Shown here piece after piece: positions 1-64,000 of a stretch of DNA of 64,000 nucleotides. Below the pieces are notes generated by a model. That model made no database searches. It was not told the origin of the DNA and saw only the letters and a list, made by a program, of their open reading frames with translations. The stretch spans positions 295,184-359,183 of the forward strand of contig CASIAI010000002.1 in assembly GCA_949372655.1 (NCBI GenBank). The letters are read 5' to 3'. Source of the DNA: Candidatus Poseidoniaceae archaeon (GTDB lineage Archaea > Thermoplasmatota > Poseidoniia > Poseidoniales > Poseidoniaceae). Each line of letters begins with the position of its first letter. Within the stretch, counting starts at the first letter, position 1. Position numbers and translations under genes: made by a program.

Positions 1-25
1 GGCCAACATCTATTGAACTTGTGAT

Positions 26-847
26 TTAGAATAAATTATCCAAGTTTGGTAATTCAGGTGTTTTATCAGTAACTTCCTCTTTCTGCTTAGTAATCACATT
101 GAAGTCTGGTAGATCAGGTGTTTCGATAACTTCTTTCTGATTTGGTAACTCTAACAACTCGAGTTCTTCTAACGAGATTTCATCATCCTCAACTTGAGTG
201 GGTAGTGGGATTTCTTTTACGGCCACTTCTGTAGTGAAAGTAGCATCAGCCTCCATCCATGATAGGTCGGGCGTAGAAGATACGGTTTGGTTAGGCAAGG
301 GGATATTATCGAGCTTACTTCTCTGTTCGAGGGATTCATTGCTGTCGAGAATTGCAGTTTCTAATACCTGTGTGGCATATTTGTGTGGTGCAGGGTTAGA
401 AGATGCTTCAGCAGCTGAATATTCTCCTAAGTCACCTTTCGATAGGGAATCGATTGCTGCACTTACTTCACCTGTTGTTGGTTCATATTGAGTCTTAACT
501 ACCGACTGAATTATGTTTTGAGTTTGAGAGTTTACTGTTTCGAGACCGAACTGATCAGTATTTGTCAATATAGAGCGAACAATAGTTGGTGAAGATTCTA
601 AATCTGCAAATTGCTGTTCCACACTTGGATTTTCATTTAACTGAGGTATTTTACGCTCACGTGATGCCCAGAAACTTGTTATTAAACTGATGATGGAAAT
701 TGCGATCAATCCATAAACCAATAAATTTCTTTTTTCAGTGGATAATACATCTTCTGGAATCATTTTCCATGATATTAAACTGATGAGTAGAAGTAGTCCG
801 CCACCAATGCGTCCTGCCGCTGCTAATCTAGGGGCTTTGTATTCCAT
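26..847 (-). CDS. hypothetical membrane protein with acidic C-terminal tail
   Basis: 273-aa ORF. Two hydrophobic segments near the N-terminus (GGGLLLLISLISW, LLVYGLIAISIISLITSFW). The acidic C-terminal half has reiterated IPLPxQ and TP(D/E)LP short motifs. No family recognised. Confidence 0.5.
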   Translation of the reverse strand: MEYKAPRLAAAGRIGGGLLLLISLISWKMIPEDVLSTEKRNLLVYGLIAISIISLITSFWASRERKIPQLNENPSVEQQFADLESSPTIVRSILTNTDQFGLETVNSQTQNIIQSVVKTQYEPTTGEVSAAIDSLSKGDLGEYSAAEASSNPAPHKYATQVLETAILDSNESLEQRSKLDNIPLPNQTVSSTPDLSWMEADATFTTEVAVKEIPLPTQVEDDEISLEELELLELPNQKEVIETPDLPDFNVITKQKEEVTDKTPELPNLDNLF

Positions 848-891
848 TTAACAAAGACTATTCACTCTTGGTTATGATTGTTCTCATAGAA

Positions 892-1767
892 TCAGTTAAG
901 ATTATTTTCAGCAGACCTAACCGTATTTTCCATCAACATTGCAACTGTCATTGGTCCAACACCACCTGGCACTGGCGATAGCCAAGAAGCGATTTCCTTT
1001 ACTTCTGGAGATACATCACCAGCAAGCCTCCATCCTCTTTCTCTTGATGAATCATCGACTCGATTAACACCGACATCAACTACTACTGCACCGCTTTTGA
1101 CCCATTCGGCTTTCACCATTTCAGGTCTGCCAACAGCAGCCACAATGATATCAGCAGACTTACACAGTTCTGGGATATTATCGGTTTTCGAATGAGCGAT
1201 AGTTACAGTAGAATCAGCGCCTCTTGCAGTTAGAAGTAGTGCTTGTGGCATACCAACATTTTGAGAACGTCCAATTACCACAGCACGCTTACCTTTTGTC
1301 TCAATTCCTGCCCACTCTAATAGGCGCATGACTCCACTTGGAGTACAAGGGAGCATTCCATCTGTTCGTCCTTGTACTAAACGACCTAGATTAGTAGGAT
1401 GAAATCCATCAACATCTTTCTTAGGGTCAATCAGGTCGGTTAGTTCCTCTTCATCCAAGTTATTGGGCAAAGGTGATTGAATCAGGATACCATGAACTGA
1501 GTCATCTTGATTCAATTTATCGACGATATCTCTCAATTCTTCTTGTTTTGTATCCGCTGATAATTCAATATGTGTACTTTTTAGATTTAATCGTTCACAA
1601 GCCTTTATCTTGGCTCCAACATAAACATGACTAGCAGGGTCTTTTCCAACAATTATTACTGCAATATGAGGGATTATACCATTTTCGATACATGTCTGAA
1701 TTCGTGCACTCAAATCAGCTTCCACCTCTTGAGAACAAGCCTTACCGTCCAAACGTTGTGCCACCAT
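892..1767 (-). CDS. folD: bifunctional 5,10-methylene-tetrahydrofolate dehydrogenase / methenyl-THF cyclohydrolase
   Basis: 291 aa. Typical FolD layout: N-terminal LDGK...VIIVGKDPASHVYV, GILIQSPLP, DVDGFHP, Rossmann VVIGRSQNVGMP, C-terminal PVPGGVGPMTVAML. Confidence 0.95.
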   Translation of the reverse strand: MVAQRLDGKACSQEVEADLSARIQTCIENGIIPHIAVIIVGKDPASHVYVGAKIKACERLNLKSTHIELSADTKQEELRDIVDKLNQDDSVHGILIQSPLPNNLDEEELTDLIDPKKDVDGFHPTNLGRLVQGRTDGMLPCTPSGVMRLLEWAGIETKGKRAVVIGRSQNVGMPQALLLTARGADSTVTIAHSKTDNIPELCKSADIIVAAVGRPEMVKAEWVKSGAVVVDVGVNRVDDSSRERGWRLAGDVSPEVKEIASWLSPVPGGVGPMTVAMLMENTVRSAENNLN

Positions 1768-1936
1768 GAACAGTCCACATACTGTTGCCCCTTGAGTATT
1801 TCTTAGTTCAGAACTCTATCATCAAATGGATTTACTCCAAGAAAGAATTCTTCGATTACACTCAAATCAATAACCAGAAAAGCAAGCCAAAAAGGCCTGA
1901 AAGTTATTGCATAAGCACTTCTTTATGTTTTTTTTA

Positions 1937-2012
1937 TGGAGCCTGCGGAGGGACTCGAACCCCCGACCTTCGGATTACAAATCCGATGCACTACCAGCTA
2001 TGCTACACAGGC
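1937..2012 (-). tRNA. tRNA-Thr (anticodon TGT), CCA encoded
   Basis: The reverse complement folds as a cloverleaf. Acceptor GCCTGTG/CGCAGGC, anticodon stem TCGGA/TCCGA with loop TTTGTAA, T-arm GGGGG-TTCGAGT-CCCTC, 3' TCCA. Confidence 0.9.
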
Positions 2013-2142
2013 GACGAACTGTCCGAGACACTTACCCTAGATGAATGAAACGGATGAATTAACGATTCAAAATCTAAATTATAGGTCAATTCTTTATTTC
2101 ACTAAGAGGTAACTCAAAGAGGTGGAGCCTAATGGATAATCC

Positions 2143-3426
2143 ATGAGCGAAGGAGCAGGTGCAGGTTTTCTCAATACTTTTTCACAAACAAAAGTTGGAA
2201 GTGACACTATCTTTTCTTGGTGGGCTAGATATCAAGAAGCAGTTGGCTCAGGGCATGATGCAGTCAATGGCACAATCGGGGCGTTATTAGAAAACAATGG
2301 AGAATTAGCCATAAATCATGTTGTTGACAAAGTAGTAAGGGAGTCACCTCCAATCGAAATTTCTGCTTATGCTCCATTGAAAGGTCTACCAGCCTTTCTT
2401 GACCTAGCGATTACTTTGGCCCTAGGAGATGTACGTGAGGAGTTAGAAAGTATTGGGATGAATGTCACCTCAACAGCATCGCCGGGTGGTTCTGGTGCAT
2501 TATACCTGGCTGCAGCAAATTTTGCTGATAGGGGCGATAAGGTACTTCTCAGAGATCGACACTGGGGTCCATATGATGGATTTTTAGCTGGATGTGATCT
2601 AGGTATTGCAACTTACCCTTTATTGCCTAGCAAAGATGTTGAAGGGTCTTTTTTAGATTTAGATTCATTGCAGAAGGAACTAGCCAAACTTTGTAATTCA
2701 CAAAGTAAAGTAATGTCTTGGTTAAATGACCCTGCTCATAATCCTACAGGACTTTCGTTAACCGAACAAGATAGATATAACTTTTTGAAATGTTTCATCG
2801 AAAGTTCATTAGCAAATCAAGAGGTATCTCATACTTTACTTGTTGACGCTGCATACCACCTTTATGCCGGACAACCCCATGGTTGGGCAGATACGATTTG
2901 TCAATTATTGCATGATGGAATATCTTGGCCGGATAACTTGCTGGTAACGTTTGCAATATCCTTATCTAAATCTCATACCATCTATGGTCTTAGAACAGGT
3001 GCTTTGGTGACGATTCATCCCGATGAGCAGGTTATCGACCGTATCACAACAGTCATGGGTGTTACAGGAAGACAAACTTGGTCAGCCACCTCAAGACTTG
3101 CTCAGTATGCAGTGAGCCAGATTCATAGTGATGAAGAGTTAGCAAATAATTGGGACGAGGAAAGAGAGCGTTTACAAAATCTACTCGAGGAAAGAAGAGA
3201 ATTATTTATTCAAGAATGTGATAAACTTGGAGTACCTATTAACCCTACACATGATGGCTTTTTTGCTTGGCTCGATTGTGAAGACTCCGTTTCTATTGCT
3301 AATGAATGCGCTAAAAATCATGTCTACTTGGTACCATTGGATGGGGGAGTAAGGATTGGCCTTTGTGCAATCCCAACCGATAAGATTGCGAGAGTTGCTC
3401 AGGCTCTTTCACAAGCTCTTTCTTGA
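2143..3426 (+). CDS. class I/II PLP-dependent aminotransferase (aspartate/aromatic aminotransferase-like)
   Basis: 427 aa. NDPAHNPTG motif and the PLP-lysine region SLSKSHTIYGLRTGAL typical of the AspC/TyrB family. Confidence 0.85.
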   Translation: MSEGAGAGFLNTFSQTKVGSDTIFSWWARYQEAVGSGHDAVNGTIGALLENNGELAINHVVDKVVRESPPIEISAYAPLKGLPAFLDLAITLALGDVREELESIGMNVTSTASPGGSGALYLAAANFADRGDKVLLRDRHWGPYDGFLAGCDLGIATYPLLPSKDVEGSFLDLDSLQKELAKLCNSQSKVMSWLNDPAHNPTGLSLTEQDRYNFLKCFIESSLANQEVSHTLLVDAAYHLYAGQPHGWADTICQLLHDGISWPDNLLVTFAISLSKSHTIYGLRTGALVTIHPDEQVIDRITTVMGVTGRQTWSATSRLAQYAVSQIHSDEELANNWDEERERLQNLLEERRELFIQECDKLGVPINPTHDGFFAWLDCEDSVSIANECAKNHVYLVPLDGGVRIGLCAIPTDKIARVAQALSQALS

Positions 3427-3435
3427 GGTGACGAT

Positions 3436-3816
3436 ATGTCCCGCAATCCAAGAGAGAACCTAATTCTTGGAGGATTTATCTGTATTGCTTTTGGAGCATT
3501 CTTCACAGTGGGTGGAGTTTATTCTATGGGGGCTACTGTGGGAGTAAGCGGTATTGTTGTGTTCATAATTGGCATGAGTATGAAATCTGACCTTGGTATG
3601 TCTGAAGAAGCAATTCAGGAATGGCAGCCAAGTTCTGGAAGGCTACCAGATGCTGGGAGAGTAATGTATCGAGTGGACGTGACAATTGATGAGCCTATAA
3701 CAAGTACAATTGTGTGTGGGCCATGTGGTAATATGGTTGTTCAAGATGGTCCAAGACCTAACACCTTTACCTGTTCTAAATGTTCGGTCTTGTTATGGGA
3801 ATTGGAAGAAGAGTAA
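3436..3816 (+). CDS. small membrane protein with C-terminal zinc-ribbon
   Basis: 126 aa. Two TM segments, then CGPCG...CSKC (a four-Cys ribbon). 9-nt gap to the upstream gene. Confidence 0.5.
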   Translation: MSRNPRENLILGGFICIAFGAFFTVGGVYSMGATVGVSGIVVFIIGMSMKSDLGMSEEAIQEWQPSSGRLPDAGRVMYRVDVTIDEPITSTIVCGPCGNMVVQDGPRPNTFTCSKCSVLLWELEEE

Positions 3817-3888
3817 TACCTTGATAATCTAATTTTTTACCCCGTTGACAAGCATAGATTTGAAAGATAGATTCTTTCTCGAAGGTTC

Positions 3889-5373
3889 ATGGACGCCTCC
3901 AAATTACTCAATCCGGAGCGTCGAATGCTAAAACTGATGCAATCGGAATCATCAAAGAATTGGTCATTGGAAGAAATCCTGTCTGCATGTGATTGGAAAG
4001 ACCAAGCGATTGCAGTAGGTGCGGGTTTAGGTCTGTCAAATGTAGGCCTTGTCAATATTGAGGAGACTGTTGAAACTGTTATTCGTCTTTCATCTCAAGG
4101 TACTTCTGCTATGGGCGATGGATTACTTGAATCTCGACTATGGTCATGGATTTGTGATAATGAGGGTGCGGATATGGCTTCATTACAACAATCGTTTGAA
4201 AGGCATGAGGCAGGTCCAGGTGTAGGCCTACTCAAAAGGATTGGAGTGCAATTAAGTGGTGGTAAGTTTGTGGCACAAGAACCTAGCCAAGTGGAAAAAG
4301 TAATTTCCGAGCGTTCTAATTTCTTATCGAATTTACCAAATTTAGTTGAAAACTTAAACTCTGAAATGTTAGAACATTTTAGAGGTCGAAAAGGATTCAT
4401 TGAAAATCAAGATACTACCACACGTACTTGGAATATTACTCAATTAGGTCTTTCTGTAGAATCCGAACTATTGATTGAAAAAGAGATGGTCGCTGAAATA
4501 ACTCCTGAACTACTACAAAGTGATAATTGGAAAGATGCTGAATTTCGTTCTTTCGATGTCACTCTTGAATCAGCAACTCCAAGAACCGGTAGAAGTCATC
4601 CAATGCAGGCATTGATCGAAAGAATTCGTAATATTTTCTTAGAGATGGGCTTTTCCGAGTTAGTTGAAGACTATGTGCAAACTGCAGGATGGAATATGGA
4701 TGCTTTGTTCATTCCTCAAGATCATCCTGCAAGAGAGATGCAGGATACTTTCTATTTAGATAATCCAGCAAAAATGGAACTACCTGATGAGGTAATGGAT
4801 TTATGGTCTGGTATCCACAAGCATGGTGGAGATACTGGTTCTGTAGGTTGGGGAGGTGACTTTTCCAAGGATACTTCCCAAAAAGGTCTACTTAGGACAC
4901 ATACAACCGTTAACACAATTCAATATCTTGCAGAAAACCCTTCAAAACCATGTAGAATGTTTACTGTCGATAGAGTGTTTAGGAAAGAGGCAATCGATAG
5001 AACACATTTACCGGAATTTCATCAAATTGAAGGTATAATTATGGAAGAGGGGGCAAACTTACAGATGTTAGTTGCAACTTTGAAAACCTTTTATCATAAA
5101 ATGGGTTATCCAGAAGTACGTGTGAGACCTGCTTATTTCCCTTATACTGAACCTAGTTTAGAAATTGAAGTGAAGTGGCGAGGTAAATGGTTAGAACTCG
5201 GTGGTGCAGGTATATTTCGTCCTGAAGTGACAGAGCCTCTTGGAATCACAAGCCCTGTTTTAGCATGGGGTATGGGTCTAGAAAGGTTAGCAATGCTTGT
5301 GCTAGGACTCGACGATATACGTCAATTATACATCTCTGACTTAGAGTGGTTAAGAAATCAGCCGATTATATGA
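3889..5373 (+). CDS. pheS: phenylalanine--tRNA ligase alpha subunit, archaeal/eukaryal type
   Basis: 494 aa. Class II motifs FRKEAIDRTHLPEFHQIEG and GAGIFRPEV...WGMGLERLAM. Long N-terminal extension typical of archaeal PheS. Confidence 0.93.
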   Translation: MDASKLLNPERRMLKLMQSESSKNWSLEEILSACDWKDQAIAVGAGLGLSNVGLVNIEETVETVIRLSSQGTSAMGDGLLESRLWSWICDNEGADMASLQQSFERHEAGPGVGLLKRIGVQLSGGKFVAQEPSQVEKVISERSNFLSNLPNLVENLNSEMLEHFRGRKGFIENQDTTTRTWNITQLGLSVESELLIEKEMVAEITPELLQSDNWKDAEFRSFDVTLESATPRTGRSHPMQALIERIRNIFLEMGFSELVEDYVQTAGWNMDALFIPQDHPAREMQDTFYLDNPAKMELPDEVMDLWSGIHKHGGDTGSVGWGGDFSKDTSQKGLLRTHTTVNTIQYLAENPSKPCRMFTVDRVFRKEAIDRTHLPEFHQIEGIIMEEGANLQMLVATLKTFYHKMGYPEVRVRPAYFPYTEPSLEIEVKWRGKWLELGGAGIFRPEVTEPLGITSPVLAWGMGLERLAMLVLGLDDIRQLYISDLEWLRNQPII

Positions 5374-7644
5374 TCAGCGCTTCTGCCACTCTGTGCCAGT
5401 CCACCAAGCCATACTTCCATCGCTCATACTTCTCCAAGTATATCCTGACTCATCAGTCCACTGTTGAAGTATTGTTGGCTCAGCAACCGGTTCCTGAACC
5501 ATGGGTTGTTGAATAACAGGTTGCTCCATTAGTGGTTGTTGAGATATAGTTGAAATTGGCGCTAATAGATCGGAATTATTTGCTACTTCTTGGCTAGCAG
5601 AGAAGTCTTTCGGCAAATCATCTCTTCCCATTCTCATGAATAGTACTGCCCCAACAGCGCCAGAAATCAATACAAGTGCTACAATTATGATGATTTTATT
5701 TCGCTTGGCTTTATCTTCAGAAGCTTGTTGCTCGATATCCCCAACACCGTCTCCATCAGAGTCCATAGTTTCAGAATCATCATTAGGGAATGCATCAGCA
5801 TTATCTCCAACACCATCACCATCAGTATCAGCCGATTCACTCGGGTCGTTAGGATAAAGGTCGGAGTTATCTCCAACCATATCGCCATCGGAGTCAACTG
5901 TTTCAGTAGGGTCATTATCAAATGCATCAGCATTATCGCCAATTGAATCACCGTCAGAATCCATAGATTCATTCTTGTCCTTAGGGAAAGCATCCACAGT
6001 ATCAATTACATCATCACCATCATCATCAGGGTCGACATCGTCAATTATTTGGTCACCATCTGTATCGTCTTTATCGACGTTGCTTGGATGGCTTGCATCA
6101 TCAGTATCCAGTATGCCATCTCCATCATCGTCATCATCAGTATTATCTCCAATACCATCTAAATCTAAATCAGTGGTTTCACTTGAATTTAGTGGGAATG
6201 CGTCTAGTTCATCATTCACTCCATCATCGTCAGCATCTGGGTCTGCATTATCACCAGTTCCATCACCGTCTGTATCAACAGTCTCAGTTGGGTCGTTATC
6301 AAATGCGTCAGCATTATCTCCAACACTGTCCCCATCAGTATCTACAGTTTCATTTGGATCGTTAGGGAATGCATCACCGTTGTCGCCAACACCATCAGAA
6401 TCGGAGTCCACACTTTCAGTTGGGTCGTTATCAAATACGTCAGCATTATCTCCAACATTGTCCCCATCAGTATCTACAGTTTCATTAGGATCGTTAGGGA
6501 ATGCATCACCATTATCTCCTACACCATCTAAATCTGAATCAACACTTTCTGTTGGGTCATTATCAAAGGCATCTGCATTATTTCCAACACCATCGGAATC
6601 AGAATCTAATGTTTCAGTTGCATCATCAGGGAATGCGTCAGCATTGTCGCCGACACCATCGGAATCAGAATCTAATGTTTCAGTTGCATCATCAGGGAAC
6701 GCATCAGAGTTATCTCCAACACCATCGGAATCAGAGTCTACTGTTTCTGTAGGGTCATCATCAAATGCATCCGCATTATCACCAACTCCATCGCCATCAG
6801 TATCTAGCCATTCTGTAGAATCATCTGGAAATGCATCGACTGAGTCAGCATATCCATCTCCATCTGCATCAGCTTGTACTGGAGCGGTAATATTTACTAT
6901 ATCAGATTCAACTAATATACCAAAATCAGAACCATCATTAGGCTTAATTGTGACTTTCCAAACTTCCCCTACTGTTGTGGCTGAACTGGGTAAGGTTGTT
7001 AATCCCGAATAACTAGCCTCAATATTTCCATCTTTTAGCCAGTTGATTTCAGTACCTGATTCAGCATCATTATCAGCATCTGAGTAAGTATAACTGACGG
7101 TAATGTCTGTAGTTGATACAGCATTTGAATTGGGGCTGAGGACTATATTTGAAGCAACTGGGGCATAATTTTTCGGTAAGTTTTCTGTAATAGAATGTGT
7201 ATCAGTAGTCCAAGAATCACCATTGTTTCCCGCAGGGTATTCTGCCCTTAATCCTGCAATAGCGATAGTTACAGTTCCCGAATTTGCACTAGGTCCAACC
7301 CAATCAAAAGACCAGGACACTAAACTGCTACCGGTATGAGTGACACTTGTTCCACTAATTGAAACACCTGAACCCGCATTACTGAAAGAGCCTTTATCAG
7401 CACTTACAGAAAAACCACCGTTAGAACCGGAGGAAAGACTGACCGTAACAGAATAGGTTTGCCCTGGAGTATAGGCTGGAGGGAAGTTGTGATTTATTGA
7501 AGAGAGAGCACCAGAATTAGAGTGGCAACTACATCCACTGCTGGAATTATGTTTCCCTGATGAGGATGCATCGATAACAGGCGATTGACTGGCAAGTAAT
7601 ATCATCATAAAGAAACCCAAGAGGCCAAGTCGATTTAAGCGCAT
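5374..7644 (-). CDS. secreted, C-terminally anchored surface protein with about 20 thrombospondin-type-3-like calcium-binding repeats
   Basis: 756 aa. Signal peptide ([19 protein letters not shown]). N-terminal beta-rich domains. Long array of D-x-D-x-DG-(V/I)GDN-x-DAFP-x-D units. TM helix [20 protein letters not shown] followed by a Trp-rich tail. Confidence 0.8.
6287..6740. repeat. near-identical in-frame tandem DNA repeats inside the TSP3-repeat gene (132-nt period, then 66-nt period)
   Basis: The 132-nt unit starts at 6287, 6419 and 6551 (the third copy is degenerating). The 66-nt unit starts at 6589, 6655 and 6721. Copies differ by only a few substitutions. Confidence 0.85.
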
Positions 7645-7745
7645 AGTTTTCGCTTTGTCCTAACCCATTTAAAGCGATTGGTACATTGATGATACAAAAG
7701 TCAACAGTAAGGCAATTTCAATAACAAACTTGTGTTCGGTTAATC

Positions 7746-9350
7746 ATGGGGGCAGAAGATTCAGACAAGTATGTGGATTCTGTGCACATTGGTGATAATA
7801 TTGTCAATGAACCCAAAGCTATAATTGAAGCCTATGAAATTGGTAAAAATGAGGAAAAGAGTTCTCGGTTTTTAGCAATCTTCAAACCATTTCTATTTTC
7901 TGCTGATTTGGGTGTTTTCAAGCGTTCAGAGACTTGGAAGGCATTTGGAATTGCAGCCTTAATGTTTGCAACAATCTCATTTGCAGCACTATCGATGTTC
8001 GATAGTATGGATGAAATTTTCCAATCGGATGCAGAACCTGCTCCTGTCCCAAATATCGTTTTTGAATCATTGAATAGAAGCGGTTATGAATCATCCTTGG
8101 TTAATGAGACGGGATGGTTTAATCTAGATGACCACATTGGTGATATCATTATTCTTGATTTTATGGCTCGAGATTGTAGTAACTGTCATTCAGTTCAAGA
8201 GCACCTAGAAGATAATTTAGATGCTTGGCAAGAATTAGCAAATAATTCTAATAAAACTCTCAAGTTATTTGCCTATGGTTCTTGGTATTCAGAAGGATTA
8301 GATTATCTTAACGAGTCTTCTGGCGCCTATCATGTTCCATTTTATGCAACAGGAATAGGTACTACAAATTCTGCAATTCTCGAAGACGGTTCAACAACTG
8401 ACCCTGTGAGGCTATTCACTACAGCAGGAACCGGTCAAATTCCTGTTGTGATGGTACTAGATGAACAAGGTTACATCATAGCCAGACAGTCTACTGGTAC
8501 ACCAACTGATAAATGGAGTTCTTTTGACTCGGTTGTCGAAACAGCCTTGTCTGGTGAAATGGAAGATACAATCGATCTAAGAATTGCTTGGGAAGAACCA
8601 TCAACGTCTTATGTTGCTATTTTTGTATTGGGATTAATTCTTTCAATATTGGTCTATTTCTCTCCATGTGCTTTCCCTGTACTTCCTGGATTCATCTCCT
8701 ATTACCTCTCCCTTGGTGCACGGGAAGATGAATTAATTGAGGCTGGTAAACTGAAAACTAAAATGCCTAGTCCAGTGGTAATAGGTTCTCTTTCCGGATT
8801 AGGTATGTGGACTTTTTTCGCATTGATTGGAATAGTTGCCATGATAATGGGAGAAGCCTTTGAAAAGTCAGGTCTTGTGCATTATATTGCAGTAGGAATT
8901 GCAATTTTACTAATCATATTAGGTTCGATGATGTTACTTGGAATTACATCACATTTGATGGGCTTTGTTCAGAGGTTTGTTGATAAATATAGTACTACAG
9001 AAGATGATGAGATATTTACTCCAAAGAGAAATATGTACCTCTATGGGATAGGTTATGCTGCCGCATCAATAGATTGTACAGCTGCTGCAGTACTTCCTTT
9101 CGTACTTTATTTAGGCACCCTAGGTACCAGTGCCACAGCACTGGGTATCGGTGGTCTAATGGTTGGTTTATTAGTTCTAATGATTATTGTCACCTTACTT
9201 GTTGGTCTTGGTCGACAAGTTATGATAAATTTCCTCAGAAGAGCGACTGGAATGATAAAACTAGTTGGCTCGTGGATGATGATTATGGCCGGTGTAAGTT
9301 TGACTATTTACCTAACCAATCCTGAAATAGTGAGTTTAGTATTTGGCTGA
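7746..9350 (+). CDS. thioredoxin-like (CxxC) domain fused to a CcdA/DsbD-type transmembrane thiol-disulfide transporter
   Basis: 534 aa. N-terminal TM anchor. Extracytoplasmic Trx-like domain with DFMARDCSNCH. C-terminal polytopic region with CcdA signatures FSPCAFPVLPGF and a second Cys in AASIDCTAAAVLPF. Confidence 0.75.
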   Translation: MGAEDSDKYVDSVHIGDNIVNEPKAIIEAYEIGKNEEKSSRFLAIFKPFLFSADLGVFKRSETWKAFGIAALMFATISFAALSMFDSMDEIFQSDAEPAPVPNIVFESLNRSGYESSLVNETGWFNLDDHIGDIIILDFMARDCSNCHSVQEHLEDNLDAWQELANNSNKTLKLFAYGSWYSEGLDYLNESSGAYHVPFYATGIGTTNSAILEDGSTTDPVRLFTTAGTGQIPVVMVLDEQGYIIARQSTGTPTDKWSSFDSVVETALSGEMEDTIDLRIAWEEPSTSYVAIFVLGLILSILVYFSPCAFPVLPGFISYYLSLGAREDELIEAGKLKTKMPSPVVIGSLSGLGMWTFFALIGIVAMIMGEAFEKSGLVHYIAVGIAILLIILGSMMLLGITSHLMGFVQRFVDKYSTTEDDEIFTPKRNMYLYGIGYAAASIDCTAAAVLPFVLYLGTLGTSATALGIGGLMVGLLVLMIIVTLLVGLGRQVMINFLRRATGMIKLVGSWMMIMAGVSLTIYLTNPEIVSLVFG

Positions 9351-10184
9351 TTATAGAGATTCAAAATTAGCAATTGATTCTTCATTGTGACAATTTTCCA
9401 ACAAAGGTAACATCCAGTACTTCCATGCTACTAAGCCTGTGATAATTCCTGTAATTGCATCCCAGACAAAGTGTTGTTTTGTTGTCATCACGGAAATAGT
9501 CAACATTAACCAAGCAAACCATAGTAATCTAATATGCCATTTGTATTCTTCAGTGTTGTACCACCGGCTGACTACTAATACTGCAAGTAGGCTTTGCACA
9601 ATGTGTAACGAGGGCCAAGCATTCCAAGGGGTGTCAATTTCGTATAGTAAATCATACCAAGGTTGCCAAATGCCAAGTTCAGTCCCAAACACACTTTTAC
9701 GAATGTCGACTTCAACTGGCAAGATTATGAATATTAGAAAAACCATCCAAGTAAGGATCAAAATTATTTGATGAAAAATGATGTTTTCGCGTTGTGTTTG
9801 ATCATTTTTCATGCCTAGGAATGCAGCCATTGGGTAGTAAAAATATAATGTAGAATATGGAACAATCATCCATGGTATTACTGGAATCCAACTATCAAGT
9901 TGCGTCATAGGGTCAAATGCTTGCCAATCTCGCCAATAGGAAAACTGGTTCGTTATCATATAACCAAGGCCAGCACCGATGATTATTGTAATAATTAAAA
10001 CAAATGGAAGGCGATAACCAAAAAGCGATAATCGATTATGCCAATGGCTTCTCCATAATTTCCAAGGTTTAGAACCGAGGCTTATTGCCATGACTACCGC
10101 TGATTTGTTACCGATTATGAATGGTCGGGTGAAATTATAGTGATTGACCACAATTTGGACATGCGTTCCAGTTAGCCTGTACAC
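9351..10184 (-). CDS. PAP2_3-type (Aur1/IPC-synthase-like) membrane phosphotransferase/phosphatase
   Basis: Polytopic membrane protein with WPSLHIV and HFVWDAITG, matching the PAP2_3 C2/C3 motifs (PSLH ... H-x3-D). The annotated 5' end overlaps the upstream gene by 50 nt. The start is more likely the internal Met at 10091 (MAISLGSK...). Confidence 0.6.
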   Translation of the reverse strand: MYRLTGTHVQIVVNHYNFTRPFIIGNKSAVVMAISLGSKPWKLWRSHWHNRLSLFGYRLPFVLIITIIIGAGLGYMITNQFSYWRDWQAFDPMTQLDSWIPVIPWMIVPYSTLYFYYPMAAFLGMKNDQTQRENIIFHQIILILTWMVFLIFIILPVEVDIRKSVFGTELGIWQPWYDLLYEIDTPWNAWPSLHIVQSLLAVLVVSRWYNTEEYKWHIRLLWFAWLMLTISVMTTKQHFVWDAITGIITGLVAWKYWMLPLLENCHNEESIANFESL

Positions 10185-11355
10185 TATTACCGCATGATGG
10201 GCAAACCGGATTTACGCTAGTCTGTAGATTGGCTGAAGGGATTTCTCCACCGCTGCCATCAACTGCTTTTTGTGCAGTTTGTTGCTTCAAGAATTCTTGC
10301 ATTACATCAGGTGTTAGAGCACCATTTTCTGCAGCCATTTCCATCATCTTGACTTGCAAGTCATTCTGCTTATCCATACGCTGGTCTTGATGGTCATGTT
10401 GTTGTTCAATTCTAGCACGCTTCTTAGCTTGAACCTGTTCAAAAAGAGCCATTGCTTGTTCGGTTTTATGACTTGATTCCTTCATTTTTAATTCGGATTT
10501 ACCCTGGTCACGCTTTAACTCTGCTTCCCATTTTGCTTCTTGCTTACGTAATTCTTTCAGTTCACTTTCCATTTCAACAGAAACTCTACCAGAAGATTGT
10601 GCTTTGGCAACATTAACTTCACATTCAATACGGCGTAGTGTTGCAGCTTCCCTTACTGCGATTCTTTCCATAAGTGCCTCTGCATGTGCACCTTCTGTTT
10701 GAGTTGCAGCAGAGAGTTCAGACCTTAATTGTGCAATCTTTTCACTATCGGTAGAATTAGTTGCAACAAAGGCTTTCAAGAATGTAAACCCGAGTGTAGA
10801 TAAAGTCGCACGCATTTCCACTTCAGCACGCATTTCGAATTGTTCTTGAAAGTGAGGCTTTCTAAGGTCATCACTAGTTTGACATTGTGAAAGTGTTGGA
10901 GCAATTACTCTATTGTTTAACTCGTGTTGCAAGACTTTAATCAATCTTTCACGGTCGAGTAGAGGGGCACTATTGGCAAACATGTTTAGGAGTTTAGGGA
11001 TGTCATCATCACGGATTTGAACCCTTAGGTTGGCAAAGCCCTGAACTTTTGAACCATCAGGTAAATTTCCTTCGAATGGAATCGAAATATCAGCAGGACC
11101 CGTCATAGCAAAAAGCATTCGACGGTCTGTTGCTGTAGCGCCTAACATATCTCCGAGATACCGACCTAAACCTCCACCTATGTTGCGAACAATTTTTTCG
11201 GAGACAATATCCCCTATTCTACCATCAATAATGAAAGCACAAGCCTCATTTGGCTTTAGAATAACTTGTCTTGACTTCCATGTTTGAATATCATCTGCAT
11301 TAACTAGTCTGGCAAGAATAGTTGGATTACTTCTCCATCTGTATATATTAGACAT
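10135..11355 (-). CDS. SPFH/band-7-like domain protein with coiled-coil and C-terminal zinc-ribbon (COG4260/YdjI-like)
   Basis: 406 aa. N-terminal beta-rich SPFH-like region (ILKPNEACAFIIDGRIGDIVSE...). Long charged helical segment. C-terminal CPSCG-x11-CPNCG ribbon. Confidence 0.65.
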   Translation of the reverse strand: MSNIYRWRSNPTILARLVNADDIQTWKSRQVILKPNEACAFIIDGRIGDIVSEKIVRNIGGGLGRYLGDMLGATATDRRMLFAMTGPADISIPFEGNLPDGSKVQGFANLRVQIRDDDIPKLLNMFANSAPLLDRERLIKVLQHELNNRVIAPTLSQCQTSDDLRKPHFQEQFEMRAEVEMRATLSTLGFTFLKAFVATNSTDSEKIAQLRSELSAATQTEGAHAEALMERIAVREAATLRRIECEVNVAKAQSSGRVSVEMESELKELRKQEAKWEAELKRDQGKSELKMKESSHKTEQAMALFEQVQAKKRARIEQQHDHQDQRMDKQNDLQVKMMEMAAENGALTPDVMQEFLKQQTAQKAVDGSGGEIPSANLQTSVNPVCPSCGNSVQANWNACPNCGQSL

Positions 11356-11360
11356 TTATA

Positions 11361-11909
11361 TCACTTCTTTTTCAAATTCTTTTTTTGTCTTAGACCACCA
11401 AGGATCGTTGCTCTTGTTCCAAAGAAACCACGGCAACTAGTGGACATTTGTTGACATTGTCTTATCAGTTTGATAATTTCTTCTGGATTAGACCCTTTAT
11501 TGAATGCGTGTTCTGCACTATTGGCGATATTTACTGACTTGGTTATCATTTCAATGACATCATGGTCATGTTTTATCAACTTCTTCAAGTCAGATTTCGA
11601 TGCAGAGCGTGTACCAGAAAGGAAAGCATGGTCCATTCCAGTCGGTGCTTTATCGACATCTTCGATAAGAGCATCTATTTCTGTACAAGCCGCTTTGGCT
11701 GCTCTAGCAATAGGGATTGCACCATCTTTGAAAGCAGAATCATGAACATTAGAAATATGGCTCCTGGCTCTCCCAGCGGCTCGTTCTATCTCCTCGCGAA
11801 TTAATTTATCTGCATCTCTTCGCTTGCCTTTTGTATAACCAGAGTAACCTGATAAAACCATTTGTATGCCACGTACATATGGAAGAACATCTAATGGGGT
11901 ACCTAACAT
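11361..11909 (-). CDS. hypothetical soluble alpha-helical protein
   Basis: 182-aa ORF, 5 nt upstream of the SPFH gene on the same strand. No motif recognised. Confidence 0.45.
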   Translation of the reverse strand: MLGTPLDVLPYVRGIQMVLSGYSGYTKGKRRDADKLIREEIERAAGRARSHISNVHDSAFKDGAIPIARAAKAACTEIDALIEDVDKAPTGMDHAFLSGTRSASKSDLKKLIKHDHDVIEMITKSVNIANSAEHAFNKGSNPEEIIKLIRQCQQMSTSCRGFFGTRATILGGLRQKKNLKKK

Positions 11910-11969
11910 GTGCGCTCATACATTCTTTAGCATCGCTCGTTATTATTGGTTGCCCTAAGTAGTTTTAAA

Positions 11970-12620
11970 CTAAGAACAAATTATTTCCCAGTTTAATACT
12001 CTATCAGCTACTAATTCCGCTTCTTCTTTATCATGGGTTACATGTATAGCAGTTATCTTTCTAGACTTCAAAAATTTACGTGTTTCAATGGCTAGTTTAC
12101 GACGTGATTTAACATCTAATGCTGAAAATGGTTCATCTAATAATAATAATTCTGGTTTTGCTAAAAGGGCTCTTGCTAGGGCGACTCTTTGTGATTCTCC
12201 ACCGGATAGAGATTCTATCTTTCGCTTAGCAAAGCCAGGTAATCCGATAAATTCTAGTTCCCTTTCTATTATCTCCATGTTATCTTTTTTATCGCCCTTC
12301 TGTTTGGAACCTAATAAGATATTCTTGCCTACATTTAGATGTGGGAATAAAATTGGCTTCTGGAAAATAAAACCAACTTTTCCTTCTGTATTATTATCCT
12401 TAATGTCTTGGCCATTGAAAAATATACTATCTTTCTCACAAGTTTCTAATCCACAAATCATTCTTAGCATGGTAGTTTTACCACAACCACTTGGCCCTAA
12501 TATTGCGATAATTTGATTTTCTTCAACATTAAGATTTAGATTTGTAAAAATATCTTCATTTTCAAACCTCTTAGATAAATTACGTATTGCTATAATCTCA
12601 TTTGAATTATTACCAGTCAT
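11970..12620 (-). CDS. thiQ: ABC transporter ATP-binding protein, short ThiQ-like form
   Basis: 216 aa. Walker A GPSGCGKTT, signature LSGGESQRVALARAL, Walker B LLLLDEPFSALD. It lacks the C-terminal TOBE-type extension of FbpC/PotA-like ATPases, as ThiQ does. Its start overlaps the permease stop by 1 nt. Confidence 0.7.
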   Translation of the reverse strand: MTGNNSNEIIAIRNLSKRFENEDIFTNLNLNVEENQIIAILGPSGCGKTTMLRMICGLETCEKDSIFFNGQDIKDNNTEGKVGFIFQKPILFPHLNVGKNILLGSKQKGDKKDNMEIIERELEFIGLPGFAKRKIESLSGGESQRVALARALLAKPELLLLDEPFSALDVKSRRKLAIETRKFLKSRKITAIHVTHDKEEAELVADRVLNWEIICS

Positions 12621-14380
12621 TAAAATCCACTCCCCTCTCCACTTGGTCTTACTTTTTCGGCTAATAAGAATAATACGAACGTTAGTGCCATTAGAATTGT
12701 CGCACTTGCCATAGCCATTGGATAGATAAGAGGGTTAAACTTTGGCTGACTCATCAATTGGTCGACAAGGATCGATAAAGTATCCCAAGACCCTGAACGA
12801 ACTAATATCCAAGTAGCACCAAATTCACCTAATGAGAAGGCTATTGTCAAAGAACCGGCTACTGCTAGGGGTCCGAGTAAAAAACTCAATCTCGAATGTA
12901 TCCAAATTCTAAATTCAGATAGACCTAGCATCTTTGCTTGTTCTTCGAATGAATTATCTAGGCTGCGAATCGCAGGAAGCATAACTCTAACCACAAATGG
13001 AGTGGTGAGTAATACGTGGGGTAATACAGGAACCATGAACCAATTGAATAATGAAGGACTCCACCTTAGTATACCCAATAAAATCCCGAGACCAATCATT
13101 ACAGCAGAAATTCCAAGTGGTGCCAGACTTATCAAATCCACTATCTTAGCCATTCTCACCTTACCAGACAGTTCTAGGCGATTAATAGTCGAAGCAATTA
13201 CCCAGCCAATAGTTAGTGAAAATACCAGAGTGATTAGAGCATAAATCAAAGAATTCCCCAATGCCTCATGCAATGCAATTGTAGAATTATCACCAGCCCA
13301 AACATTCTCCCAAGCCGCTAAAGTAAATTCATTAGAAACGATTCCATCTTCAACAGTTCTAACAATAAAAGATGACCAAGTGATTAAAATTAGAGGTAAT
13401 AGTGTGAAAATTAGACCAGATAAAATAGTAATTCTTCCAAGTATTGTAGGTTTCCCACGGCTATTTCTAGCACTTGATTCACTAACCATTGCATGTCTCA
13501 GGGAGTGTTTTCTTTGTAATCTAGAAGTAAAACCTAGTGCTGTAATCAATATGATTAGTTGAACAAGACAAATAGCAAGTACAATTTCACTAGTATCAAC
13601 TCGGTAATTGTATATGCCAGCCGTTCCTCCGGATTCAGCCATGAGTGATTCCATTGTGGAATTATTAGGAGTAAGCCATTTGACTAAGGCGAATGAGGTG
13701 AAGGAAAATACGAAGCAAAGGGCAGATGCACACGCTATCGCTGGGCCAATAAACGGTAGCCAAATATTTCTGATTCTACCTAAACGACTATTTCCAGCGG
13801 GGAGTAATCTGAGCTGCTCTTCCCAACTAGGGTCCATAGTTGACAATGTAGGCTCAACCATTCGAACTATTAGTGAAATATTGAACCATGCATGTGCGAC
13901 TATTAGAGCGATGAAATGACCAGTATTCTCAAATCCGGTCAGTGATGATATCTCACCGATAAAACCACTCTCACTACGTAGGTCAATCCCAATTTTTTGT
14001 AATGGTCCATCTTGGTCAATTAGAGCTAAAAAACCCATGGCAGCAACTATCGCTGGCATGACGAATGGAATGGATAATAGCGAACGAATAATCGGGATAT
14101 GTTTCCATTCATACCTACCTAATTGCCATGCTAGAGGTAAGCCAATTATTAATGTCAGAATTACAGAAAATAAAGACTCAACCATTGTGAACTTCAGAGC
14201 ATCTAGAGTTTCAGGATTCTCAAAAAACAATATAATGGAATCAAGAGAACTATTTCCAGTGACAGACTCTAAGCGAATTATCGCATATAGTAAGGGTAAG
14301 ATAATTGCCAATGCGAAAGAGGTTATTATTACCCATTGGGCTAAATTGAAAATTAAACTTCTACCCTTGCCCATTCGCAT
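12620..14380 (-). CDS. thiP: ABC transporter permease, duplicated (two-module) ThiP/FbpB type
   Basis: 586 aa, about 12 TM segments in two homologous halves. This is the architecture of thiamine / iron(III) family permeases. Confidence 0.7.
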   Translation of the reverse strand: MRMGKGRSLIFNLAQWVIITSFALAIILPLLYAIIRLESVTGNSSLDSIILFFENPETLDALKFTMVESLFSVILTLIIGLPLAWQLGRYEWKHIPIIRSLLSIPFVMPAIVAAMGFLALIDQDGPLQKIGIDLRSESGFIGEISSLTGFENTGHFIALIVAHAWFNISLIVRMVEPTLSTMDPSWEEQLRLLPAGNSRLGRIRNIWLPFIGPAIACASALCFVFSFTSFALVKWLTPNNSTMESLMAESGGTAGIYNYRVDTSEIVLAICLVQLIILITALGFTSRLQRKHSLRHAMVSESSARNSRGKPTILGRITILSGLIFTLLPLILITWSSFIVRTVEDGIVSNEFTLAAWENVWAGDNSTIALHEALGNSLIYALITLVFSLTIGWVIASTINRLELSGKVRMAKIVDLISLAPLGISAVMIGLGILLGILRWSPSLFNWFMVPVLPHVLLTTPFVVRVMLPAIRSLDNSFEEQAKMLGLSEFRIWIHSRLSFLLGPLAVAGSLTIAFSLGEFGATWILVRSGSWDTLSILVDQLMSQPKFNPLIYPMAMASATILMALTFVLFLLAEKVRPSGEGSGF

Positions 14381-14392
14381 GGAAAAGCCCCA

Positions 14393-15529
14393 TCATTGTG
14401 TTGCAGATTTCCAATTTGTCAGCCACTGTTCCATTTCCATCTCAATACGAGAGATTGGTATCTCTGCAGGTTGGTTGGCTATGTCAGCGTGGAATCTAAA
14501 GCCATCTGTTTCAGGGAGGCTAGAGTTTTCAAGTACAGAATACATTAGATTATTCTCAGGCATTAGTGTATTTATTCCATTTGAAAGAAGATGCTCAATA
14601 AATAACTCTGCACCAGCAACATTAGCAGCACCATTTATTATTCCAACATACTCAACTTGATGGAATGATGACTTTGGTAGGTTCAAACTTGTTGAATGTG
14701 TCCAATTAGAACTGTAAAATGCTTCGACGCCTGGTGAATGACAATAAGATACTGTAAGGTGAGAATCTCCGATATATCCTACAGTGTATTCACCATATCC
14801 TCCAGTGTAATGAGTTTCGTATGCTTCAGTCCATCCAGAGGTAAATGTAGCGCCATTGTCAGACATTTCACTCCACCAGTCAAAGGCATCGGTTTGATTG
14901 TCATCATCATTTTCGAAGTATTCGATTGTGGCTATCATAAATGCTCTTCCTGGTGAAGAAGATAGAGGCGAGGGGAAAGCTGTTTTTCCATTCCACTGTG
15001 GCTCGGTAAGATTCCATAGAGATGTAGGCAAAGTGACATTTTCACCATCGACATAATTCTCATCATAGTTTAAGCAAACAGTTCCTTGGTCAAACGGTAT
15101 AGCAAGTTCACCTTGGTAAGGTTTTAATGCTGATGTTGATATATTTTCGAATTGTGGACTTTGTGTAAAAAGTGTCTCTCTCAATAAGCAGTTATCAATA
15201 GCAGTTTTCAGGTAAGAATTATCTAATCCAATCATTAAATCTGCTTGTTGTGCTGATTTAGTTAACATCATTTGATCTAATACTCCTCCAGCATCACTTT
15301 CTTTGATGAATTCAACCTCCATACCCGATGATGATTCAAATTCTTCAACCATTGAATCTGTTAGAGCCAATACATCGTAAGTGAGTATTCTTAATTTCCC
15401 ATCATCATCGTGTCCTGCTGGAAGCGTCACACACTCTTGTTCTTGGTTATCAGCTACACTTTCATCCAAGCAACCCGATAGTGGGGCGCAAAGTAAAATA
15501 CCAATCAATGTAAATAGTTTTAAGTTCAT
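14393..15529 (-). CDS. thiB: ABC transporter substrate-binding lipoprotein (ThiB/TbpA - FbpA family)
   Basis: 378 aa. Signal peptide ending LSGC (lipobox-like Cys). Type II periplasmic-binding-protein length. Operon position is upstream of the permease and ATPase. Confidence 0.65.
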   Translation of the reverse strand: MNLKLFTLIGILLCAPLSGCLDESVADNQEQECVTLPAGHDDDGKLRILTYDVLALTDSMVEEFESSSGMEVEFIKESDAGGVLDQMMLTKSAQQADLMIGLDNSYLKTAIDNCLLRETLFTQSPQFENISTSALKPYQGELAIPFDQGTVCLNYDENYVDGENVTLPTSLWNLTEPQWNGKTAFPSPLSSSPGRAFMIATIEYFENDDDNQTDAFDWWSEMSDNGATFTSGWTEAYETHYTGGYGEYTVGYIGDSHLTVSYCHSPGVEAFYSSNWTHSTSLNLPKSSFHQVEYVGIINGAANVAGAELFIEHLLSNGINTLMPENNLMYSVLENSSLPETDGFRFHADIANQPAEIPISRIEMEMEQWLTNWKSATQ

Positions 15530-15538
15530 AATTCCACC

Positions 15539-16402
15539 TCAAAGAGCAGCCACTAATTGGTGTGTTCTATCTATTAGTTCTAAGGGGTTATGTGCTAGAA
15601 TGTACATACTTGGCTCCCAACCAAAATCTCCAACATCCAAAACAACATCCAATTTATTGTGAGAGCCAGTTATCTTACCTTTATTAGAAATAGCAAATGA
15701 ATATCCCAATTGGTCACATATTTGCTTTATTTTCTTCTGGTCTATCTTGTCCTGTTTATTTAACGGGTTGATATTGATTATTGAGGTTTTAGCCTCATTC
15801 ATTATATGTGCCTGCAGTAGTACATTTGCAAGGTGGTTGGAGACGCCAAAACTCGGAGTCTCATAATGCCGTAATTTACCATCGACAATAGAAATCTTAC
15901 CAGGGAATGCTGCTACTTGTGAAGCGTCTCTTGCTCCCTTGTTACACGATGCTATATTCATCCCAACTGCTGGCATAACATGCTTCACTCTTTTGGAGTC
16001 GAGGCGCCCTATTGCCCATTCGAGTCTTCTGAGTAATGCTCTTTGTTCTTGTCCTTGATCTAAGTCTAGTCCAGTCAAAGTCTTATCAAAGCGAATAGTA
16101 TGATTGCCCTTAAACTGAAACTCTACAACCAGTCTTTGCCTAACCACTTCACTCTTTGGACCTATCGAGTTTAAGGCCTGTGATAATTCACTTGACCAGG
16201 CATCTACCATCGCTTCATCGCCCGATGAAGATAATTCGATTGCAGGTTTTTGAATATGTCTCGAGATAGTACTTTGAGTCGAACCGAGGATATCTGCAAT
16301 TTCTGCTTGAGACCACCCTTTTGTCCGCAAATCTTTCGCCACATCTTGGTGCAATCTATCTAGCCACTTACTTCCAACTTCTCCTAGCATGTGTTGTGTC
16401 AA
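15539..16402 (-). CDS. HTH + ThiN-domain protein (archaeal ThiR-like thiamine regulator)
   Basis: 287 aa. N-terminal HTH WSQAEIADILGSTQSTISRHI. The C-terminal domain has ThiN-like segments MPAVGMNIA... and AAFPGKISIVDGKL. Only 9 nt upstream of the substrate-binding protein gene. Confidence 0.65.
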   Translation of the reverse strand: MTQHMLGEVGSKWLDRLHQDVAKDLRTKGWSQAEIADILGSTQSTISRHIQKPAIELSSSGDEAMVDAWSSELSQALNSIGPKSEVVRQRLVVEFQFKGNHTIRFDKTLTGLDLDQGQEQRALLRRLEWAIGRLDSKRVKHVMPAVGMNIASCNKGARDASQVAAFPGKISIVDGKLRHYETPSFGVSNHLANVLLQAHIMNEAKTSIININPLNKQDKIDQKKIKQICDQLGYSFAISNKGKITGSHNKLDVVLDVGDFGWEPSMYILAHNPLELIDRTHQLVAAL

Positions 16403-16505
16403 GTCGTCTTACTATTCAATGTTACTAACTAATTATGCATATTGAATACCGTTTTATCAGTTTTTTACCTTTTTCTGGCACTAGTGGAATGTCCATTGTA
16501 TAGAT

Positions 16506-16528
16506 ATTTACATTTGGGCAATGTAAAT
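16506..16528. promoter_or_regulatory. perfect palindrome ATTTACATT-N5-AATGTAAAT in a divergent promoter region (candidate operator)
   Basis: 9-bp arms read directly at 16506-16514 and 16520-16528. A degenerate half-site (AATTTACCATT) lies near 16553. A second inverted repeat TATTCAAT-N20-ATTGAATA lies at 16413-16448. All sit in the 320-bp AT-rich spacer between the ThiR-like gene and the decarboxylase gene. Confidence 0.4.
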
Positions 16529-16722
16529 TTAATTTTTATCATTTTATCGACTTAATTTACCATTTGACGAATTTTTGGCTCTGTATGCCCCGGATGCATC
16601 TTGAATAAATAATTATTCATCATAGTTTGAACCATCTTTAAGGTCATCTTTTATCAATAATGTCAAACATTTAGTCACATAAGACTAAGGCTTGAAAGGA
16701 CTCGCCAGTTTGGGGAGAGATA

Positions 16723-18144
16723 ATGGCACTTGAAGAGTTCATCGACCAACTTGCAGAGAGGATTGTCAGTTATGTTAAGGCCGAAGAAGACCATTCCAAG
16801 AAGACCATCGACTTTTTATCACATAGTTCACGTTCAAAGACGACTGATATCAAATTACCACTAGAAGGTCTGGGTCCACAAGGAGTGATGGATGATATTG
16901 ATGAATTCCTAAAACAATGTATCAAGACAAATCGTGGTGAATTCATGAATCCTCTTTGGGGTGGGATGAACATAACCGCTTTTGCTGGTGAATTAATTGC
17001 AACTTTGACTAACCAGTCAATGTATACATACGAACTAGCACCTCTTGCGTCTATTATTGAGCAGACAATAATTAACAGGATGTCTGAAATTATCGGCTTT
17101 TCTGAAGGATTTGGCACCTTGACTACTGGTGGTTCTAATGGTAACATGCTAGGTATGCTTTGTGCGAGGCAATCTATCCTCCCTAGTTCCTCGAAAACTG
17201 GTTTTGATGGTAGTAAGTATGCTGCTTTTGTCTCCAGTGAGTCTCATTACTCCGTTCTGATGTCAGCTAATGTTGTTGGAATTGGTCACCAAAATGTAAT
17301 CAAAGTGGCATGTGATGAAAAGGGTAGAATGAAATCTTCAGCATTGCTTGAAGAAATAGATAGAAGTCGTACAAATGGATTGATTCCATTTTGCATTATT
17401 GCTACTTCAGGTACTACTGTCAGAGGTGCTTTTGACCCTATTGATGAACTTGCTGAGATAGCTCATGCTGAATCGATTTGGCTGCATGTAGATGCAGCAT
17501 GGGGCGGAAGTTGCCTGTTTTCTTCCAAGAAGAGACATTTGATGAATGGAGTAGAACTAGCAGATAGCGTATGTTGGGATGCACACAAAATGATGGGCAT
17601 GCCATTGATTTGTAGTGCTTTTATCATAAAGCAGCCAGAGATACTGAGAAGTGTTTGTTCACACGGAGATGTTGCACATTATTTATTCCATGAAGAATCT
17701 AAAGACTTTGACTTAGGAAGATATTCACTACAATGCGGAAGAAGAAATGATTCGCTTAAGTTGTGGTTGGCATGGAGAGAGATTGGAGACTCTGGCTGGG
17801 CTAGAATGGTTGATGATTATTGCAGTCTAGCCGATCATCTAGAGCAGAGGGTTACCGAAGATTCCGAGTTGGAAATGATGTCACACAGAGATTGGACAAA
17901 TGTTTGCATCAGATATAATGATAATTCTGGCGACCATGACTTGAACGAACTTAATGCACAAATTAGAGATAGGCTGCTAAAAGAAGGAGAGATTCTAGTA
18001 AGTCGCTCAAATATTGGTACAGATGTAATACTTAGGCCTGTAATATCAAACCCATCTGTGACCTCTGATATACTCGATAGGCTTGTTGAAAAAGTCAAGA
18101 ATCATGCATCAGATATTATCTCTGGCATACCTCCATCTAAATGA
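16723..18144 (+). CDS. group II PLP-dependent amino-acid decarboxylase (GAD/CSAD/DABA-decarboxylase-like)
   Basis: 473 aa. TTGGSNGNMLG, SSESHYSV, and the PLP-lysine motif WDAHKMMGMP. Confidence 0.85.
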   Translation: MALEEFIDQLAERIVSYVKAEEDHSKKTIDFLSHSSRSKTTDIKLPLEGLGPQGVMDDIDEFLKQCIKTNRGEFMNPLWGGMNITAFAGELIATLTNQSMYTYELAPLASIIEQTIINRMSEIIGFSEGFGTLTTGGSNGNMLGMLCARQSILPSSSKTGFDGSKYAAFVSSESHYSVLMSANVVGIGHQNVIKVACDEKGRMKSSALLEEIDRSRTNGLIPFCIIATSGTTVRGAFDPIDELAEIAHAESIWLHVDAAWGGSCLFSSKKRHLMNGVELADSVCWDAHKMMGMPLICSAFIIKQPEILRSVCSHGDVAHYLFHEESKDFDLGRYSLQCGRRNDSLKLWLAWREIGDSGWARMVDDYCSLADHLEQRVTEDSELEMMSHRDWTNVCIRYNDNSGDHDLNELNAQIRDRLLKEGEILVSRSNIGTDVILRPVISNPSVTSDILDRLVEKVKNHASDIISGIPPSK

Positions 18145-18178
18145 GTTAGGAACTATCTCTTTTACTTGAGTTTAAGGA

Positions 18179-19312
18179 GTGTCTAGTTTTCCAATAACCA
18201 TGGGCGAGCATCAGCCGGTTCGAACTTCGCTATATGACGAGCATGTATTGCTCGACGGAAATATTGTAGATTTTCATGGTTTTGAATTGCCGATATGGTA
18301 TAGTAACATCAAGGATGAGCATCTTTCTACAAGAAGTGGAGCAGGATTATTCGATGTTTCTCACATGGGCGTTTTCAAATTCTCTGGGCCTAGCGTCAAA
18401 GATTGGCTACAAAGTATCGCTACACAGAGGGTGACATCGATTTCACCTTCGAGGTGTGCTTACACTCATTTCCTTGATGATGATGGTTTCATAATTGATG
18501 ACATGATTTTTGCTGTAGTATCAGAAACAGAAATTTTGGGAGTGCCCAATGCTTCCATGATTGGAATTATGTGGGAATGGTTCAATACCAAATTACCACA
18601 AGATGATTCAGTTGTTTTAGAAAACTTATCTGATGATTATTCAATAGTTGCTCTTCAAGGTCCTGAGTCTAAAAACATACTATCGTCGGTTTTAGGTGAG
18701 CAAAATCATGTCGGAAGATTCCGTTGGCAACTTCTTACCACTAACTCTCATCAAGTGTCTGGATGGATTCAAGGTACAGGTTATACAGGTGAGTCTGGTT
18801 ATGAGATTTTTATCCCTAATAGTGAGGCACCATTACTTTGGCGAGAGTTGATTAAATCAGGAGCGACACCAGTAGGACTCGGTGCTAGAGATACATTGCG
18901 ATTAGAAAAAGGATACCTGCTATCCGGAGTAGATTTCTGTTGGCCAAAGTCCGACTCAAGTGTTCCATTCTTGGCACGAGATTCATGGGAGACAAATGTT
19001 CCATTTGGTCTTGACTTAGAACATGACTTTGTCGGGAAACAACGAGTCATTAGTCACCATGAAGATGACGCTAGATGGTGGGGCATTAGGTATTTGGAGA
19101 AAGGTCCTTTGCCTCGACCAGGGAAAGAAGTTAGTGATTTAGATGGTAATCTCATCGGTAAATTAAGTTCAGGAGCACCCGCTCCAAGTTTAGACAACAC
19201 CGGTATTGGGATAGGATACATGGAAGGAGTCAAAGAAGGCGATGAAGTTCTCATTGTTGCTAGTCCAAGAAAATCAGTACGAGCAGTAATTGTTCGTCCG
19301 CCGTTTATATGA
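18179..19312 (+). CDS. gcvT: glycine cleavage system T protein (aminomethyltransferase)
   Basis: 377 aa. TSLYDEH...FHGFELPIWY, DVSHMG, GYTGESGYEIF. The ORF opens with GTG at 18179. ATG at 18200 (MGEHQP...) is an alternative start. Confidence 0.92.
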   Translation: MSSFPITMGEHQPVRTSLYDEHVLLDGNIVDFHGFELPIWYSNIKDEHLSTRSGAGLFDVSHMGVFKFSGPSVKDWLQSIATQRVTSISPSRCAYTHFLDDDGFIIDDMIFAVVSETEILGVPNASMIGIMWEWFNTKLPQDDSVVLENLSDDYSIVALQGPESKNILSSVLGEQNHVGRFRWQLLTTNSHQVSGWIQGTGYTGESGYEIFIPNSEAPLLWRELIKSGATPVGLGARDTLRLEKGYLLSGVDFCWPKSDSSVPFLARDSWETNVPFGLDLEHDFVGKQRVISHHEDDARWWGIRYLEKGPLPRPGKEVSDLDGNLIGKLSSGAPAPSLDNTGIGIGYMEGVKEGDEVLIVASPRKSVRAVIVRPPFI

Positions 19313-19373
19313 AATGAAGAGGGAGTATTATGGTCGTTACGCGCACAGATAGAATTGTCAAGGGGGTTATTAT

Positions 19374-20744
19374 ATGGTAGACCAGTTACCGAATCGAGGA
19401 TTAGAATTAGAAATGCTTCAAGAAATGGGTATGTCAAGTATCGATGATTTATTCGATGATATTCCAGTTGGAGTACGTATGAATGAACCGTTGCCACTAC
19501 CACCACCTCAATCTGAGGAAGAAATCATTGCAGACGCTAGGAGATTATTAGGTGCTAATTTGGCTATGAGCGAGGTTGTATCTTTCTTGGGTGCAGGGCT
19601 ATATCGAAACTACGTTCCAGCATCTGTATTTCAATTGATTACTCGTGGAGAGTTTTTGACTTCTTACACTCCATATCAACCAGAAGTCAGTCAAGGAATG
19701 CTTCAAGCAATGTGGGAATTTCAAACTCTAATTTCGGAACTAGTAGGATTACCAATTTCTAATTTATCATTATATGATGGCTCAACTGCTGCTGCTGAAG
19801 CACTGACATGTGCGGTTCGTGTACACAATAGAAAAGCAGAGCAGAAAGATACGGTTTATGTTTCTGAACTAACCCCGCCTGACAAAATTTCTGTAATGAA
19901 AAATTATTGTCAAGGTGCGGGAATAACAATCAAATTCATCAAACATAATTCTGATGGAAGTATCGACCTATCCAGTGCCCAACAAGCCGCAGGTTCATGT
20001 GGAGTCTATGTTGAGCAACCTAATCCTCTAGGTTTACTAGATGGTGGATATCCACAACTCAAGGAAATAATTGGAGATAAAACTGCATTAATCGTCGGAA
20101 TCCAACCAATCTCTCTAGGATTGGTTGAGGCACCAGGGCATTATGGTGCAGATATTGTAGTTGGAGAAGGCCAGCCACTTGGTAGCCCAATAACTGCTGG
20201 TGGTCCAATCTATGGGATTTTTGCTTGCTCCAAAACTTACCTAAGATTGATGCCAGGAAGGATTGCTGGGAAAAGTATAGATGTCGACGGTCAAGAAGCA
20301 TACTGTTTGACTCTTTCAACTCGAGAACAACATATTCGTCGTCACCGTGCAACTTCTAATATTTGTACAAATGAAACATTGATCGCACTCATGGGGGCAA
20401 TGCACATGTCTTTACTTGGGCCTGAAGGACTCAACCATCTGGCACTGCGAAATATTACCGCCTGTAACTTAGCCAAACAAAAGTTATCAGAAATAAATAC
20501 CATCGCACTACCGCACTTACAAGGAACCCACTTCAACGAGTTCATTGTTGAATTACCGTCTTCAGCCGCCGACTGTCTAGATTATCTAGACGGAATTGGA
20601 ATCATTGGTGGATTTGATGCAAGTCGTTGGTATCCGGAACGTAAGAATTGGTTACTAGTTACAGTAACTGACCAAACTTCTGCCAAGGAGATTGAATTGT
20701 TAGCTGCTCACATAGCGGCATGGTCTGTGGGGGTGAGTGCATGA
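19374..20744 (+). CDS. gcvPA: glycine dehydrogenase (decarboxylating) subunit 1
   Basis: 456 aa. YTPYQPEVSQGMLQAMWEFQT. Followed by subunit 2 with an ATGA start/stop overlap. Confidence 0.92.
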   Translation: MVDQLPNRGLELEMLQEMGMSSIDDLFDDIPVGVRMNEPLPLPPPQSEEEIIADARRLLGANLAMSEVVSFLGAGLYRNYVPASVFQLITRGEFLTSYTPYQPEVSQGMLQAMWEFQTLISELVGLPISNLSLYDGSTAAAEALTCAVRVHNRKAEQKDTVYVSELTPPDKISVMKNYCQGAGITIKFIKHNSDGSIDLSSAQQAAGSCGVYVEQPNPLGLLDGGYPQLKEIIGDKTALIVGIQPISLGLVEAPGHYGADIVVGEGQPLGSPITAGGPIYGIFACSKTYLRLMPGRIAGKSIDVDGQEAYCLTLSTREQHIRRHRATSNICTNETLIALMGAMHMSLLGPEGLNHLALRNITACNLAKQKLSEINTIALPHLQGTHFNEFIVELPSSAADCLDYLDGIGIIGGFDASRWYPERKNWLLVTVTDQTSAKEIELLAAHIAAWSVGVSA

Positions 20745-22237
20745 GTCGATTGTTTGACTTTGCTGGTGGCGTAGGAATGGGATATTCCCAACCTGATACT
20801 CTCATGCCCAAAGAATCAGTATCACTTCCTGCGAGTTTGATTCGTAAAGAATTACCTAGATGGCCAAGACTTTCCGAACCAGAGATGGTAAGACACTATA
20901 CTTGGCTATCACGTAGAAACTTTGGAATTGATACAGGTTTCTACCCCTTGGGTTCTTGCACAATGAAGCATAACCCAAGAGTAAACGAAGTTATCGCTCA
21001 AATACCAGGTATTGCTCAGATTCATCCTCATCAACCAGAACATCACCTCCAAGGACTTCTCTCAATATTCCATGAGATGCAACATATGTTGGAGATCTGT
21101 TCGGGAATGGACCAAGTTACACTTCAACCGGTTGCAGGTGCTCAAGGAGAGTTCACTGCAGTTAGATGTGTACAGGAATATTTTAGGAAACGTGGAGAAG
21201 ATCAGCGTACAAAAGTGATAGTTCCTGATTCAGCTCACGGAACAAACCCAGCAAGTGCGGCTATGGCCGGATTTGAGATTGTTGAAATCCCAAGTTTAGA
21301 GGATGGCAGAATAGATATTGATGCACTTCGGGCAGTTGTCGATGATACCGTTGCATTAATGATGGTCACCAATCCTAACACACTTGGATTATTTGAAAAT
21401 GATATATCTCAAGCCTCGGAAATAATCCACTCGGTAGGTGGTCAAATGTATTATGATGGAGCAAACTTCAATGCGATTCTTGGAAGAACCTCACCTGGTT
21501 TAATGGGCTTTGATGCCGTTCACTTCAATTTGCATAAAACATTCAGTCAGCCGCATGGAGGCGGAGGTCCAGGTTCTGGTCCAATAGGTGTAAAGTCTCA
21601 TCTCGCTGAATTTTTACCAGGACCAATTGTCAAGAAGAGACCTATTGCAAGTGGTCATGAGAATTTTGCAGTTGATGATATGTGGTATGGTTGGTACCAA
21701 CCTGCCAATAGTATTGGTAAAGTTCAACAATGGCATGGTAACTCTGGAGCAGTGATACGTTGCTGGGCATATTACAGACGTTATGGATATGGCCTTAAAG
21801 ACATGTCTGAGCATGCTGTTTTGAATGCAAATTATTTACGTCATGCATTACATAGAGAGGCACAAAAAGCCGGTGTTACCGATATGTTTGTCGATGGTGC
21901 AACCACCAAGGTTGCTAAGCACGAATTCACACTTTCACTATTACCTGCTAAGGAGAAGTATGGTATTTCAGCAATGGATGTAGCGAAGGGTCTTCTTGAT
22001 AAAGGCTACATGGCTCCTACCGTTTACTTCCCACTGGTAGTTCCTGAATGTATGATGTTTGAACCAACCGAAACAGAGAGTCGCGATACCCTCGATAAAT
22101 TTGCTAAAGAATTCATTGAAGTTCTTCAACAAGATGCAGAAATACTCCATGAAGCACCTATCACGACTCCCGTCCGTAGAGTTGATGAAGTGTATGCTGC
22201 AAGAAATCTATGCCTACGTCATCCATTTGACGAGTAG
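20741..22237 (+). CDS. gcvPB: glycine dehydrogenase (decarboxylating) subunit 2
   Basis: GSCTMKHNP, and PLP-lysine NLHKTFSQPHGGGGPG. The ORF is open from 20720, but ATG at 20741 overlaps the gcvPA TGA stop and is the likelier start. Confidence 0.92.
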   Translation: MSRLFDFAGGVGMGYSQPDTLMPKESVSLPASLIRKELPRWPRLSEPEMVRHYTWLSRRNFGIDTGFYPLGSCTMKHNPRVNEVIAQIPGIAQIHPHQPEHHLQGLLSIFHEMQHMLEICSGMDQVTLQPVAGAQGEFTAVRCVQEYFRKRGEDQRTKVIVPDSAHGTNPASAAMAGFEIVEIPSLEDGRIDIDALRAVVDDTVALMMVTNPNTLGLFENDISQASEIIHSVGGQMYYDGANFNAILGRTSPGLMGFDAVHFNLHKTFSQPHGGGGPGSGPIGVKSHLAEFLPGPIVKKRPIASGHENFAVDDMWYGWYQPANSIGKVQQWHGNSGAVIRCWAYYRRYGYGLKDMSEHAVLNANYLRHALHREAQKAGVTDMFVDGATTKVAKHEFTLSLLPAKEKYGISAMDVAKGLLDKGYMAPTVYFPLVVPECMMFEPTETESRDTLDKFAKEFIEVLQQDAEILHEAPITTPVRRVDEVYAARNLCLRHPFDE

Positions 22238-22911
22238 TGATTAAGATGGTTAGGGCGAGAGACACATCTCCCGAATCATTTGGTTGGAATATAGTTGATT
22301 TAAAACCAAATCCAAAAGCAGTTTTATATCCTCTTTCGTGGGGAATTCTTCCAATTGTTTTTGCTCTGATAATGATGATTACACGGACAGGCGAAGAGTG
22401 GATTGCTTGGTCAGGGGCAATAGGAATAATCTTGTTTCTTATCGGTGGAGTTAGCGCAGTAGGGCCAAGACAAGGTGCGTTTAATTCAATTAGAATAGCA
22501 TCTGGATTCTTCTTCTGTATTCTTGCATTATTTGCATGGGTCTTGGTTGCGACCAATAATTTGATCGAGGTTTATGCAATGTTGAGTTCAATGTTGGCAT
22601 TACTAATGATTTACCGTTCATTAGATTTTATTTTCAAAGATATTGGATTAATTTATCAAATAAGTTGGGATGCTAAGAAACAAATGCCGACCTCCTCGAT
22701 GGAAGGCTGGGATATACGCTCGACTCGTTTTACTCAAAATACAATGGCTCTGAAGAGGTTTGACGGTGACCGGTTCGCTCAAATATATGGTTCAAGGACT
22801 ACAGAAGGCTTAGTTTTAAGATTGGATATTTTTGGAATCCATGAAGGAAATCGGTTTGATTTCCGCACTTTAGGCATAGATTTGAGTGATTTTACTAATG
22901 AAGATGAATAG
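22237..22911 (+). CDS. hypothetical integral membrane protein
   Basis: 224 aa. About 4 TM segments, then a soluble C-terminal domain. GTG at 22237 or ATG at 22246, directly after the gcvPB stop. No family recognised. Confidence 0.5.
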   Translation: MIKMVRARDTSPESFGWNIVDLKPNPKAVLYPLSWGILPIVFALIMMITRTGEEWIAWSGAIGIILFLIGGVSAVGPRQGAFNSIRIASGFFFCILALFAWVLVATNNLIEVYAMLSSMLALLMIYRSLDFIFKDIGLIYQISWDAKKQMPTSSMEGWDIRSTRFTQNTMALKRFDGDRFAQIYGSRTTEGLVLRLDIFGIHEGNRFDFRTLGIDLSDFTNEDE

Positions 22912-22946
22912 TCATCTTGAATAACCATACGCGACGGCGAGGTATC

Positions 22947-23426
22947 ATGGAAGTAACGATTCTGTTGGGTTCATCCTCAGACATGCCAATTGCCGAGAAA
23001 TGTACAAAAATTCTAGACCAGTTTTCAGTAAACTATCAGTTAAGAGTTGCTAGTGCTCATCGCTCACCCAAATTTGTTGAACAAATAATACATGATGCAG
23101 AAGCGGATGGATGTCAAATATTCATCGCTATGGCAGGTCTTGCAGCAGCACTTCCTGGTGCGGTGGCAGCACTTACTACTAAACCAGTAATCGGAGTTCC
23201 ATGCGGTGGTAAAGTTCCTTTTGACTCTCTCTTGTCTATTGTTCAATTACCACCTGGAGTTCCAGCAGCAACCGTTGGAGTAGACCGTGGTGATAATGCA
23301 GGATACTTAGCAGTTCAAATTTTGGCTTTGAAAAATCAAGCTCATGCTGATTCACTAAAGCAAAACAAACTCGACCAAGTTGAGAGAGTAAAAGCCCAAG
23401 ACCGAGAGGTTAATGGGGGCGTTTGA
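22947..23426 (+). CDS. purE: N5-carboxyaminoimidazole ribonucleotide mutase
   Basis: MEVTILLGSSSDMPIAEK..., ASAHRSP, MAGLAAALPG. The ORF is open from 22917. The Met at 22947 matches the usual PurE N-terminus. Confidence 0.9.
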   Translation: MEVTILLGSSSDMPIAEKCTKILDQFSVNYQLRVASAHRSPKFVEQIIHDAEADGCQIFIAMAGLAAALPGAVAALTTKPVIGVPCGGKVPFDSLLSIVQLPPGVPAATVGVDRGDNAGYLAVQILALKNQAHADSLKQNKLDQVERVKAQDREVNGGV

Positions 23427-24377
23427 ATGTTTGATACCGATGAGTTCATTCAAGAATCCATCAAGTCACTCCAAGAAACGATAGATGATATTGCCATAAT
23501 TGCTTGTTCTGGTGGTGTCGATTCAACTGTTGCTGCAGTTATAGCAAATCAAGCGGTAGGAGATTTACTTCACTGCGTTTATGTTGATACTGGATTCATG
23601 CGTAAGGACGAAACCGAGCAAATCGAAGCATTACTTGCTGAACAAGGAATAAAGAATTTAGTCACTGTAAAAGCCGCTGACCGTTACTTTGAGGCTCTAA
23701 AAGGAGTCACTGAACCTGAACATAAGCGTAAGGTAATAGGAGAACTATTCATTAGAATCTTCGAAGATGAGCAGAAGAAATGTGGTGCTAAATATTTAGT
23801 TCAAGGAACCATTGCTCCTGATTGGATTGAATCAGGTGGCGGTGTTCGTGATACTATCAAATCTCACCATAATGTCGGTGGACTTCCCGAAGATATGACA
23901 TTAGAGGTAGTTGAACCACTGCGTGACTTATACAAAGATGAAGTTAGAGACTTGGCAAGAGAATTGAAAATCAATGTGGCAGAAAGGCAACCATTCCCAG
24001 GACCCGGGCTAGCAGTTAGAACGCTTGGTGACTTAACACCAGAGCGTGTAGCAGTAGTTCGTGAGGCTTGCGCAATTGTTGAAGAAGAATTTGAAACCGC
24101 TGCAGAACAAGGCCTTATGGAATTACCATGGCAATATTTTGCAGCATTACTGCCGGTTCGAAGTGTAGGTGTCCATGGTGATGTTCGTGTTTATGGTGAA
24201 ACTATTGTAGTTCGTGCAGTTCAATCTATGGACGGTATGTCTGCAAGATACTCAGAGATACCTCATGCTATTCTTCAAAAAATTAGTACTAGAATTACTA
24301 ATACAGTCAAAGGTGCAGCCAATAGGGTGGTTTACGATATTACTCACAAACCACCTGGTACCATTGAGTGGGAATGA
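23427..24377 (+). CDS. guaA: GMP synthase (glutamine-hydrolysing) subunit B, ATP-pyrophosphatase
   Basis: 316 aa. PP-loop SGGVDSTV, and a C-terminal dimerisation domain ending KPPGTIEWE. The stand-alone subunit B form is typical of archaea. Confidence 0.93.
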   Translation: MFDTDEFIQESIKSLQETIDDIAIIACSGGVDSTVAAVIANQAVGDLLHCVYVDTGFMRKDETEQIEALLAEQGIKNLVTVKAADRYFEALKGVTEPEHKRKVIGELFIRIFEDEQKKCGAKYLVQGTIAPDWIESGGGVRDTIKSHHNVGGLPEDMTLEVVEPLRDLYKDEVRDLARELKINVAERQPFPGPGLAVRTLGDLTPERVAVVREACAIVEEEFETAAEQGLMELPWQYFAALLPVRSVGVHGDVRVYGETIVVRAVQSMDGMSARYSEIPHAILQKISTRITNTVKGAANRVVYDITHKPPGTIEWE

Positions 24378-24512
24378 TTCCGAACTAATCGAATTGATTT
24401 TAGTTTAATCACTTCATCTTTGCTTCAAGATGAACTCATCTTTAGAGTCCTAGTTTTCACTAAGTAAATACTATCAAGCAAAGTTATTCACTGATATTGC
24501 TAATTTATTATT

Positions 24513-26933
24513 TCAATAAATTCTAACTTCAGTTTCAATCAATGGCATACCTTGATCATCTATTTCGACAATCATTAATCCAACAATTACTGGATTACTT
24601 GTGGCATCAATTACTGCTTTCATGATTAACTTACCGTTAATGATTGCCATAGGAGCCATTCCTCCGTAATCTGTGGTAGTTAAATCTAGGAAACATTGAG
24701 TTGTAGCAGCAGTTCCAGTAGTAGTCCAAATTTCAGAACCAGTTGTAGTGCTTTCTCCAATGAATAATAATCCATTTCCATACACCAATGGTGCTACAGT
24801 GCCGGGTACTCCGTTTTGACTTCCACTTGAAATATCGATTATCATTGCTGTAGTTATGCCACCTGTTGAAGTATAACTCACTTTATACAATTCTTTACCA
24901 GTATTCGCATCTTGGGCAGTGAAATAGACTTCTCCAGCAGATATTACAAATTGGCTTGGATTACTTCCAGTTGAACCGGAATAGATATCTTGAACAATTG
25001 CAGTTCCCGATGTTGTTCCATCAGTTGAATGTAATTCATATCCTGAACCAGAATCTGCTGAAAATAATAAGTAATTATTGTGAGAGATACTTGTTCCCGC
25101 TTCTGTATTAAACTTAGGTGCTGAACCATACGTAGCAATATAATCAACGTTTTGATTAGAGTCAATCTTGTATAATTCATGCACAGAACCCGTGTTTCCA
25201 CTGAAATAAACTTCCCCATTCAAGATTGGTAATGTGAATGCACTGGCATCCACGCCATTAGTGAAAGTTTTTGCAACTGGAGTACAGTAATTCATTGGGC
25301 GATCTGAGTCTGAAAATAATTTCATTAAACCAACACCACTTGCCTTTGCTATAAAAGTCAAAGTGCCATTGTGGGATGTTATTCCTCGAGGAGATTGGTA
25401 AAAATTATCTCTATCAGTATTTCCAACATCATCATAACATGAAGATGAAGTATAACCGTCAAAATTCATGGTAAATAATGTGTTGATACTATCAACAGTG
25501 GCTTGTAAATATATCATGCCCTTATGCAGTGTCAGTTGATTAGGATTAGAACCTTGATTACCCGGGTTTATATCATTCCACAAATATGTTCCATCAGAAG
25601 TTCCATCTGATATCCATAATTCAGTGCCGTGAATTCCATCATCTGCGGTGAACATTATTTTTCCATCATACTTGAGAGCTTTCTTTTCGACGAAGTCCAA
25701 GTTTAAACCACTACTTTGAGTTCCGGTTCGAATATCTTTAACCATCCAAGTCCCGGCAGTAGTTCCATCAGTTCTCCATAATTCATTACCATGAATGCCG
25801 TCATTGCCGACAAATAATGTGATTCCATTGTAGAGTACACCTTGTCCTGAAGGTATGACTGGGAGTGAAACCATAGAATATTTCTGGCACATTTCAACAG
25901 TATACGAAATTTCATTACCTGTTAAAGTTCCATCACCGTCGGCATCTATACCGTGTTCGTAAGCCATACTTGATGATAGGCAATCAGTCGATAGAGTTCC
26001 AGATTGAATCATTATTGATTCACCATTAATGCCAGGAGCGCCAGCAGCACCAGCAGCTCCTTGGGTACCTTGGATACCAGTATCTCCTTTATCTCCAGTA
26101 GCGCCATCGTCCTTTAGTCCTTGCACCAGTAGCGCCAGCCATAGCCCTGACCAGCAGGTCCTTGGGCACCATCAGCGCCTGGAGAGCCAGTAGGTCCATT
26201 GAGCACCATCCGCACCTGGCGAGCCAGCAGGTCCTTGAGCACCATCAGCACCTGGAGAGCCAGCAGGTCCTTGAGCACCATCAGCGCCATCTTGTCCATT
26301 AGTTCCGTCTGCACCATCAGCACCTGGAGAGCCAGTAGCACCATTACAGATATCTAATGTAAGAATAACTTCAGTAAGGTCTAACACACCGTCGCCGTTA
26401 GTATCATCACCAATTTCAAATGTATTGCCTCCAGTAGTACAAGATGTACTAGAAAGGACTCTGATCAATGTGGAAACACCATCTTGGCCATCAGCACCGT
26501 TCATACCATCTGTACCAGCAACGCCAGTAGCACCATCTTGTCCATTAGTTCCGTCTGCACCATCAGCGCCAGTAGCACCATCAGTTCCAGTAGCACCATC
26601 AGTTCCGTTTATGCCATCAGCACCAGAAGTTCCATCTTGTCCATCAGTTCCGTTCATGCCATCAGCACCATCAGCGCCTTGAATTGCAATTACTTCCCAA
26701 CCTGCAGTTTTACAAACTTGGAATTCTTCAGTAGATTCGATATAGTATAGTCTTCCGTTTGTTACCTCGTCGCATACTGGCAAATCAGAAGCAGTTGCAA
26801 CAAAGTGAACATTCCAATCAGAAAGTTGTGATTCGTTTCCTTCAGGAGAGGTTTCATCTCCTCCATCTACGCATCCAGCAATGGGTGCGCTTATCATTAG
26901 TAGGCAAAAAAGCATAGCAATCTTTCTGTTCAT
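24513..26933 (-). pseudogene. collagen-like (Gly-X-Y) / ELWxxDGT-repeat secreted lipoprotein, reading frame interrupted at least twice (pseudogene or assembly error)
   Basis: Three successive minus-strand ORFs in different frames (26172..26933, 26114..26344, 24513..26126) all carry Gly-X-Y tracts. The N-terminus has a signal peptide with Cys (PIAGC). The C-terminal 450 aa contain reiterated ELWRTDGT / ELWISDGT / ELHSTDGT / EIWTTTGT motifs. Confidence 0.7.
26158..26300. repeat. 36-nt tandem repeat (encodes GSPGADGAQGPA) containing the first frameshift
   Basis: Units at 26158-26193 (36 nt), 26194-26230 (37 nt), 26231-26266 (36 nt) and 26267 onward. The second unit reads gtccAttgagc against gtccttgagc in its neighbours, an extra base at about 26198. 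Confidence 0.85.
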
Positions 26934-27073
26934 AACATTGCCAGAAACATCTATTGTTTAACCTTTTATAAGTGTAAATCCTAAGCAATTGCTAATTTTC
27001 TTTCAATAAGAATTAAGATGATGTGTGAACTGATTAAGCAAGGTATCAAAACCATTCACTAAATCCCAACACC

Positions 27074-29740
27074 ATGGCAAGGAAGCGAACCAGTCTATTT
27101 ATCCTCAGTATCTTGATGTTTTCTTTGGTTTCCAATGTACAAGCATCTGAAGAATCTAATATTGTAAATCAGTTTGGTACAGGGTTTGAGGAAGTAGTAA
27201 TCGTAGACTCATCCGATGGTCTAAATGACCCAAGGGACCTGGAATTCCATCCTGGTCGTACCGATGAACTATGGATTGCTAATAGAGGGGATGATAGTAT
27301 GACTATTGTCCATGATACCGGTCTTTCTACTCAAAATGCTGAAACAAGAGAAGATTCAAACAGTAATCATTTCCTTGAGGAAGTCAGTGCTATCGCCTTC
27401 GGCTCATATGATTCTGAATTTGATTGGCAATGGGGTTCAGCTCAGGAAACCCAGAATACTTACTGTGGACTTGGCTCTCCTAATCAGTTCATGGGACCAA
27501 CATTGTGGCCATCATCACTAAACCATTATGCTGTAGAGAATCAAAATAATGGAAATGGCTTACTTGGTAGCCATATCGATATGAATCATGAATCACCAGA
27601 TGGAATGGGAATTGCCCACGATAGCGGTAATGCCTACTGGTACTTTGATGGCTACTATGGGGAATTGGTTTACTATGATTTCCAAGAAGATCATGACACT
27701 GGTCAAGACGACCATTCAGATGGAATTGTTCATCGTTACTCCGATATTCAATTGACAAGAGATGGAGGTATTCCAGGACATATGATCTTAGACAAGGACT
27801 CTGGAATCCTTTACATTGCCGATACTGGTGCTAATCGAGTATTATGGGTAAACACAGATGATACTTCTGTAAATACAATAGATATCATGAACGACCCATC
27901 AAGGTTAGAACCTCTAGCTCAATACAAACGAAAGACTGGTATGGAATGGGGTATTCTTGATAGCGGTCTTAGTGCACCTTCGGGAATTGCATTAGATGGA
28001 GATACTCTTTTCGTTTCACAAAACGGTAATGGGAAAATAACTGCTTATGATTTATCAGATAACGGTAAAAGCGGAGAAGAAATAGATACAATTCAAACCT
28101 CTGCTTATTTCATAATGGGTCTAGAAATTGGTCCAGATGGTCACCTATACTTCGTAGATAATGGGAAAGACCAAGTTGTTAGAATTGACCCTTATTTTGA
28201 TGTAGATGCTGATGGTGTTCTAGACGATGCTGATAATTGTCCATTCATAGCCAATGCTCAACAAGGAAATTATGATGGTGACTCATTTGGTGATGCTTGT
28301 GACCAAGATGATGATAATGATGGTGTTGAAGATGATTCAGACCTGTGTATGGCAGGTAAGAAGGATTGGGTCTCAGCAGCCTTTAATGATCATGATATGG
28401 ATGGTTGTCATGATACGATAGAAGACCTTGATGACGATAATGATGGACTTACCGATACAGATGATTCTTGTCCAATGGGTGAAATCGACTGGACTTCTGG
28501 AACTCAAACTGATTATGACCGTGATGGTTGTAGAGACCTTGGTGAAGACTTGGATGATGATGATGATATGATTTGTGATGGCGCTACTGAAGATTTATTC
28601 TGCGTAGTTGCAGATACTCAAACCGACACATGTCCAACAAGCCGACTAGTATTTACCTCAACTGCCTTGACAGATATCGACCGAGACGGTTGTGAAGACT
28701 TAGGAGAGGATTTAGATGATGACAATGATGGTTTCCTAGATGTTGATGATTACTGTCCGACTATTGTTGGTGACAGTGTAGGTACGGCAAAGGGTTGTAT
28801 TGACACTGATGGTGATGATTATGCAGATGTAATCGATGATTTCCCACTAGAGCCAACCCAATGGTATGATTCGGATAGTGATGGTTATGGTGATTTGATT
28901 CAAGGTTTTGAAGGGGACTTCTGTGTCAATGTAGCGGGAACTTCTACTCAAGACCGTATGGGATGTGTAGACTCAGATGGTGATGGATGGTCAGATGCTG
29001 ATACCTATTGGAGAATAAGTTCGGGTGCAGATTCATTCCCCGATGATCCAACTCAACATGCTGATGCTGATTATGACGGCTATGGTGATGAAGAAACCGG
29101 TTTCCAGCCTGATGGTTGTACAGATGAATATGGTACTTCGACTCTTGATATGTTTGGATGTAAAGATTCTGATGGTGATGGATGGTCAGATATTAACGAT
29201 TCTTTCCCTGAAGATGAGTCACAATACTCTGACAGAGATGCTGATGGCTTTGGAGATGCAATCGATGGCAACTTCCCTGACTCATGCCCCGATACTTTTG
29301 GTAATTCGACTAAGCAGCGCTTCGGGTGCTTAGATACAGATGGTGATGGTTGGGATGACTCCCTAGATAAATTCCCTTCAGATACAACCGAATGGATAGA
29401 TACAGATGATGATGGAGTTGGAGATAATTCAGATGCTTATCCTTTGGATGCAACACTCTCAGAGGTAGAGGATGATTCTTCATCATTAGCCATAGTCGGT
29501 ATTTTGGCATTTGTTGTAATTACAATAGCAGTTATAGGAATACTCTTTACAAGACGTAATAAAACTAAGATTCCTTTAGGCCATTCTGAATTCTTACCGG
29601 TCATGACAAATATTGACTCATTTCCAGTTACGGCCCCAGTTTCTACAATTCATCCACCGTTACCACCTGAAGGACTTCCACCAGGTTGGTCTCTAGAACA
29701 GTGGGCTTGGTATGGTGAAGATTACCTACGCAATAGGTAA
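27074..29740 (+). CDS. secreted, C-terminally anchored protein: NHL-like beta-propeller plus Cys-containing TSP3-like calcium-binding repeats
   Basis: 888 aa. Signal peptide. Propeller-like blades (DPRDLEFHPG..ELWIANRG, SAPSGIALDGDTLFVSQNG, GLEIGPDGHLYFVDNG). Many D-x-D-x-DG-C/W-x-D units. TM LAIVGILAFVVITIAVIGILF, then a cytoplasmic tail. Confidence 0.8.
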   Translation: MARKRTSLFILSILMFSLVSNVQASEESNIVNQFGTGFEEVVIVDSSDGLNDPRDLEFHPGRTDELWIANRGDDSMTIVHDTGLSTQNAETREDSNSNHFLEEVSAIAFGSYDSEFDWQWGSAQETQNTYCGLGSPNQFMGPTLWPSSLNHYAVENQNNGNGLLGSHIDMNHESPDGMGIAHDSGNAYWYFDGYYGELVYYDFQEDHDTGQDDHSDGIVHRYSDIQLTRDGGIPGHMILDKDSGILYIADTGANRVLWVNTDDTSVNTIDIMNDPSRLEPLAQYKRKTGMEWGILDSGLSAPSGIALDGDTLFVSQNGNGKITAYDLSDNGKSGEEIDTIQTSAYFIMGLEIGPDGHLYFVDNGKDQVVRIDPYFDVDADGVLDDADNCPFIANAQQGNYDGDSFGDACDQDDDNDGVEDDSDLCMAGKKDWVSAAFNDHDMDGCHDTIEDLDDDNDGLTDTDDSCPMGEIDWTSGTQTDYDRDGCRDLGEDLDDDDDMICDGATEDLFCVVADTQTDTCPTSRLVFTSTALTDIDRDGCEDLGEDLDDDNDGFLDVDDYCPTIVGDSVGTAKGCIDTDGDDYADVIDDFPLEPTQWYDSDSDGYGDLIQGFEGDFCVNVAGTSTQDRMGCVDSDGDGWSDADTYWRISSGADSFPDDPTQHADADYDGYGDEETGFQPDGCTDEYGTSTLDMFGCKDSDGDGWSDINDSFPEDESQYSDRDADGFGDAIDGNFPDSCPDTFGNSTKQRFGCLDTDGDGWDDSLDKFPSDTTEWIDTDDDGVGDNSDAYPLDATLSEVEDDSSSLAIVGILAFVVITIAVIGILFTRRNKTKIPLGHSEFLPVMTNIDSFPVTAPVSTIHPPLPPEGLPPGWSLEQWAWYGEDYLRNR

Positions 29741-30123
29741 TGATATCAATTTACCTTTTATAGTGAATTTGATTACCATAACTGATGAATAATTCTCTAA
29801 TGAGAATCTGCCGTTTTTGGTTATGCTTAGGAAGGTTGTATGATATTGCTATTTCGTTAATTCTTTCATCTTTAATTTCCCTAATTCTACAAGTATCATC
29901 AATATTAGAATTTGCTATAATTTTTATTATTTGTTGGCTTGTATTAGAATTATTCTGGTGGTCTGTCAGTGCGTTTAGTTTAGGATTAGTAAATAATAGA
30001 ACAATAAGCAAATATTTCCTCGGCGCTGATTTTAGGAAAAAATAGAATAATCTGATACCTTTGATAATGGCGCCGATTAAGTATTAATCCATCCCTATTT
30101 TTCATTCTTTTTTTACTCAATAA

Positions 30124-33100
30124 TTAATCTCGTTTTGAGATAATTATTGCTGCAAAAATCATGCTTACAATTAGTAAGCTAACTTGGAATCCAGGTAATC
30201 CATCACTATCAGAATCATTTGTTGTTCCATTTGAACTACCTGATGAACTAATATCGCATCCAGTTGAATCAACTACAGTATTGAAAGGAGTATTTGGACA
30301 TTGATCGAAGCTGTCTGCTATACCATCACTATCTGAATCCTTCTGACTTGGCGCACATCCATTACTATCGACTTGTGAACCAACAAAGGTATTCGGACAG
30401 ATATCGACGTCATCATTTACTCCATCATTATCTGAATCAATTTGTGATGTTGAACAACCATTAGAATCTATGATTGCATTTGGTAAAGTATTTGGGCATA
30501 AATCAGTTGAATCGTTGATTCCGTCGCCATCAGAATCTCTTTGAGATGCTGAACAACCTTGAGCATTAACAGATTGTTGTAGCATTGTATTAGGGCAATT
30601 ATCCATGCTATTCATCACTCCATCGCCATCAGAATCAATTTGAGATTGTCCACAACCCGTTGAATCGGCAGTATCAGAAATTGGAGTATTAGGGCAATTA
30701 TCAGATAAGTCTGAAATTCCATCACCATCACTGTCTAAATTAGGATCGATATTTTCAACACTGATACAATCAGAATATTGTTGATTTGCATAGTCAAAGG
30801 AAATCAAGCAAAAATAATTATTTCCAAAAGGCAGATTAAATTGTAAGTTAGAAATATTTGTGGTTGAATTACTTATTGCATTACCATTAATTGTGAAATA
30901 ATGATTTGAAGAATTCTGCAATGTGTATGAAACAGAGATAATCTGTCCTACAAAACTAGAATCATTGAGTGGTGAATCAATTTGTGCGACATGGTTAGGG
31001 ATATTTCTAAACAGATTTACACAATCCACCAAGTAGGAATTATTCTGGCCATAAAGTTCTAAGCAAACCAATGAATTACCGTATGAAATATATATTGAAA
31101 CTGAATTATTTGATGCAGCAGAATTATTATTGTTCCACCATGATGATGAATTTATTAGATTGTAGTAATTATTGCCATTAACAGTAATTTCACCGTAAGT
31201 GTAGTTACTTGCCCAGTAAGCAATATTGAGTGAATTACTATTAGTGTAAGTACTATTTGGAGAAATTAAATATCCTTCAAGAGTTTTTGGAATTAAGTTA
31301 ACATTGAAACAAGAATCGATAGAGTTCTGTGATGAATTATTTTGAACAGATAGATTAATCGAGCCACAAATATTAATGCTTCCAAATGAATTTGAATTAA
31401 GTGTAATTGAACTAACTGAATTAGATGAATAACTATTTCGAACTTGATTTCCGTCAATCGTCCAAGAAATATAGCCTGAGTAGTTTTCAGTTGAATATAG
31501 AATTTGTATTTCATTACCTAATATTGTAGTTTGGCTAACTGGAGACATGACATTTAACCTAACGACTGGATAAGGAATCATATAATTGACACATTCAGTA
31601 GTTAATGAATTATCTTCGCTAAATAATTCTAAACATATTACGTTATTTCCATAGTTAAAATGATAATAACTAATTGTATAATCAGTATTATTTGAAAGAT
31701 TATTATCGAATTTCTTCGAAAGATATGTCACCCTGTTACCATTTACAGTAATTTCGCCGTTAGAATAATTATTTGCAAAGTATTCTAAATTGATACCGTT
31801 AAAATTACTTGAATTAGATAAATTTTGATACGAAATAATAGAAGCTTCAACCTGTCTAGGAATCACGTTAATATTTTTACAATCACTGAACACATTATTT
31901 GGATTTATAGAATTATTAGAATAACTTGCTATCGATGCACAAACGGTGACATTACCAAATCCAACTCTTCTATAATGTGAGGAATATAGATTAGAATTAT
32001 TACTTGAATAAACATAATCACTCCAACTTTGAAAAGAATTATTCAAGTTACTAGAACTAATATTCCAATAAACATAATTGTATGTATAATTTTCAACAAT
32101 CGCTGTTAAATCTAAGAAATCAACATAATTATTTTGAAAAAATGGCATGGTAATTACTGAATTATTAGTCAAGGAAGTAATTCTAACCTTTGAAGGCGGG
32201 AGTAAAATAGTTATGTTAACACAACTTGAATAGTTTATATAATTCAATGAAGCACATAGTTGAAAATTATCATTAAAACTGATTGAATAGCCTGGAATAG
32301 TCGTTGTTAAATTTCTTTGACTTGAAGAACTAGTTTGTAAATACGCACTATCATACCAACTTATAGCAGAACTATTAGTTGTACTAGAGATTAGTTCCCA
32401 TACTACCGACCCTGAATAATTTGACAATGTATAATCCACAGAAATATTTGAATTGCTATTTACATTTAATGTATCTCCATTTTGTAAACTAGTAATTGAA
32501 ATTGATGGTTCAAAATTAATACGGGTATAATTTACACAATCAGAATGTCCAGTATTTAGTGTGATGCAGAGGGTATAATTCCCATTGGTCATTCCATCAT
32601 AAATTGGTGTTATGGTTCCAGTGAAATTCCCAAAACGAGTATTTTTGTAGCCATTCCAAGAATTAGAATAACTATTGTCATGATTAGTCAAATTGAGATT
32701 GATCGAACCAGAGCTATAATTAGAAATACTGATATTGATTGAACCGGAATTCTTTCCATAAATCGAATAGATGATTTGGTTATTTATTGGTGATAAGATT
32801 TCTATGGATGTTGGTACATAGTAGTTATTGAATGAAACACAATCATGTTCGCCAAATGGTATTTCTATACATACAGTATTATTTCCGAAACCACTGAAAT
32901 AAAAGTAAAGAAAATTTCCTTGATTTTGTCCTGCATTTGAATTATTGGAATAAGCAATAGATGTTCCTGAATTTGTTAGTATTGAACCATTTGTTAAAAC
33001 AGTTGTAGAATTCCAATACAAGGTTCCTGTATAGTTTTGAACAGAATAGTAGATGATTACTCCATGAGAACCGTGAACATCAGAATAATTTTGGGGAGAT

Positions 33101-33306
33101 GTAATTGTTATGGTTGAATTTACCGTATTATTCGAACCATTTGTTGTATTATTTCCTGAACTAGAATAAATTTCAGTAGAGATTACCTCTTGGAGTTCTA
33201 TTTCTTGATCTCCATTTACCATTAAAACCGAAGAAATCATTAAGAAAATCAGTAAAAATGCTGATAACTTTTTACCATCCTGCATAATACTAACTCTGGA
33301 CACCAT
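30124..33306 (-). CDS. Asn/Ser-rich multi-module surface glycoprotein candidate with TSP3 repeats and PGF-CTERM anchor
   Basis: 1060 aa. Signal/anchor FLLIFLMISSVLMV. Eight roughly 100-aa modules each end in a Cys-x(8-20)-Cys pair. Five DSDGDG...CPNT TSP3 units. C-terminus SSGSSNGTTNDSDSDGLPGFQVSLLIVSMIFAAIIISKRD (PGF motif + TM + basic end). Confidence 0.8.
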   Translation of the reverse strand: MVSRVSIMQDGKKLSAFLLIFLMISSVLMVNGDQEIELQEVISTEIYSSSGNNTTNGSNNTVNSTITITSPQNYSDVHGSHGVIIYYSVQNYTGTLYWNSTTVLTNGSILTNSGTSIAYSNNSNAGQNQGNFLYFYFSGFGNNTVCIEIPFGEHDCVSFNNYYVPTSIEILSPINNQIIYSIYGKNSGSINISISNYSSGSINLNLTNHDNSYSNSWNGYKNTRFGNFTGTITPIYDGMTNGNYTLCITLNTGHSDCVNYTRINFEPSISITSLQNGDTLNVNSNSNISVDYTLSNYSGSVVWELISSTTNSSAISWYDSAYLQTSSSSQRNLTTTIPGYSISFNDNFQLCASLNYINYSSCVNITILLPPSKVRITSLTNNSVITMPFFQNNYVDFLDLTAIVENYTYNYVYWNISSSNLNNSFQSWSDYVYSSNNSNLYSSHYRRVGFGNVTVCASIASYSNNSINPNNVFSDCKNINVIPRQVEASIISYQNLSNSSNFNGINLEYFANNYSNGEITVNGNRVTYLSKKFDNNLSNNTDYTISYYHFNYGNNVICLELFSEDNSLTTECVNYMIPYPVVRLNVMSPVSQTTILGNEIQILYSTENYSGYISWTIDGNQVRNSYSSNSVSSITLNSNSFGSINICGSINLSVQNNSSQNSIDSCFNVNLIPKTLEGYLISPNSTYTNSNSLNIAYWASNYTYGEITVNGNNYYNLINSSSWWNNNNSAASNNSVSIYISYGNSLVCLELYGQNNSYLVDCVNLFRNIPNHVAQIDSPLNDSSFVGQIISVSYTLQNSSNHYFTINGNAISNSTTNISNLQFNLPFGNNYFCLISFDYANQQYSDCISVENIDPNLDSDGDGISDLSDNCPNTPISDTADSTGCGQSQIDSDGDGVMNSMDNCPNTMLQQSVNAQGCSASQRDSDGDGINDSTDLCPNTLPNAIIDSNGCSTSQIDSDNDGVNDDVDICPNTFVGSQVDSNGCAPSQKDSDSDGIADSFDQCPNTPFNTVVDSTGCDISSSGSSNGTTNDSDSDGLPGFQVSLLIVSMIFAAIIISKRD

Positions 33307-33414
33307 TATTCAATTCTTTCCCCTTCATAATATCAGTAAAGTAATACATGCTCGGTAAACCCTACCTTGAAATTACTCTTCTTCATAATTAAGGCATTTG
33401 AAGAAATATCCAAC

Positions 33415-33523
33415 CACCTGCACAGAACCCGCATAACGAACTTCCGATGAGAAGAAAAAACAAAGCCCGTCCGTTCCTAAACCTTTTTTCTTCCCCTCTA
33501 CGCCTTTCCTCTGTGGTCAGGTG
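33415..33523. other. nested long inverted repeat (potential structured RNA or leader/terminator element)
   Basis: The outer arms cacctgcacag (33415-33425) and ctgtg-gt-caggtg (33511-33523) are complementary. The inner arms gaagaaaaaa (33451-33460) and ttttttcttc (33484-33493) are perfectly complementary. It lies in a locally GC-richer patch, between the 94-aa ORF stop and the start of the 1060-aa gene. Confidence 0.3.
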
Positions 33524-33555
33524 AAGTTCTAAGAATTCTGCATCATCCATACCAA

Positions 33556-33840
33556 TCACTCTTCTTCGGCTCTTAGGTAGTTTACATTGTATTGTTCACA
33601 TTCCATGCAATATCCAATATCCACCTTAGCGAAAAAATGGTAAAGCAATAATGAACATGTCATAAGGCCAATAAATACTGCTAAATCGGTATCGGTAGGA
33701 TGGTAAAGCCAATTAAAGGCTATTGAAGTTAGTATCAAAACACCAAAAAAAATTCCCGCCCTATACCAAAGGTTATCTCGTTCATAGTAGAAATCAACCA
33801 TGACAATCCTACTACTATTTGATATACAAAATATACTCAA
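33556..33840 (-). CDS. small hypothetical membrane protein
   Basis: 94-aa ORF with two hydrophobic helices and a CMEC pair. No family recognised. Coding status uncertain. Confidence 0.35.
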   Translation of the reverse strand: MSIFCISNSSRIVMVDFYYERDNLWYRAGIFFGVLILTSIAFNWLYHPTDTDLAVFIGLMTCSLLLYHFFAKVDIGYCMECEQYNVNYLRAEEE

Positions 33841-33950
33841 AAATAGGTAAAATATCTATCAAATATTAGTGAGTTTTAACTAATTTTTTTGAGTAAGAAA
33901 AACTCAGTTTTACTCAAACATTTACGCTTTGCAGTATAGCGTTTTTTATG

Positions 33951-34026
33951 TGGCGCCGATTAAGGGGTTCGAACCCTTGACCTTGGGATTAACAGTCCCA
34001 CGCTCCACCAGCTAAGCTAAATCGGC
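33951..34026 (-). tRNA. tRNA-Asn (anticodon GTT), CCA encoded
   Basis: Reverse complement GCCGATT-TA-GCTT..GAGC-G-TGGGA-CTGTTAA-TCCCA-AGGTC-AAGGG-TTCGAAC-CCCTT-AATCGGC-G-CCA. All four stems pair. Confidence 0.92.
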
Positions 34027-34075
34027 ATCGTGGCCGAGTAACCCCTCCTTTATGACGACTTCGGATATTTTAGAT

Positions 34076-35410
34076 TTATGAAATAGTGCTTATGAGTCTA
34101 GATTTAACTCGAGGTTGCCTATCATCTAACTCTAAAATACTGTTAAGCAAAGCCATTTCCGATTCACTCAAACTTTGATTATGATGGAATTCTAGCCATA
34201 TTTGCTTAGAACTGACATGTTGTCCATGGTCTACCAAAATCTTGAAACCAACATCAAATATTATTTCATCTTCTATTGCAAATCTTCCAGCCCCATGTTG
34301 TCTGGCGATATCCGCCATAGCCATTGAATTGATTTTCGAGACATATCCTGACTTTGGAGCGCTAACTTTAGTCACCAGCGATGATTTGGCTAAAACATTT
34401 CTAGGATTTTCAATAAGTTCTTTGGCAATACTTCCCTTCACCCCCTGCGCTACACACATTTTTTCAAAATATTGTAGTGCTAGACCATTACTAAGAACCT
34501 CTTCTATCATTTCGTTTCCTTTTAGATTATTTTGAGCAATTCCACTTTGAACCAATAGTGCAGATCCTTGCATAACCACTAATTCTCTTGTATCTTTAGA
34601 ACCCATACCCTGTAGAATTTCGATACTACCTATTACTTCTAATGAATTACCTACATAATTGCCAATGGGATAGTCCATTTGAGTTATTTGAGCAGTAGTA
34701 TTGATTCCAAGACCTTTTGCAGCACCAACCATGGATTTAGCCAATTCTTCAGCATCAGACTTAGTTTTCATGAATGCTGCAGAACCGCATTTTACATCGA
34801 GAACCAATGAGCCAAGCCCTTCCGCTGCTTTTTTAGATATTATTGAGGCCGTGATAAGTGGAATACTATCGATGGTATGAGTGACATCACGTATCGCATA
34901 GAGCAAACCATCAGCAGGAGCAATTGCATCATTTTGAGCAGCGATACAGCAGCCAATATCTGCAATCTGTTTCTGCATTTCTTTAGGAGTCAAGGAGCAA
35001 TTAAACCCAGGAATAGATTCTAATTTGTCTATAGTTCCTCCAGTATGCCCTAGTCCTCTTCCTGCTAGCATCGGAACTTTAGCACCACAAGCAGCAAGTG
35101 CTGGTGCTAAAATCAACGACATTTTGTCACCAACTCCTCCAGTACTATGTTTGTCAACTACCAATTTATTATCTGACCAATCAAGAACAGCACCTGACTG
35201 CATCATATTCCTTGTAAGAATAGTAGTTTCTTTTACAGAAATACCATTTGAATGTACTGCTTTTAGCCATTTTTCGATCTTCTTTACCGGTATACTATGA
35301 TTTGCGACACCTGTTATGAATTCAGCAAGATGGTCTAGATTCATCATTTGATTGGACTCTACTGAAGAAATTAATTTATCGACTTTCACTAGTTCCATAT
35401 CAATCATCAT
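34076..35410 (-). CDS. deoA: thymidine/pyrimidine-nucleoside phosphorylase family protein (archaeal members can be AMP phosphorylases)
   Basis: DKHSTGGVGDK and GRGLGHTGGTIDKLESIPGF motifs. The ORF is open to 35488, but that would overlap the upstream gene by 89 nt. Met codons at 35410, 35407 and 35398 are the likelier starts. Confidence 0.85.
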   Translation of the reverse strand: MMIDMELVKVDKLISSVESNQMMNLDHLAEFITGVANHSIPVKKIEKWLKAVHSNGISVKETTILTRNMMQSGAVLDWSDNKLVVDKHSTGGVGDKMSLILAPALAACGAKVPMLAGRGLGHTGGTIDKLESIPGFNCSLTPKEMQKQIADIGCCIAAQNDAIAPADGLLYAIRDVTHTIDSIPLITASIISKKAAEGLGSLVLDVKCGSAAFMKTKSDAEELAKSMVGAAKGLGINTTAQITQMDYPIGNYVGNSLEVIGSIEILQGMGSKDTRELVVMQGSALLVQSGIAQNNLKGNEMIEEVLSNGLALQYFEKMCVAQGVKGSIAKELIENPRNVLAKSSLVTKVSAPKSGYVSKINSMAMADIARQHGAGRFAIEDEIIFDVGFKILVDHGQHVSSKQIWLEFHHNQSLSESEMALLNSILELDDRQPRVKSRLISTIS

Positions 35411-36395
35411 TTCCTGCCAATCCGATTTCAACCAATCTTTGGTGAAGGTATTCACCAGCAGTGATAGATTGGTAATGTGAGGTTCCACCGGTCATTTCAA
35501 TAAATTCCGGCTTCGGCGATAAATCAATTTGATTTCTAGGATGGACAAACATAGGCATAGAGAATCTCCTTTCAGACTTAGAACTTGGATTCACGACACG
35601 ATGAGTGGTAGATTTGAACAGACCGTTAGTTAGATTTTGTAGCATATCTCCTGAATCTACAATGATACATTCTGCATCACCTTCAACCTTAATCCAACTA
35701 CCATCATGGTCCATTACTTCGAGTCCATCCGCAGTAGCAGTTACCAGTAGTGTGATGAAATTTATATCTTCATGGGCAGCAGAACGAACTGCTCCAGCTG
35801 GTGTACTCTCTCCAAGAGGGGGGTAGTGAATAATTCGCATTATTGTATTTCCTCGATCTGTCATTTCGCCTAACCATTGTTGACTTTTTCCAAGGTAAGT
35901 ACTACATGCTGATAATAGGTCTTGAGATAACGATTCCATACGATTATACAATCCATCAATCACTGATTCAAAATCTGGGACTTTATCATTTGGCCACACG
36001 TTTAGTGGATAATTTGGTAGTGTTTCACTTCCATCATGGCTACGGCCGTTCTGCCAAAACTCTTTCAGGTCAGGTGCAGGATTATCTTTAGCATGTTCGA
36101 TTCCAAATGCAGTATATCCTCTTTGATGTGATATTTCGGGTTGTAAATAAGTTCTCTTAGTGGCCTCATCCAAACTGAAAAACGCATCACCTTGAATATA
36201 TGATTGTTCAATTAAATCAATGGGTATACCATGATTCTTTAGTGCAAAGAATCCAATGTCTTTGAGTGAGTCTCCTACCGCTTGGATAAATTGATTCGAC
36301 TTTTTATCATCACTAGAATTGAAATCATCAAAATCGATTACAGGAATAGTTCGAGTCATGTTATCAATATGGCGGTATGGTCGATAGTGTTTCAA
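35400..36395 (-). CDS. 2-oxoglutarate/Fe(II)-dependent oxygenase (DIOX_N + 2OG-FeII_Oxy, isopenicillin-N-synthase-like)
   Basis: 331 aa. N-terminal IPVIDFDDF. Iron triad context HEDINFITLL ... a distal His in TTHRVVNP, whose Arg is the 2OG-binding residue. Its stop abuts or overlaps the phosphorylase start. Confidence 0.8.
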   Translation of the reverse strand: MKHYRPYRHIDNMTRTIPVIDFDDFNSSDDKKSNQFIQAVGDSLKDIGFFALKNHGIPIDLIEQSYIQGDAFFSLDEATKRTYLQPEISHQRGYTAFGIEHAKDNPAPDLKEFWQNGRSHDGSETLPNYPLNVWPNDKVPDFESVIDGLYNRMESLSQDLLSACSTYLGKSQQWLGEMTDRGNTIMRIIHYPPLGESTPAGAVRSAAHEDINFITLLVTATADGLEVMDHDGSWIKVEGDAECIIVDSGDMLQNLTNGLFKSTTHRVVNPSSKSERRFSMPMFVHPRNQIDLSPKPEFIEMTGGTSHYQSITAGEYLHQRLVEIGLAGNDD

Positions 36396-36432
36396 TTCTA
36401 CCCTAATGTGTCAGTAAAAACATCGATTATAA

Positions 36433-36765
36433 TCATTCAACAGATGCTTCACTGTATAAACGTAGAACTACAACCCCTACAATAATTAGACTCAAACCTA
36501 TCATTGCTGCAAGGTCTAACTTTTGGTCTAAAAACAATACAGAAACAACGGTTATAGCGGCAATTCCTACACTTGACCAGACCGCATAAACTACACTAAT
36601 TGGAATTGAGTCTAGTGTTAGCGATAGAAAATAAAAGGCTGTACAATAGCCTATTACGACTATTGTGGAAGGCCATAGTTTAGTGAATCCCTCTGTAGAT
36701 TTAAGAAATAATGTACCAACTACTTCAGCAACTATTGCTAGAATTAAGAATATCCACTTTGACAT
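36433..36765 (-). CDS. small multidrug resistance (SMR) family transporter, EmrE/QacE-like
   Basis: 110 aa, four TM helices, conserved TM1 glutamate in AIVAEVVGT. Confidence 0.85.
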   Translation of the reverse strand: MSKWIFLILAIVAEVVGTLFLKSTEGFTKLWPSTIVVIGYCTAFYFLSLTLDSIPISVVYAVWSSVGIAAITVVSVLFLDQKLDLAAMIGLSLIIVGVVVLRLYSEASVE

Positions 36766-36789
36766 TGTAGGTCAGCAGGTTAGTGATAA

Positions 36790-37548
36790 TCAATCTCTCA
36801 GCTTAGAGAGTAAGCGCACCATTTCGATATAAATCCAGATTATGGTGACAAGTACTCCAAAGGCACCCCACCATTCAGCACTTTTTGGAGCATTCATTTT
36901 AACACCAGATTCAATAAATCCAAAGTCAGAAATCAAACTCAGTGCGGCTATTGTGAGGATAAATAGTGTGATTCCAATTCCAATAGGCCCAGAAGTATGT
37001 AGGTAGGGGATCTCAAAAGGCGTAAACATTGTGAACATGATTGATACTGCATACATTAGCATAATCGATACTGTGAGGCTACCGATTACTTTGTTGAATG
37101 TAGGTGTTGGTTTGATAACTCTAGATGAGTAAATGAAAAGCATTGCACCAGTAATAAATACTGTCCCAAAGGCTGCTTGAATAATTATTCCCGAGTAAAA
37201 TGCTTCAAAAAGAAGAGAAATTGAACCAACAAACATACCCATTAGAACCGCATAAATGGTCATCAGAGGAGCTGGATTAGCAGGACGCATAAATCCAAGC
37301 ATCAAAGCGACTACAACGCTACCTAAAATTCCACCCCAAGTCAAGCCACTGATGACTGATGAATTGCCTGATGCTAGTGCATCGAGTGACAAATAGGCTG
37401 AAATAATTCCAGTGATTGTTACTATGCTTAACAGATATGCCAATTTACCAATTGTACCTTGGAAAGTCATAGTATTTTGACCAGTGATATTTGACCAAAA
37501 GTTCTGAGTCATAATTGGGTTACTAGTGGTATAACGCATGCTTCTCAA
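36790..37548 (-). CDS. Bax-inhibitor-1/YccA-like integral membrane protein
   Basis: 252 aa. N-terminal TSNPIM..., then about seven TM helices. Overall resemblance to the COG4760/BI-1 family. Assigned by pattern only. Confidence 0.55.
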   Translation of the reverse strand: MRSMRYTTSNPIMTQNFWSNITGQNTMTFQGTIGKLAYLLSIVTITGIISAYLSLDALASGNSSVISGLTWGGILGSVVVALMLGFMRPANPAPLMTIYAVLMGMFVGSISLLFEAFYSGIIIQAAFGTVFITGAMLFIYSSRVIKPTPTFNKVIGSLTVSIMLMYAVSIMFTMFTPFEIPYLHTSGPIGIGITLFILTIAALSLISDFGFIESGVKMNAPKSAEWWGAFGVLVTIIWIYIEMVRLLSKLRD

Positions 37549-37595
37549 ATGCCCCTAACGATAAGTCCCTTGTCAAACTTACGCTTATTGGTAAG

Positions 37596-40500
37596 TTATT
37601 CTAACTGTTCTGCATAATATTCAGCAAGTTGGTCTATCGTCCATCCTTGGTCTAGATATGACTGAATAGTTTCTTCATCCCATCCTGGGCATTTAGCTAG
37701 GTCTTCAGATGAAAGGTTTGACCCAGAACTCACTTCTTCGCTTTCTGAACCACTGCCATCAAGAACTGGCATATCCCATTGAGTCTCAGGTGCTAAGCCC
37801 GAACTCTCAGCAAGCATTCTTTCCTGTTCCTCAATTGAAACCAAGTCTTTTTCAGATTCAGCCTTTGATTCTAATTGCTTGAGAATTCCAAATGCTCCAG
37901 CGGCAAGTATTCCTGCAGCAAGCATTATCCAGAGCATAGTCTTGGTTCCAGAGTCATCATTTTCTCCCTTACTTGCATCAGCTAAATCCATACGTTGCTT
38001 ATTGGAACAACCTTCTGCATCGGTAGGTGTGCCTTCTGGAGTTTCAGAACAAATATCAACTTCGTTTAGAATCCCATCTCCATCTTCATCGCCAACAGGG
38101 TCTAATGTTTGATTATCAGTTGAGTTTCCTGGTATTTCGATCCCTCCCAAATCACACCCTAGAGCAGTAGATTCATTGACACCATCTCCATCAGCATCTG
38201 CCAAATTCAATGCATCATAAGGAGATACAGTAACTATACTCGGGTCAAGCGCTGTACTTTGTGCCCAAGCGATTTCAACATCATCTCTAATACAATCTCC
38301 ATCGGTATCTGCTAATAGTGGATGGCCACCTTGGTTATATTCAATTAGATTAGATAATCCATCACCGTCAGCGTCATACATGTCTTCAGTGATTCCTGAG
38401 TCTAGTACTCTCTTGGTACGGTTTAATCCATTAGGTAATTCCCACTTGTCAATCAGTCCATCTTGATCGGTATCAGTCACATTATCAACTCGATTCCAAT
38501 CAACATTCCATGCATCTTTGTAGATTTGAGCGATAGTTTCAGAATGGATAATAACACCCATCTCACGATTTCTATTCATTGCCGAACTTCCCAAATTTAT
38601 CGAGGAAACTAAAACACTCTTTTCATCAACAATGATTCCTTTGTTGTGAAGTTTTGAAACATCATCATCTTCACTCATCACAACTGCTGATGCATCTAAG
38701 CCTTCAGTTCCATTCCATACTTCATTCAGTAAGTCAACTATGCCTTGGTCATCATCATCTAAGTATGCACCATTGATTATGACTCGTACTGCTACACCGC
38801 GCTTGGCTGCCTGATACATCGATTGAATGACTGGACTTTCTTGACCCCAACCCCAATACCAATCGACATCTAGGGTTTGCTGTGAAAGCACTACTTCATA
38901 GTAAGCACTATCAATCAAATTAGTAATTCCAGTAATACAATTATTAGGGCAGGTTAGAACTTCTCCGCTTGCATCCACAGAGTATGAAGTTGCTAATCCA
39001 CCACTGCTTATCGATTGAATACCGGGCATTGTCCAATCAGATGGCTCATCAGAGGATTTGTATTCCGTAATGTGGTCTAGTTGAGAATTAGTGTCAAAGT
39101 CCATTTGCTGCATCACAACTTCAGCTAGTTGCTGATTATCAATTATGACACTCCACTCAACATTGCCTCTAACTCCAGGTGCAGGTTGTGATGATGATTT
39201 CCAGTTTCCTGAAGACATCCAAGTACTATTTCCGTCTCTAACTGCAACTTTACTGTGAATGTATAGGTATGGTTGGTCACTTTCGCCGCCAAACCAGTAT
39301 ACTTCAGCCCCAGCATTGTCAAGTTCACTAGCAAATCCATATTGTAACTGCATATCATTATATGACCAAATATTTGTACATGCACAGCCTTCATCGAGTA
39401 GAACTTTTACTTCTATACCATTAGAAGCGGCATTGATCAAGGCTTGAACCAATCTTGGTTCTTGCATTTGATAGATATGTACTTCAAGTGAAGTTGTAGC
39501 CCCATCAATCCAATTTAGTAAGTCCAACAAGCCGTCTTGTGGTCCTATTAGTGGAGTGATTGTACTCATTCCACTAAATTGTGTCTCGGAGCAAAAGTTA
39601 CTTGCACCCAAAACACTCCATCGGTAATTCCAATCTATCGCAGTATCTGTATCTGGTAGATAATCACAACCATCTCCCCTGACATATACTATCATGTTGA
39701 TGCCATTACGTGGTGGGCTTACAGATTGTCCAGACCATCCTTCTGCTTGAGCAGGGCCGTTATCATAGACAACGGAGTCAGATATCATACCGCTTGCATC
39801 TTTGATATGTATCGCAGCACCAGAGTCAGGGATGAGGATATTTTCTCCTAATACTTCAACAAATGATAGATATTCGATATTATCTAATGCGATAGGTGAT
39901 GATTCGCTCACCCATATTCCAATTGCATCATTGGCCAAAACAACAGATGATTCTGTAGGGATTGTTAACTGATCTATGGTATAGGTGTTGGTCGTTCCAC
40001 CTGCACTAACATCGAAAGTCCATCCAGTCAAATATGCTACTGAATCTCCAATGTTACGAATTTCCATAAATTCTGAGTTGCTGACATCATCATTGCTACC
40101 TTGTGTCATTAGTCTAGTGAATATGATGTCACCTGCATTAGCAAGATTGCTTGAATCAGGATTGGCTAGTGCCGGAGTACTCCAAGGTGAATCCGCCCAA
40201 CCTTGTGAAGAGATGATCTTAGACTGGCATAGAGAATTAGTTCCGATGGAAAAGTGGTCAATCATATCACCATCAGGGTTGTATAGCGATATATTGTGGT
40301 CATCCATGAGTAATGATTTATCAAATTTAACAATTGCATATTCGCCGCTAGCCAAAGTTGTAGATTGATTATTAGGGGCCGTTAAGTCAGTACCTATGTC
40401 ACCAATTGTTGCCATTGTAGTGATAAATTCCCGATGACCAAGTGATGAGTCTACTCTCCAACGACTTAGATTGATCGGAGCGGAGTCATTGTTATAGAAT

Positions 40501-42551
40501 TCGATCCAATCAAATTCAGAATTTGAAGAACAAGATGCCATAAATTCAGTGATTAGTAGATTATCTGAGTCGGAGTATTGTGGCCAAATTGGATTAACTT
40601 CGTTTGGCGTCTGCCAGGCTGAAGGAACCCACCCTGAAAGGCCACTTGCTGTCTGGGAGGCGTAGCCTGAATGACTGGTAAGAGGAGGAACTAATGATTG
40701 ATTTTGATTGGTTTCATTCCATCCTGCAAGGTCGACGATTGAACCCATTGAATCAACGATAGTAATGATATCATTACTTTGTTTGAGATAGAACGAACTC
40801 GTTCCATTTAATGCAATTAAGGCTACTTCACCCGGTTGGATCAAAGTATCAGATTGTAAAGGTAGATTGAATGCATCAATAACGAAGTTTCGATTGTTGG
40901 CTTTTAATTTCCAACCATCAACATCAGCTACAGAAGAATCATTATTGTATATCTCAATCCATTCTCCAAGTGGCCAACTTTGGGTATCTGCGCCTGTACT
41001 ATCAGCCATTATTTCTGTGAATGTTATATCGCTAGTAGAAACTGGTCCAGAGCCTGGTTCAGGTTGCCCAGGGGTAATCCAAGATGATGGCATCCAAGCA
41101 TTTGCTGGATTTATATTTCGAATTAGAGATGTATTTACTCCATAATCATTAGAATACCATGCTACATCGTTTATCGAGCCGCTTGTATCCATTAGGATTA
41201 GATGATTATAGTAATCCCACAATCTAGTTTCGCCAGTAAATTGTACTAATCTTCTTCCATCTGGAGCAATATCAGTAGAACCTTGTGTATTGTTAAAAAC
41301 CAAAGAAACAGGGTCAAGTGTTGTTACATTGCCCATCCCATCAGTAATAGTCCATCCAAGGAGGTCGACTGTACTTGTTCCTGAGTTGTGAATTTCAATC
41401 CACTCTCCATCCGGGAATGTTGTTCCATTAGAATAAGAGTGCGGCATTACTTCAGTAAAGCGAACATCGGCAGGTGAAGGTGATAGTTCATCGATAGGGA
41501 GAGGATTGGTTTGGTTTAAACTTGGATAGGAAGAATAAAACATACTTTCAGTAGTTGAATCATAGGAAAGTGAGTAACCATTGACAGTATCAGTCCAGTC
41601 GACAATATGAGTAATACTACCATTTGGTAGTTTTAGAGATAATTGCTCGACACCGTTATTGAGTAATCCGGAATTAGAAGAACCATTTACTGTAATGATT
41701 CTTGTATGGCCGCCTGCTATGTAGAAGGATTCAGTAATTAAACTATCAGAGCCAATCAAATGAGTAACATCTATCATGATTTGATTTCCTGCATTATCTT
41801 CAACATGCCAACCAGTCAAGTCAATTACTTCGCTACCAGTATTTAGAATCTCAATCCATTCTCCACCAGGCCAAACATCACTATCCTCAGAAGGCCAAGG
41901 ATTTGACATGACTTCATTAATTTTGATATCTGTTGAATAAATTGTTGGTCCACCACTTGGTGCACCTCCATTATCGCCTCCAGGAGTTGTATTATTTGTC
42001 TCAACCCAGTACGCAGTAGGGTCGTTAGGGTCTTCTTGCAAACTGGTGCCTGAAGGTGCGCTACTTGAGAATGTCCATGAGGCAACATCTATCTGACTTC
42101 CCAATGAATCAAATAGAGTAATTATATCGTTAGAGTTGGAAAGGTAAAACATAGCATTAGACATTGCATTTCTAGAGATAACCATGTAATCTCCCGGCGA
42201 AATTGTCCACGAAGCTGAATTTGCAGAATCATAATCAACTATGGTAGTCGAATTGAAAATCATCTGCTTTTGAACCTTATTTTCAATGTACCAGCCGCTA
42301 ATATCTACGCTCATAGTACCATTGTTATGAATTTCCACCCACTCGCCAGCAGGCCATGCAGCATTGTCATTTCCATTTGGGTTTGGTAGTACTTCATTGA
42401 GGCAAACATCTCCTAGGCAAGCAATAGAACTAGATTGTAAAATCACCTCTTGAGATTCAAGAGTACTAGATTCGTTTGACTCGAATAAAGGTACCAATGA
42501 CGAAATAAGCATTAGGGAAACAAGCGCGAAAGGTAATTTTCGTGTGTGCAT
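37596..42551 (-). CDS. giant anchored exoprotein: six lamin-tail domains + two-HKD phospholipase-D/nuclease-type domain + TSP3 repeats + TM + cytoplasmic tail
   Basis: 1651 aa. Signal peptide. Six LTD signatures (e.g. NEVLPNP..GEWVEIHNNG..DISGWYI, GEWIEILNTG..DLTGWHV, GEWIEIHNSG..LLGWTI, GEWIEIYNND..VDGWKL, FDWIEFYNND..LSRWRV, SEFMEIRNIG..LTGWTF). HKD motifs YIHSKVAVRDG..SSGNW (about 39230-39270) and LHNKGIIVDEK..SSINL (about 38630-38660). TM MLWIMLAAGILAAGAFGIL. Confidence 0.8.
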   Translation of the reverse strand: MHTRKLPFALVSLMLISSLVPLFESNESSTLESQEVILQSSSIACLGDVCLNEVLPNPNGNDNAAWPAGEWVEIHNNGTMSVDISGWYIENKVQKQMIFNSTTIVDYDSANSASWTISPGDYMVISRNAMSNAMFYLSNSNDIITLFDSLGSQIDVASWTFSSSAPSGTSLQEDPNDPTAYWVETNNTTPGGDNGGAPSGGPTIYSTDIKINEVMSNPWPSEDSDVWPGGEWIEILNTGSEVIDLTGWHVEDNAGNQIMIDVTHLIGSDSLITESFYIAGGHTRIITVNGSSNSGLLNNGVEQLSLKLPNGSITHIVDWTDTVNGYSLSYDSTTESMFYSSYPSLNQTNPLPIDELSPSPADVRFTEVMPHSYSNGTTFPDGEWIEIHNSGTSTVDLLGWTITDGMGNVTTLDPVSLVFNNTQGSTDIAPDGRRLVQFTGETRLWDYYNHLILMDTSGSINDVAWYSNDYGVNTSLIRNINPANAWMPSSWITPGQPEPGSGPVSTSDITFTEIMADSTGADTQSWPLGEWIEIYNNDSSVADVDGWKLKANNRNFVIDAFNLPLQSDTLIQPGEVALIALNGTSSFYLKQSNDIITIVDSMGSIVDLAGWNETNQNQSLVPPLTSHSGYASQTASGLSGWVPSAWQTPNEVNPIWPQYSDSDNLLITEFMASCSSNSEFDWIEFYNNDSAPINLSRWRVDSSLGHREFITTMATIGDIGTDLTAPNNQSTTLASGEYAIVKFDKSLLMDDHNISLYNPDGDMIDHFSIGTNSLCQSKIISSQGWADSPWSTPALANPDSSNLANAGDIIFTRLMTQGSNDDVSNSEFMEIRNIGDSVAYLTGWTFDVSAGGTTNTYTIDQLTIPTESSVVLANDAIGIWVSESSPIALDNIEYLSFVEVLGENILIPDSGAAIHIKDASGMISDSVVYDNGPAQAEGWSGQSVSPPRNGINMIVYVRGDGCDYLPDTDTAIDWNYRWSVLGASNFCSETQFSGMSTITPLIGPQDGLLDLLNWIDGATTSLEVHIYQMQEPRLVQALINAASNGIEVKVLLDEGCACTNIWSYNDMQLQYGFASELDNAGAEVYWFGGESDQPYLYIHSKVAVRDGNSTWMSSGNWKSSSQPAPGVRGNVEWSVIIDNQQLAEVVMQQMDFDTNSQLDHITEYKSSDEPSDWTMPGIQSISSGGLATSYSVDASGEVLTCPNNCITGITNLIDSAYYEVVLSQQTLDVDWYWGWGQESPVIQSMYQAAKRGVAVRVIINGAYLDDDDQGIVDLLNEVWNGTEGLDASAVVMSEDDDVSKLHNKGIIVDEKSVLVSSINLGSSAMNRNREMGVIIHSETIAQIYKDAWNVDWNRVDNVTDTDQDGLIDKWELPNGLNRTKRVLDSGITEDMYDADGDGLSNLIEYNQGGHPLLADTDGDCIRDDVEIAWAQSTALDPSIVTVSPYDALNLADADGDGVNESTALGCDLGGIEIPGNSTDNQTLDPVGDEDGDGILNEVDICSETPEGTPTDAEGCSNKQRMDLADASKGENDDSGTKTMLWIMLAAGILAAGAFGILKQLESKAESEKDLVSIEEQERMLAESSGLAPETQWDMPVLDGSGSESEEVSSGSNLSSEDLAKCPGWDEETIQSYLDQGWTIDQLAEYYAEQLE

Positions 42552-42621
42552 AAGAAGACCTCTTCAAATAGGCGGGGATAGTCAAAGGGCATATCTCTTT
42601 TGCATACCGGGTAATATTAAT

Positions 42622-44124
42622 TCATAGGAATCCAAATGCGTCTTGGACTTGATTAAATGTGTAAATCATGATTGGAACGATGATGATTCCCATTCCATGG
42701 CTTCTTCTAATTCCAATTCTAGGAGGGAGTAACCCTAGTATTGTACCAATGATTAGTACCCCAATTCCGACAAAGCCTGTAGTGAACCAAACAAGGGCGG
42801 CAACGAAAATTATTACTCCCATGACCATTTGCTGAAGAGGTATTGCAGCGTGCAATCGAAGCATACCTTTACCAACAACTCTGATGATAGGCATTGCCAT
42901 CATACCAGCAGCAACTGTGATGGCCATCAATCGAATGAAATCAGCAGTTGGCTGAGCCGATGACCAAGTATCGATAGGATACATCAGTTTCAAAGCAAGA
43001 GTTGCACCTGAACGTGAACGTCCGATAATATACAAGAATCCCAGGACCATGACAGTAACAGCGGTATTTACTGCAGATAATATCGCAATAACTTCGAGAT
43101 CTTGTTTTGTTTGAGGACCTTCAACATCACCTTCAGCCTCAGCCATTGCAATTTCCAATAACTCATCATCTGTTAGTTCAGTTAACTTTCTAGTTTCCCA
43201 GTCCATTCCATATCCTTCTTTACCTTGGATTTTAGCGGCAACATTTCTTCCACCCATTACCAGTACTGTGGCTTGTGATGCGGTCATACCTGGCAGTACC
43301 CCCATAGATGCACCAGCAACGCCCGACCAGAAACACGGAACGATAAGTGGCTTTATTGGAGGTAATGACCAATCTTCTTTTTGTGGAGGAATATGAGATG
43401 TAGTGGCATAGATATCTAGTAGATTTGCAATACCGAAAAGACCTGCGAGACTGGGCAAAAGTAAACTTGCGTCGGGGATTCCAATAGGCGACCTAGCAGG
43501 TAGAGTGAATACCGCCCATCCGTAGAATCCGGATAATAGGAAAAATGCGGTTGCAGTCAAAAAACCAGCGAATCTAGAATCTCTTCCAAGAATACCTCTA
43601 GTAAAACTACGTACCCATTTTGGCCAATCTAGTCTTGTAGTCTCAGTAGCTAGTAGGAGTAAAGATATGGAGAGTAGTAAGAAGAAAACAATATTTCGTA
43701 GATAATCATACCACCCAAGTTCATCACCAAATGCAATTCTAGCAACTAAAATCAATGGTAGAGACAAGAATAGTCCAAGTTGTGAACCTCTTGCCGACCA
43801 GGCTACACCTCTAGCAGCATTTCCGGAAAGTAACATTCTATGTCCAGGCAGTAATGATAGTGCTTGATCTGCATCTGGTGCCCCAAGCAGGGCTGAAGGG
43901 ATATAATTCAAGAAAGTATGAACCGTTCCGGTTGAAACAATAATCGCTGCTACTGCAGAAAGAGGAATACCCCATCCCAACATTACAGGTGATAAAGCAA
44001 GAAGAATAAGTGCTACATTGTTGACGTGGAAACCAGGAATTAAACCGGTTAATGACCCCATTGCAACTCCAAAAAATAGAGCGAATAGTAACCATCCGAG
44101 GTCGACAAAGTAAGCTTCTAACAT
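42622..44124 (-). CDS. TctA/DUF112-family polytopic membrane transporter
   Basis: 500 aa, more than 10 TM helices. The N-terminal pattern G-x-L-T-G-L-I-P-G-F...IPSALLGAPD...LPGHRM resembles the tripartite tricarboxylate transporter large subunit family (archaeal COG1784). Confidence 0.6.
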   Translation of the reverse strand: MLEAYFVDLGWLLFALFFGVAMGSLTGLIPGFHVNNVALILLALSPVMLGWGIPLSAVAAIIVSTGTVHTFLNYIPSALLGAPDADQALSLLPGHRMLLSGNAARGVAWSARGSQLGLFLSLPLILVARIAFGDELGWYDYLRNIVFFLLLSISLLLLATETTRLDWPKWVRSFTRGILGRDSRFAGFLTATAFFLLSGFYGWAVFTLPARSPIGIPDASLLLPSLAGLFGIANLLDIYATTSHIPPQKEDWSLPPIKPLIVPCFWSGVAGASMGVLPGMTASQATVLVMGGRNVAAKIQGKEGYGMDWETRKLTELTDDELLEIAMAEAEGDVEGPQTKQDLEVIAILSAVNTAVTVMVLGFLYIIGRSRSGATLALKLMYPIDTWSSAQPTADFIRLMAITVAAGMMAMPIIRVVGKGMLRLHAAIPLQQMVMGVIIFVAALVWFTTGFVGIGVLIIGTILGLLPPRIGIRRSHGMGIIIVPIMIYTFNQVQDAFGFL

Positions 44125-44133
44125 ATTTTCACC

Positions 44134-45912
44134 TCAGTTTGCGCTATTCGGGTCAGTATCTTCTTCTATCTCGAATCTATCATTAGAGCCATCACCATCG
44201 GTATCCGGATTATATGGATTGGTACCGTAAATTGATTCCAAATCATCGGACAATCCATCGCCATCACTGTCCATTACATCAGCAGTAATTAGTTGGAAAA
44301 CGAGAGATATCGAATCAACATCCTCTATCTGCATCATTCTTCCAGTCCAAGTCATGGAAGTTCCATTATGTAGTGAATCTGTTCCAATACTACTTATTGC
44401 AGCAGTAGACAACTGAATACTTTGGTTTGTTCCTTCCCTTTGAAGCCACCAATCACCACTATCGTCTTCAACTGCTAAACCATCTAAGTTTACCATTTGA
44501 TTTCTAGAATACCCCCATTGTGTAGCGCCGTCATCCCAAAGAAGATTTTTGGCTGAAGGCACACTTCCTACGACATAATCGTGTACTTGTAACCTTATTC
44601 TCATGTCTTCATCGTCCCATGTAACTGAAACATTGGCGGAAATCTGTTGACCTGCTTCAAGCCATTGAGTTGAAGTTTGTGCTGGGAATGTGGCTGCAAT
44701 TGTAGTTTGTCCAGGCATGTAGCCGGATGAGTCGACAAAGTATCCATTGACATCTTCTACAGATGGTTCAATAGGGTACTTGATAAAAGCCGAAAGAGTA
44801 TACCTTTCAGTAGGATTCTCGATTAATTCTACAGGATTACCAGATAATAGCGCTAGGAGACTGACAGTTGTTTCGCTACTATCAAGACTACCAGATGGAG
44901 TGCCTTGATTAGCATCTACGCACCAAGTTGAATCAGATTCAGACCACATTAATCGACCTTGGATGTCATGAAATGTATTATCCCAAGATGCATTGGTTGA
45001 AGAAATGATATCTTCTTGACTGGGGTTTAGGCAAATTGTAGTACCGCTAGGTCCTCTAAGTGACCATTCCTCGCCACTGATTTGTACATATCCTGCGATG
45101 TTGACAAGATTTCCAGATTGGTAACTCCATGTAGATTCAGCACCCCAGTCCAAGCGAGTAATATCAACAGGATGATTTCTATCAACTAAAATTTCAGGGC
45201 CTTGAACAGACATAATCCAATTTAGTTCTCTTTGATTATAAGCCACTGTTCCAGTTACTTGTATCTTGGATGATGACTCAATCCATTCTCCAACATTAGA
45301 TCTTATATTGAGTTTAATTTGGTGTTCTGAGTTCCCATAAGAAGGGTGATCTCTAAGGTCTGCATTGACAAACATTTCATCAGGAGGGATAGATTCTCCA
45401 ATATATCCTGTTAACGTTATTACTTCATCAACGTATTTTTCAGGGTCCATGGCAACATCAACTATTGCAAGTTCAACAACATCAGGAAGGTCATCTTGAC
45501 TCCATTCCATTGCACCAGAGCCAGTCGCACGCATGAATATATTTCCCTGAAATTCAGCAACTTCACCGGTAATTATCACAGTTGTCCCAATGGGGGGAAT
45601 TTCAGCAGGACGGCTCCACCTAACTTCTACGACTGCAGTTTCGTCAGTTATGATTACGTGTGTTTCCCAATCGCCAGAATTCCAAGGGTCTTCTCTCCAA
45701 GAGATTATTTTCCCTTCAACCTTAACAACCTCATTGTTGAATTCAACTAATTCATCCATCGGTATAATCTCCGGTTCACGAACTAGGGCATAATAATTCA
45801 TGGCTGCAACAAGTAGAACAGCCAATGCGAACATCACCCATAATTTCTGTCCACGCGTTTCAGGATTGTCATCCGTAATCTTGTCCATCATACTCTTCAG
45901 GATGTCCGCCAT
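44134..45912 (-). CDS. N-terminally anchored extracytoplasmic protein with repeated beta-barrel-like modules and terminal TSP3 repeats
   Basis: 592 aa. Single TM LWVMFALAVLLVAAMNYYAL. Reiterated V-x-(V/L)-x-G-x-(I/V) barrel-like segments. C-terminal DSDGDGLSDD...DTDGDGSNDR. 9-nt gap to the downstream TctA-like gene. Confidence 0.55.
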   Translation of the reverse strand: MADILKSMMDKITDDNPETRGQKLWVMFALAVLLVAAMNYYALVREPEIIPMDELVEFNNEVVKVEGKIISWREDPWNSGDWETHVIITDETAVVEVRWSRPAEIPPIGTTVIITGEVAEFQGNIFMRATGSGAMEWSQDDLPDVVELAIVDVAMDPEKYVDEVITLTGYIGESIPPDEMFVNADLRDHPSYGNSEHQIKLNIRSNVGEWIESSSKIQVTGTVAYNQRELNWIMSVQGPEILVDRNHPVDITRLDWGAESTWSYQSGNLVNIAGYVQISGEEWSLRGPSGTTICLNPSQEDIISSTNASWDNTFHDIQGRLMWSESDSTWCVDANQGTPSGSLDSSETTVSLLALLSGNPVELIENPTERYTLSAFIKYPIEPSVEDVNGYFVDSSGYMPGQTTIAATFPAQTSTQWLEAGQQISANVSVTWDDEDMRIRLQVHDYVVGSVPSAKNLLWDDGATQWGYSRNQMVNLDGLAVEDDSGDWWLQREGTNQSIQLSTAAISSIGTDSLHNGTSMTWTGRMMQIEDVDSISLVFQLITADVMDSDGDGLSDDLESIYGTNPYNPDTDGDGSNDRFEIEEDTDPNSAN

Positions 45913-46011
45913 AATTACCTCGAAGCGAACTCAACGCATATCTGTTTTGGCATGAGGAGGTAAAATAAATTCTTGAATCTACGCGTGTTTTTTAACTGAA
46001 GAACTGAAGCG

Positions 46012-47322
46012 GTGTATGGGATGGACATGCGTGACAGAGTCATTCGAGATGAAATCCATCGGGATATTCTAGTGCCTAGTAGTCACGCTAGTATAATTGA
46101 TACAAAAGAATTCCAACGGCTTCGTTCGATTCAACAATTGTCTACCTGTGAGTATGTTTTTCCAGCAGCCACTCACAATAGATTCTCTCATTCTCTAGGT
46201 GCGTATTATCTTGCCAAACAATTGACGATTTCCTTGGAAGAAGTTCAGCCTGATACAATTTCAAAAGATGATGCTGAGTTGGTTCATCTTGCTGCTTTAC
46301 TACATGACATAGGTCATCCACCATACTCTCATCTTCTCGAAACTCCCGAAGTCTTTGCAACATTTCACTCTCACGAACATTGGGGTCGACTATTGCTTGA
46401 ATCCAATGAGACCGAAATAGGTAAAGCATTACGAGCGGTGATTGGAGAAAAAAGGCTGAAACGACTTTTTGCTCTCATGGATGGACAAAATGAATGTGAT
46501 GGAGTCTCAATTCCTCCTTTCATGAAAGAGATAGTATCATCTCAGTTAGATGTCGACAGAATGGACTATCTTGTACGAGACCAAGCCAATACAGGCGCCC
46601 AAATAGGTGGATTTGATATCCCTAGAGTTTTCAGGGCATTAAGAGTAGGGGGAAATGGCCACTTTTATGTTAAAAACTGGGGGCTTCCTGCTATTGAAGC
46701 ATACCTAGTTACTCGATATCACATGTATAACCAAGTATACTTCCACAAAGTCAACATGTTGACACAAAATTATCTTGTCAAAATGTTGGCAAGAGCAAGA
46801 AAACTAGCTCTAAGCGGTGATTTAGAAATTACAGGAAGGCTTAGGCATATGCTTCTCAACGATAAACTAACGCCGGTCGAGTATGCTGAAATTAATGACT
46901 CTCACGTCAAAGTTGCTTTACCAGATTGGGCTAAGCATGATGATGAGATAGTTTCGCTATATGCAGAAAAATTACTTTCAAGAAAAGATTTCCATAAATC
47001 GATTAGAATTGATACTCTTACTACTGAAATGGTTGGAATCATCAAAGATAGGCTAGAAGAAATGGTTTCCTCTAAGGGATATGACCCTGAAATACATGTT
47101 CTTTATGCTAAAATCTCTAAAAGAGGTTACATGCCATATGAGCAAGGGATAATTTTGGAGGACGGCCGAGATGCTGCTGATCATTCTTCGATGATACGTT
47201 CTTTATCACAACCTACAGAAAGAGCATTAATTTTTGTTCCAGAAGCCATTAGAGATGAACTTGAAGCAACGGTCAGAGATTGGATAAAACCGGGTCAATC
47301 ATCACTTTCACAGTTCGATTGA
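46012..47322 (+). CDS. HD-domain phosphohydrolase (SAMHD1/dGTPase-like, COG1078)
   Basis: 436 aa. RFSHSLGAYYL, LLHDIGHPPYSH, DVDRMDYLVRD. The ORF opens with GTG at 46012; ATG codons lie at 46021 and 46027. Confidence 0.85.
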   Translation: MYGMDMRDRVIRDEIHRDILVPSSHASIIDTKEFQRLRSIQQLSTCEYVFPAATHNRFSHSLGAYYLAKQLTISLEEVQPDTISKDDAELVHLAALLHDIGHPPYSHLLETPEVFATFHSHEHWGRLLLESNETEIGKALRAVIGEKRLKRLFALMDGQNECDGVSIPPFMKEIVSSQLDVDRMDYLVRDQANTGAQIGGFDIPRVFRALRVGGNGHFYVKNWGLPAIEAYLVTRYHMYNQVYFHKVNMLTQNYLVKMLARARKLALSGDLEITGRLRHMLLNDKLTPVEYAEINDSHVKVALPDWAKHDDEIVSLYAEKLLSRKDFHKSIRIDTLTTEMVGIIKDRLEEMVSSKGYDPEIHVLYAKISKRGYMPYEQGIILEDGRDAADHSSMIRSLSQPTERALIFVPEAIRDELEATVRDWIKPGQSSLSQFD

Positions 47323-47365
47323 CGATGATAAGGTTCAACAGTAAGTGCTTCTACGCTCAACATAC

Positions 47366-47439
47366 GGGCCTGTAGCTTAGTTGGTTGGAGCACCCGGCTC
47401 ATAACCGGGGGGTCAGGGGTTCAAGTCCCTTCGGGCCCA
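47366..47439 (+). tRNA. tRNA with CAT anticodon (elongator Met or Ile2), no encoded CCA
   Basis: GGGCCTG-TA-GCTT...AGC-A-CCCGG-CTCATAA-CCGGG-GGGTC-AGGGG-TTCAAGT-CCCTT-CGGGCCC-A. Followed immediately by a run of seven T. The G1:C72 pair argues against an archaeal initiator tRNA. Confidence 0.88.
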
Positions 47440-47526
47440 CTTTTTTTATTTGCCACCGTCTTGAAATATGGCATTCAAGCGGTTTTATCTATCCATCTCT
47501 CCACAATGGTTATGAGTGGCGCTTGA

Positions 47527-48483
47527 GTGGCATGGTTGATAGGTGAGACTGTGTCAATGTTCAAGCGTGCGTCCTTTCTTTTAGCTTTATACATGATTTC
47601 GATGTTATCCGTAGCCGCTCCAGCAGCTGCTCAGATTCCTACTGCGGCCATCTCAGTCACATGTGCTCCGATTAATATTAACGTTGAAGTAAAACCTGGT
47701 TCAACATACTCAGGTTTCACTACTTGTACAGCAACCAATCCTACTCAATACCAAGAGAAGATTAGTATTATCGTAACAAGCGATAACCTTGCTACTGCCG
47801 CTCCTGGTGATATGTATATTGGTGGAGGCCAAGATGTAGATTTCCAAATTTCTGTTCGGGCTACACCATACATGGCTATGCAAAGCCGTACATTATCAGT
47901 ATCAGCAACAGTACAGGAGATTCAAAGTGCACCACCGCCCAATTCGGCATCCTCTCAAAACAATATGATTGTTAACATTCTACAATACTCACTTGTTCAA
48001 GTTGAGGCAGTTGAACCATTCGTACAACTTATGCCAAAGACTGACAAGAATTTTGAATTCAAGGTATACAACCTTGGTAATCAAAAAGATTTCATGAAGG
48101 TTGGAATTACTGAATCTTACAGAGAAGAATTGGAAGAAGCAGGGTTTACAATCAATCTACCTTCGGTTAAGGTTCAAATCGATGCAATTCCAACTCCTAC
48201 CAATGTCAGAGTTCAAGCAAGAACTCCTAAGACCCAAGGTTGGAGCGATGCTTACCACGTTCTAGACTTCTATGCGGAATCAGAGTTTGCTTGTAACAAC
48301 GGTGGCTGTATTAGAGAGTCACAGATGATCACAGTTTATGTCCGTGGAGTTTATCTCCCAGGTTTCGAGTTAATCCCTGCTCTTTCAATGGTGGCACTAG
48401 CAGCAGCAGTTGTTGGTCGTAGATTCCTACCTGATGATGATGAATTCGAAGAGGAGTGGCGAGAAGCTGCTCCAGGCATTTGA
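47527..48483 (+). CDS. secreted CARDB-like beta-sandwich protein with PGF-like C-terminal anchor and acidic tail
   Basis: Signal peptide MFKRASFLLALYMISMLSVAAPAAAQ (probable start at Met 47557). FEFKVYNLGNQKDFMKV resembles CARDB/NEW3-type domains. C-terminus LPGFELIPALSMVALAAAVVGRRF followed by DDDEFEEEW. Confidence 0.65.
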   Translation: MAWLIGETVSMFKRASFLLALYMISMLSVAAPAAAQIPTAAISVTCAPININVEVKPGSTYSGFTTCTATNPTQYQEKISIIVTSDNLATAAPGDMYIGGGQDVDFQISVRATPYMAMQSRTLSVSATVQEIQSAPPPNSASSQNNMIVNILQYSLVQVEAVEPFVQLMPKTDKNFEFKVYNLGNQKDFMKVGITESYREELEEAGFTINLPSVKVQIDAIPTPTNVRVQARTPKTQGWSDAYHVLDFYAESEFACNNGGCIRESQMITVYVRGVYLPGFELIPALSMVALAAAVVGRRFLPDDDEFEEEWREAAPGI

Positions 48484-48579
48484 CAGTTTGAGTTAATTGG
48501 CTAAATCGCTATTTTGTGATGCCGGTAGGCGCTTAATTCATAACACAAGTCAATAGTCCATCGTTTGGAGACGGTAACT

Positions 48580-49812
48580 ATGGCTGGATTACTTGATAAG
48601 GCAAAGACAACTGAAACAGACGATAAGTCAACACAATCTAAAGAGGAAAAGACAGGATTGTTATCCAAAGGTACTTCAAAAGTAGTCTCTAAAACAACAG
48701 TAACGACCACCCAGGTCTTAGTCCAAGAAAATAGTAATGATACTGCTCGAATCATTGGAATGGTCGGCTGGGCCGTAATTCTAGTAGGCGCAATAATTTC
48801 TCTTCAAGGTGGAGGTTTTGGACTTCTTGTTGTACTTGTTGTATTAGCAATCGGTTTAGGTTCAATAATTCAATCACAGAGGATGACTGGAAATGTTTCA
48901 CAACCAAAGATGATAGCATCAGTAATAGTAGCAGTAATCATAGCGATTGGACCTTATGCTGCAGTAGTAATAGTCCCATCAAATGCTTCGATGGCTGTAA
49001 CTGAACTGACTATAAATGAGGCAGATAATGAAATCACTTTCCTTGTTAGAGGAAGTTTCTCAGAAGCATCAGCGGAAATATTTGTAGATGGAGTCTCCAC
49101 TTGGTCAAGTGATAAAGAAATGGATAATGATGTAGCAAGATTCAAAGTGCCAATATCTACTATATTCGATGGTAATGCTTTGGATTATCGTGCACAATCG
49201 GTCAAAGATTATAAAATCACAGTTTCATCCTCTGATGCTCAAGAAAAATCAATACCAATCGATGGAGATATGATGACTAGAGAAGTTCTTAACTCAGCAG
49301 CAAGAATCACTGAAGTTCTCAAAACCAATGCGGGTGGTACCCAAACAACCACAGATGGAATTACAGTAGAAGCGATAGTTGGGCTATTTTCTCCAAATGA
49401 AGGATCTGAAGATGATGGTAAGCACAGCATGACGAACCTTGCACTAATACCGGTTTCTTCTGATTACTCTTTCCAAGTTAAAGTGAAGAAAGGTAGTTCG
49501 GTTAAGTACACTATGAATACAATTTCAGTTGATGGTTTAGATGCAACTTGGTCAAGTTCCATGAGTGGTTCACAAAGCGGTAAAACAAGCGGTTGGCTTG
49601 GTATGCCTGGAACTGCTGAGAATCAACTTAATACAGAGTATCTACAAAGAGATGATTTCTATGATGGAGACGGATGTTATACCTTTGAAATTACGGTTAC
49701 AAATGCATTTACCCCGTCTGAAGGGAGTTCGACCATTAGTTCAACAGACTCTTGGAATCTCGACTGGAGTGAAACAGACTCTGGTGCTAATGGTGAAATG
49801 ACTACCTGTTGA
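48580..49812 (+). CDS. hypothetical membrane protein with large extracytoplasmic C-terminal domain
   Basis: The ORF is open from TTG at 48565; the first ATG is at 48580. It has a Lys/Thr-rich cytoplasmic N-terminus, three TM helices, then a roughly 270-aa Ser/Thr-rich domain ending in Cys. Confidence 0.55.
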   Translation: MAGLLDKAKTTETDDKSTQSKEEKTGLLSKGTSKVVSKTTVTTTQVLVQENSNDTARIIGMVGWAVILVGAIISLQGGGFGLLVVLVVLAIGLGSIIQSQRMTGNVSQPKMIASVIVAVIIAIGPYAAVVIVPSNASMAVTELTINEADNEITFLVRGSFSEASAEIFVDGVSTWSSDKEMDNDVARFKVPISTIFDGNALDYRAQSVKDYKITVSSSDAQEKSIPIDGDMMTREVLNSAARITEVLKTNAGGTQTTTDGITVEAIVGLFSPNEGSEDDGKHSMTNLALIPVSSDYSFQVKVKKGSSVKYTMNTISVDGLDATWSSSMSGSQSGKTSGWLGMPGTAENQLNTEYLQRDDFYDGDGCYTFEITVTNAFTPSEGSSTISSTDSWNLDWSETDSGANGEMTTC

Positions 49813-49835
49813 ATAACCAATTTCAGTTCAACTGA

Positions 49836-51557
49836 TTATTCTACTATGGTTTCTTCCTCAGATGCTTCAATAATATTTTCATCATATTGCTTTTCTTCAG
49901 TTTCCTCTTCAGTTACTTCTTCGGTTTCCTCGGTACTTTGTGCTCCTTTTCTTGTGACCAGTACAGTCCCCAAAACTATGAACACTAATAGAGCAGCATA
50001 GATTATTATTGGTGCATCCTCAGTATCATCAGCATCCTTGAAGGAGATCTCACTAGAGGTTGCACCTGAAGAACTTGCCAAATTATCTGCTAGTGAATTG
50101 AATCCAATAGGGACTAATGCTTTGCAAGTTAATGCCTTACTTCCTGAGGCATTTGCCCACCATGTAGTAGGTATCTTCTTTGATTCACCTACTTCAAGTG
50201 AAACAAGAAGAGTAGTAGTATCTGCAAGGTCACTACCTTCATAGCACCTGATATTAGTTTTTACAGGGGCATCTCCTGTATTGCTAACAGTTATCATTAC
50301 TCCTAATCCCTTGTTAGCAGTTCCGGAGGTGTCTTCTGCCACTACTGAATCTATTGAAACAAATGGTAAGTCAATCGATACTTCATGATATGGTACGGAT
50401 GGTGCAGGGTCAATTAGAATATCATAACCTTCACTCCAAGTTGTAACTCCCCCATTTAGAGTGATTAACACATCAGAATCCTCAGTTCCATAAACTCCAT
50501 CTCCACTTACCCATTCAATAATCCTCTTTGATTCAGAAGTTCCTATATCAACACGTCCATTTTCGTCTATAATATCGTCTCCAATATCACCAGTCAAACC
50601 TAAGCCTTCAAAATGAACAGTTGCCCCAGCATCCATAAGATTTGTTTGTATGACTCTTTGAGATAGAAGTCTTATCCATGAATCAGTAGTACCTCCAGTA
50701 CCAGTCATTGTATCGACATCATAGTTGATAACCGCTGAGTCATGTACAACAATATCTTCATCGGTACGACTACCAACTATTGAACTGGTCTCTGCTGTTA
50801 GCGATGAGCCATTCTTCACATTTATTGGAGCACTTCCAATCATTGTGCTATTTTTGAAATTACATTCACCGGAACAGAAAATGTCTGCACCCTGGAATTC
50901 TCCACCCATAGAGTTCATAGTACCATCAACTCTGACAATGAATGAAGGGTCACTTTTCCAAGCTAAACTAGACCCAGTCTGATTAATATCTTCAGCTCTA
51001 ATTGTTTGGATAACTCCATTAACATCTCTTGACTGTATTGTAGATATTTCTGGTAATATGAAGGAGTATAATTCAAAAGTGATATTGAATGGATTACCAT
51101 CATAATCTACATCAATCTCTACTTTATCCTTGCCGGAGACATTTGTCAGCTGTTCACCGATAGTTATGTTACAGTACTGTGTAGTGAATAAATCAAAATT
51201 AATTATCAATTGTCCACTACCTGTTAGACTACCAAAGTCAGCGTGAATCACGCTAGCATCATCAATTCTTAAGGCAGCATTGAGGTTTTCACCGATCAAT
51301 TTACCGTTTAGTTCTAAGATACCCCCTTGCTCAACTTGGATAGAAGATTCGTCTGCAATTGTGATATCTCCATTGATAGTCAAAGAGCCACCATTGGTAA
51401 TTAGCACATCACCATCTAAGGGTCCATCTGATTCCCAAGTTTCACTACTTGAAACTGTTTTAGTTGAACCATCATTCTGTGGGCTTGATGATACCAATGG
51501 TATGGTGGAAAGGCTTGTAATCATTAGCAGAATTGTGACAAGTATTACTCTTCGCAT
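49836..51557 (-). CDS. secreted, C-terminally anchored hypothetical protein (beta-helix-like) with poly-acidic tail
   Basis: 573 aa. Signal peptide VILVTILLMITSLSTIPLVSS. G/N/T/S-rich beta segments. TM IIIYAALLVFIVLGTVLV. Glu/Thr-rich tail. Confidence 0.55.
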   Translation of the reverse strand: MRRVILVTILLMITSLSTIPLVSSSPQNDGSTKTVSSSETWESDGPLDGDVLITNGGSLTINGDITIADESSIQVEQGGILELNGKLIGENLNAALRIDDASVIHADFGSLTGSGQLIINFDLFTTQYCNITIGEQLTNVSGKDKVEIDVDYDGNPFNITFELYSFILPEISTIQSRDVNGVIQTIRAEDINQTGSSLAWKSDPSFIVRVDGTMNSMGGEFQGADIFCSGECNFKNSTMIGSAPINVKNGSSLTAETSSIVGSRTDEDIVVHDSAVINYDVDTMTGTGGTTDSWIRLLSQRVIQTNLMDAGATVHFEGLGLTGDIGDDIIDENGRVDIGTSESKRIIEWVSGDGVYGTEDSDVLITLNGGVTTWSEGYDILIDPAPSVPYHEVSIDLPFVSIDSVVAEDTSGTANKGLGVMITVSNTGDAPVKTNIRCYEGSDLADTTTLLVSLEVGESKKIPTTWWANASGSKALTCKALVPIGFNSLADNLASSSGATSSEISFKDADDTEDAPIIIYAALLVFIVLGTVLVTRKGAQSTEETEEVTEEETEEKQYDENIIEASEEETIVE

Positions 51558-51617
51558 GAAATATACTCGAAGAGTCTACTCTTCAATGCTTCTCCTACAG
51601 GAGGCATAAATCAATGT

Positions 51618-52295
51618 TTAATATGGAACATCTTTCCAACCAATGGCATATCCAATTAGGTTGAATGAGCGATGAAGTACTGGAGTGATTAAAACCAAAA
51701 CTAACATTGGAAGTATTAGATCTGTAGACGACAATAACGAGCTTCCGAGGAATAATTGACCCCACAAGAATACCATTATTGCAAACGGCAATGTATCCAA
51801 GAGTGGTGCTTTTGAAGAAACTTCACCTTCTCGCTTGAGTCCACGTCTACGCTTAACAAACGAGCCAGTACTATCACCAAGTAAGCAAGCAAAGCCAAGA
51901 AAAGTACCTAAGATGAAAGCGGAGAGCATTTCTCCTCCAATGTCAAACCATGCTCCATCAAATCCTGTTAATGGATGAGAAAATATACCCGACTCGATGT
52001 TCGAACTATCGGGAGCGTCACCCATTATTGATACAATCAATACACAAAGTAATCCCGAGGTCATAGAACCTCCAATCAAACCATTCCAGGTTTTCCCATC
52101 ACCTAATATTCGATTTCCATCTTTCCAATTACGACCACCATCGATTGGCCAAGGACCATACCCTGTCTTAGGTAGCCATTTACCCCACATCATAGCAAAA
52201 GTATTTGCCAGAAAACCGGGTAAATATAGCCATAAAGTCATCAAACATAGTGATAGAAATCCTATGTCTAATGCAGTATCATTGACTGTAACCAT
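51618..52295 (-). CDS. carS: CDP-archaeol synthase (CDP-2,3-bis-O-geranylgeranyl-sn-glycerol synthase)
   Basis: 225 aa. Matches the conserved CarS blocks ILGDGKTW-x-G, GD-x-x-GSF-x-KRR, and the C-terminal W-K-D-V-P-Y (compare ...EVPW in characterised CarS). Confidence 0.85.
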   Translation of the reverse strand: MVTVNDTALDIGFLSLCLMTLWLYLPGFLANTFAMMWGKWLPKTGYGPWPIDGGRNWKDGNRILGDGKTWNGLIGGSMTSGLLCVLIVSIMGDAPDSSNIESGIFSHPLTGFDGAWFDIGGEMLSAFILGTFLGFACLLGDSTGSFVKRRRGLKREGEVSSKAPLLDTLPFAIMVFLWGQLFLGSSLLSSTDLILPMLVLVLITPVLHRSFNLIGYAIGWKDVPY

Positions 52296-52390
52296 GTATG
52301 ACGCTATGTAGCGAGGCTCTTAACATTTGAGACATTAGGTTGTATCATTTTGACGCGATAGATTATCAAGTGGTTAGTAGAAGCAACCTC

Positions 52391-53653
52391 ATGGGAGATA
52401 AGTCGGTGCTTGTTATCGGTGGCGGAGGTCGTGAACACTCTCTTTGCATAGAATTATCAAATTCACCACTTGTCGCCGAGGTTCATTGCTGCCCAGGTAA
52501 TGCAGGTACTAGGCAAATTGCTACCAATCATAATGTTTCAGTATCCGATATCAAATCAATAGTATCTCTTGCTAAGAGATTAGATGTAGATTTAGTAGTG
52601 GTTGGCCCTGAGGGTCCGCTCTGCCAAGGTTTGGCTGATGATTTATCTAAATTAGAAATTCCATGCTTTGGCCCAACTTCTAAACTTGCTAATCTTGAAG
52701 GTTCGAAATTATATGCAAAAGAAATTATGAGCAAGGTAGGAGTTCCCACCGCGAGTTATCATATTCTTTCTGAAGGTTCAGACATAGATTTAGCGCTTGA
52801 TGAATTTTCTGACAACCCTTGGGTTGTCAAAAGAGATGTTTTGGCTGGTGGAAAAGGAGTTGTAGTCACCTCGGATAGGTCTGAAGCAAAAGATTTCATT
52901 GAGCAATCTATTACAAGCGACGGCAAAGTATTGCTAGAGCAATTTCTCCCTGGCGAAGAAGCAAGCATGTTGGTAGTGATGGATGGTAGTGGTTTTGTTT
53001 GTTTACCCGCCAGTCAAGACCACAAAAGGGCTTATGACGGTGATAATGGCCCAAATACTGGTGGTATGGGCGCATATTGCCCTGCTCCAGTAGTTACACT
53101 CGAGGTCAAAGATAAGGTGATTAAAACTATTATTCAACCAATGCATGACTACCTATCTTCTTTGAGTACTCCCTATCGTGGAGTTTTATATGTTGGACTA
53201 ATGATTACCGAATCGGGCGTTCCAAATGTTGTAGAATTTAATGTCCGTTTTGGAGATCCGGAATGTCAAATAACTTTGCCACTTATCAAATCTGATGTTT
53301 ATGAAATACTCCATTCAGCATCCACTGATAAATTATCATCTTTGGTTGTCGAATTTTATGCTAAGCATTCATTGACAGTAGTATTAGCCGCAGAGGGATA
53401 TCCTTCTAATCCGGTCAAGGGTAGAATTATCAATGGTTTAACTGAAGAGGAATTAACTCATGCTTGGATAAATCATGCTGGAACTTCATTAAATGATAAC
53501 GGAGAAATCATTTCAACTGGTGGAAGAGTTTTATCTTGCAGTGCTACTGGAGATTCCCTAGAGGAAGCTGCTAAGCGAGCATATCAATTATTGGAAACTA
53601 TTGCCCTAGATGGCTCACATTACAGAACAGATATCGGACATAGGGCGCTCTGA
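52391..53653 (+). CDS. purD: phosphoribosylamine--glycine ligase
   Basis: VLVIGGGGREHSL, ATP-grasp core, GPNTGGMGAY. The ORF is open from 52340. ATG at 52391 gives the canonical N-terminus. Confidence 0.92.
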   Translation: MGDKSVLVIGGGGREHSLCIELSNSPLVAEVHCCPGNAGTRQIATNHNVSVSDIKSIVSLAKRLDVDLVVVGPEGPLCQGLADDLSKLEIPCFGPTSKLANLEGSKLYAKEIMSKVGVPTASYHILSEGSDIDLALDEFSDNPWVVKRDVLAGGKGVVVTSDRSEAKDFIEQSITSDGKVLLEQFLPGEEASMLVVMDGSGFVCLPASQDHKRAYDGDNGPNTGGMGAYCPAPVVTLEVKDKVIKTIIQPMHDYLSSLSTPYRGVLYVGLMITESGVPNVVEFNVRFGDPECQITLPLIKSDVYEILHSASTDKLSSLVVEFYAKHSLTVVLAAEGYPSNPVKGRIINGLTEEELTHAWINHAGTSLNDNGEIISTGGRVLSCSATGDSLEEAAKRAYQLLETIALDGSHYRTDIGHRAL

Positions 53654-53830
53654 ATATTTGAACTCGGCGGTAGTTATTTGACTTAAAAAAATACTCATTT
53701 AACCCCCAAATTCAAAGTACTGCGTCTAAAGTGGAAGATGTCTGCGTGCGTCATCATTAAAAGATGACCCAAAGTGGCGAAGTCGCTTCAGCCTATCGGC
53801 TGTCGCGAAAACAAGACAGAGGGAAAAAAT

Positions 53831-56800
53831 ATGGAAGAAAAAACAGGTAGTCCGCGAACAGCACCGGCACCACTGCTAGGATGGCTAATTGCCCCCCTTG
53901 CAGTATTGCTGGCAATCGCAGCCATCAAGGTCGTAGGAATCAACTTCGATCTGGATTTAGACAATATGATGCCGATGCTCGTCATCGTCATCGCAGGAAT
54001 TTTGGGTACGGTTCCACGTATCCTAAAAAACAACGATATGATTCCACTTGGTTCTTCAACTCTTTCCCTCGCAACACTCGGTGTTGCCATGGTTGGACAT
54101 CAAGCAATAACTCACCTTTCAGATTTGGGTGCATTCACCGCGCTTCAATTCTTAATTGTGACATTCGTTGTTTACTACTTTGACTCCAGGGCTCGTTATG
54201 AGTGGTCTACAGTCACTATTTTTACTGCAATTGGCCTAAACATAGGTATGGTTGCATCTAATTTCTACAATGGAGAATTAGTAACTATTTTTGAGAGACA
54301 AGAAGGTGGTTTCATCTCTACTCTTAATTTGCAGAGGCAAGCATTAGGTTACATCTTTTTCAGTTACTTGATGATTTTTACACTTTTGGGATTGTTAGTC
54401 GCAGTTCTTACTAGAGGTGTTCTAAACGCAGAAAGTGATGAAGGATGGTTTGGAAACATTAGCTCTTCTCAGGGTCTTTGGAATAAATCAACACTTCCTT
54501 TACAAATTGGAATACTAGTATGGATTCTCGCCCATGTTGCGAGTCTCTGGCATTTCGAATCTGTCTCTATGTCAGATAAACTTGGAATTACTAGCGTTGA
54601 AGGATATCACGGCCATTTTGGATTTTGGGCGGCTTTCTTCACAGGTCTTGTAGCAGTTTTAGTTGCAGGAATGTTTTCAGAAAGATGGCACACAAGAGCA
54701 ATGCTAACAGGTTCCATGTGGACACTTTACCAAATTTCATCTTGGTATGAGAAGGGCATGTGGGAAGCAAAACAACTTGATGGAACATGGGGTGCCTTGA
54801 TTTGGTTAGGTATCACCTTCTTCATATGTGTAGGAATATACATGATTTCAACCCACGAAAAGTGGGGTGGATGGTCTAACAAAGAAGACCATGAAATAAG
54901 CGGAGCAAGAAAGTTCTGGAATGCTCACTGGTCTGGAATAATGATTGGAATGGCCTTCTTCTTCGGTCTTGTTATTCGTATTCAATGGTATGCTGTACCG
55001 TCCATGAATGCTTATGGAACAGGCAACTGGGATATGACCGGTGGTTCTGACCCATGGTACATGAAGAGAGTTGTAGATTACATTATTGCTAACGATGCAC
55101 ATCTTATCATGGATGCTGATAGGGCTTATCCATTAGGAGGAATTAATCCTAGGCCACCTTTGTTTACTTGGTCTATTGCGATTCTGTCAATGTTACTTGA
55201 ACCAATGTTGGGTGATGACGCAGTATGGTACGCAATGCTTGGTCTTCCAGCAGTTTACGGTGCATTAACAATCTTCCCAATTGCTACTATCGCTAAAGAC
55301 CACTTTGGCAAGTCAACTGGTGTTATTGCAGCTTGGTTAATTTCATTCATGCCTGCACATGTTAGTCACTCTACTTGGGCTCTAGCCGACCACGATGCCT
55401 TTGTTATGCTATTTATCTCACTAGGTATCATGTATTGGATGAAGGCAATGAAGTATTCTGGTTCTGATCGACTAACAAGAAACTCATCACCTAGGTTATC
55501 ATCGATTTTAACTTCCTTTGGTGTAGTTGCTAGAGAGCGAAAAGCAGCAATGTCTTTTGCTATTCTTGCGGGAGTTTCCTTTGGTGTAGCATCTCTTGGT
55601 TGGAAAGGTTTCGTTGTTGGACCGAGCATTTTGTTCTTGGCCTACTTCGTACAAGTCGCATTGAATATGTTTAGGAGAAGAGATTCGACTACTATCAATA
55701 CTCTGTTCTTGACAATGTTAGGTGTTAACCTTCTGATGGCAATACCATTCTATGGGCATCCAGAGTTTGATTTGATTTTCAATGGAACCGGCCTACAACC
55801 ATTCTTGTTTGTACTCGGGTTCTCAGTTGTAATTGCATATATTACCACTGGATTTAGAGATAAGCCTTGGTTATTAGTTCTTGGAACATTAACAGTTGCA
55901 GCATTGATTTTCTTTACCATTCTTTGGACTCTCAAGCAATTCGATATTTCCAATGCGTGGGATGTTCTATTCACAGGTAGTGGATATTTCACAAAGACTA
56001 AGATTTTTGGAACTGTTGCTGAAGCAAATCCACCAGATAGAGGTCAGTTATTTGCCCAACTTGGACCGATTGTTCTTGTTCTTGCTTTGACAATGGGTAT
56101 CTACAGTTTGTGGTCTTCGCTAAGAACACGTAATCAATCACACCTCGTTTTCGGAATTTGGATTTTCGCAGCCACATACATGGCATGGACTGCTGCAAGA
56201 TTTATGTTCAATGCAACACCTGCTGTTGCCATACTTGGCGCATGGGGAATTTCTGCACTATGGCGTAAGGCAAATTGGGATGGTCTTATGAAAGCATGGA
56301 AGAAATTCGGTATTCGTACACCTGCAGATAGAATTACAGGTGCCAGAAAAGCGATATGGAAAACTCCTTCATTCTCTGCTATCTTATTGATCTTCGTACT
56401 TCTAGGTGGACAGCAGTTCACCTATGGTCTAGATGCAGCAATTCCAAGTTCCGCTGAGTCAGAAGATGAACTTGACGAAACCATCTTTAATTTGATTCCC
56501 GACGCTCTAAGATGGGAGTTGGCAGGATTCTCAATTCTAGATAGCAGTTCATATTCAGGTAACTGGTATCTTGGTTCCTTTGGTTCAGGATATAATGATC
56601 AAGGTTGGAATGGTGCATATGAATGGCTTGCTAACCAAGATGCAGGCGATGCATATTCCGATAAGCCAGCTTTCGTTTCATGGTGGGACTACGGATTCCA
56701 AGCACTAGATACTGGAGAACATCCATCGGTATCTGATAACTTCCAATCCGGGATTCCAGCATCTGGAAATATGCTTCTTGCTAGAAATCAAGATGATTTG

Positions 56801-59800
56801 ATTTCTATGTTCGTTTGGCAACTGGCACAAGGTGACTTGAGTTACTCCGTATCAAAGGGAGATGGCTATGAGTTGACTAGCGGATATGAGAATATATTAG
56901 AAAATCACCTTTCAGCAGAACAATTGGAACAGTTCAAAGATTCACAAGAAAATGTGGACTTTGATGAAATGAAAGAAATGATTGATGATTATTCATTCAA
57001 GGTAATTCAAACCAATCGCGAAGTAGTAATGGCTGAAGGTCATCACAGAGCGGATGGAGTTGCAGATACATCAGCAAGTTTCTGGAGACTATATGAAGAC
57101 GGAGAGAGAATTCTTTGTGATGAAGTAGTTTCTAGTTCCTGTTCAGATGGTGATTGGTCAACCTTTGATGACGCTAATTTGACATTCAATAATGAGGTGC
57201 GTTCAGGTCAAGAATCAACTTATGATACCACCCATTATATCTTTGGAGACTATTGGTATACTGAAGATTTGAGATCAGAATTTTCTTCAGTATCTACGCA
57301 TATCCATAGAAAGAATACTCGTTTAGCATTAGCAGTTCAATTATTGTCAGACAGCCTTGATTCTGATGGAATAACAAATCTTTACCACGACCTTATTGGC
57401 CTAGAAGATTATTATCATGTTCAAGATTATGAAGGTCTACCAGGAGATATGATCTCTAGAGACCACGAAATCCGATATTTTGCAATCGATAACAGACTAT
57501 ACCCGAGAGCCGGTAAATATACTCAAGATTATAATTATAATCAAGGTCAACCAATGGGGATTTTCGGAGCACCTACTATTCTTAGTGGACAAGACATTTC
57601 TACATTCATGAATGAAGTTTACGAAACTACTCGAGATGGAATTCCTCAAGAACTAACACGTGAACAAGTTGATGATGCAATGACTGATGACTTCCTTGAC
57701 CAACAAGCGGGACTCGAAATAGACCCATTACAAGTTGAGGACGTTAGAGTTGACCACAATGCTGCTTTCTTTGACACTATGCTATCACGAGCATACGTCG
57801 GTTATGGAGCTTCATCATTGGGAGTCAATACCGACTCGAGTAACCCTCAACCATCTCAACACTTCGGTCAATCCGGAACACCTGGAAGTTACTTACAACA
57901 GGCTCTTCCTATGCCTGGAGCCATGATGAATCATTTTGTTATCGCCAACTGGTACAGTGAAGATTCTAACCTTTCTTTCGGACAAACTAACACACTTGTC
58001 AAGATTCTAAAGTACTATTCTGGTGCTGAAGTATCTGGTCAAGTCACCATGTCTGATAATGGTGATTCTCTTCCTGGAGTTAGACTTTTGATTGAAAGAG
58101 ACGCATTCTCAGGAGAAGGTTCCGAAGATTTAGACAATGATACTTATTGGATTCCTATCGGATATACTGATGCAGATGAAGATGGAAAATGGTCTTTTGA
58201 TGCTCCTGCTGGAAAGATACGAGTTAGCGCATTTACTGGTACTCTTAACTTTACAACAGCTCGTAATTCAATTTCAGATGGTTCATTTGCACAAAATTTG
58301 AATGATGTTTTGAATGAGTTCAATACTGAAAGGTCTGTGAACGAAGTTACAGCTATTCTAGGTAATGTTGCAAATATGACTTGGTTAGGCGAAGTCCAAA
58401 TGAATGTTACCGGTGAGCAAGCCAATAGAACTGATATTGTTACCGAGACCATGGATATCGAAGTATCTAGTTCTGGAATCTCGGGTATGGTTTCATGGAC
58501 TGGCGATGAACTGTTCAATGGCGATCCTCTAGTCAATACCGACATAGTTTTGCGTAGTACCTTTGGAATTTCTGATGATGTCACCGTAACTACTACAAAT
58601 GGTTCTTTTACTACAGATGAGACACGAATTGTTCAAGGTACAGGGGAAGTTACTTTCACTGAGAATGGAACATTCGTAAGCGAAGGAATCGCTTCTGTTG
58701 TAGACTTCTCAGGTACATTTACTAGAGATATTAACGATGGCAGAACATTCGTTGCTAACGGTACATGGGATGGAACTGGGTCGATTAAGGCTTCTTGGAT
58801 CAATATGGATAGTTCAGACGTTGTAGCATGTGATGTAGATCCTGATAATAGTGCAAATATCACCATGCCAGTTAACCAAACCATATGTTTGAAGGATGCA
58901 ACAGGAACTTTACCTGTGTACATGATAGATGGAGTTTTAGAGGCTAATGGTAGATTCACATCAGTTGGAAAAACTGTTCTAGTTCAAGAAATTGAACTTT
59001 CTACATTTGAAGGAATAGGAAGCTTTGTAGGAACTGGTACATTTAATGGAACAGGTCAATTTACTGGAATTGGGGATTTCTCTGGTGACTTAGTAAAGCC
59101 TGGTTCCTTCTACCAGACAGGATTAGTGCCTGGTGATTATGAAGTATTTGCGCAACTTGAAAATGGTCGAGAAGTGAAATTACCTCAGATTGTGAGCGTC
59201 GGTTTGACTCCGAGTTATGATGTTGAAGTAACGATCCCTGGTTCGATACTTCGTGGAAATATCACAGACAGCGCTGGAGAAGTCATCGAAGGATTAGAGA
59301 ATTTTGAATGGGATGATAAATCTTTAGACGGAGCTGCTTTACAAATACCTGTAAACGAAACTGGAAACTATAATTATGGTCCAATTTCAACAGGTGATTA
59401 TCAAGTTAGAATCGATGTAGATAGCGATGGATTCTTTGAAGTTAATCAGACAATCTTTGTTAATAATGTGTCCAATGTATTGACTCCTATATCTGTAATA
59501 CAGGATATGTATGACATTTCTATACAACTTACTTCCCCAGTCAATGACTCGAATGGAGAAGATTTGATAGAATTAGGAAACCGTACTCTTCAACTACAAT
59601 CTGATTTGTCAGAAATGGCAAAGACTGTTGAAAGTGATGAGAATGGAATGATTAAGGCTGAATTAATCCCAGGAAACTACAATCTGTTTGATTCTCTTTC
59701 CGAAGATTATCTACTATTCGAATCGTTTGAATTAGTCGATGAAAACTTGTCTTTAACAGTTGATTATTCAATATCTTCAACCGTTTCAGGTAAATTATTG

Positions 59801-62800
59801 GCTTACACCATGGAATTCGACGAGAACTGGACTACTGCTGAAGCAGAAAATAATAGTACTCCAGCAAGCAATTCTATCATAGTCTTTACCTCCGGTAATT
59901 TGACTCTCGAAACTATTGCTGATGTGGAGGGTGATTTCACTGTCAAACTACCTGGTGATCTAAATTTCCAGATGATTGCATCCAGTCCTGGAAACTTTGC
60001 AGGTGGTAGTCAATATTTCGAAATCAATAATTCTTCATCTTTTGATTTAGGTACGATTTACTTAGAAGAACTCCAAACTGTAAATGGAATATTATTTGCT
60101 TACAATAATAATTCTACATGGGATTCATCTCTCTTTGAAGATTATTCCCCTACAGTTACTGCTACCAATGCAGATGGTGTGTACTGGGAAACTGTAATCT
60201 CAAATATTGGTTCCTTTACAATATCTCTTCCTAAGGATACCTATGACCTAACTATCGATGATGAAGCACTAACTGTATCTCCACTATTGGGCCACATTGT
60301 AACTGATAACTTCACAACAAATTCTGTTGAGTTGACAGCTAACCCGGAATCTAAATCTGTAAGGTTCGATATATTCATTGATGCTGCTGGAAACGGTTCA
60401 CTAGATTTCGGAACTCCAGTGAATTCAAACTTCACTTTGAGTAGTTCGCTTCTGAGTGAGGATTTGACTAATGTTACATTATCAGATTTCACCACACTCG
60501 GTGAGATTTCCTTGGACTTACTACCTGGAACATATACGCTTACAGTCGAGAATTATCCTATCGGTACAGAAAATGCTACCGATTACAATAATATGTTTGT
60601 TTCCAAGAATATTTATGTTTCTCTAGACGATGAACAGCAAAACTTCACCATATCGTTTGAGAATCAGTGGTTGGTTGAAGGAGTGCTAAAGGACAGCAAT
60701 GGTATTGAACTCAAGGCTGACTTCTCATTGTATAACGAGTCAAGAAATGACTGGCATGATATCTCAAGTGATTTAACTGGAGAATTCTCATCATATGTTG
60801 AAGCAGGTGATTGGGTAGTAATTGTCTCTCCAGTAGTTGGACAGAATAATACTACTTTACTTAGAATGCCATTGACAGTTAGTGATGATTCTGCACTTCG
60901 TACAGGATTAGTATTAGAAATGGTCGAGTCTATGCAAATTACCATGCAACTCTTAGAAAACTTGACTGAGGAACCAGTAAATGGTGCTAGAGTTATTGCA
61001 GTTAGTAATGATGGGTTTGGTAATGTCACTTTGAAATCTTCAAGTCTTGAAGGAAATATTTCTGATGACTTAATGCCAGGTTCTTGGAGCCTATTCTTGG
61101 ATAACCAAGGAACTAATCGCTCACTATCGTTAGATACCTATGGTACTCCATTCTCAATATTAGATGCAGTCAATGACTCAGTGGAATTAGGTACAGTCTA
61201 TACAGAAGTCACTGTTTTGATTCAAGGAACTGTCTACTGGGATTCAGATGGTGATAATATTGACTTGGCTGATGAATGGATCTTTGGAGCGAATGTCACA
61301 GTTAAAGATAATACTTCAACAGGATTTAACCAAACAATATCGACAGATGAAGATGGAGATTGGGAACTATTTGTTCCTATTCGAGATATCTACAATGTAA
61401 CTGTAGAAAAGTTAGGTTATGGAACCGTTTACTATGATATGGATAATCAATCAGGCTTTGTCGTGGAAGATTATGCGGTGACTCAAGATATATTGATGGA
61501 AGCAGAAAATGTCGATGTCAGTGGAACTATCCAAACCTCTCTATCTAATCCGGACCTTCAACTTGATGGCGCATCAATTACACTTTATCCAAGTTCAGAC
61601 TCAGATTTAGAGCCTCTAAACGTCATAGGAACATACCTTGACGGGACACTTTCGTGGGACGAAAACATAATTCCAGGAATATGGACAGTTGTTGTTCAGA
61701 GTCAAAATGTTGATGAGAATGGTGGTGGAGTCGCAGTAGGATTCTTGAATGCCAATATATCCAGTGGTGGAGTTCTAGAAATGAATATGACTACTGGTGG
61801 ATGGGTTGAAATTTCAACAAATTGGGAAGATATCAATCTAAATGAGCACCATACAGGTTCATCTGATGCAGAAGGATATGCATTTATACAATCAGATGTA
61901 GAAGTTTCCTTCGACTTAGAACTTGGATCATCATGGAATTACAGTGTTGATTCAAATGGAGAAATTAGAGTATTGATGCCATTAGGAACTGTTAAGTTAA
62001 CTTCTGAATTTACTACAATACAACATCAGAGAAATATTTCTATGGACTATTCCTTCTTCTCTTCGCAAGATATTGAGCAAGGAATATTAGATGTTGAAAT
62101 GGATTATTCTCGTAGAATTAATTCAGAAACTTCCATCAGTATTGATATGAATTCAATCGTAAATGCGACATTTAACAGTGTAGAAGAACTTACTGCAATC
62201 AAAGATGGAGATGATTACAAGGTAATTGAATTTGATGTTGGTGCCATTTATGAAGGTTCTGAGAATAGTGATGTATTCATTGTCACCGGTTCGGTACAAG
62301 CTAACATGGACTCTGAACTATGGAGTCTTGAGTTCTTTAACGGTACTGATTGGGTTTCTTCAGTAGAAGTTACTATGGGTATCGGTGAATCTTTATCTGA
62401 TGATTCAGTATCTAATTCGAGTATTTCGAAGGCAAGAATTGTAATGCCAAATGCAAGTTCAGTTACGAGTTTCGAAGATGGGCATAGTATCAAGATTCGC
62501 GTAGAGAATGACGGTGGAATTTCAAGTTCGAAATTCATTACTGTTTCAATACCAGAAACCTATGGGATTGAAATCTCAGATATTATTGATGAGACTGGTG
62601 TTTCACCTGGTGGAACGAGTTCTTTCTCTTTTACAATAACCAATACTGGTAATGGTAATGACAATGTTAAGATTGAACAAACCAATACTCTTGGAACTGG
62701 ATGGCAAATCACGCCTGAATTGACCTATCTGAATATCTCCAAGGGTGCATCAATATCTCAACCTTTCACAGTATTTGCGCCTTCTGACTTTACCTCCGGT

Positions 62801-63337
62801 GAAGTCCAAGCATGGTTTACCGTTTCAAGTGAAGATGGTATTACTAACACTACGGTGGAAGTTGATATTTATTCAGCAAGGATTTCTCTTAGTGTCGATG
62901 AATCATCTGTTTATGAAAAGTCATATCAAAATGAAATCGGTGGCGGAGAATTAATTATTCCTGTTGAAAATTCCGGATTTAGAGCTGCAGGAACAGTAGT
63001 AGTTACTGCAAACCGAATTGATGATACAGGAACAGTTCTTGAATCATTCACTCCACAGACTATTTCAGTGGGCGCTGGACAGACAGTTGATGCAATATTC
63101 CAACTCAATGCAACTTCCAAGACAGATCAACGTTATGCAGTTAGTGTCGATGTAGAAGGAGAGGATAAGAACTTCACTACAGGAGAGGTTGAATCTTTCG
63201 ATTTCGACCTCCCAACTAAACTGAATGTTGAAAAGGATTCATCCGTATGGCTTATGGTGGTTATCGTAGCTTTGACTATTCTTGTCGCCTATGGTGGCTT
63301 GAAGGTAGCAAGAAATAAATCGTCGACTAGATTCTGA
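53831..63337 (+). CDS. aglB: giant fusion protein: extra polytopic N-terminal domain + AglB/STT3 oligosaccharyltransferase core + about 1,780-aa beta-sandwich repeat region + C-terminal TM
   Basis: A single uninterrupted ORF (open from 53774; ATG at 53831 follows a purine-rich stretch). GGSDPWYMKR first-loop acidic motif at about 55040-55070. WALADHDAF. WWDYGF at 56681-56698. CarboxypepD_reg-like and CARDB-like modules (e.g. SFSFTITNTGNGNDNVKIEQ) run from about 58000. Terminal TM VWLMVVIVALTILVAYGGL. Confidence 0.85.
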   Translation: MEEKTGSPRTAPAPLLGWLIAPLAVLLAIAAIKVVGINFDLDLDNMMPMLVIVIAGILGTVPRILKNNDMIPLGSSTLSLATLGVAMVGHQAITHLSDLGAFTALQFLIVTFVVYYFDSRARYEWSTVTIFTAIGLNIGMVASNFYNGELVTIFERQEGGFISTLNLQRQALGYIFFSYLMIFTLLGLLVAVLTRGVLNAESDEGWFGNISSSQGLWNKSTLPLQIGILVWILAHVASLWHFESVSMSDKLGITSVEGYHGHFGFWAAFFTGLVAVLVAGMFSERWHTRAMLTGSMWTLYQISSWYEKGMWEAKQLDGTWGALIWLGITFFICVGIYMISTHEKWGGWSNKEDHEISGARKFWNAHWSGIMIGMAFFFGLVIRIQWYAVPSMNAYGTGNWDMTGGSDPWYMKRVVDYIIANDAHLIMDADRAYPLGGINPRPPLFTWSIAILSMLLEPMLGDDAVWYAMLGLPAVYGALTIFPIATIAKDHFGKSTGVIAAWLISFMPAHVSHSTWALADHDAFVMLFISLGIMYWMKAMKYSGSDRLTRNSSPRLSSILTSFGVVARERKAAMSFAILAGVSFGVASLGWKGFVVGPSILFLAYFVQVALNMFRRRDSTTINTLFLTMLGVNLLMAIPFYGHPEFDLIFNGTGLQPFLFVLGFSVVIAYITTGFRDKPWLLVLGTLTVAALIFFTILWTLKQFDISNAWDVLFTGSGYFTKTKIFGTVAEANPPDRGQLFAQLGPIVLVLALTMGIYSLWSSLRTRNQSHLVFGIWIFAATYMAWTAARFMFNATPAVAILGAWGISALWRKANWDGLMKAWKKFGIRTPADRITGARKAIWKTPSFSAILLIFVLLGGQQFTYGLDAAIPSSAESEDELDETIFNLIPDALRWELAGFSILDSSSYSGNWYLGSFGSGYNDQGWNGAYEWLANQDAGDAYSDKPAFVSWWDYGFQALDTGEHPSVSDNFQSGIPASGNMLLARNQDDLISMFVWQLAQGDLSYSVSKGDGYELTSGYENILENHLSAEQLEQFKDSQENVDFDEMKEMIDDYSFKVIQTNREVVMAEGHHRADGVADTSASFWRLYEDGERILCDEVVSSSCSDGDWSTFDDANLTFNNEVRSGQESTYDTTHYIFGDYWYTEDLRSEFSSVSTHIHRKNTRLALAVQLLSDSLDSDGITNLYHDLIGLEDYYHVQDYEGLPGDMISRDHEIRYFAIDNRLYPRAGKYTQDYNYNQGQPMGIFGAPTILSGQDISTFMNEVYETTRDGIPQELTREQVDDAMTDDFLDQQAGLEIDPLQVEDVRVDHNAAFFDTMLSRAYVGYGASSLGVNTDSSNPQPSQHFGQSGTPGSYLQQALPMPGAMMNHFVIANWYSEDSNLSFGQTNTLVKILKYYSGAEVSGQVTMSDNGDSLPGVRLLIERDAFSGEGSEDLDNDTYWIPIGYTDADEDGKWSFDAPAGKIRVSAFTGTLNFTTARNSISDGSFAQNLNDVLNEFNTERSVNEVTAILGNVANMTWLGEVQMNVTGEQANRTDIVTETMDIEVSSSGISGMVSWTGDELFNGDPLVNTDIVLRSTFGISDDVTVTTTNGSFTTDETRIVQGTGEVTFTENGTFVSEGIASVVDFSGTFTRDINDGRTFVANGTWDGTGSIKASWINMDSSDVVACDVDPDNSANITMPVNQTICLKDATGTLPVYMIDGVLEANGRFTSVGKTVLVQEIELSTFEGIGSFVGTGTFNGTGQFTGIGDFSGDLVKPGSFYQTGLVPGDYEVFAQLENGREVKLPQIVSVGLTPSYDVEVTIPGSILRGNITDSAGEVIEGLENFEWDDKSLDGAALQIPVNETGNYNYGPISTGDYQVRIDVDSDGFFEVNQTIFVNNVSNVLTPISVIQDMYDISIQLTSPVNDSNGEDLIELGNRTLQLQSDLSEMAKTVESDENGMIKAELIPGNYNLFDSLSEDYLLFESFELVDENLSLTVDYSISSTVSGKLLAYTMEFDENWTTAEAENNSTPASNSIIVFTSGNLTLETIADVEGDFTVKLPGDLNFQMIASSPGNFAGGSQYFEINNSSSFDLGTIYLEELQTVNGILFAYNNNSTWDSSLFEDYSPTVTATNADGVYWETVISNIGSFTISLPKDTYDLTIDDEALTVSPLLGHIVTDNFTTNSVELTANPESKSVRFDIFIDAAGNGSLDFGTPVNSNFTLSSSLLSEDLTNVTLSDFTTLGEISLDLLPGTYTLTVENYPIGTENATDYNNMFVSKNIYVSLDDEQQNFTISFENQWLVEGVLKDSNGIELKADFSLYNESRNDWHDISSDLTGEFSSYVEAGDWVVIVSPVVGQNNTTLLRMPLTVSDDSALRTGLVLEMVESMQITMQLLENLTEEPVNGARVIAVSNDGFGNVTLKSSSLEGNISDDLMPGSWSLFLDNQGTNRSLSLDTYGTPFSILDAVNDSVELGTVYTEVTVLIQGTVYWDSDGDNIDLADEWIFGANVTVKDNTSTGFNQTISTDEDGDWELFVPIRDIYNVTVEKLGYGTVYYDMDNQSGFVVEDYAVTQDILMEAENVDVSGTIQTSLSNPDLQLDGASITLYPSSDSDLEPLNVIGTYLDGTLSWDENIIPGIWTVVVQSQNVDENGGGVAVGFLNANISSGGVLEMNMTTGGWVEISTNWEDINLNEHHTGSSDAEGYAFIQSDVEVSFDLELGSSWNYSVDSNGEIRVLMPLGTVKLTSEFTTIQHQRNISMDYSFFSSQDIEQGILDVEMDYSRRINSETSISIDMNSIVNATFNSVEELTAIKDGDDYKVIEFDVGAIYEGSENSDVFIVTGSVQANMDSELWSLEFFNGTDWVSSVEVTMGIGESLSDDSVSNSSISKARIVMPNASSVTSFEDGHSIKIRVENDGGISSSKFITVSIPETYGIEISDIIDETGVSPGGTSSFSFTITNTGNGNDNVKIEQTNTLGTGWQITPELTYLNISKGASISQPFTVFAPSDFTSGEVQAWFTVSSEDGITNTTVEVDIYSARISLSVDESSVYEKSYQNEIGGGELIIPVENSGFRAAGTVVVTANRIDDTGTVLESFTPQTISVGAGQTVDAIFQLNATSKTDQRYAVSVDVEGEDKNFTTGEVESFDFDLPTKLNVEKDSSVWLMVVIVALTILVAYGGLKVARNKSSTRF

Positions 63338-63519
63338 TTTGAGACAAGTCATTAAATGCTGTACCCCGAAGTTGAGTCTGTAGTGGTGAAGCCTTGGGTA
63401 GTTTAGAGAATATCGAACTTCTTCCTGAACCGGATGATGACCGGATTCTTTCAGCCATTGATCCATCCGTTGTTGGCTTTCAAGATGAATGGAGAGCTGA
63501 GGTTACAGGTTGGGCACCG

Positions 63520-64000
63520 ATGATTGCGAAGCCAATACATCGGGTGAGAAGTCGCAGATTTTTGTTCACTAATCTCGTATTATTTGCTATCCTTGCATCA
63601 TTGATGCTTTGGGTTTGGCAATCAGGATTTATGTTCATTGAATTGCCCCCCCCTAAATCGGAGTGGGCCATTGAACAGGCTGGATTTGAAGATGAAATTT
63701 TGAATGGATTAACCGGTGAAGGGATTAGGGTATGTATCGTAGATACAGGAATTGATATTTCACATTCAGCATTTCAAGGATTTCAGGTAGTTTTCAATGA
63801 TATGATTTCTAATTCTGCCAGTCCAGTAGATTACGGGGCAATTGCTCATGGTACTTTGATGGCAGGCATTTTGATATCTCAATCTCACCAAACGGGAGTC
63901 GCTCCTGGAATCACTTTGGGAGTGGTTGCGGCTTTGGATGATGACGGTTCAGGTATGAATACGGCTGGCGAGCAGACTATATCGGATGCTATTGAATGGT
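63520..64000 (+). CDS. membrane-anchored subtilisin-like (S8) serine protease, 3'-truncated by the window end
   Basis: Not in the ORF track because no stop lies within the window. This frame is open from 63373, with the first ATG at 63520. Signal-anchor FLFTNLVLFAILASLMLWVW. Catalytic Asp motif VCIVDTGID and His motif HGTLMAGI. Confidence 0.75.
   Translation, partial: MIAKPIHRVRSRRFLFTNLVLFAILASLMLWVWQSGFMFIELPPPKSEWAIEQAGFEDEILNGLTGEGIRVCIVDTGIDISHSAFQGFQVVFNDMISNSASPVDYGAIAHGTLMAGILISQSHQTGVAPGITLGVVAALDDDGSGMNTAGEQTISDAIEW

What the first reader, a model, noticed from the sequence alone, without database searches (positions are those of the whole stretch)
53831..63337. AglB/STT3 oligosaccharyltransferase embedded in a 3,187-codon ORF with large extensions on both sides
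Seen: one uninterrupted ORF of 9.56 kb.
- The STT3 hallmarks occupy only the middle: the SDPWY acidic loop near 55050 and WWDYGF at 56681-56698.
- About 400 residues with roughly ten additional predicted TM helices precede the canonical first AglB helix.
- About 1,780 residues of repeated CarboxypepD_reg/CARDB-like beta-sandwich modules follow the catalytic domain and end in a TM helix.
- The C-terminal region is densely populated with N-x-S/T sequons (NFT, NVT, NGS, NQT, NNS and others, dozens by eye).

Established: characterised AglB/PglB/STT3 enzymes are roughly 600-1000 aa, with 13 TM helices plus one soluble domain.

Inference: this could be an oligosaccharyltransferase covalently tethered to its own heavily N-glycosylated S-layer-like or stalk substrate. 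Alternatively it could be a polyprotein that is later cleaved; an S8 protease gene follows immediately. I do not know of a described precedent for either.
Basis: partly seen in the sequence, partly recalled or inferred. Interest (0 to 1): 0.8.

Follow-up and report, generated by a model that had tools for sequence, protein, structure and literature searches.

The report
Giant 24-helix oligosaccharyltransferase of marine archaea
The enzyme that attaches sugar chains to proteins in Marine Group II archaea is a single 3,168-residue protein, about three times the usual size, and its ten extra membrane helices and long sugar-site-rich outer tail are kept across the whole order but appear undescribed.

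Summary
Window 53831..63337 (+) is one ORF of 3,168 codons, or 3,187 from an upstream GTG. An STT3/AglB core sits at residues about 367-1400, and every catalytic motif I could recognise is invariant.

- **N-terminal extension:** about 366 residues, modelled as ten membrane helices. It has no detectable relative outside this family in 1.84 billion representative proteins or in the PDB.
- **C-terminal extension:** about 1,735 acidic residues, apparently beta-sandwich domains. It carries 57-58 N-x-S/T sequons against 23 in a reverse-motif control. It ends in a membrane helix and an invariant [R/K]F terminus.

It is not an assembly artefact. The identical protein occurs in at least three independent assemblies, and 49 of 52 complete orthologous ORFs are 3,183-3,233 codons long. 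426 stretches in the species-representative genomes encode a relative; the 80 listed are almost all titled Candidatus Poseidoniales or unclassified archaeal MAGs. A relative at 33% identity keeps the same length and the same neighbours.

All regions evolve under purifying selection (dN/dS 0.03-0.19). A membrane-anchored S8 protease follows directly in 57 of 60 informative loci.

I read it as an active oligosaccharyltransferase with lineage-specific accessory modules. Whether the tail is its own substrate, an envelope component or is cleaved off is untested. New variant of a known kind; moderately high interest.

The parts
53831..63337 (+). Giant AglB gene: 3,168 codons plus stop. An alternative GTG start lies at 53774.
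   Evidence: The identical protein occurs in three or more independent assemblies. 49 of 52 complete orthologous ORFs are 3,183-3,233 codons long.
53831..54928 (+). N-terminal extension, residues 1-366: an orphan module of ten membrane helices. Invariant polar residues include R122, E124, R195, E284 and R360.
   Evidence: The AF2 model shows ten helices. Only 73 hits in 1.84 billion representative proteins; complete ones are 3,146-3,194 aa and the shorter ones checked are partial. No PDB match by sequence or fold. No relation to the STT3 core and no internal duplication. dN/dS is 0.07-0.11.
54929..56440 (+). STT3/AglB membrane core, residues 367-870. It contains the EL1 Asp D407 (55049-55051), D520-H-D522 (55388-55396) and T728-V-A-E731 (56012-56023).
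   Evidence: Pfam PF02516 and TIGR04154. Aligns to A. fulgidus AglB-L, 3WAJ. Motifs are invariant. dN/dS is about 0.04.
56441..58030 (+). Extracellular AglB-type soluble domain, residues 871-1400. It holds WWDYG at 56681-56695 and a less conserved, helix-rich insert at about residues 1000-1190.
   Evidence: Aligns to the C-terminal domains of A. fulgidus AglB-S, 3VGP and 3VU0. Weak AglB_core-like Pfam hit. Conservation profile. AF2 segment at pLDDT 60-85.
58031..59230 (+). Proximal ectodomain, residues 1401-1800. It starts with a CarboxypepD_reg-like domain and is strongly conserved (identity to the query 0.56-0.68). It includes the G-rich motif GTGTFNGTGxFxGxGxFSG.
   Evidence: dN/dS is 0.05-0.11. 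11 sequons, z = 3.2.
59231..63235 (+). Distal ectodomain, residues 1801-3135: acidic and variable, read as a beta-sandwich array. Pfam-type hits are SpaA-like 1915-1952, CarboxypepD_reg 2108-2143 and 2480-2537, and CARDB/Ig-like about 2915-3006. It carries 46 sequons.
   Evidence: Identity to the query is 0.33-0.48. dN/dS is 0.10-0.19.
63236..63334 (+). C-terminal membrane helix (residues 3139-3157) and basic tail ending in an invariant [R/K]F-COOH.
   Evidence: dN/dS is 0.04-0.07. No other ORF in the window ends this way.
63394..64000 (+). Start of a membrane-anchored S8 subtilase, 403 aa in full and cut by the window end. It lies 56 nt downstream with no oligo-T tract in the spacer.
   Evidence: Directly downstream on the same strand in 57 of 60 informative loci, including a relative at 33% identity.

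Best explanation
This is the AglB oligosaccharyltransferase of a Marine Group IIa archaeon (Candidatus Poseidoniaceae), in a form shared across the order Poseidoniales.

**What I infer it does.**
- The central AglB module (residues about 367-1400) most likely works like any STT3-family enzyme. It binds a lipid-linked glycan and a metal ion through D407, D520/D522 and E731. It holds the N-x-S/T sequon with the WWDYG loop and transfers the glycan to Asn on the outer face of the membrane.
- Two lineage-specific modules are permanently fused to it. The first is an N-terminal bundle of ten membrane helices of unknown role, which keeps the N-in topology. The second is an acidic ectodomain of about 1,735 residues, read as beta-sandwich domains, which returns to the membrane through a C-terminal helix with a conserved cytoplasmic [R/K]F end.
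- The protein would therefore have about 24 membrane helices, with a large extracellular loop anchored at both ends.
- The ectodomain is probably N-glycosylated itself, by its own or a neighbouring catalytic module, and probably forms part of the cell surface.

**Status of each step.**
- Shown: the architecture, its conservation, the intact catalytic motifs, purifying selection on every part, the sequon enrichment and the conserved gene neighbourhood.
- Inferred: catalytic activity, glycosylation of the tail, the topology and the role of both extensions.
For: **STT3 identity and catalytic motifs.**
- Pfam STT3 scores above its gathering cut-off, and TIGR04154 covers profile positions 2-572.
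- The best solved relatives are A. fulgidus AglB-L 3WAJ/5GMY, at E = 4e-9 with the single sequence and 5e-13 with the family profile.
- D407, D520-H-D522, T728-x-A-E731 and W951-W-D-Y-G955 are invariant across 26 sequences down to 33% identity.

**Real gene, single ORF.**
- The identical 3,168-aa protein occurs in three or more independent assemblies.
- The best 120 homologous clusters are 2,829-3,227 aa, nearly all covering the whole query.
- 49 of 52 complete orthologous ORFs are 3,183-3,233 codons long.
- Complete members of the most divergent clusters are 3,156-3,276 aa.
- 426 stretches in the species-representative genomes encode a relative; the 80 listed are almost all Poseidoniales or unclassified archaeal MAGs.

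**Every part is constrained.** dN/dS is 0.03-0.19 in every region.

**Topology.** Ten helices in the AF2 model, basic loops on alternate sides, and a basic C-terminal tail.

**Tail.**
- 57-58 sequons against 23 for the reverse motif. The enrichment is kept in all 20 homologues checked, with 18 conserved positions.
- The composition is acidic, 16% D+E.
- Domain and fold hits are beta-sandwich types.

**Expression.** A gene annotated aglB in a Marine Group IIb genome is differentially transcribed in the field (PMC9723583).
Against: - No biochemical or proteomic data exist for this family.
- The residues aligned to the DK motif of A. fulgidus AglB-S read A-(S/T)-G-N-M-L-L-A, which is neither a canonical DxxK nor an MxxI motif.
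- TIGR04154 scores 167 bits, below its 450-bit cut-off.
- The AF2 model of residues 868-2067 is poor (mean pLDDT 49), so the fold of residues 1300-1800 is unknown.
- Residues 2068-3135 were not modelled at all.
- I could not test whether these genomes carry a second, ordinary AglB.
- The transcribed aglB in PMC9723583 was not shown to be this giant gene.
Confidence: 0.7

Rival explanations
1. Polyprotein. The gene is translated as one chain, and the adjacent membrane-anchored S8 subtilase then cuts it. This releases a conventional-sized AglB (with or without the N-terminal module) and a separate membrane-anchored surface glycoprotein.
For: - The S8 gene lies directly downstream on the same strand in 57 of 60 informative loci, and also in a relative at 33% identity.
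- The protease has an N-terminal membrane helix, an intact D/H/S triad, and its best NCBIfam match is the membrane-anchored mycosins.
- The spacer is 56 nt and has no T-tract.
Against: - No linker or low-complexity junction is present. Residues 1200-1800, where a cut would be expected, are among the most conserved (0.56-0.77 identity) with dN/dS 0.03-0.11.
- Fusion has been maintained for the whole history of the order. That is not needed if the parts act separately.
- The protease could equally process the 1,400-1,520-aa beta-helix surface protein encoded next to it.
Confidence: 0.15
2. The ectodomain is chiefly an adhesin or envelope spacer whose function is independent of glycosylation chemistry. 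AglB would simply serve as its membrane anchor, or the tail would position the enzyme under a surface layer.
For: - Foldseek hits are to adhesins, pilins, alpha-2-macroglobulin MG domains and a haloarchaeal S-layer protein.
- The distal part evolves faster, as exposed surface proteins do.
- Adhesion proteins are a noted MGII trait (PMC6461757).
Against: - The Foldseek matches have very low TM-scores on a low-confidence model and only indicate tandem beta-sandwiches.
- No specific binding domain was found.
- The length is fixed to within about 3% across the order, unlike typical repeat-variable adhesins.
Confidence: 0.12
3. Assembly or annotation artefact: a chimeric join or hidden frameshift fusing separate genes. 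Or a catalytically dead pseudo-enzyme.
For: Three of 52 complete orthologous loci are interrupted: an in-frame stop in L033, an N run with frameshift in L053, and a short ORF in L085.
Against: - The identical protein occurs in independent ENA and Logan assemblies.
- More than 400 orthologous stretches exist, and 49 of 52 complete ORFs are full-length.
- Every region is under purifying selection.
- All recognisable catalytic residues are invariant.
Confidence: 0.02

Closest known systems
Archaeoglobus fulgidus AglB-L (PDB 3WAJ, 5GMY) and other characterised archaeal AglB enzymes
   Same: Same family (Pfam PF02516). The membrane core aligns over AfAglB residues 5-449. The EL1 Asp, the second acidic motif, a TIXE-type motif and WWDYG are all present, followed by an extracellular soluble domain.
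   Different: AfAglB-L is 875 aa with 13 membrane helices. This protein is 3,168 aa, with ten extra N-terminal helices, an additional ectodomain of about 1,735 residues and a C-terminal anchor helix. The second motif is D-H-D where AfAglB-L has D-H-H at the aligned positions. The DK/MI position is non-canonical. From memory, the largest characterised AglB enzymes (haloarchaeal) are about 1,000-1,050 aa.
TIGR04154, the archaeosortase A system-associated STT3 subfamily
   Same: Best NCBIfam match, covering profile positions 2-572 of 831. The organism does encode proteins with a PGF-CTERM-like end in the same window.
   Different: It scores 167 bits against a 450-bit cut-off, so it is not a member by NCBI's criterion. 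The protein's own C-terminus is not PGF-CTERM.
Eukaryotic multi-subunit OST complex (STT3 plus ribophorins/Ost1, OST48/Wbp1, Swp1 and others)
   Same: A functional analogy only. In both, the catalytic STT3 is surrounded by many additional membrane helices and by beta-sandwich domains on the non-cytoplasmic side that are anchored by C-terminal helices. This rests on established knowledge of the yeast and human OST structures.
   Different: Here everything is on one polypeptide. No sequence similarity to any accessory subunit was detected. The ectodomain is far longer.
Tandem Ig-like or transthyretin-like surface proteins (B. anthracis TIE, MpIBP adhesin, Gram-positive pilins, Haloferax S-layer protein 7PTP)
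   Same: Beads-on-a-string beta-sandwich fold hits for residues about 1800-2067. Acidic, sequon-rich and membrane-anchored like archaeal surface glycoproteins.
   Different: None of those proteins is fused to an enzyme of the glycosylation pathway. There is no signal peptide, no sortase or archaeosortase signal, and the length is fixed.

Membership tests
STT3/AglB/PglB oligosaccharyltransferases (GT66, Pfam PF02516) | Significant match to the STT3 membrane-domain profile | tested here: met
   PF02516 scores 50.0 bits against a cut-off of 24.5, over residues 404-802. TIGR04154 matches residues 370-986 at E = 5.5e-49. 3WAJ matches at E = 5e-13 with the family profile.
STT3/AglB/PglB oligosaccharyltransferases (GT66, Pfam PF02516) | Catalytic acidic residue in external loop 1 (first DXD-type motif) | tested here: met
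   GGSD407PWY aligns to GGND47PWY of AfAglB-L and is invariant in 26 sequences.
STT3/AglB/PglB oligosaccharyltransferases (GT66, Pfam PF02516) | Second metal-binding motif (DxD, DxH or DxE) | tested here: met
   A-D520-H-D522 aligns to N-D-H-H of AfAglB-L and is invariant.
STT3/AglB/PglB oligosaccharyltransferases (GT66, Pfam PF02516) | TIXE/SVSE motif in external loop 5 | tested here: met
   T728-V/I-A-E731 is invariant and lies between hydrophobic segments 686-704 and 740-758. HMMER's register against 3WAJ is imprecise here.
STT3/AglB/PglB oligosaccharyltransferases (GT66, Pfam PF02516) | WWDXG motif in the soluble domain | tested here: met
   WWDYG at residues 951-955 is invariant and aligns to the WWDYG of 3WAJ, 3VGP and 3VU0.
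STT3/AglB/PglB oligosaccharyltransferases (GT66, Pfam PF02516) | DK (DxxK) or MI (MxxI) motif forming the Ser/Thr pocket | tested here: inconclusive
   The position aligned to DAAK of AfAglB-S reads A-(S/T)-G-N, with the N invariant. No structural model of this part is usable.
STT3/AglB/PglB oligosaccharyltransferases (GT66, Pfam PF02516) | Transfer of a lipid-linked glycan to Asn of N-x-S/T | not testable with these tools
   Needs a biochemical assay or complementation.
TIGR04154 archaeosortase A-associated STT3 subfamily | Score at or above NCBI's curated cut-off | tested here: not met
   167.3 bits against 450.
Archaeal S-layer glycoproteins | Secreted protein with a C-terminal sorting or anchor signal (such as PGF-CTERM) that forms a 2D lattice | tested here: not met
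   There is no PGF motif; the end is TM plus [R/K]F. Lattice formation cannot be tested. ORF 30124..33306 in the same window does carry a PGF-CTERM-like end and 4.9 sequons per 100 aa.
Proteolytically processed polyproteins | Defined cleavage between functional units | not testable with these tools
   The only evidence is indirect: conserved adjacency of an S8 protease and no linker at the junction.
Eukaryote-type OST accessory subunits (ribophorin I/II, OST48, DAD1, OST3/6) | Sequence homology of the extra modules to those subunits | tested here: not met
   No Pfam hit at E <= 1 for the N-terminal extension or the tail segments. No such PDB hit with the family profile. No fold hit for the N-terminal extension.

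The most novel reading that the evidence does not exclude
The Poseidoniales enzyme is a single-chain 'holo-OST'. The N-terminal ten-helix module and the C-terminal anchor helix would pack around the STT3 core, as accessory subunits do in eukaryotic OST. The nascent 1,735-residue tail would be glycosylated in cis by the catalytic module that was inserted into the membrane just before it. The mature molecule would then be both the cell's oligosaccharyltransferase and a major glycosylated structural element of the still-unknown MGII cell envelope. A still more speculative version is that the ten-helix module handles or flips the lipid-linked glycan.
Probability: 0.15. Interest if true: 0.8.

Novelty: new variant of a known kind. 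Interest (0 to 1): 0.62.

Why it matters
Marine Group II archaea are the most abundant planktonic archaea in surface oceans. They are uncultured and their cell envelope is uncharacterised (PMC6461757, PMC6336850).

- **An order-wide exception to the textbook format.** The key enzyme of N-glycosylation here is fixed at about 3,170-3,280 residues and about 24 membrane helices. That departs from the usual format of 13 membrane helices plus one soluble domain.
- **A candidate envelope component.** The fused, sequon-rich ectodomain is a concrete target for metaproteomics, glycoproteomics or labelling.
- **A link to OST evolution.** The extra membrane module and the re-anchored tail bear on how accessory functions are added to OST. 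In eukaryotes that was achieved with separate subunits.
- **A practical marker.** The N-terminal module is unique to this family, so it can serve as a specific marker for the lineage.

Tried and rejected
- **Internal sequence repeats in the tail.** jackhmmer from three seed domains against 120 homologues found only one extra copy, 2000-2072 matching 2466-2549. The domains are too diverged to call tandem repeats.
- **Origin of the N-terminal extension.** hhalign against the STT3 core and between its two halves gave probabilities of 0.5% or less. A PDB profile search gave nothing. Foldseek's best hit was E = 0.43 with TM below 0.25. Weak, non-significant hits to MFS and Wzx transporters were not taken as evidence.
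- **Stand-alone N-terminal extension.** The 359-aa hit P0191 ends in an adapter-like LLYTSPSPRD. P0143 and P0173 carry 'partial' annotations, and complete members of the P0173 cluster are 3,276 aa.
- **AF2 of residues 868-2067.** With only 10 sequences the mean pLDDT was 49. Only residues about 997-1187 and 1807-2067 are usable, so I could not superpose the soluble domain on AglB structures or assign the DK/MI motif.
- **Family-profile search of the PDB.** It found only STT3-type hits and nothing for the tail.
- **Literature.** Six full-text searches and six papers were read. No paper in the searchable library links AglB or STT3 with MGII/Poseidoniales, beyond one differential-expression table entry. 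Subscription-only papers could not be checked.
- **A second, conventional AglB in these genomes.** No tool allowed a whole-genome scan, and the hit lists are saturated by the giant family.
Full report
**1. The observation**

Window 53774..63337 (+) is one uninterrupted reading frame of 3,187 codons from a GTG. The first ATG is at 53831 and gives 3,168 residues. Most orthologues begin at the equivalent MEEK/MEQK, so I use 53831 as the start.

- Pfam finds STT3 (PF02516) at residues 404-802, scoring 50 bits against a cut-off of 24.5. It also finds CarboxypepD_reg above its cut-off.
- NCBIfam finds the archaeal STT3 model TIGR04154 over residues 370-986, at 167 bits. That is below the 450-bit cut-off.
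D407 of GGSDPWY is at nt 55049-55051 and WWDYG is at nt 56681-56695.

**2. Not an artefact**

- The identical 3,168-aa protein is encoded on contigs from at least three independent assemblies: ERZ4119921, ERZ16273744 and ERR10946522.
- A search of 5.8 billion proteins returned 449 relatives. The best 120 clusters, at 47-100% identity, are 2,829-3,227 aa and nearly all cover the whole query.
- A scan of one genome per GTDB species found 426 stretches that encode a relative. The 80 listed are almost all titled Candidatus Poseidoniales, Poseidoniaceae or Poseidonia, or are unclassified archaeal MAGs. The closest, at 84%, is an MGIIa genome.
- Among those 80 loci, 52 contain the whole ORF, and 49 of these are 3,183-3,233 codons long. 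The three exceptions are one in-frame stop, one N run with a frameshift, and one shortened ORF.
- A relative at only 33% identity is 3,156 aa. Complete members of the most divergent cluster are 3,276 aa.
- dN/dS against five orthologues is 0.03-0.19 in every region. Synonymous sites are near saturation, so these ratios are approximate.

**3. Anatomy**

*(a) Residues 1-366.*
- An AlphaFold2 model (pLDDT 69, pTM 0.70) gives ten long helices.
- Basic residues cluster in alternate loops. This fits an N-in topology that delivers AglB TM1 in its normal orientation.
- A profile of this module searched against 1.84 billion representative proteins found only 73 hits. The complete ones are 3,146-3,194 aa, and the shorter ones I checked are truncated genes.
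- It has no PDB relative by sequence or by fold.
- It shows no similarity to the STT3 core and no internal duplication.

*(b) Residues 367-870.*
- This is the STT3 membrane core, aligned to A. fulgidus AglB-L (3WAJ/5GMY).
- D407, D520-H-D522 and T728-x-A-E731 are invariant in 26 sequences down to 33% identity.

*(c) Residues 871-1400.*
- This is the extracellular AglB-type domain carrying the invariant WWDYG. It aligns to the AglB-S C-terminal domains 3VGP and 3VU0.
- The residues aligned to their DK motif read A-(S/T)-G-N, which is neither the DK nor the MI consensus.
- A less conserved, helix-rich insert lies at about residues 1000-1190.

*(d) Residues 1401-1800.*
- This proximal ectodomain is strongly conserved and starts with a CarboxypepD_reg-like domain.

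*(e) Residues 1801-3135.*
- This part is faster-evolving and acidic, with 16% D+E and 3.4% K+R.
- It gives CarboxypepD_reg, SpaA-like, SdrD_B-like and CARDB/Ig-like hits.
- The only part modelled with usable confidence (residues 1807-2067) is all beta. Foldseek matches it to tandem Ig-like adhesins, pilins, macroglobulin domains and a haloarchaeal S-layer protein.
- The domains are not recognisable sequence repeats of each other.

*(f) Residues 3136-3168.*
- A hydrophobic helix is followed by a basic tail that ends in Phe in 119 of 119 full-length homologues, preceded by R or K.
- This segment is as constrained as the catalytic core, with dN/dS 0.04-0.07.
- No other ORF of the window ends this way.

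**4. Sequons**

- The tail has 57-58 N-x-S/T sites against 23 for the reverse motif S/T-x-N. Shuffle z-scores are 3.2-4.7 in three of four sub-regions.
- The membrane parts and the AglB soluble domain are not enriched.
- The excess is present in all 20 homologues examined, at 35-58 forward against 14-39 reverse. Eighteen sequon columns are kept in at least 80% of them.
- Most other ORFs in the window show no enrichment. The exception is 30124..33306, with 52 sequons in 1,060 aa.

**5. Neighbourhood**

- The order is CDP-archaeol synthase, purD, giant AglB, a membrane-anchored S8 subtilase (403-421 aa), a surface protein of 1,400-1,520 aa, and an AAA_16/TPR protein. In relatives the surface protein gives weak Beta_helix/Big_7 matches.
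- This order recurs at 100%, 52%, 49% and 33% identity.
- purD is directly upstream in 61 of 61 informative loci. The S8 gene is directly downstream in 57 of 60. In the other three the AglB ORF is interrupted and an S8 match lies further downstream.
- The subtilase has an N-terminal membrane helix and an intact D/H/S triad, and is most similar to mycosins.
- The 56-nt spacer has no T-tract.
- The downstream surface protein has a signal peptide and a C-terminal anchor but no sequon excess.

**6. Interpretation**

The best-supported reading is an active AglB. Its catalytic machinery is intact and strongly constrained, and two lineage-specific modules were added in the ancestor of the order and kept ever since.

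By topology the C-terminal 2,270 residues lie outside the cell and are tied to the membrane at both ends. They are very probably N-glycosylated. The catalytic module is synthesised and inserted before the tail emerges, so cis-glycosylation during translocation is mechanistically attractive, but it is untested.

The role of the ten-helix module is unknown. The polyprotein idea draws on the conserved protease neighbour. It is weakened by the absence of any linker and by the high conservation across the presumed junction. The S-layer idea is not supported by any specific feature. A separate sequon-rich protein with a PGF-CTERM-like end in the same window fits that role better.

**7. Comparison and novelty**

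The protein meets every testable defining feature of the STT3/AglB family except the DK/MI motif, which is inconclusive. It fails the cut-off of the TIGR04154 subfamily.

The solved AglB, PglB and STT3 chains returned here are 696-935 aa. Nothing comparable to the N-terminal module or the re-anchored ectodomain is described in the papers I could search, and no paper links AglB with MGII beyond a transcript table entry. Database records call these proteins hypothetical, 'STT3 domain-containing' or 'glycosyltransferase family 39'.

I class it as a new variant of a known kind.

Noticed in passing
window 30124..33306 (-), inside the low-GC stretch at about 30-34 kb, with tRNA-Asn at 33951-34026: A 1,060-aa secreted protein with thrombospondin type 3 repeats. 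It has 52 N-x-S/T sequons (4.9 per 100 aa) and a PGF-CTERM-like end (…GLPGFQVSLLIVSMIFAAIIISKRD). It lies in a 31-32% GC island, against about 40% for the rest of the window. It looks like a variable major surface glycoprotein and archaeosortase substrate.
   Followed up: partly
window 63236..63334 (last 33 codons of the giant gene): The C-terminus ends in an invariant Phe preceded by R or K in 119 of 119 full-length homologues (consensus YGGxKxARxxSxx[RK]F). dN/dS is as low as in the catalytic core. This may be a sorting or docking signal, and no other ORF in the window has it.
   Followed up: partly
L001 20786..25348 (just beyond the window end), and the same position in L003, L004 and L005: A conserved protein of 1,400-1,520 aa lies after the S8 protease. 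It has a signal peptide, a C-terminal membrane helix and a Q-rich cytoplasmic tail, and is not sequon-enriched. Orthologues give weak Beta_helix/Big_7 matches. An AAA_16/TPR (MalT-like) protein always follows it.
   Followed up: partly
window 37596..42551 (-): A 1,651-aa protein with six lamin-tail domains and two PLD-like domains, probably a secreted or surface phosphodiesterase or nuclease.
   Followed up: no
window 47527..48483 (+): A 318-aa protein with no Pfam match that carries a PGF-like motif followed by a hydrophobic stretch near its C-terminus (…YLPGFELIPALSMVALAAAVVGRR…). It may be a second archaeosortase substrate.
   Followed up: no
L033, L053 and L085 (GTDB species-representative MAGs): The giant gene is interrupted in three genomes. 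L033 has a single in-frame stop near codon 1943. L053 has an N run plus a frameshift. L085 has an ORF that ends at 2,693 aa. These are either sequencing or assembly errors or rare pseudogenes.
   Followed up: partly
L069 (CAXRAI010000019.1): A contig carrying the Poseidoniales giant AglB belongs to a MAG titled Salinimicrobium sp., a bacterium. It is probably a mis-binned contig.
   Followed up: no
P0191 (359 aa, representative-library hit): This fragment of the N-terminal extension ends in LLYTSPSPRD. To me that looks like translated sequencing-adapter sequence, so the record is probably chimeric and not a stand-alone gene.
   Followed up: no
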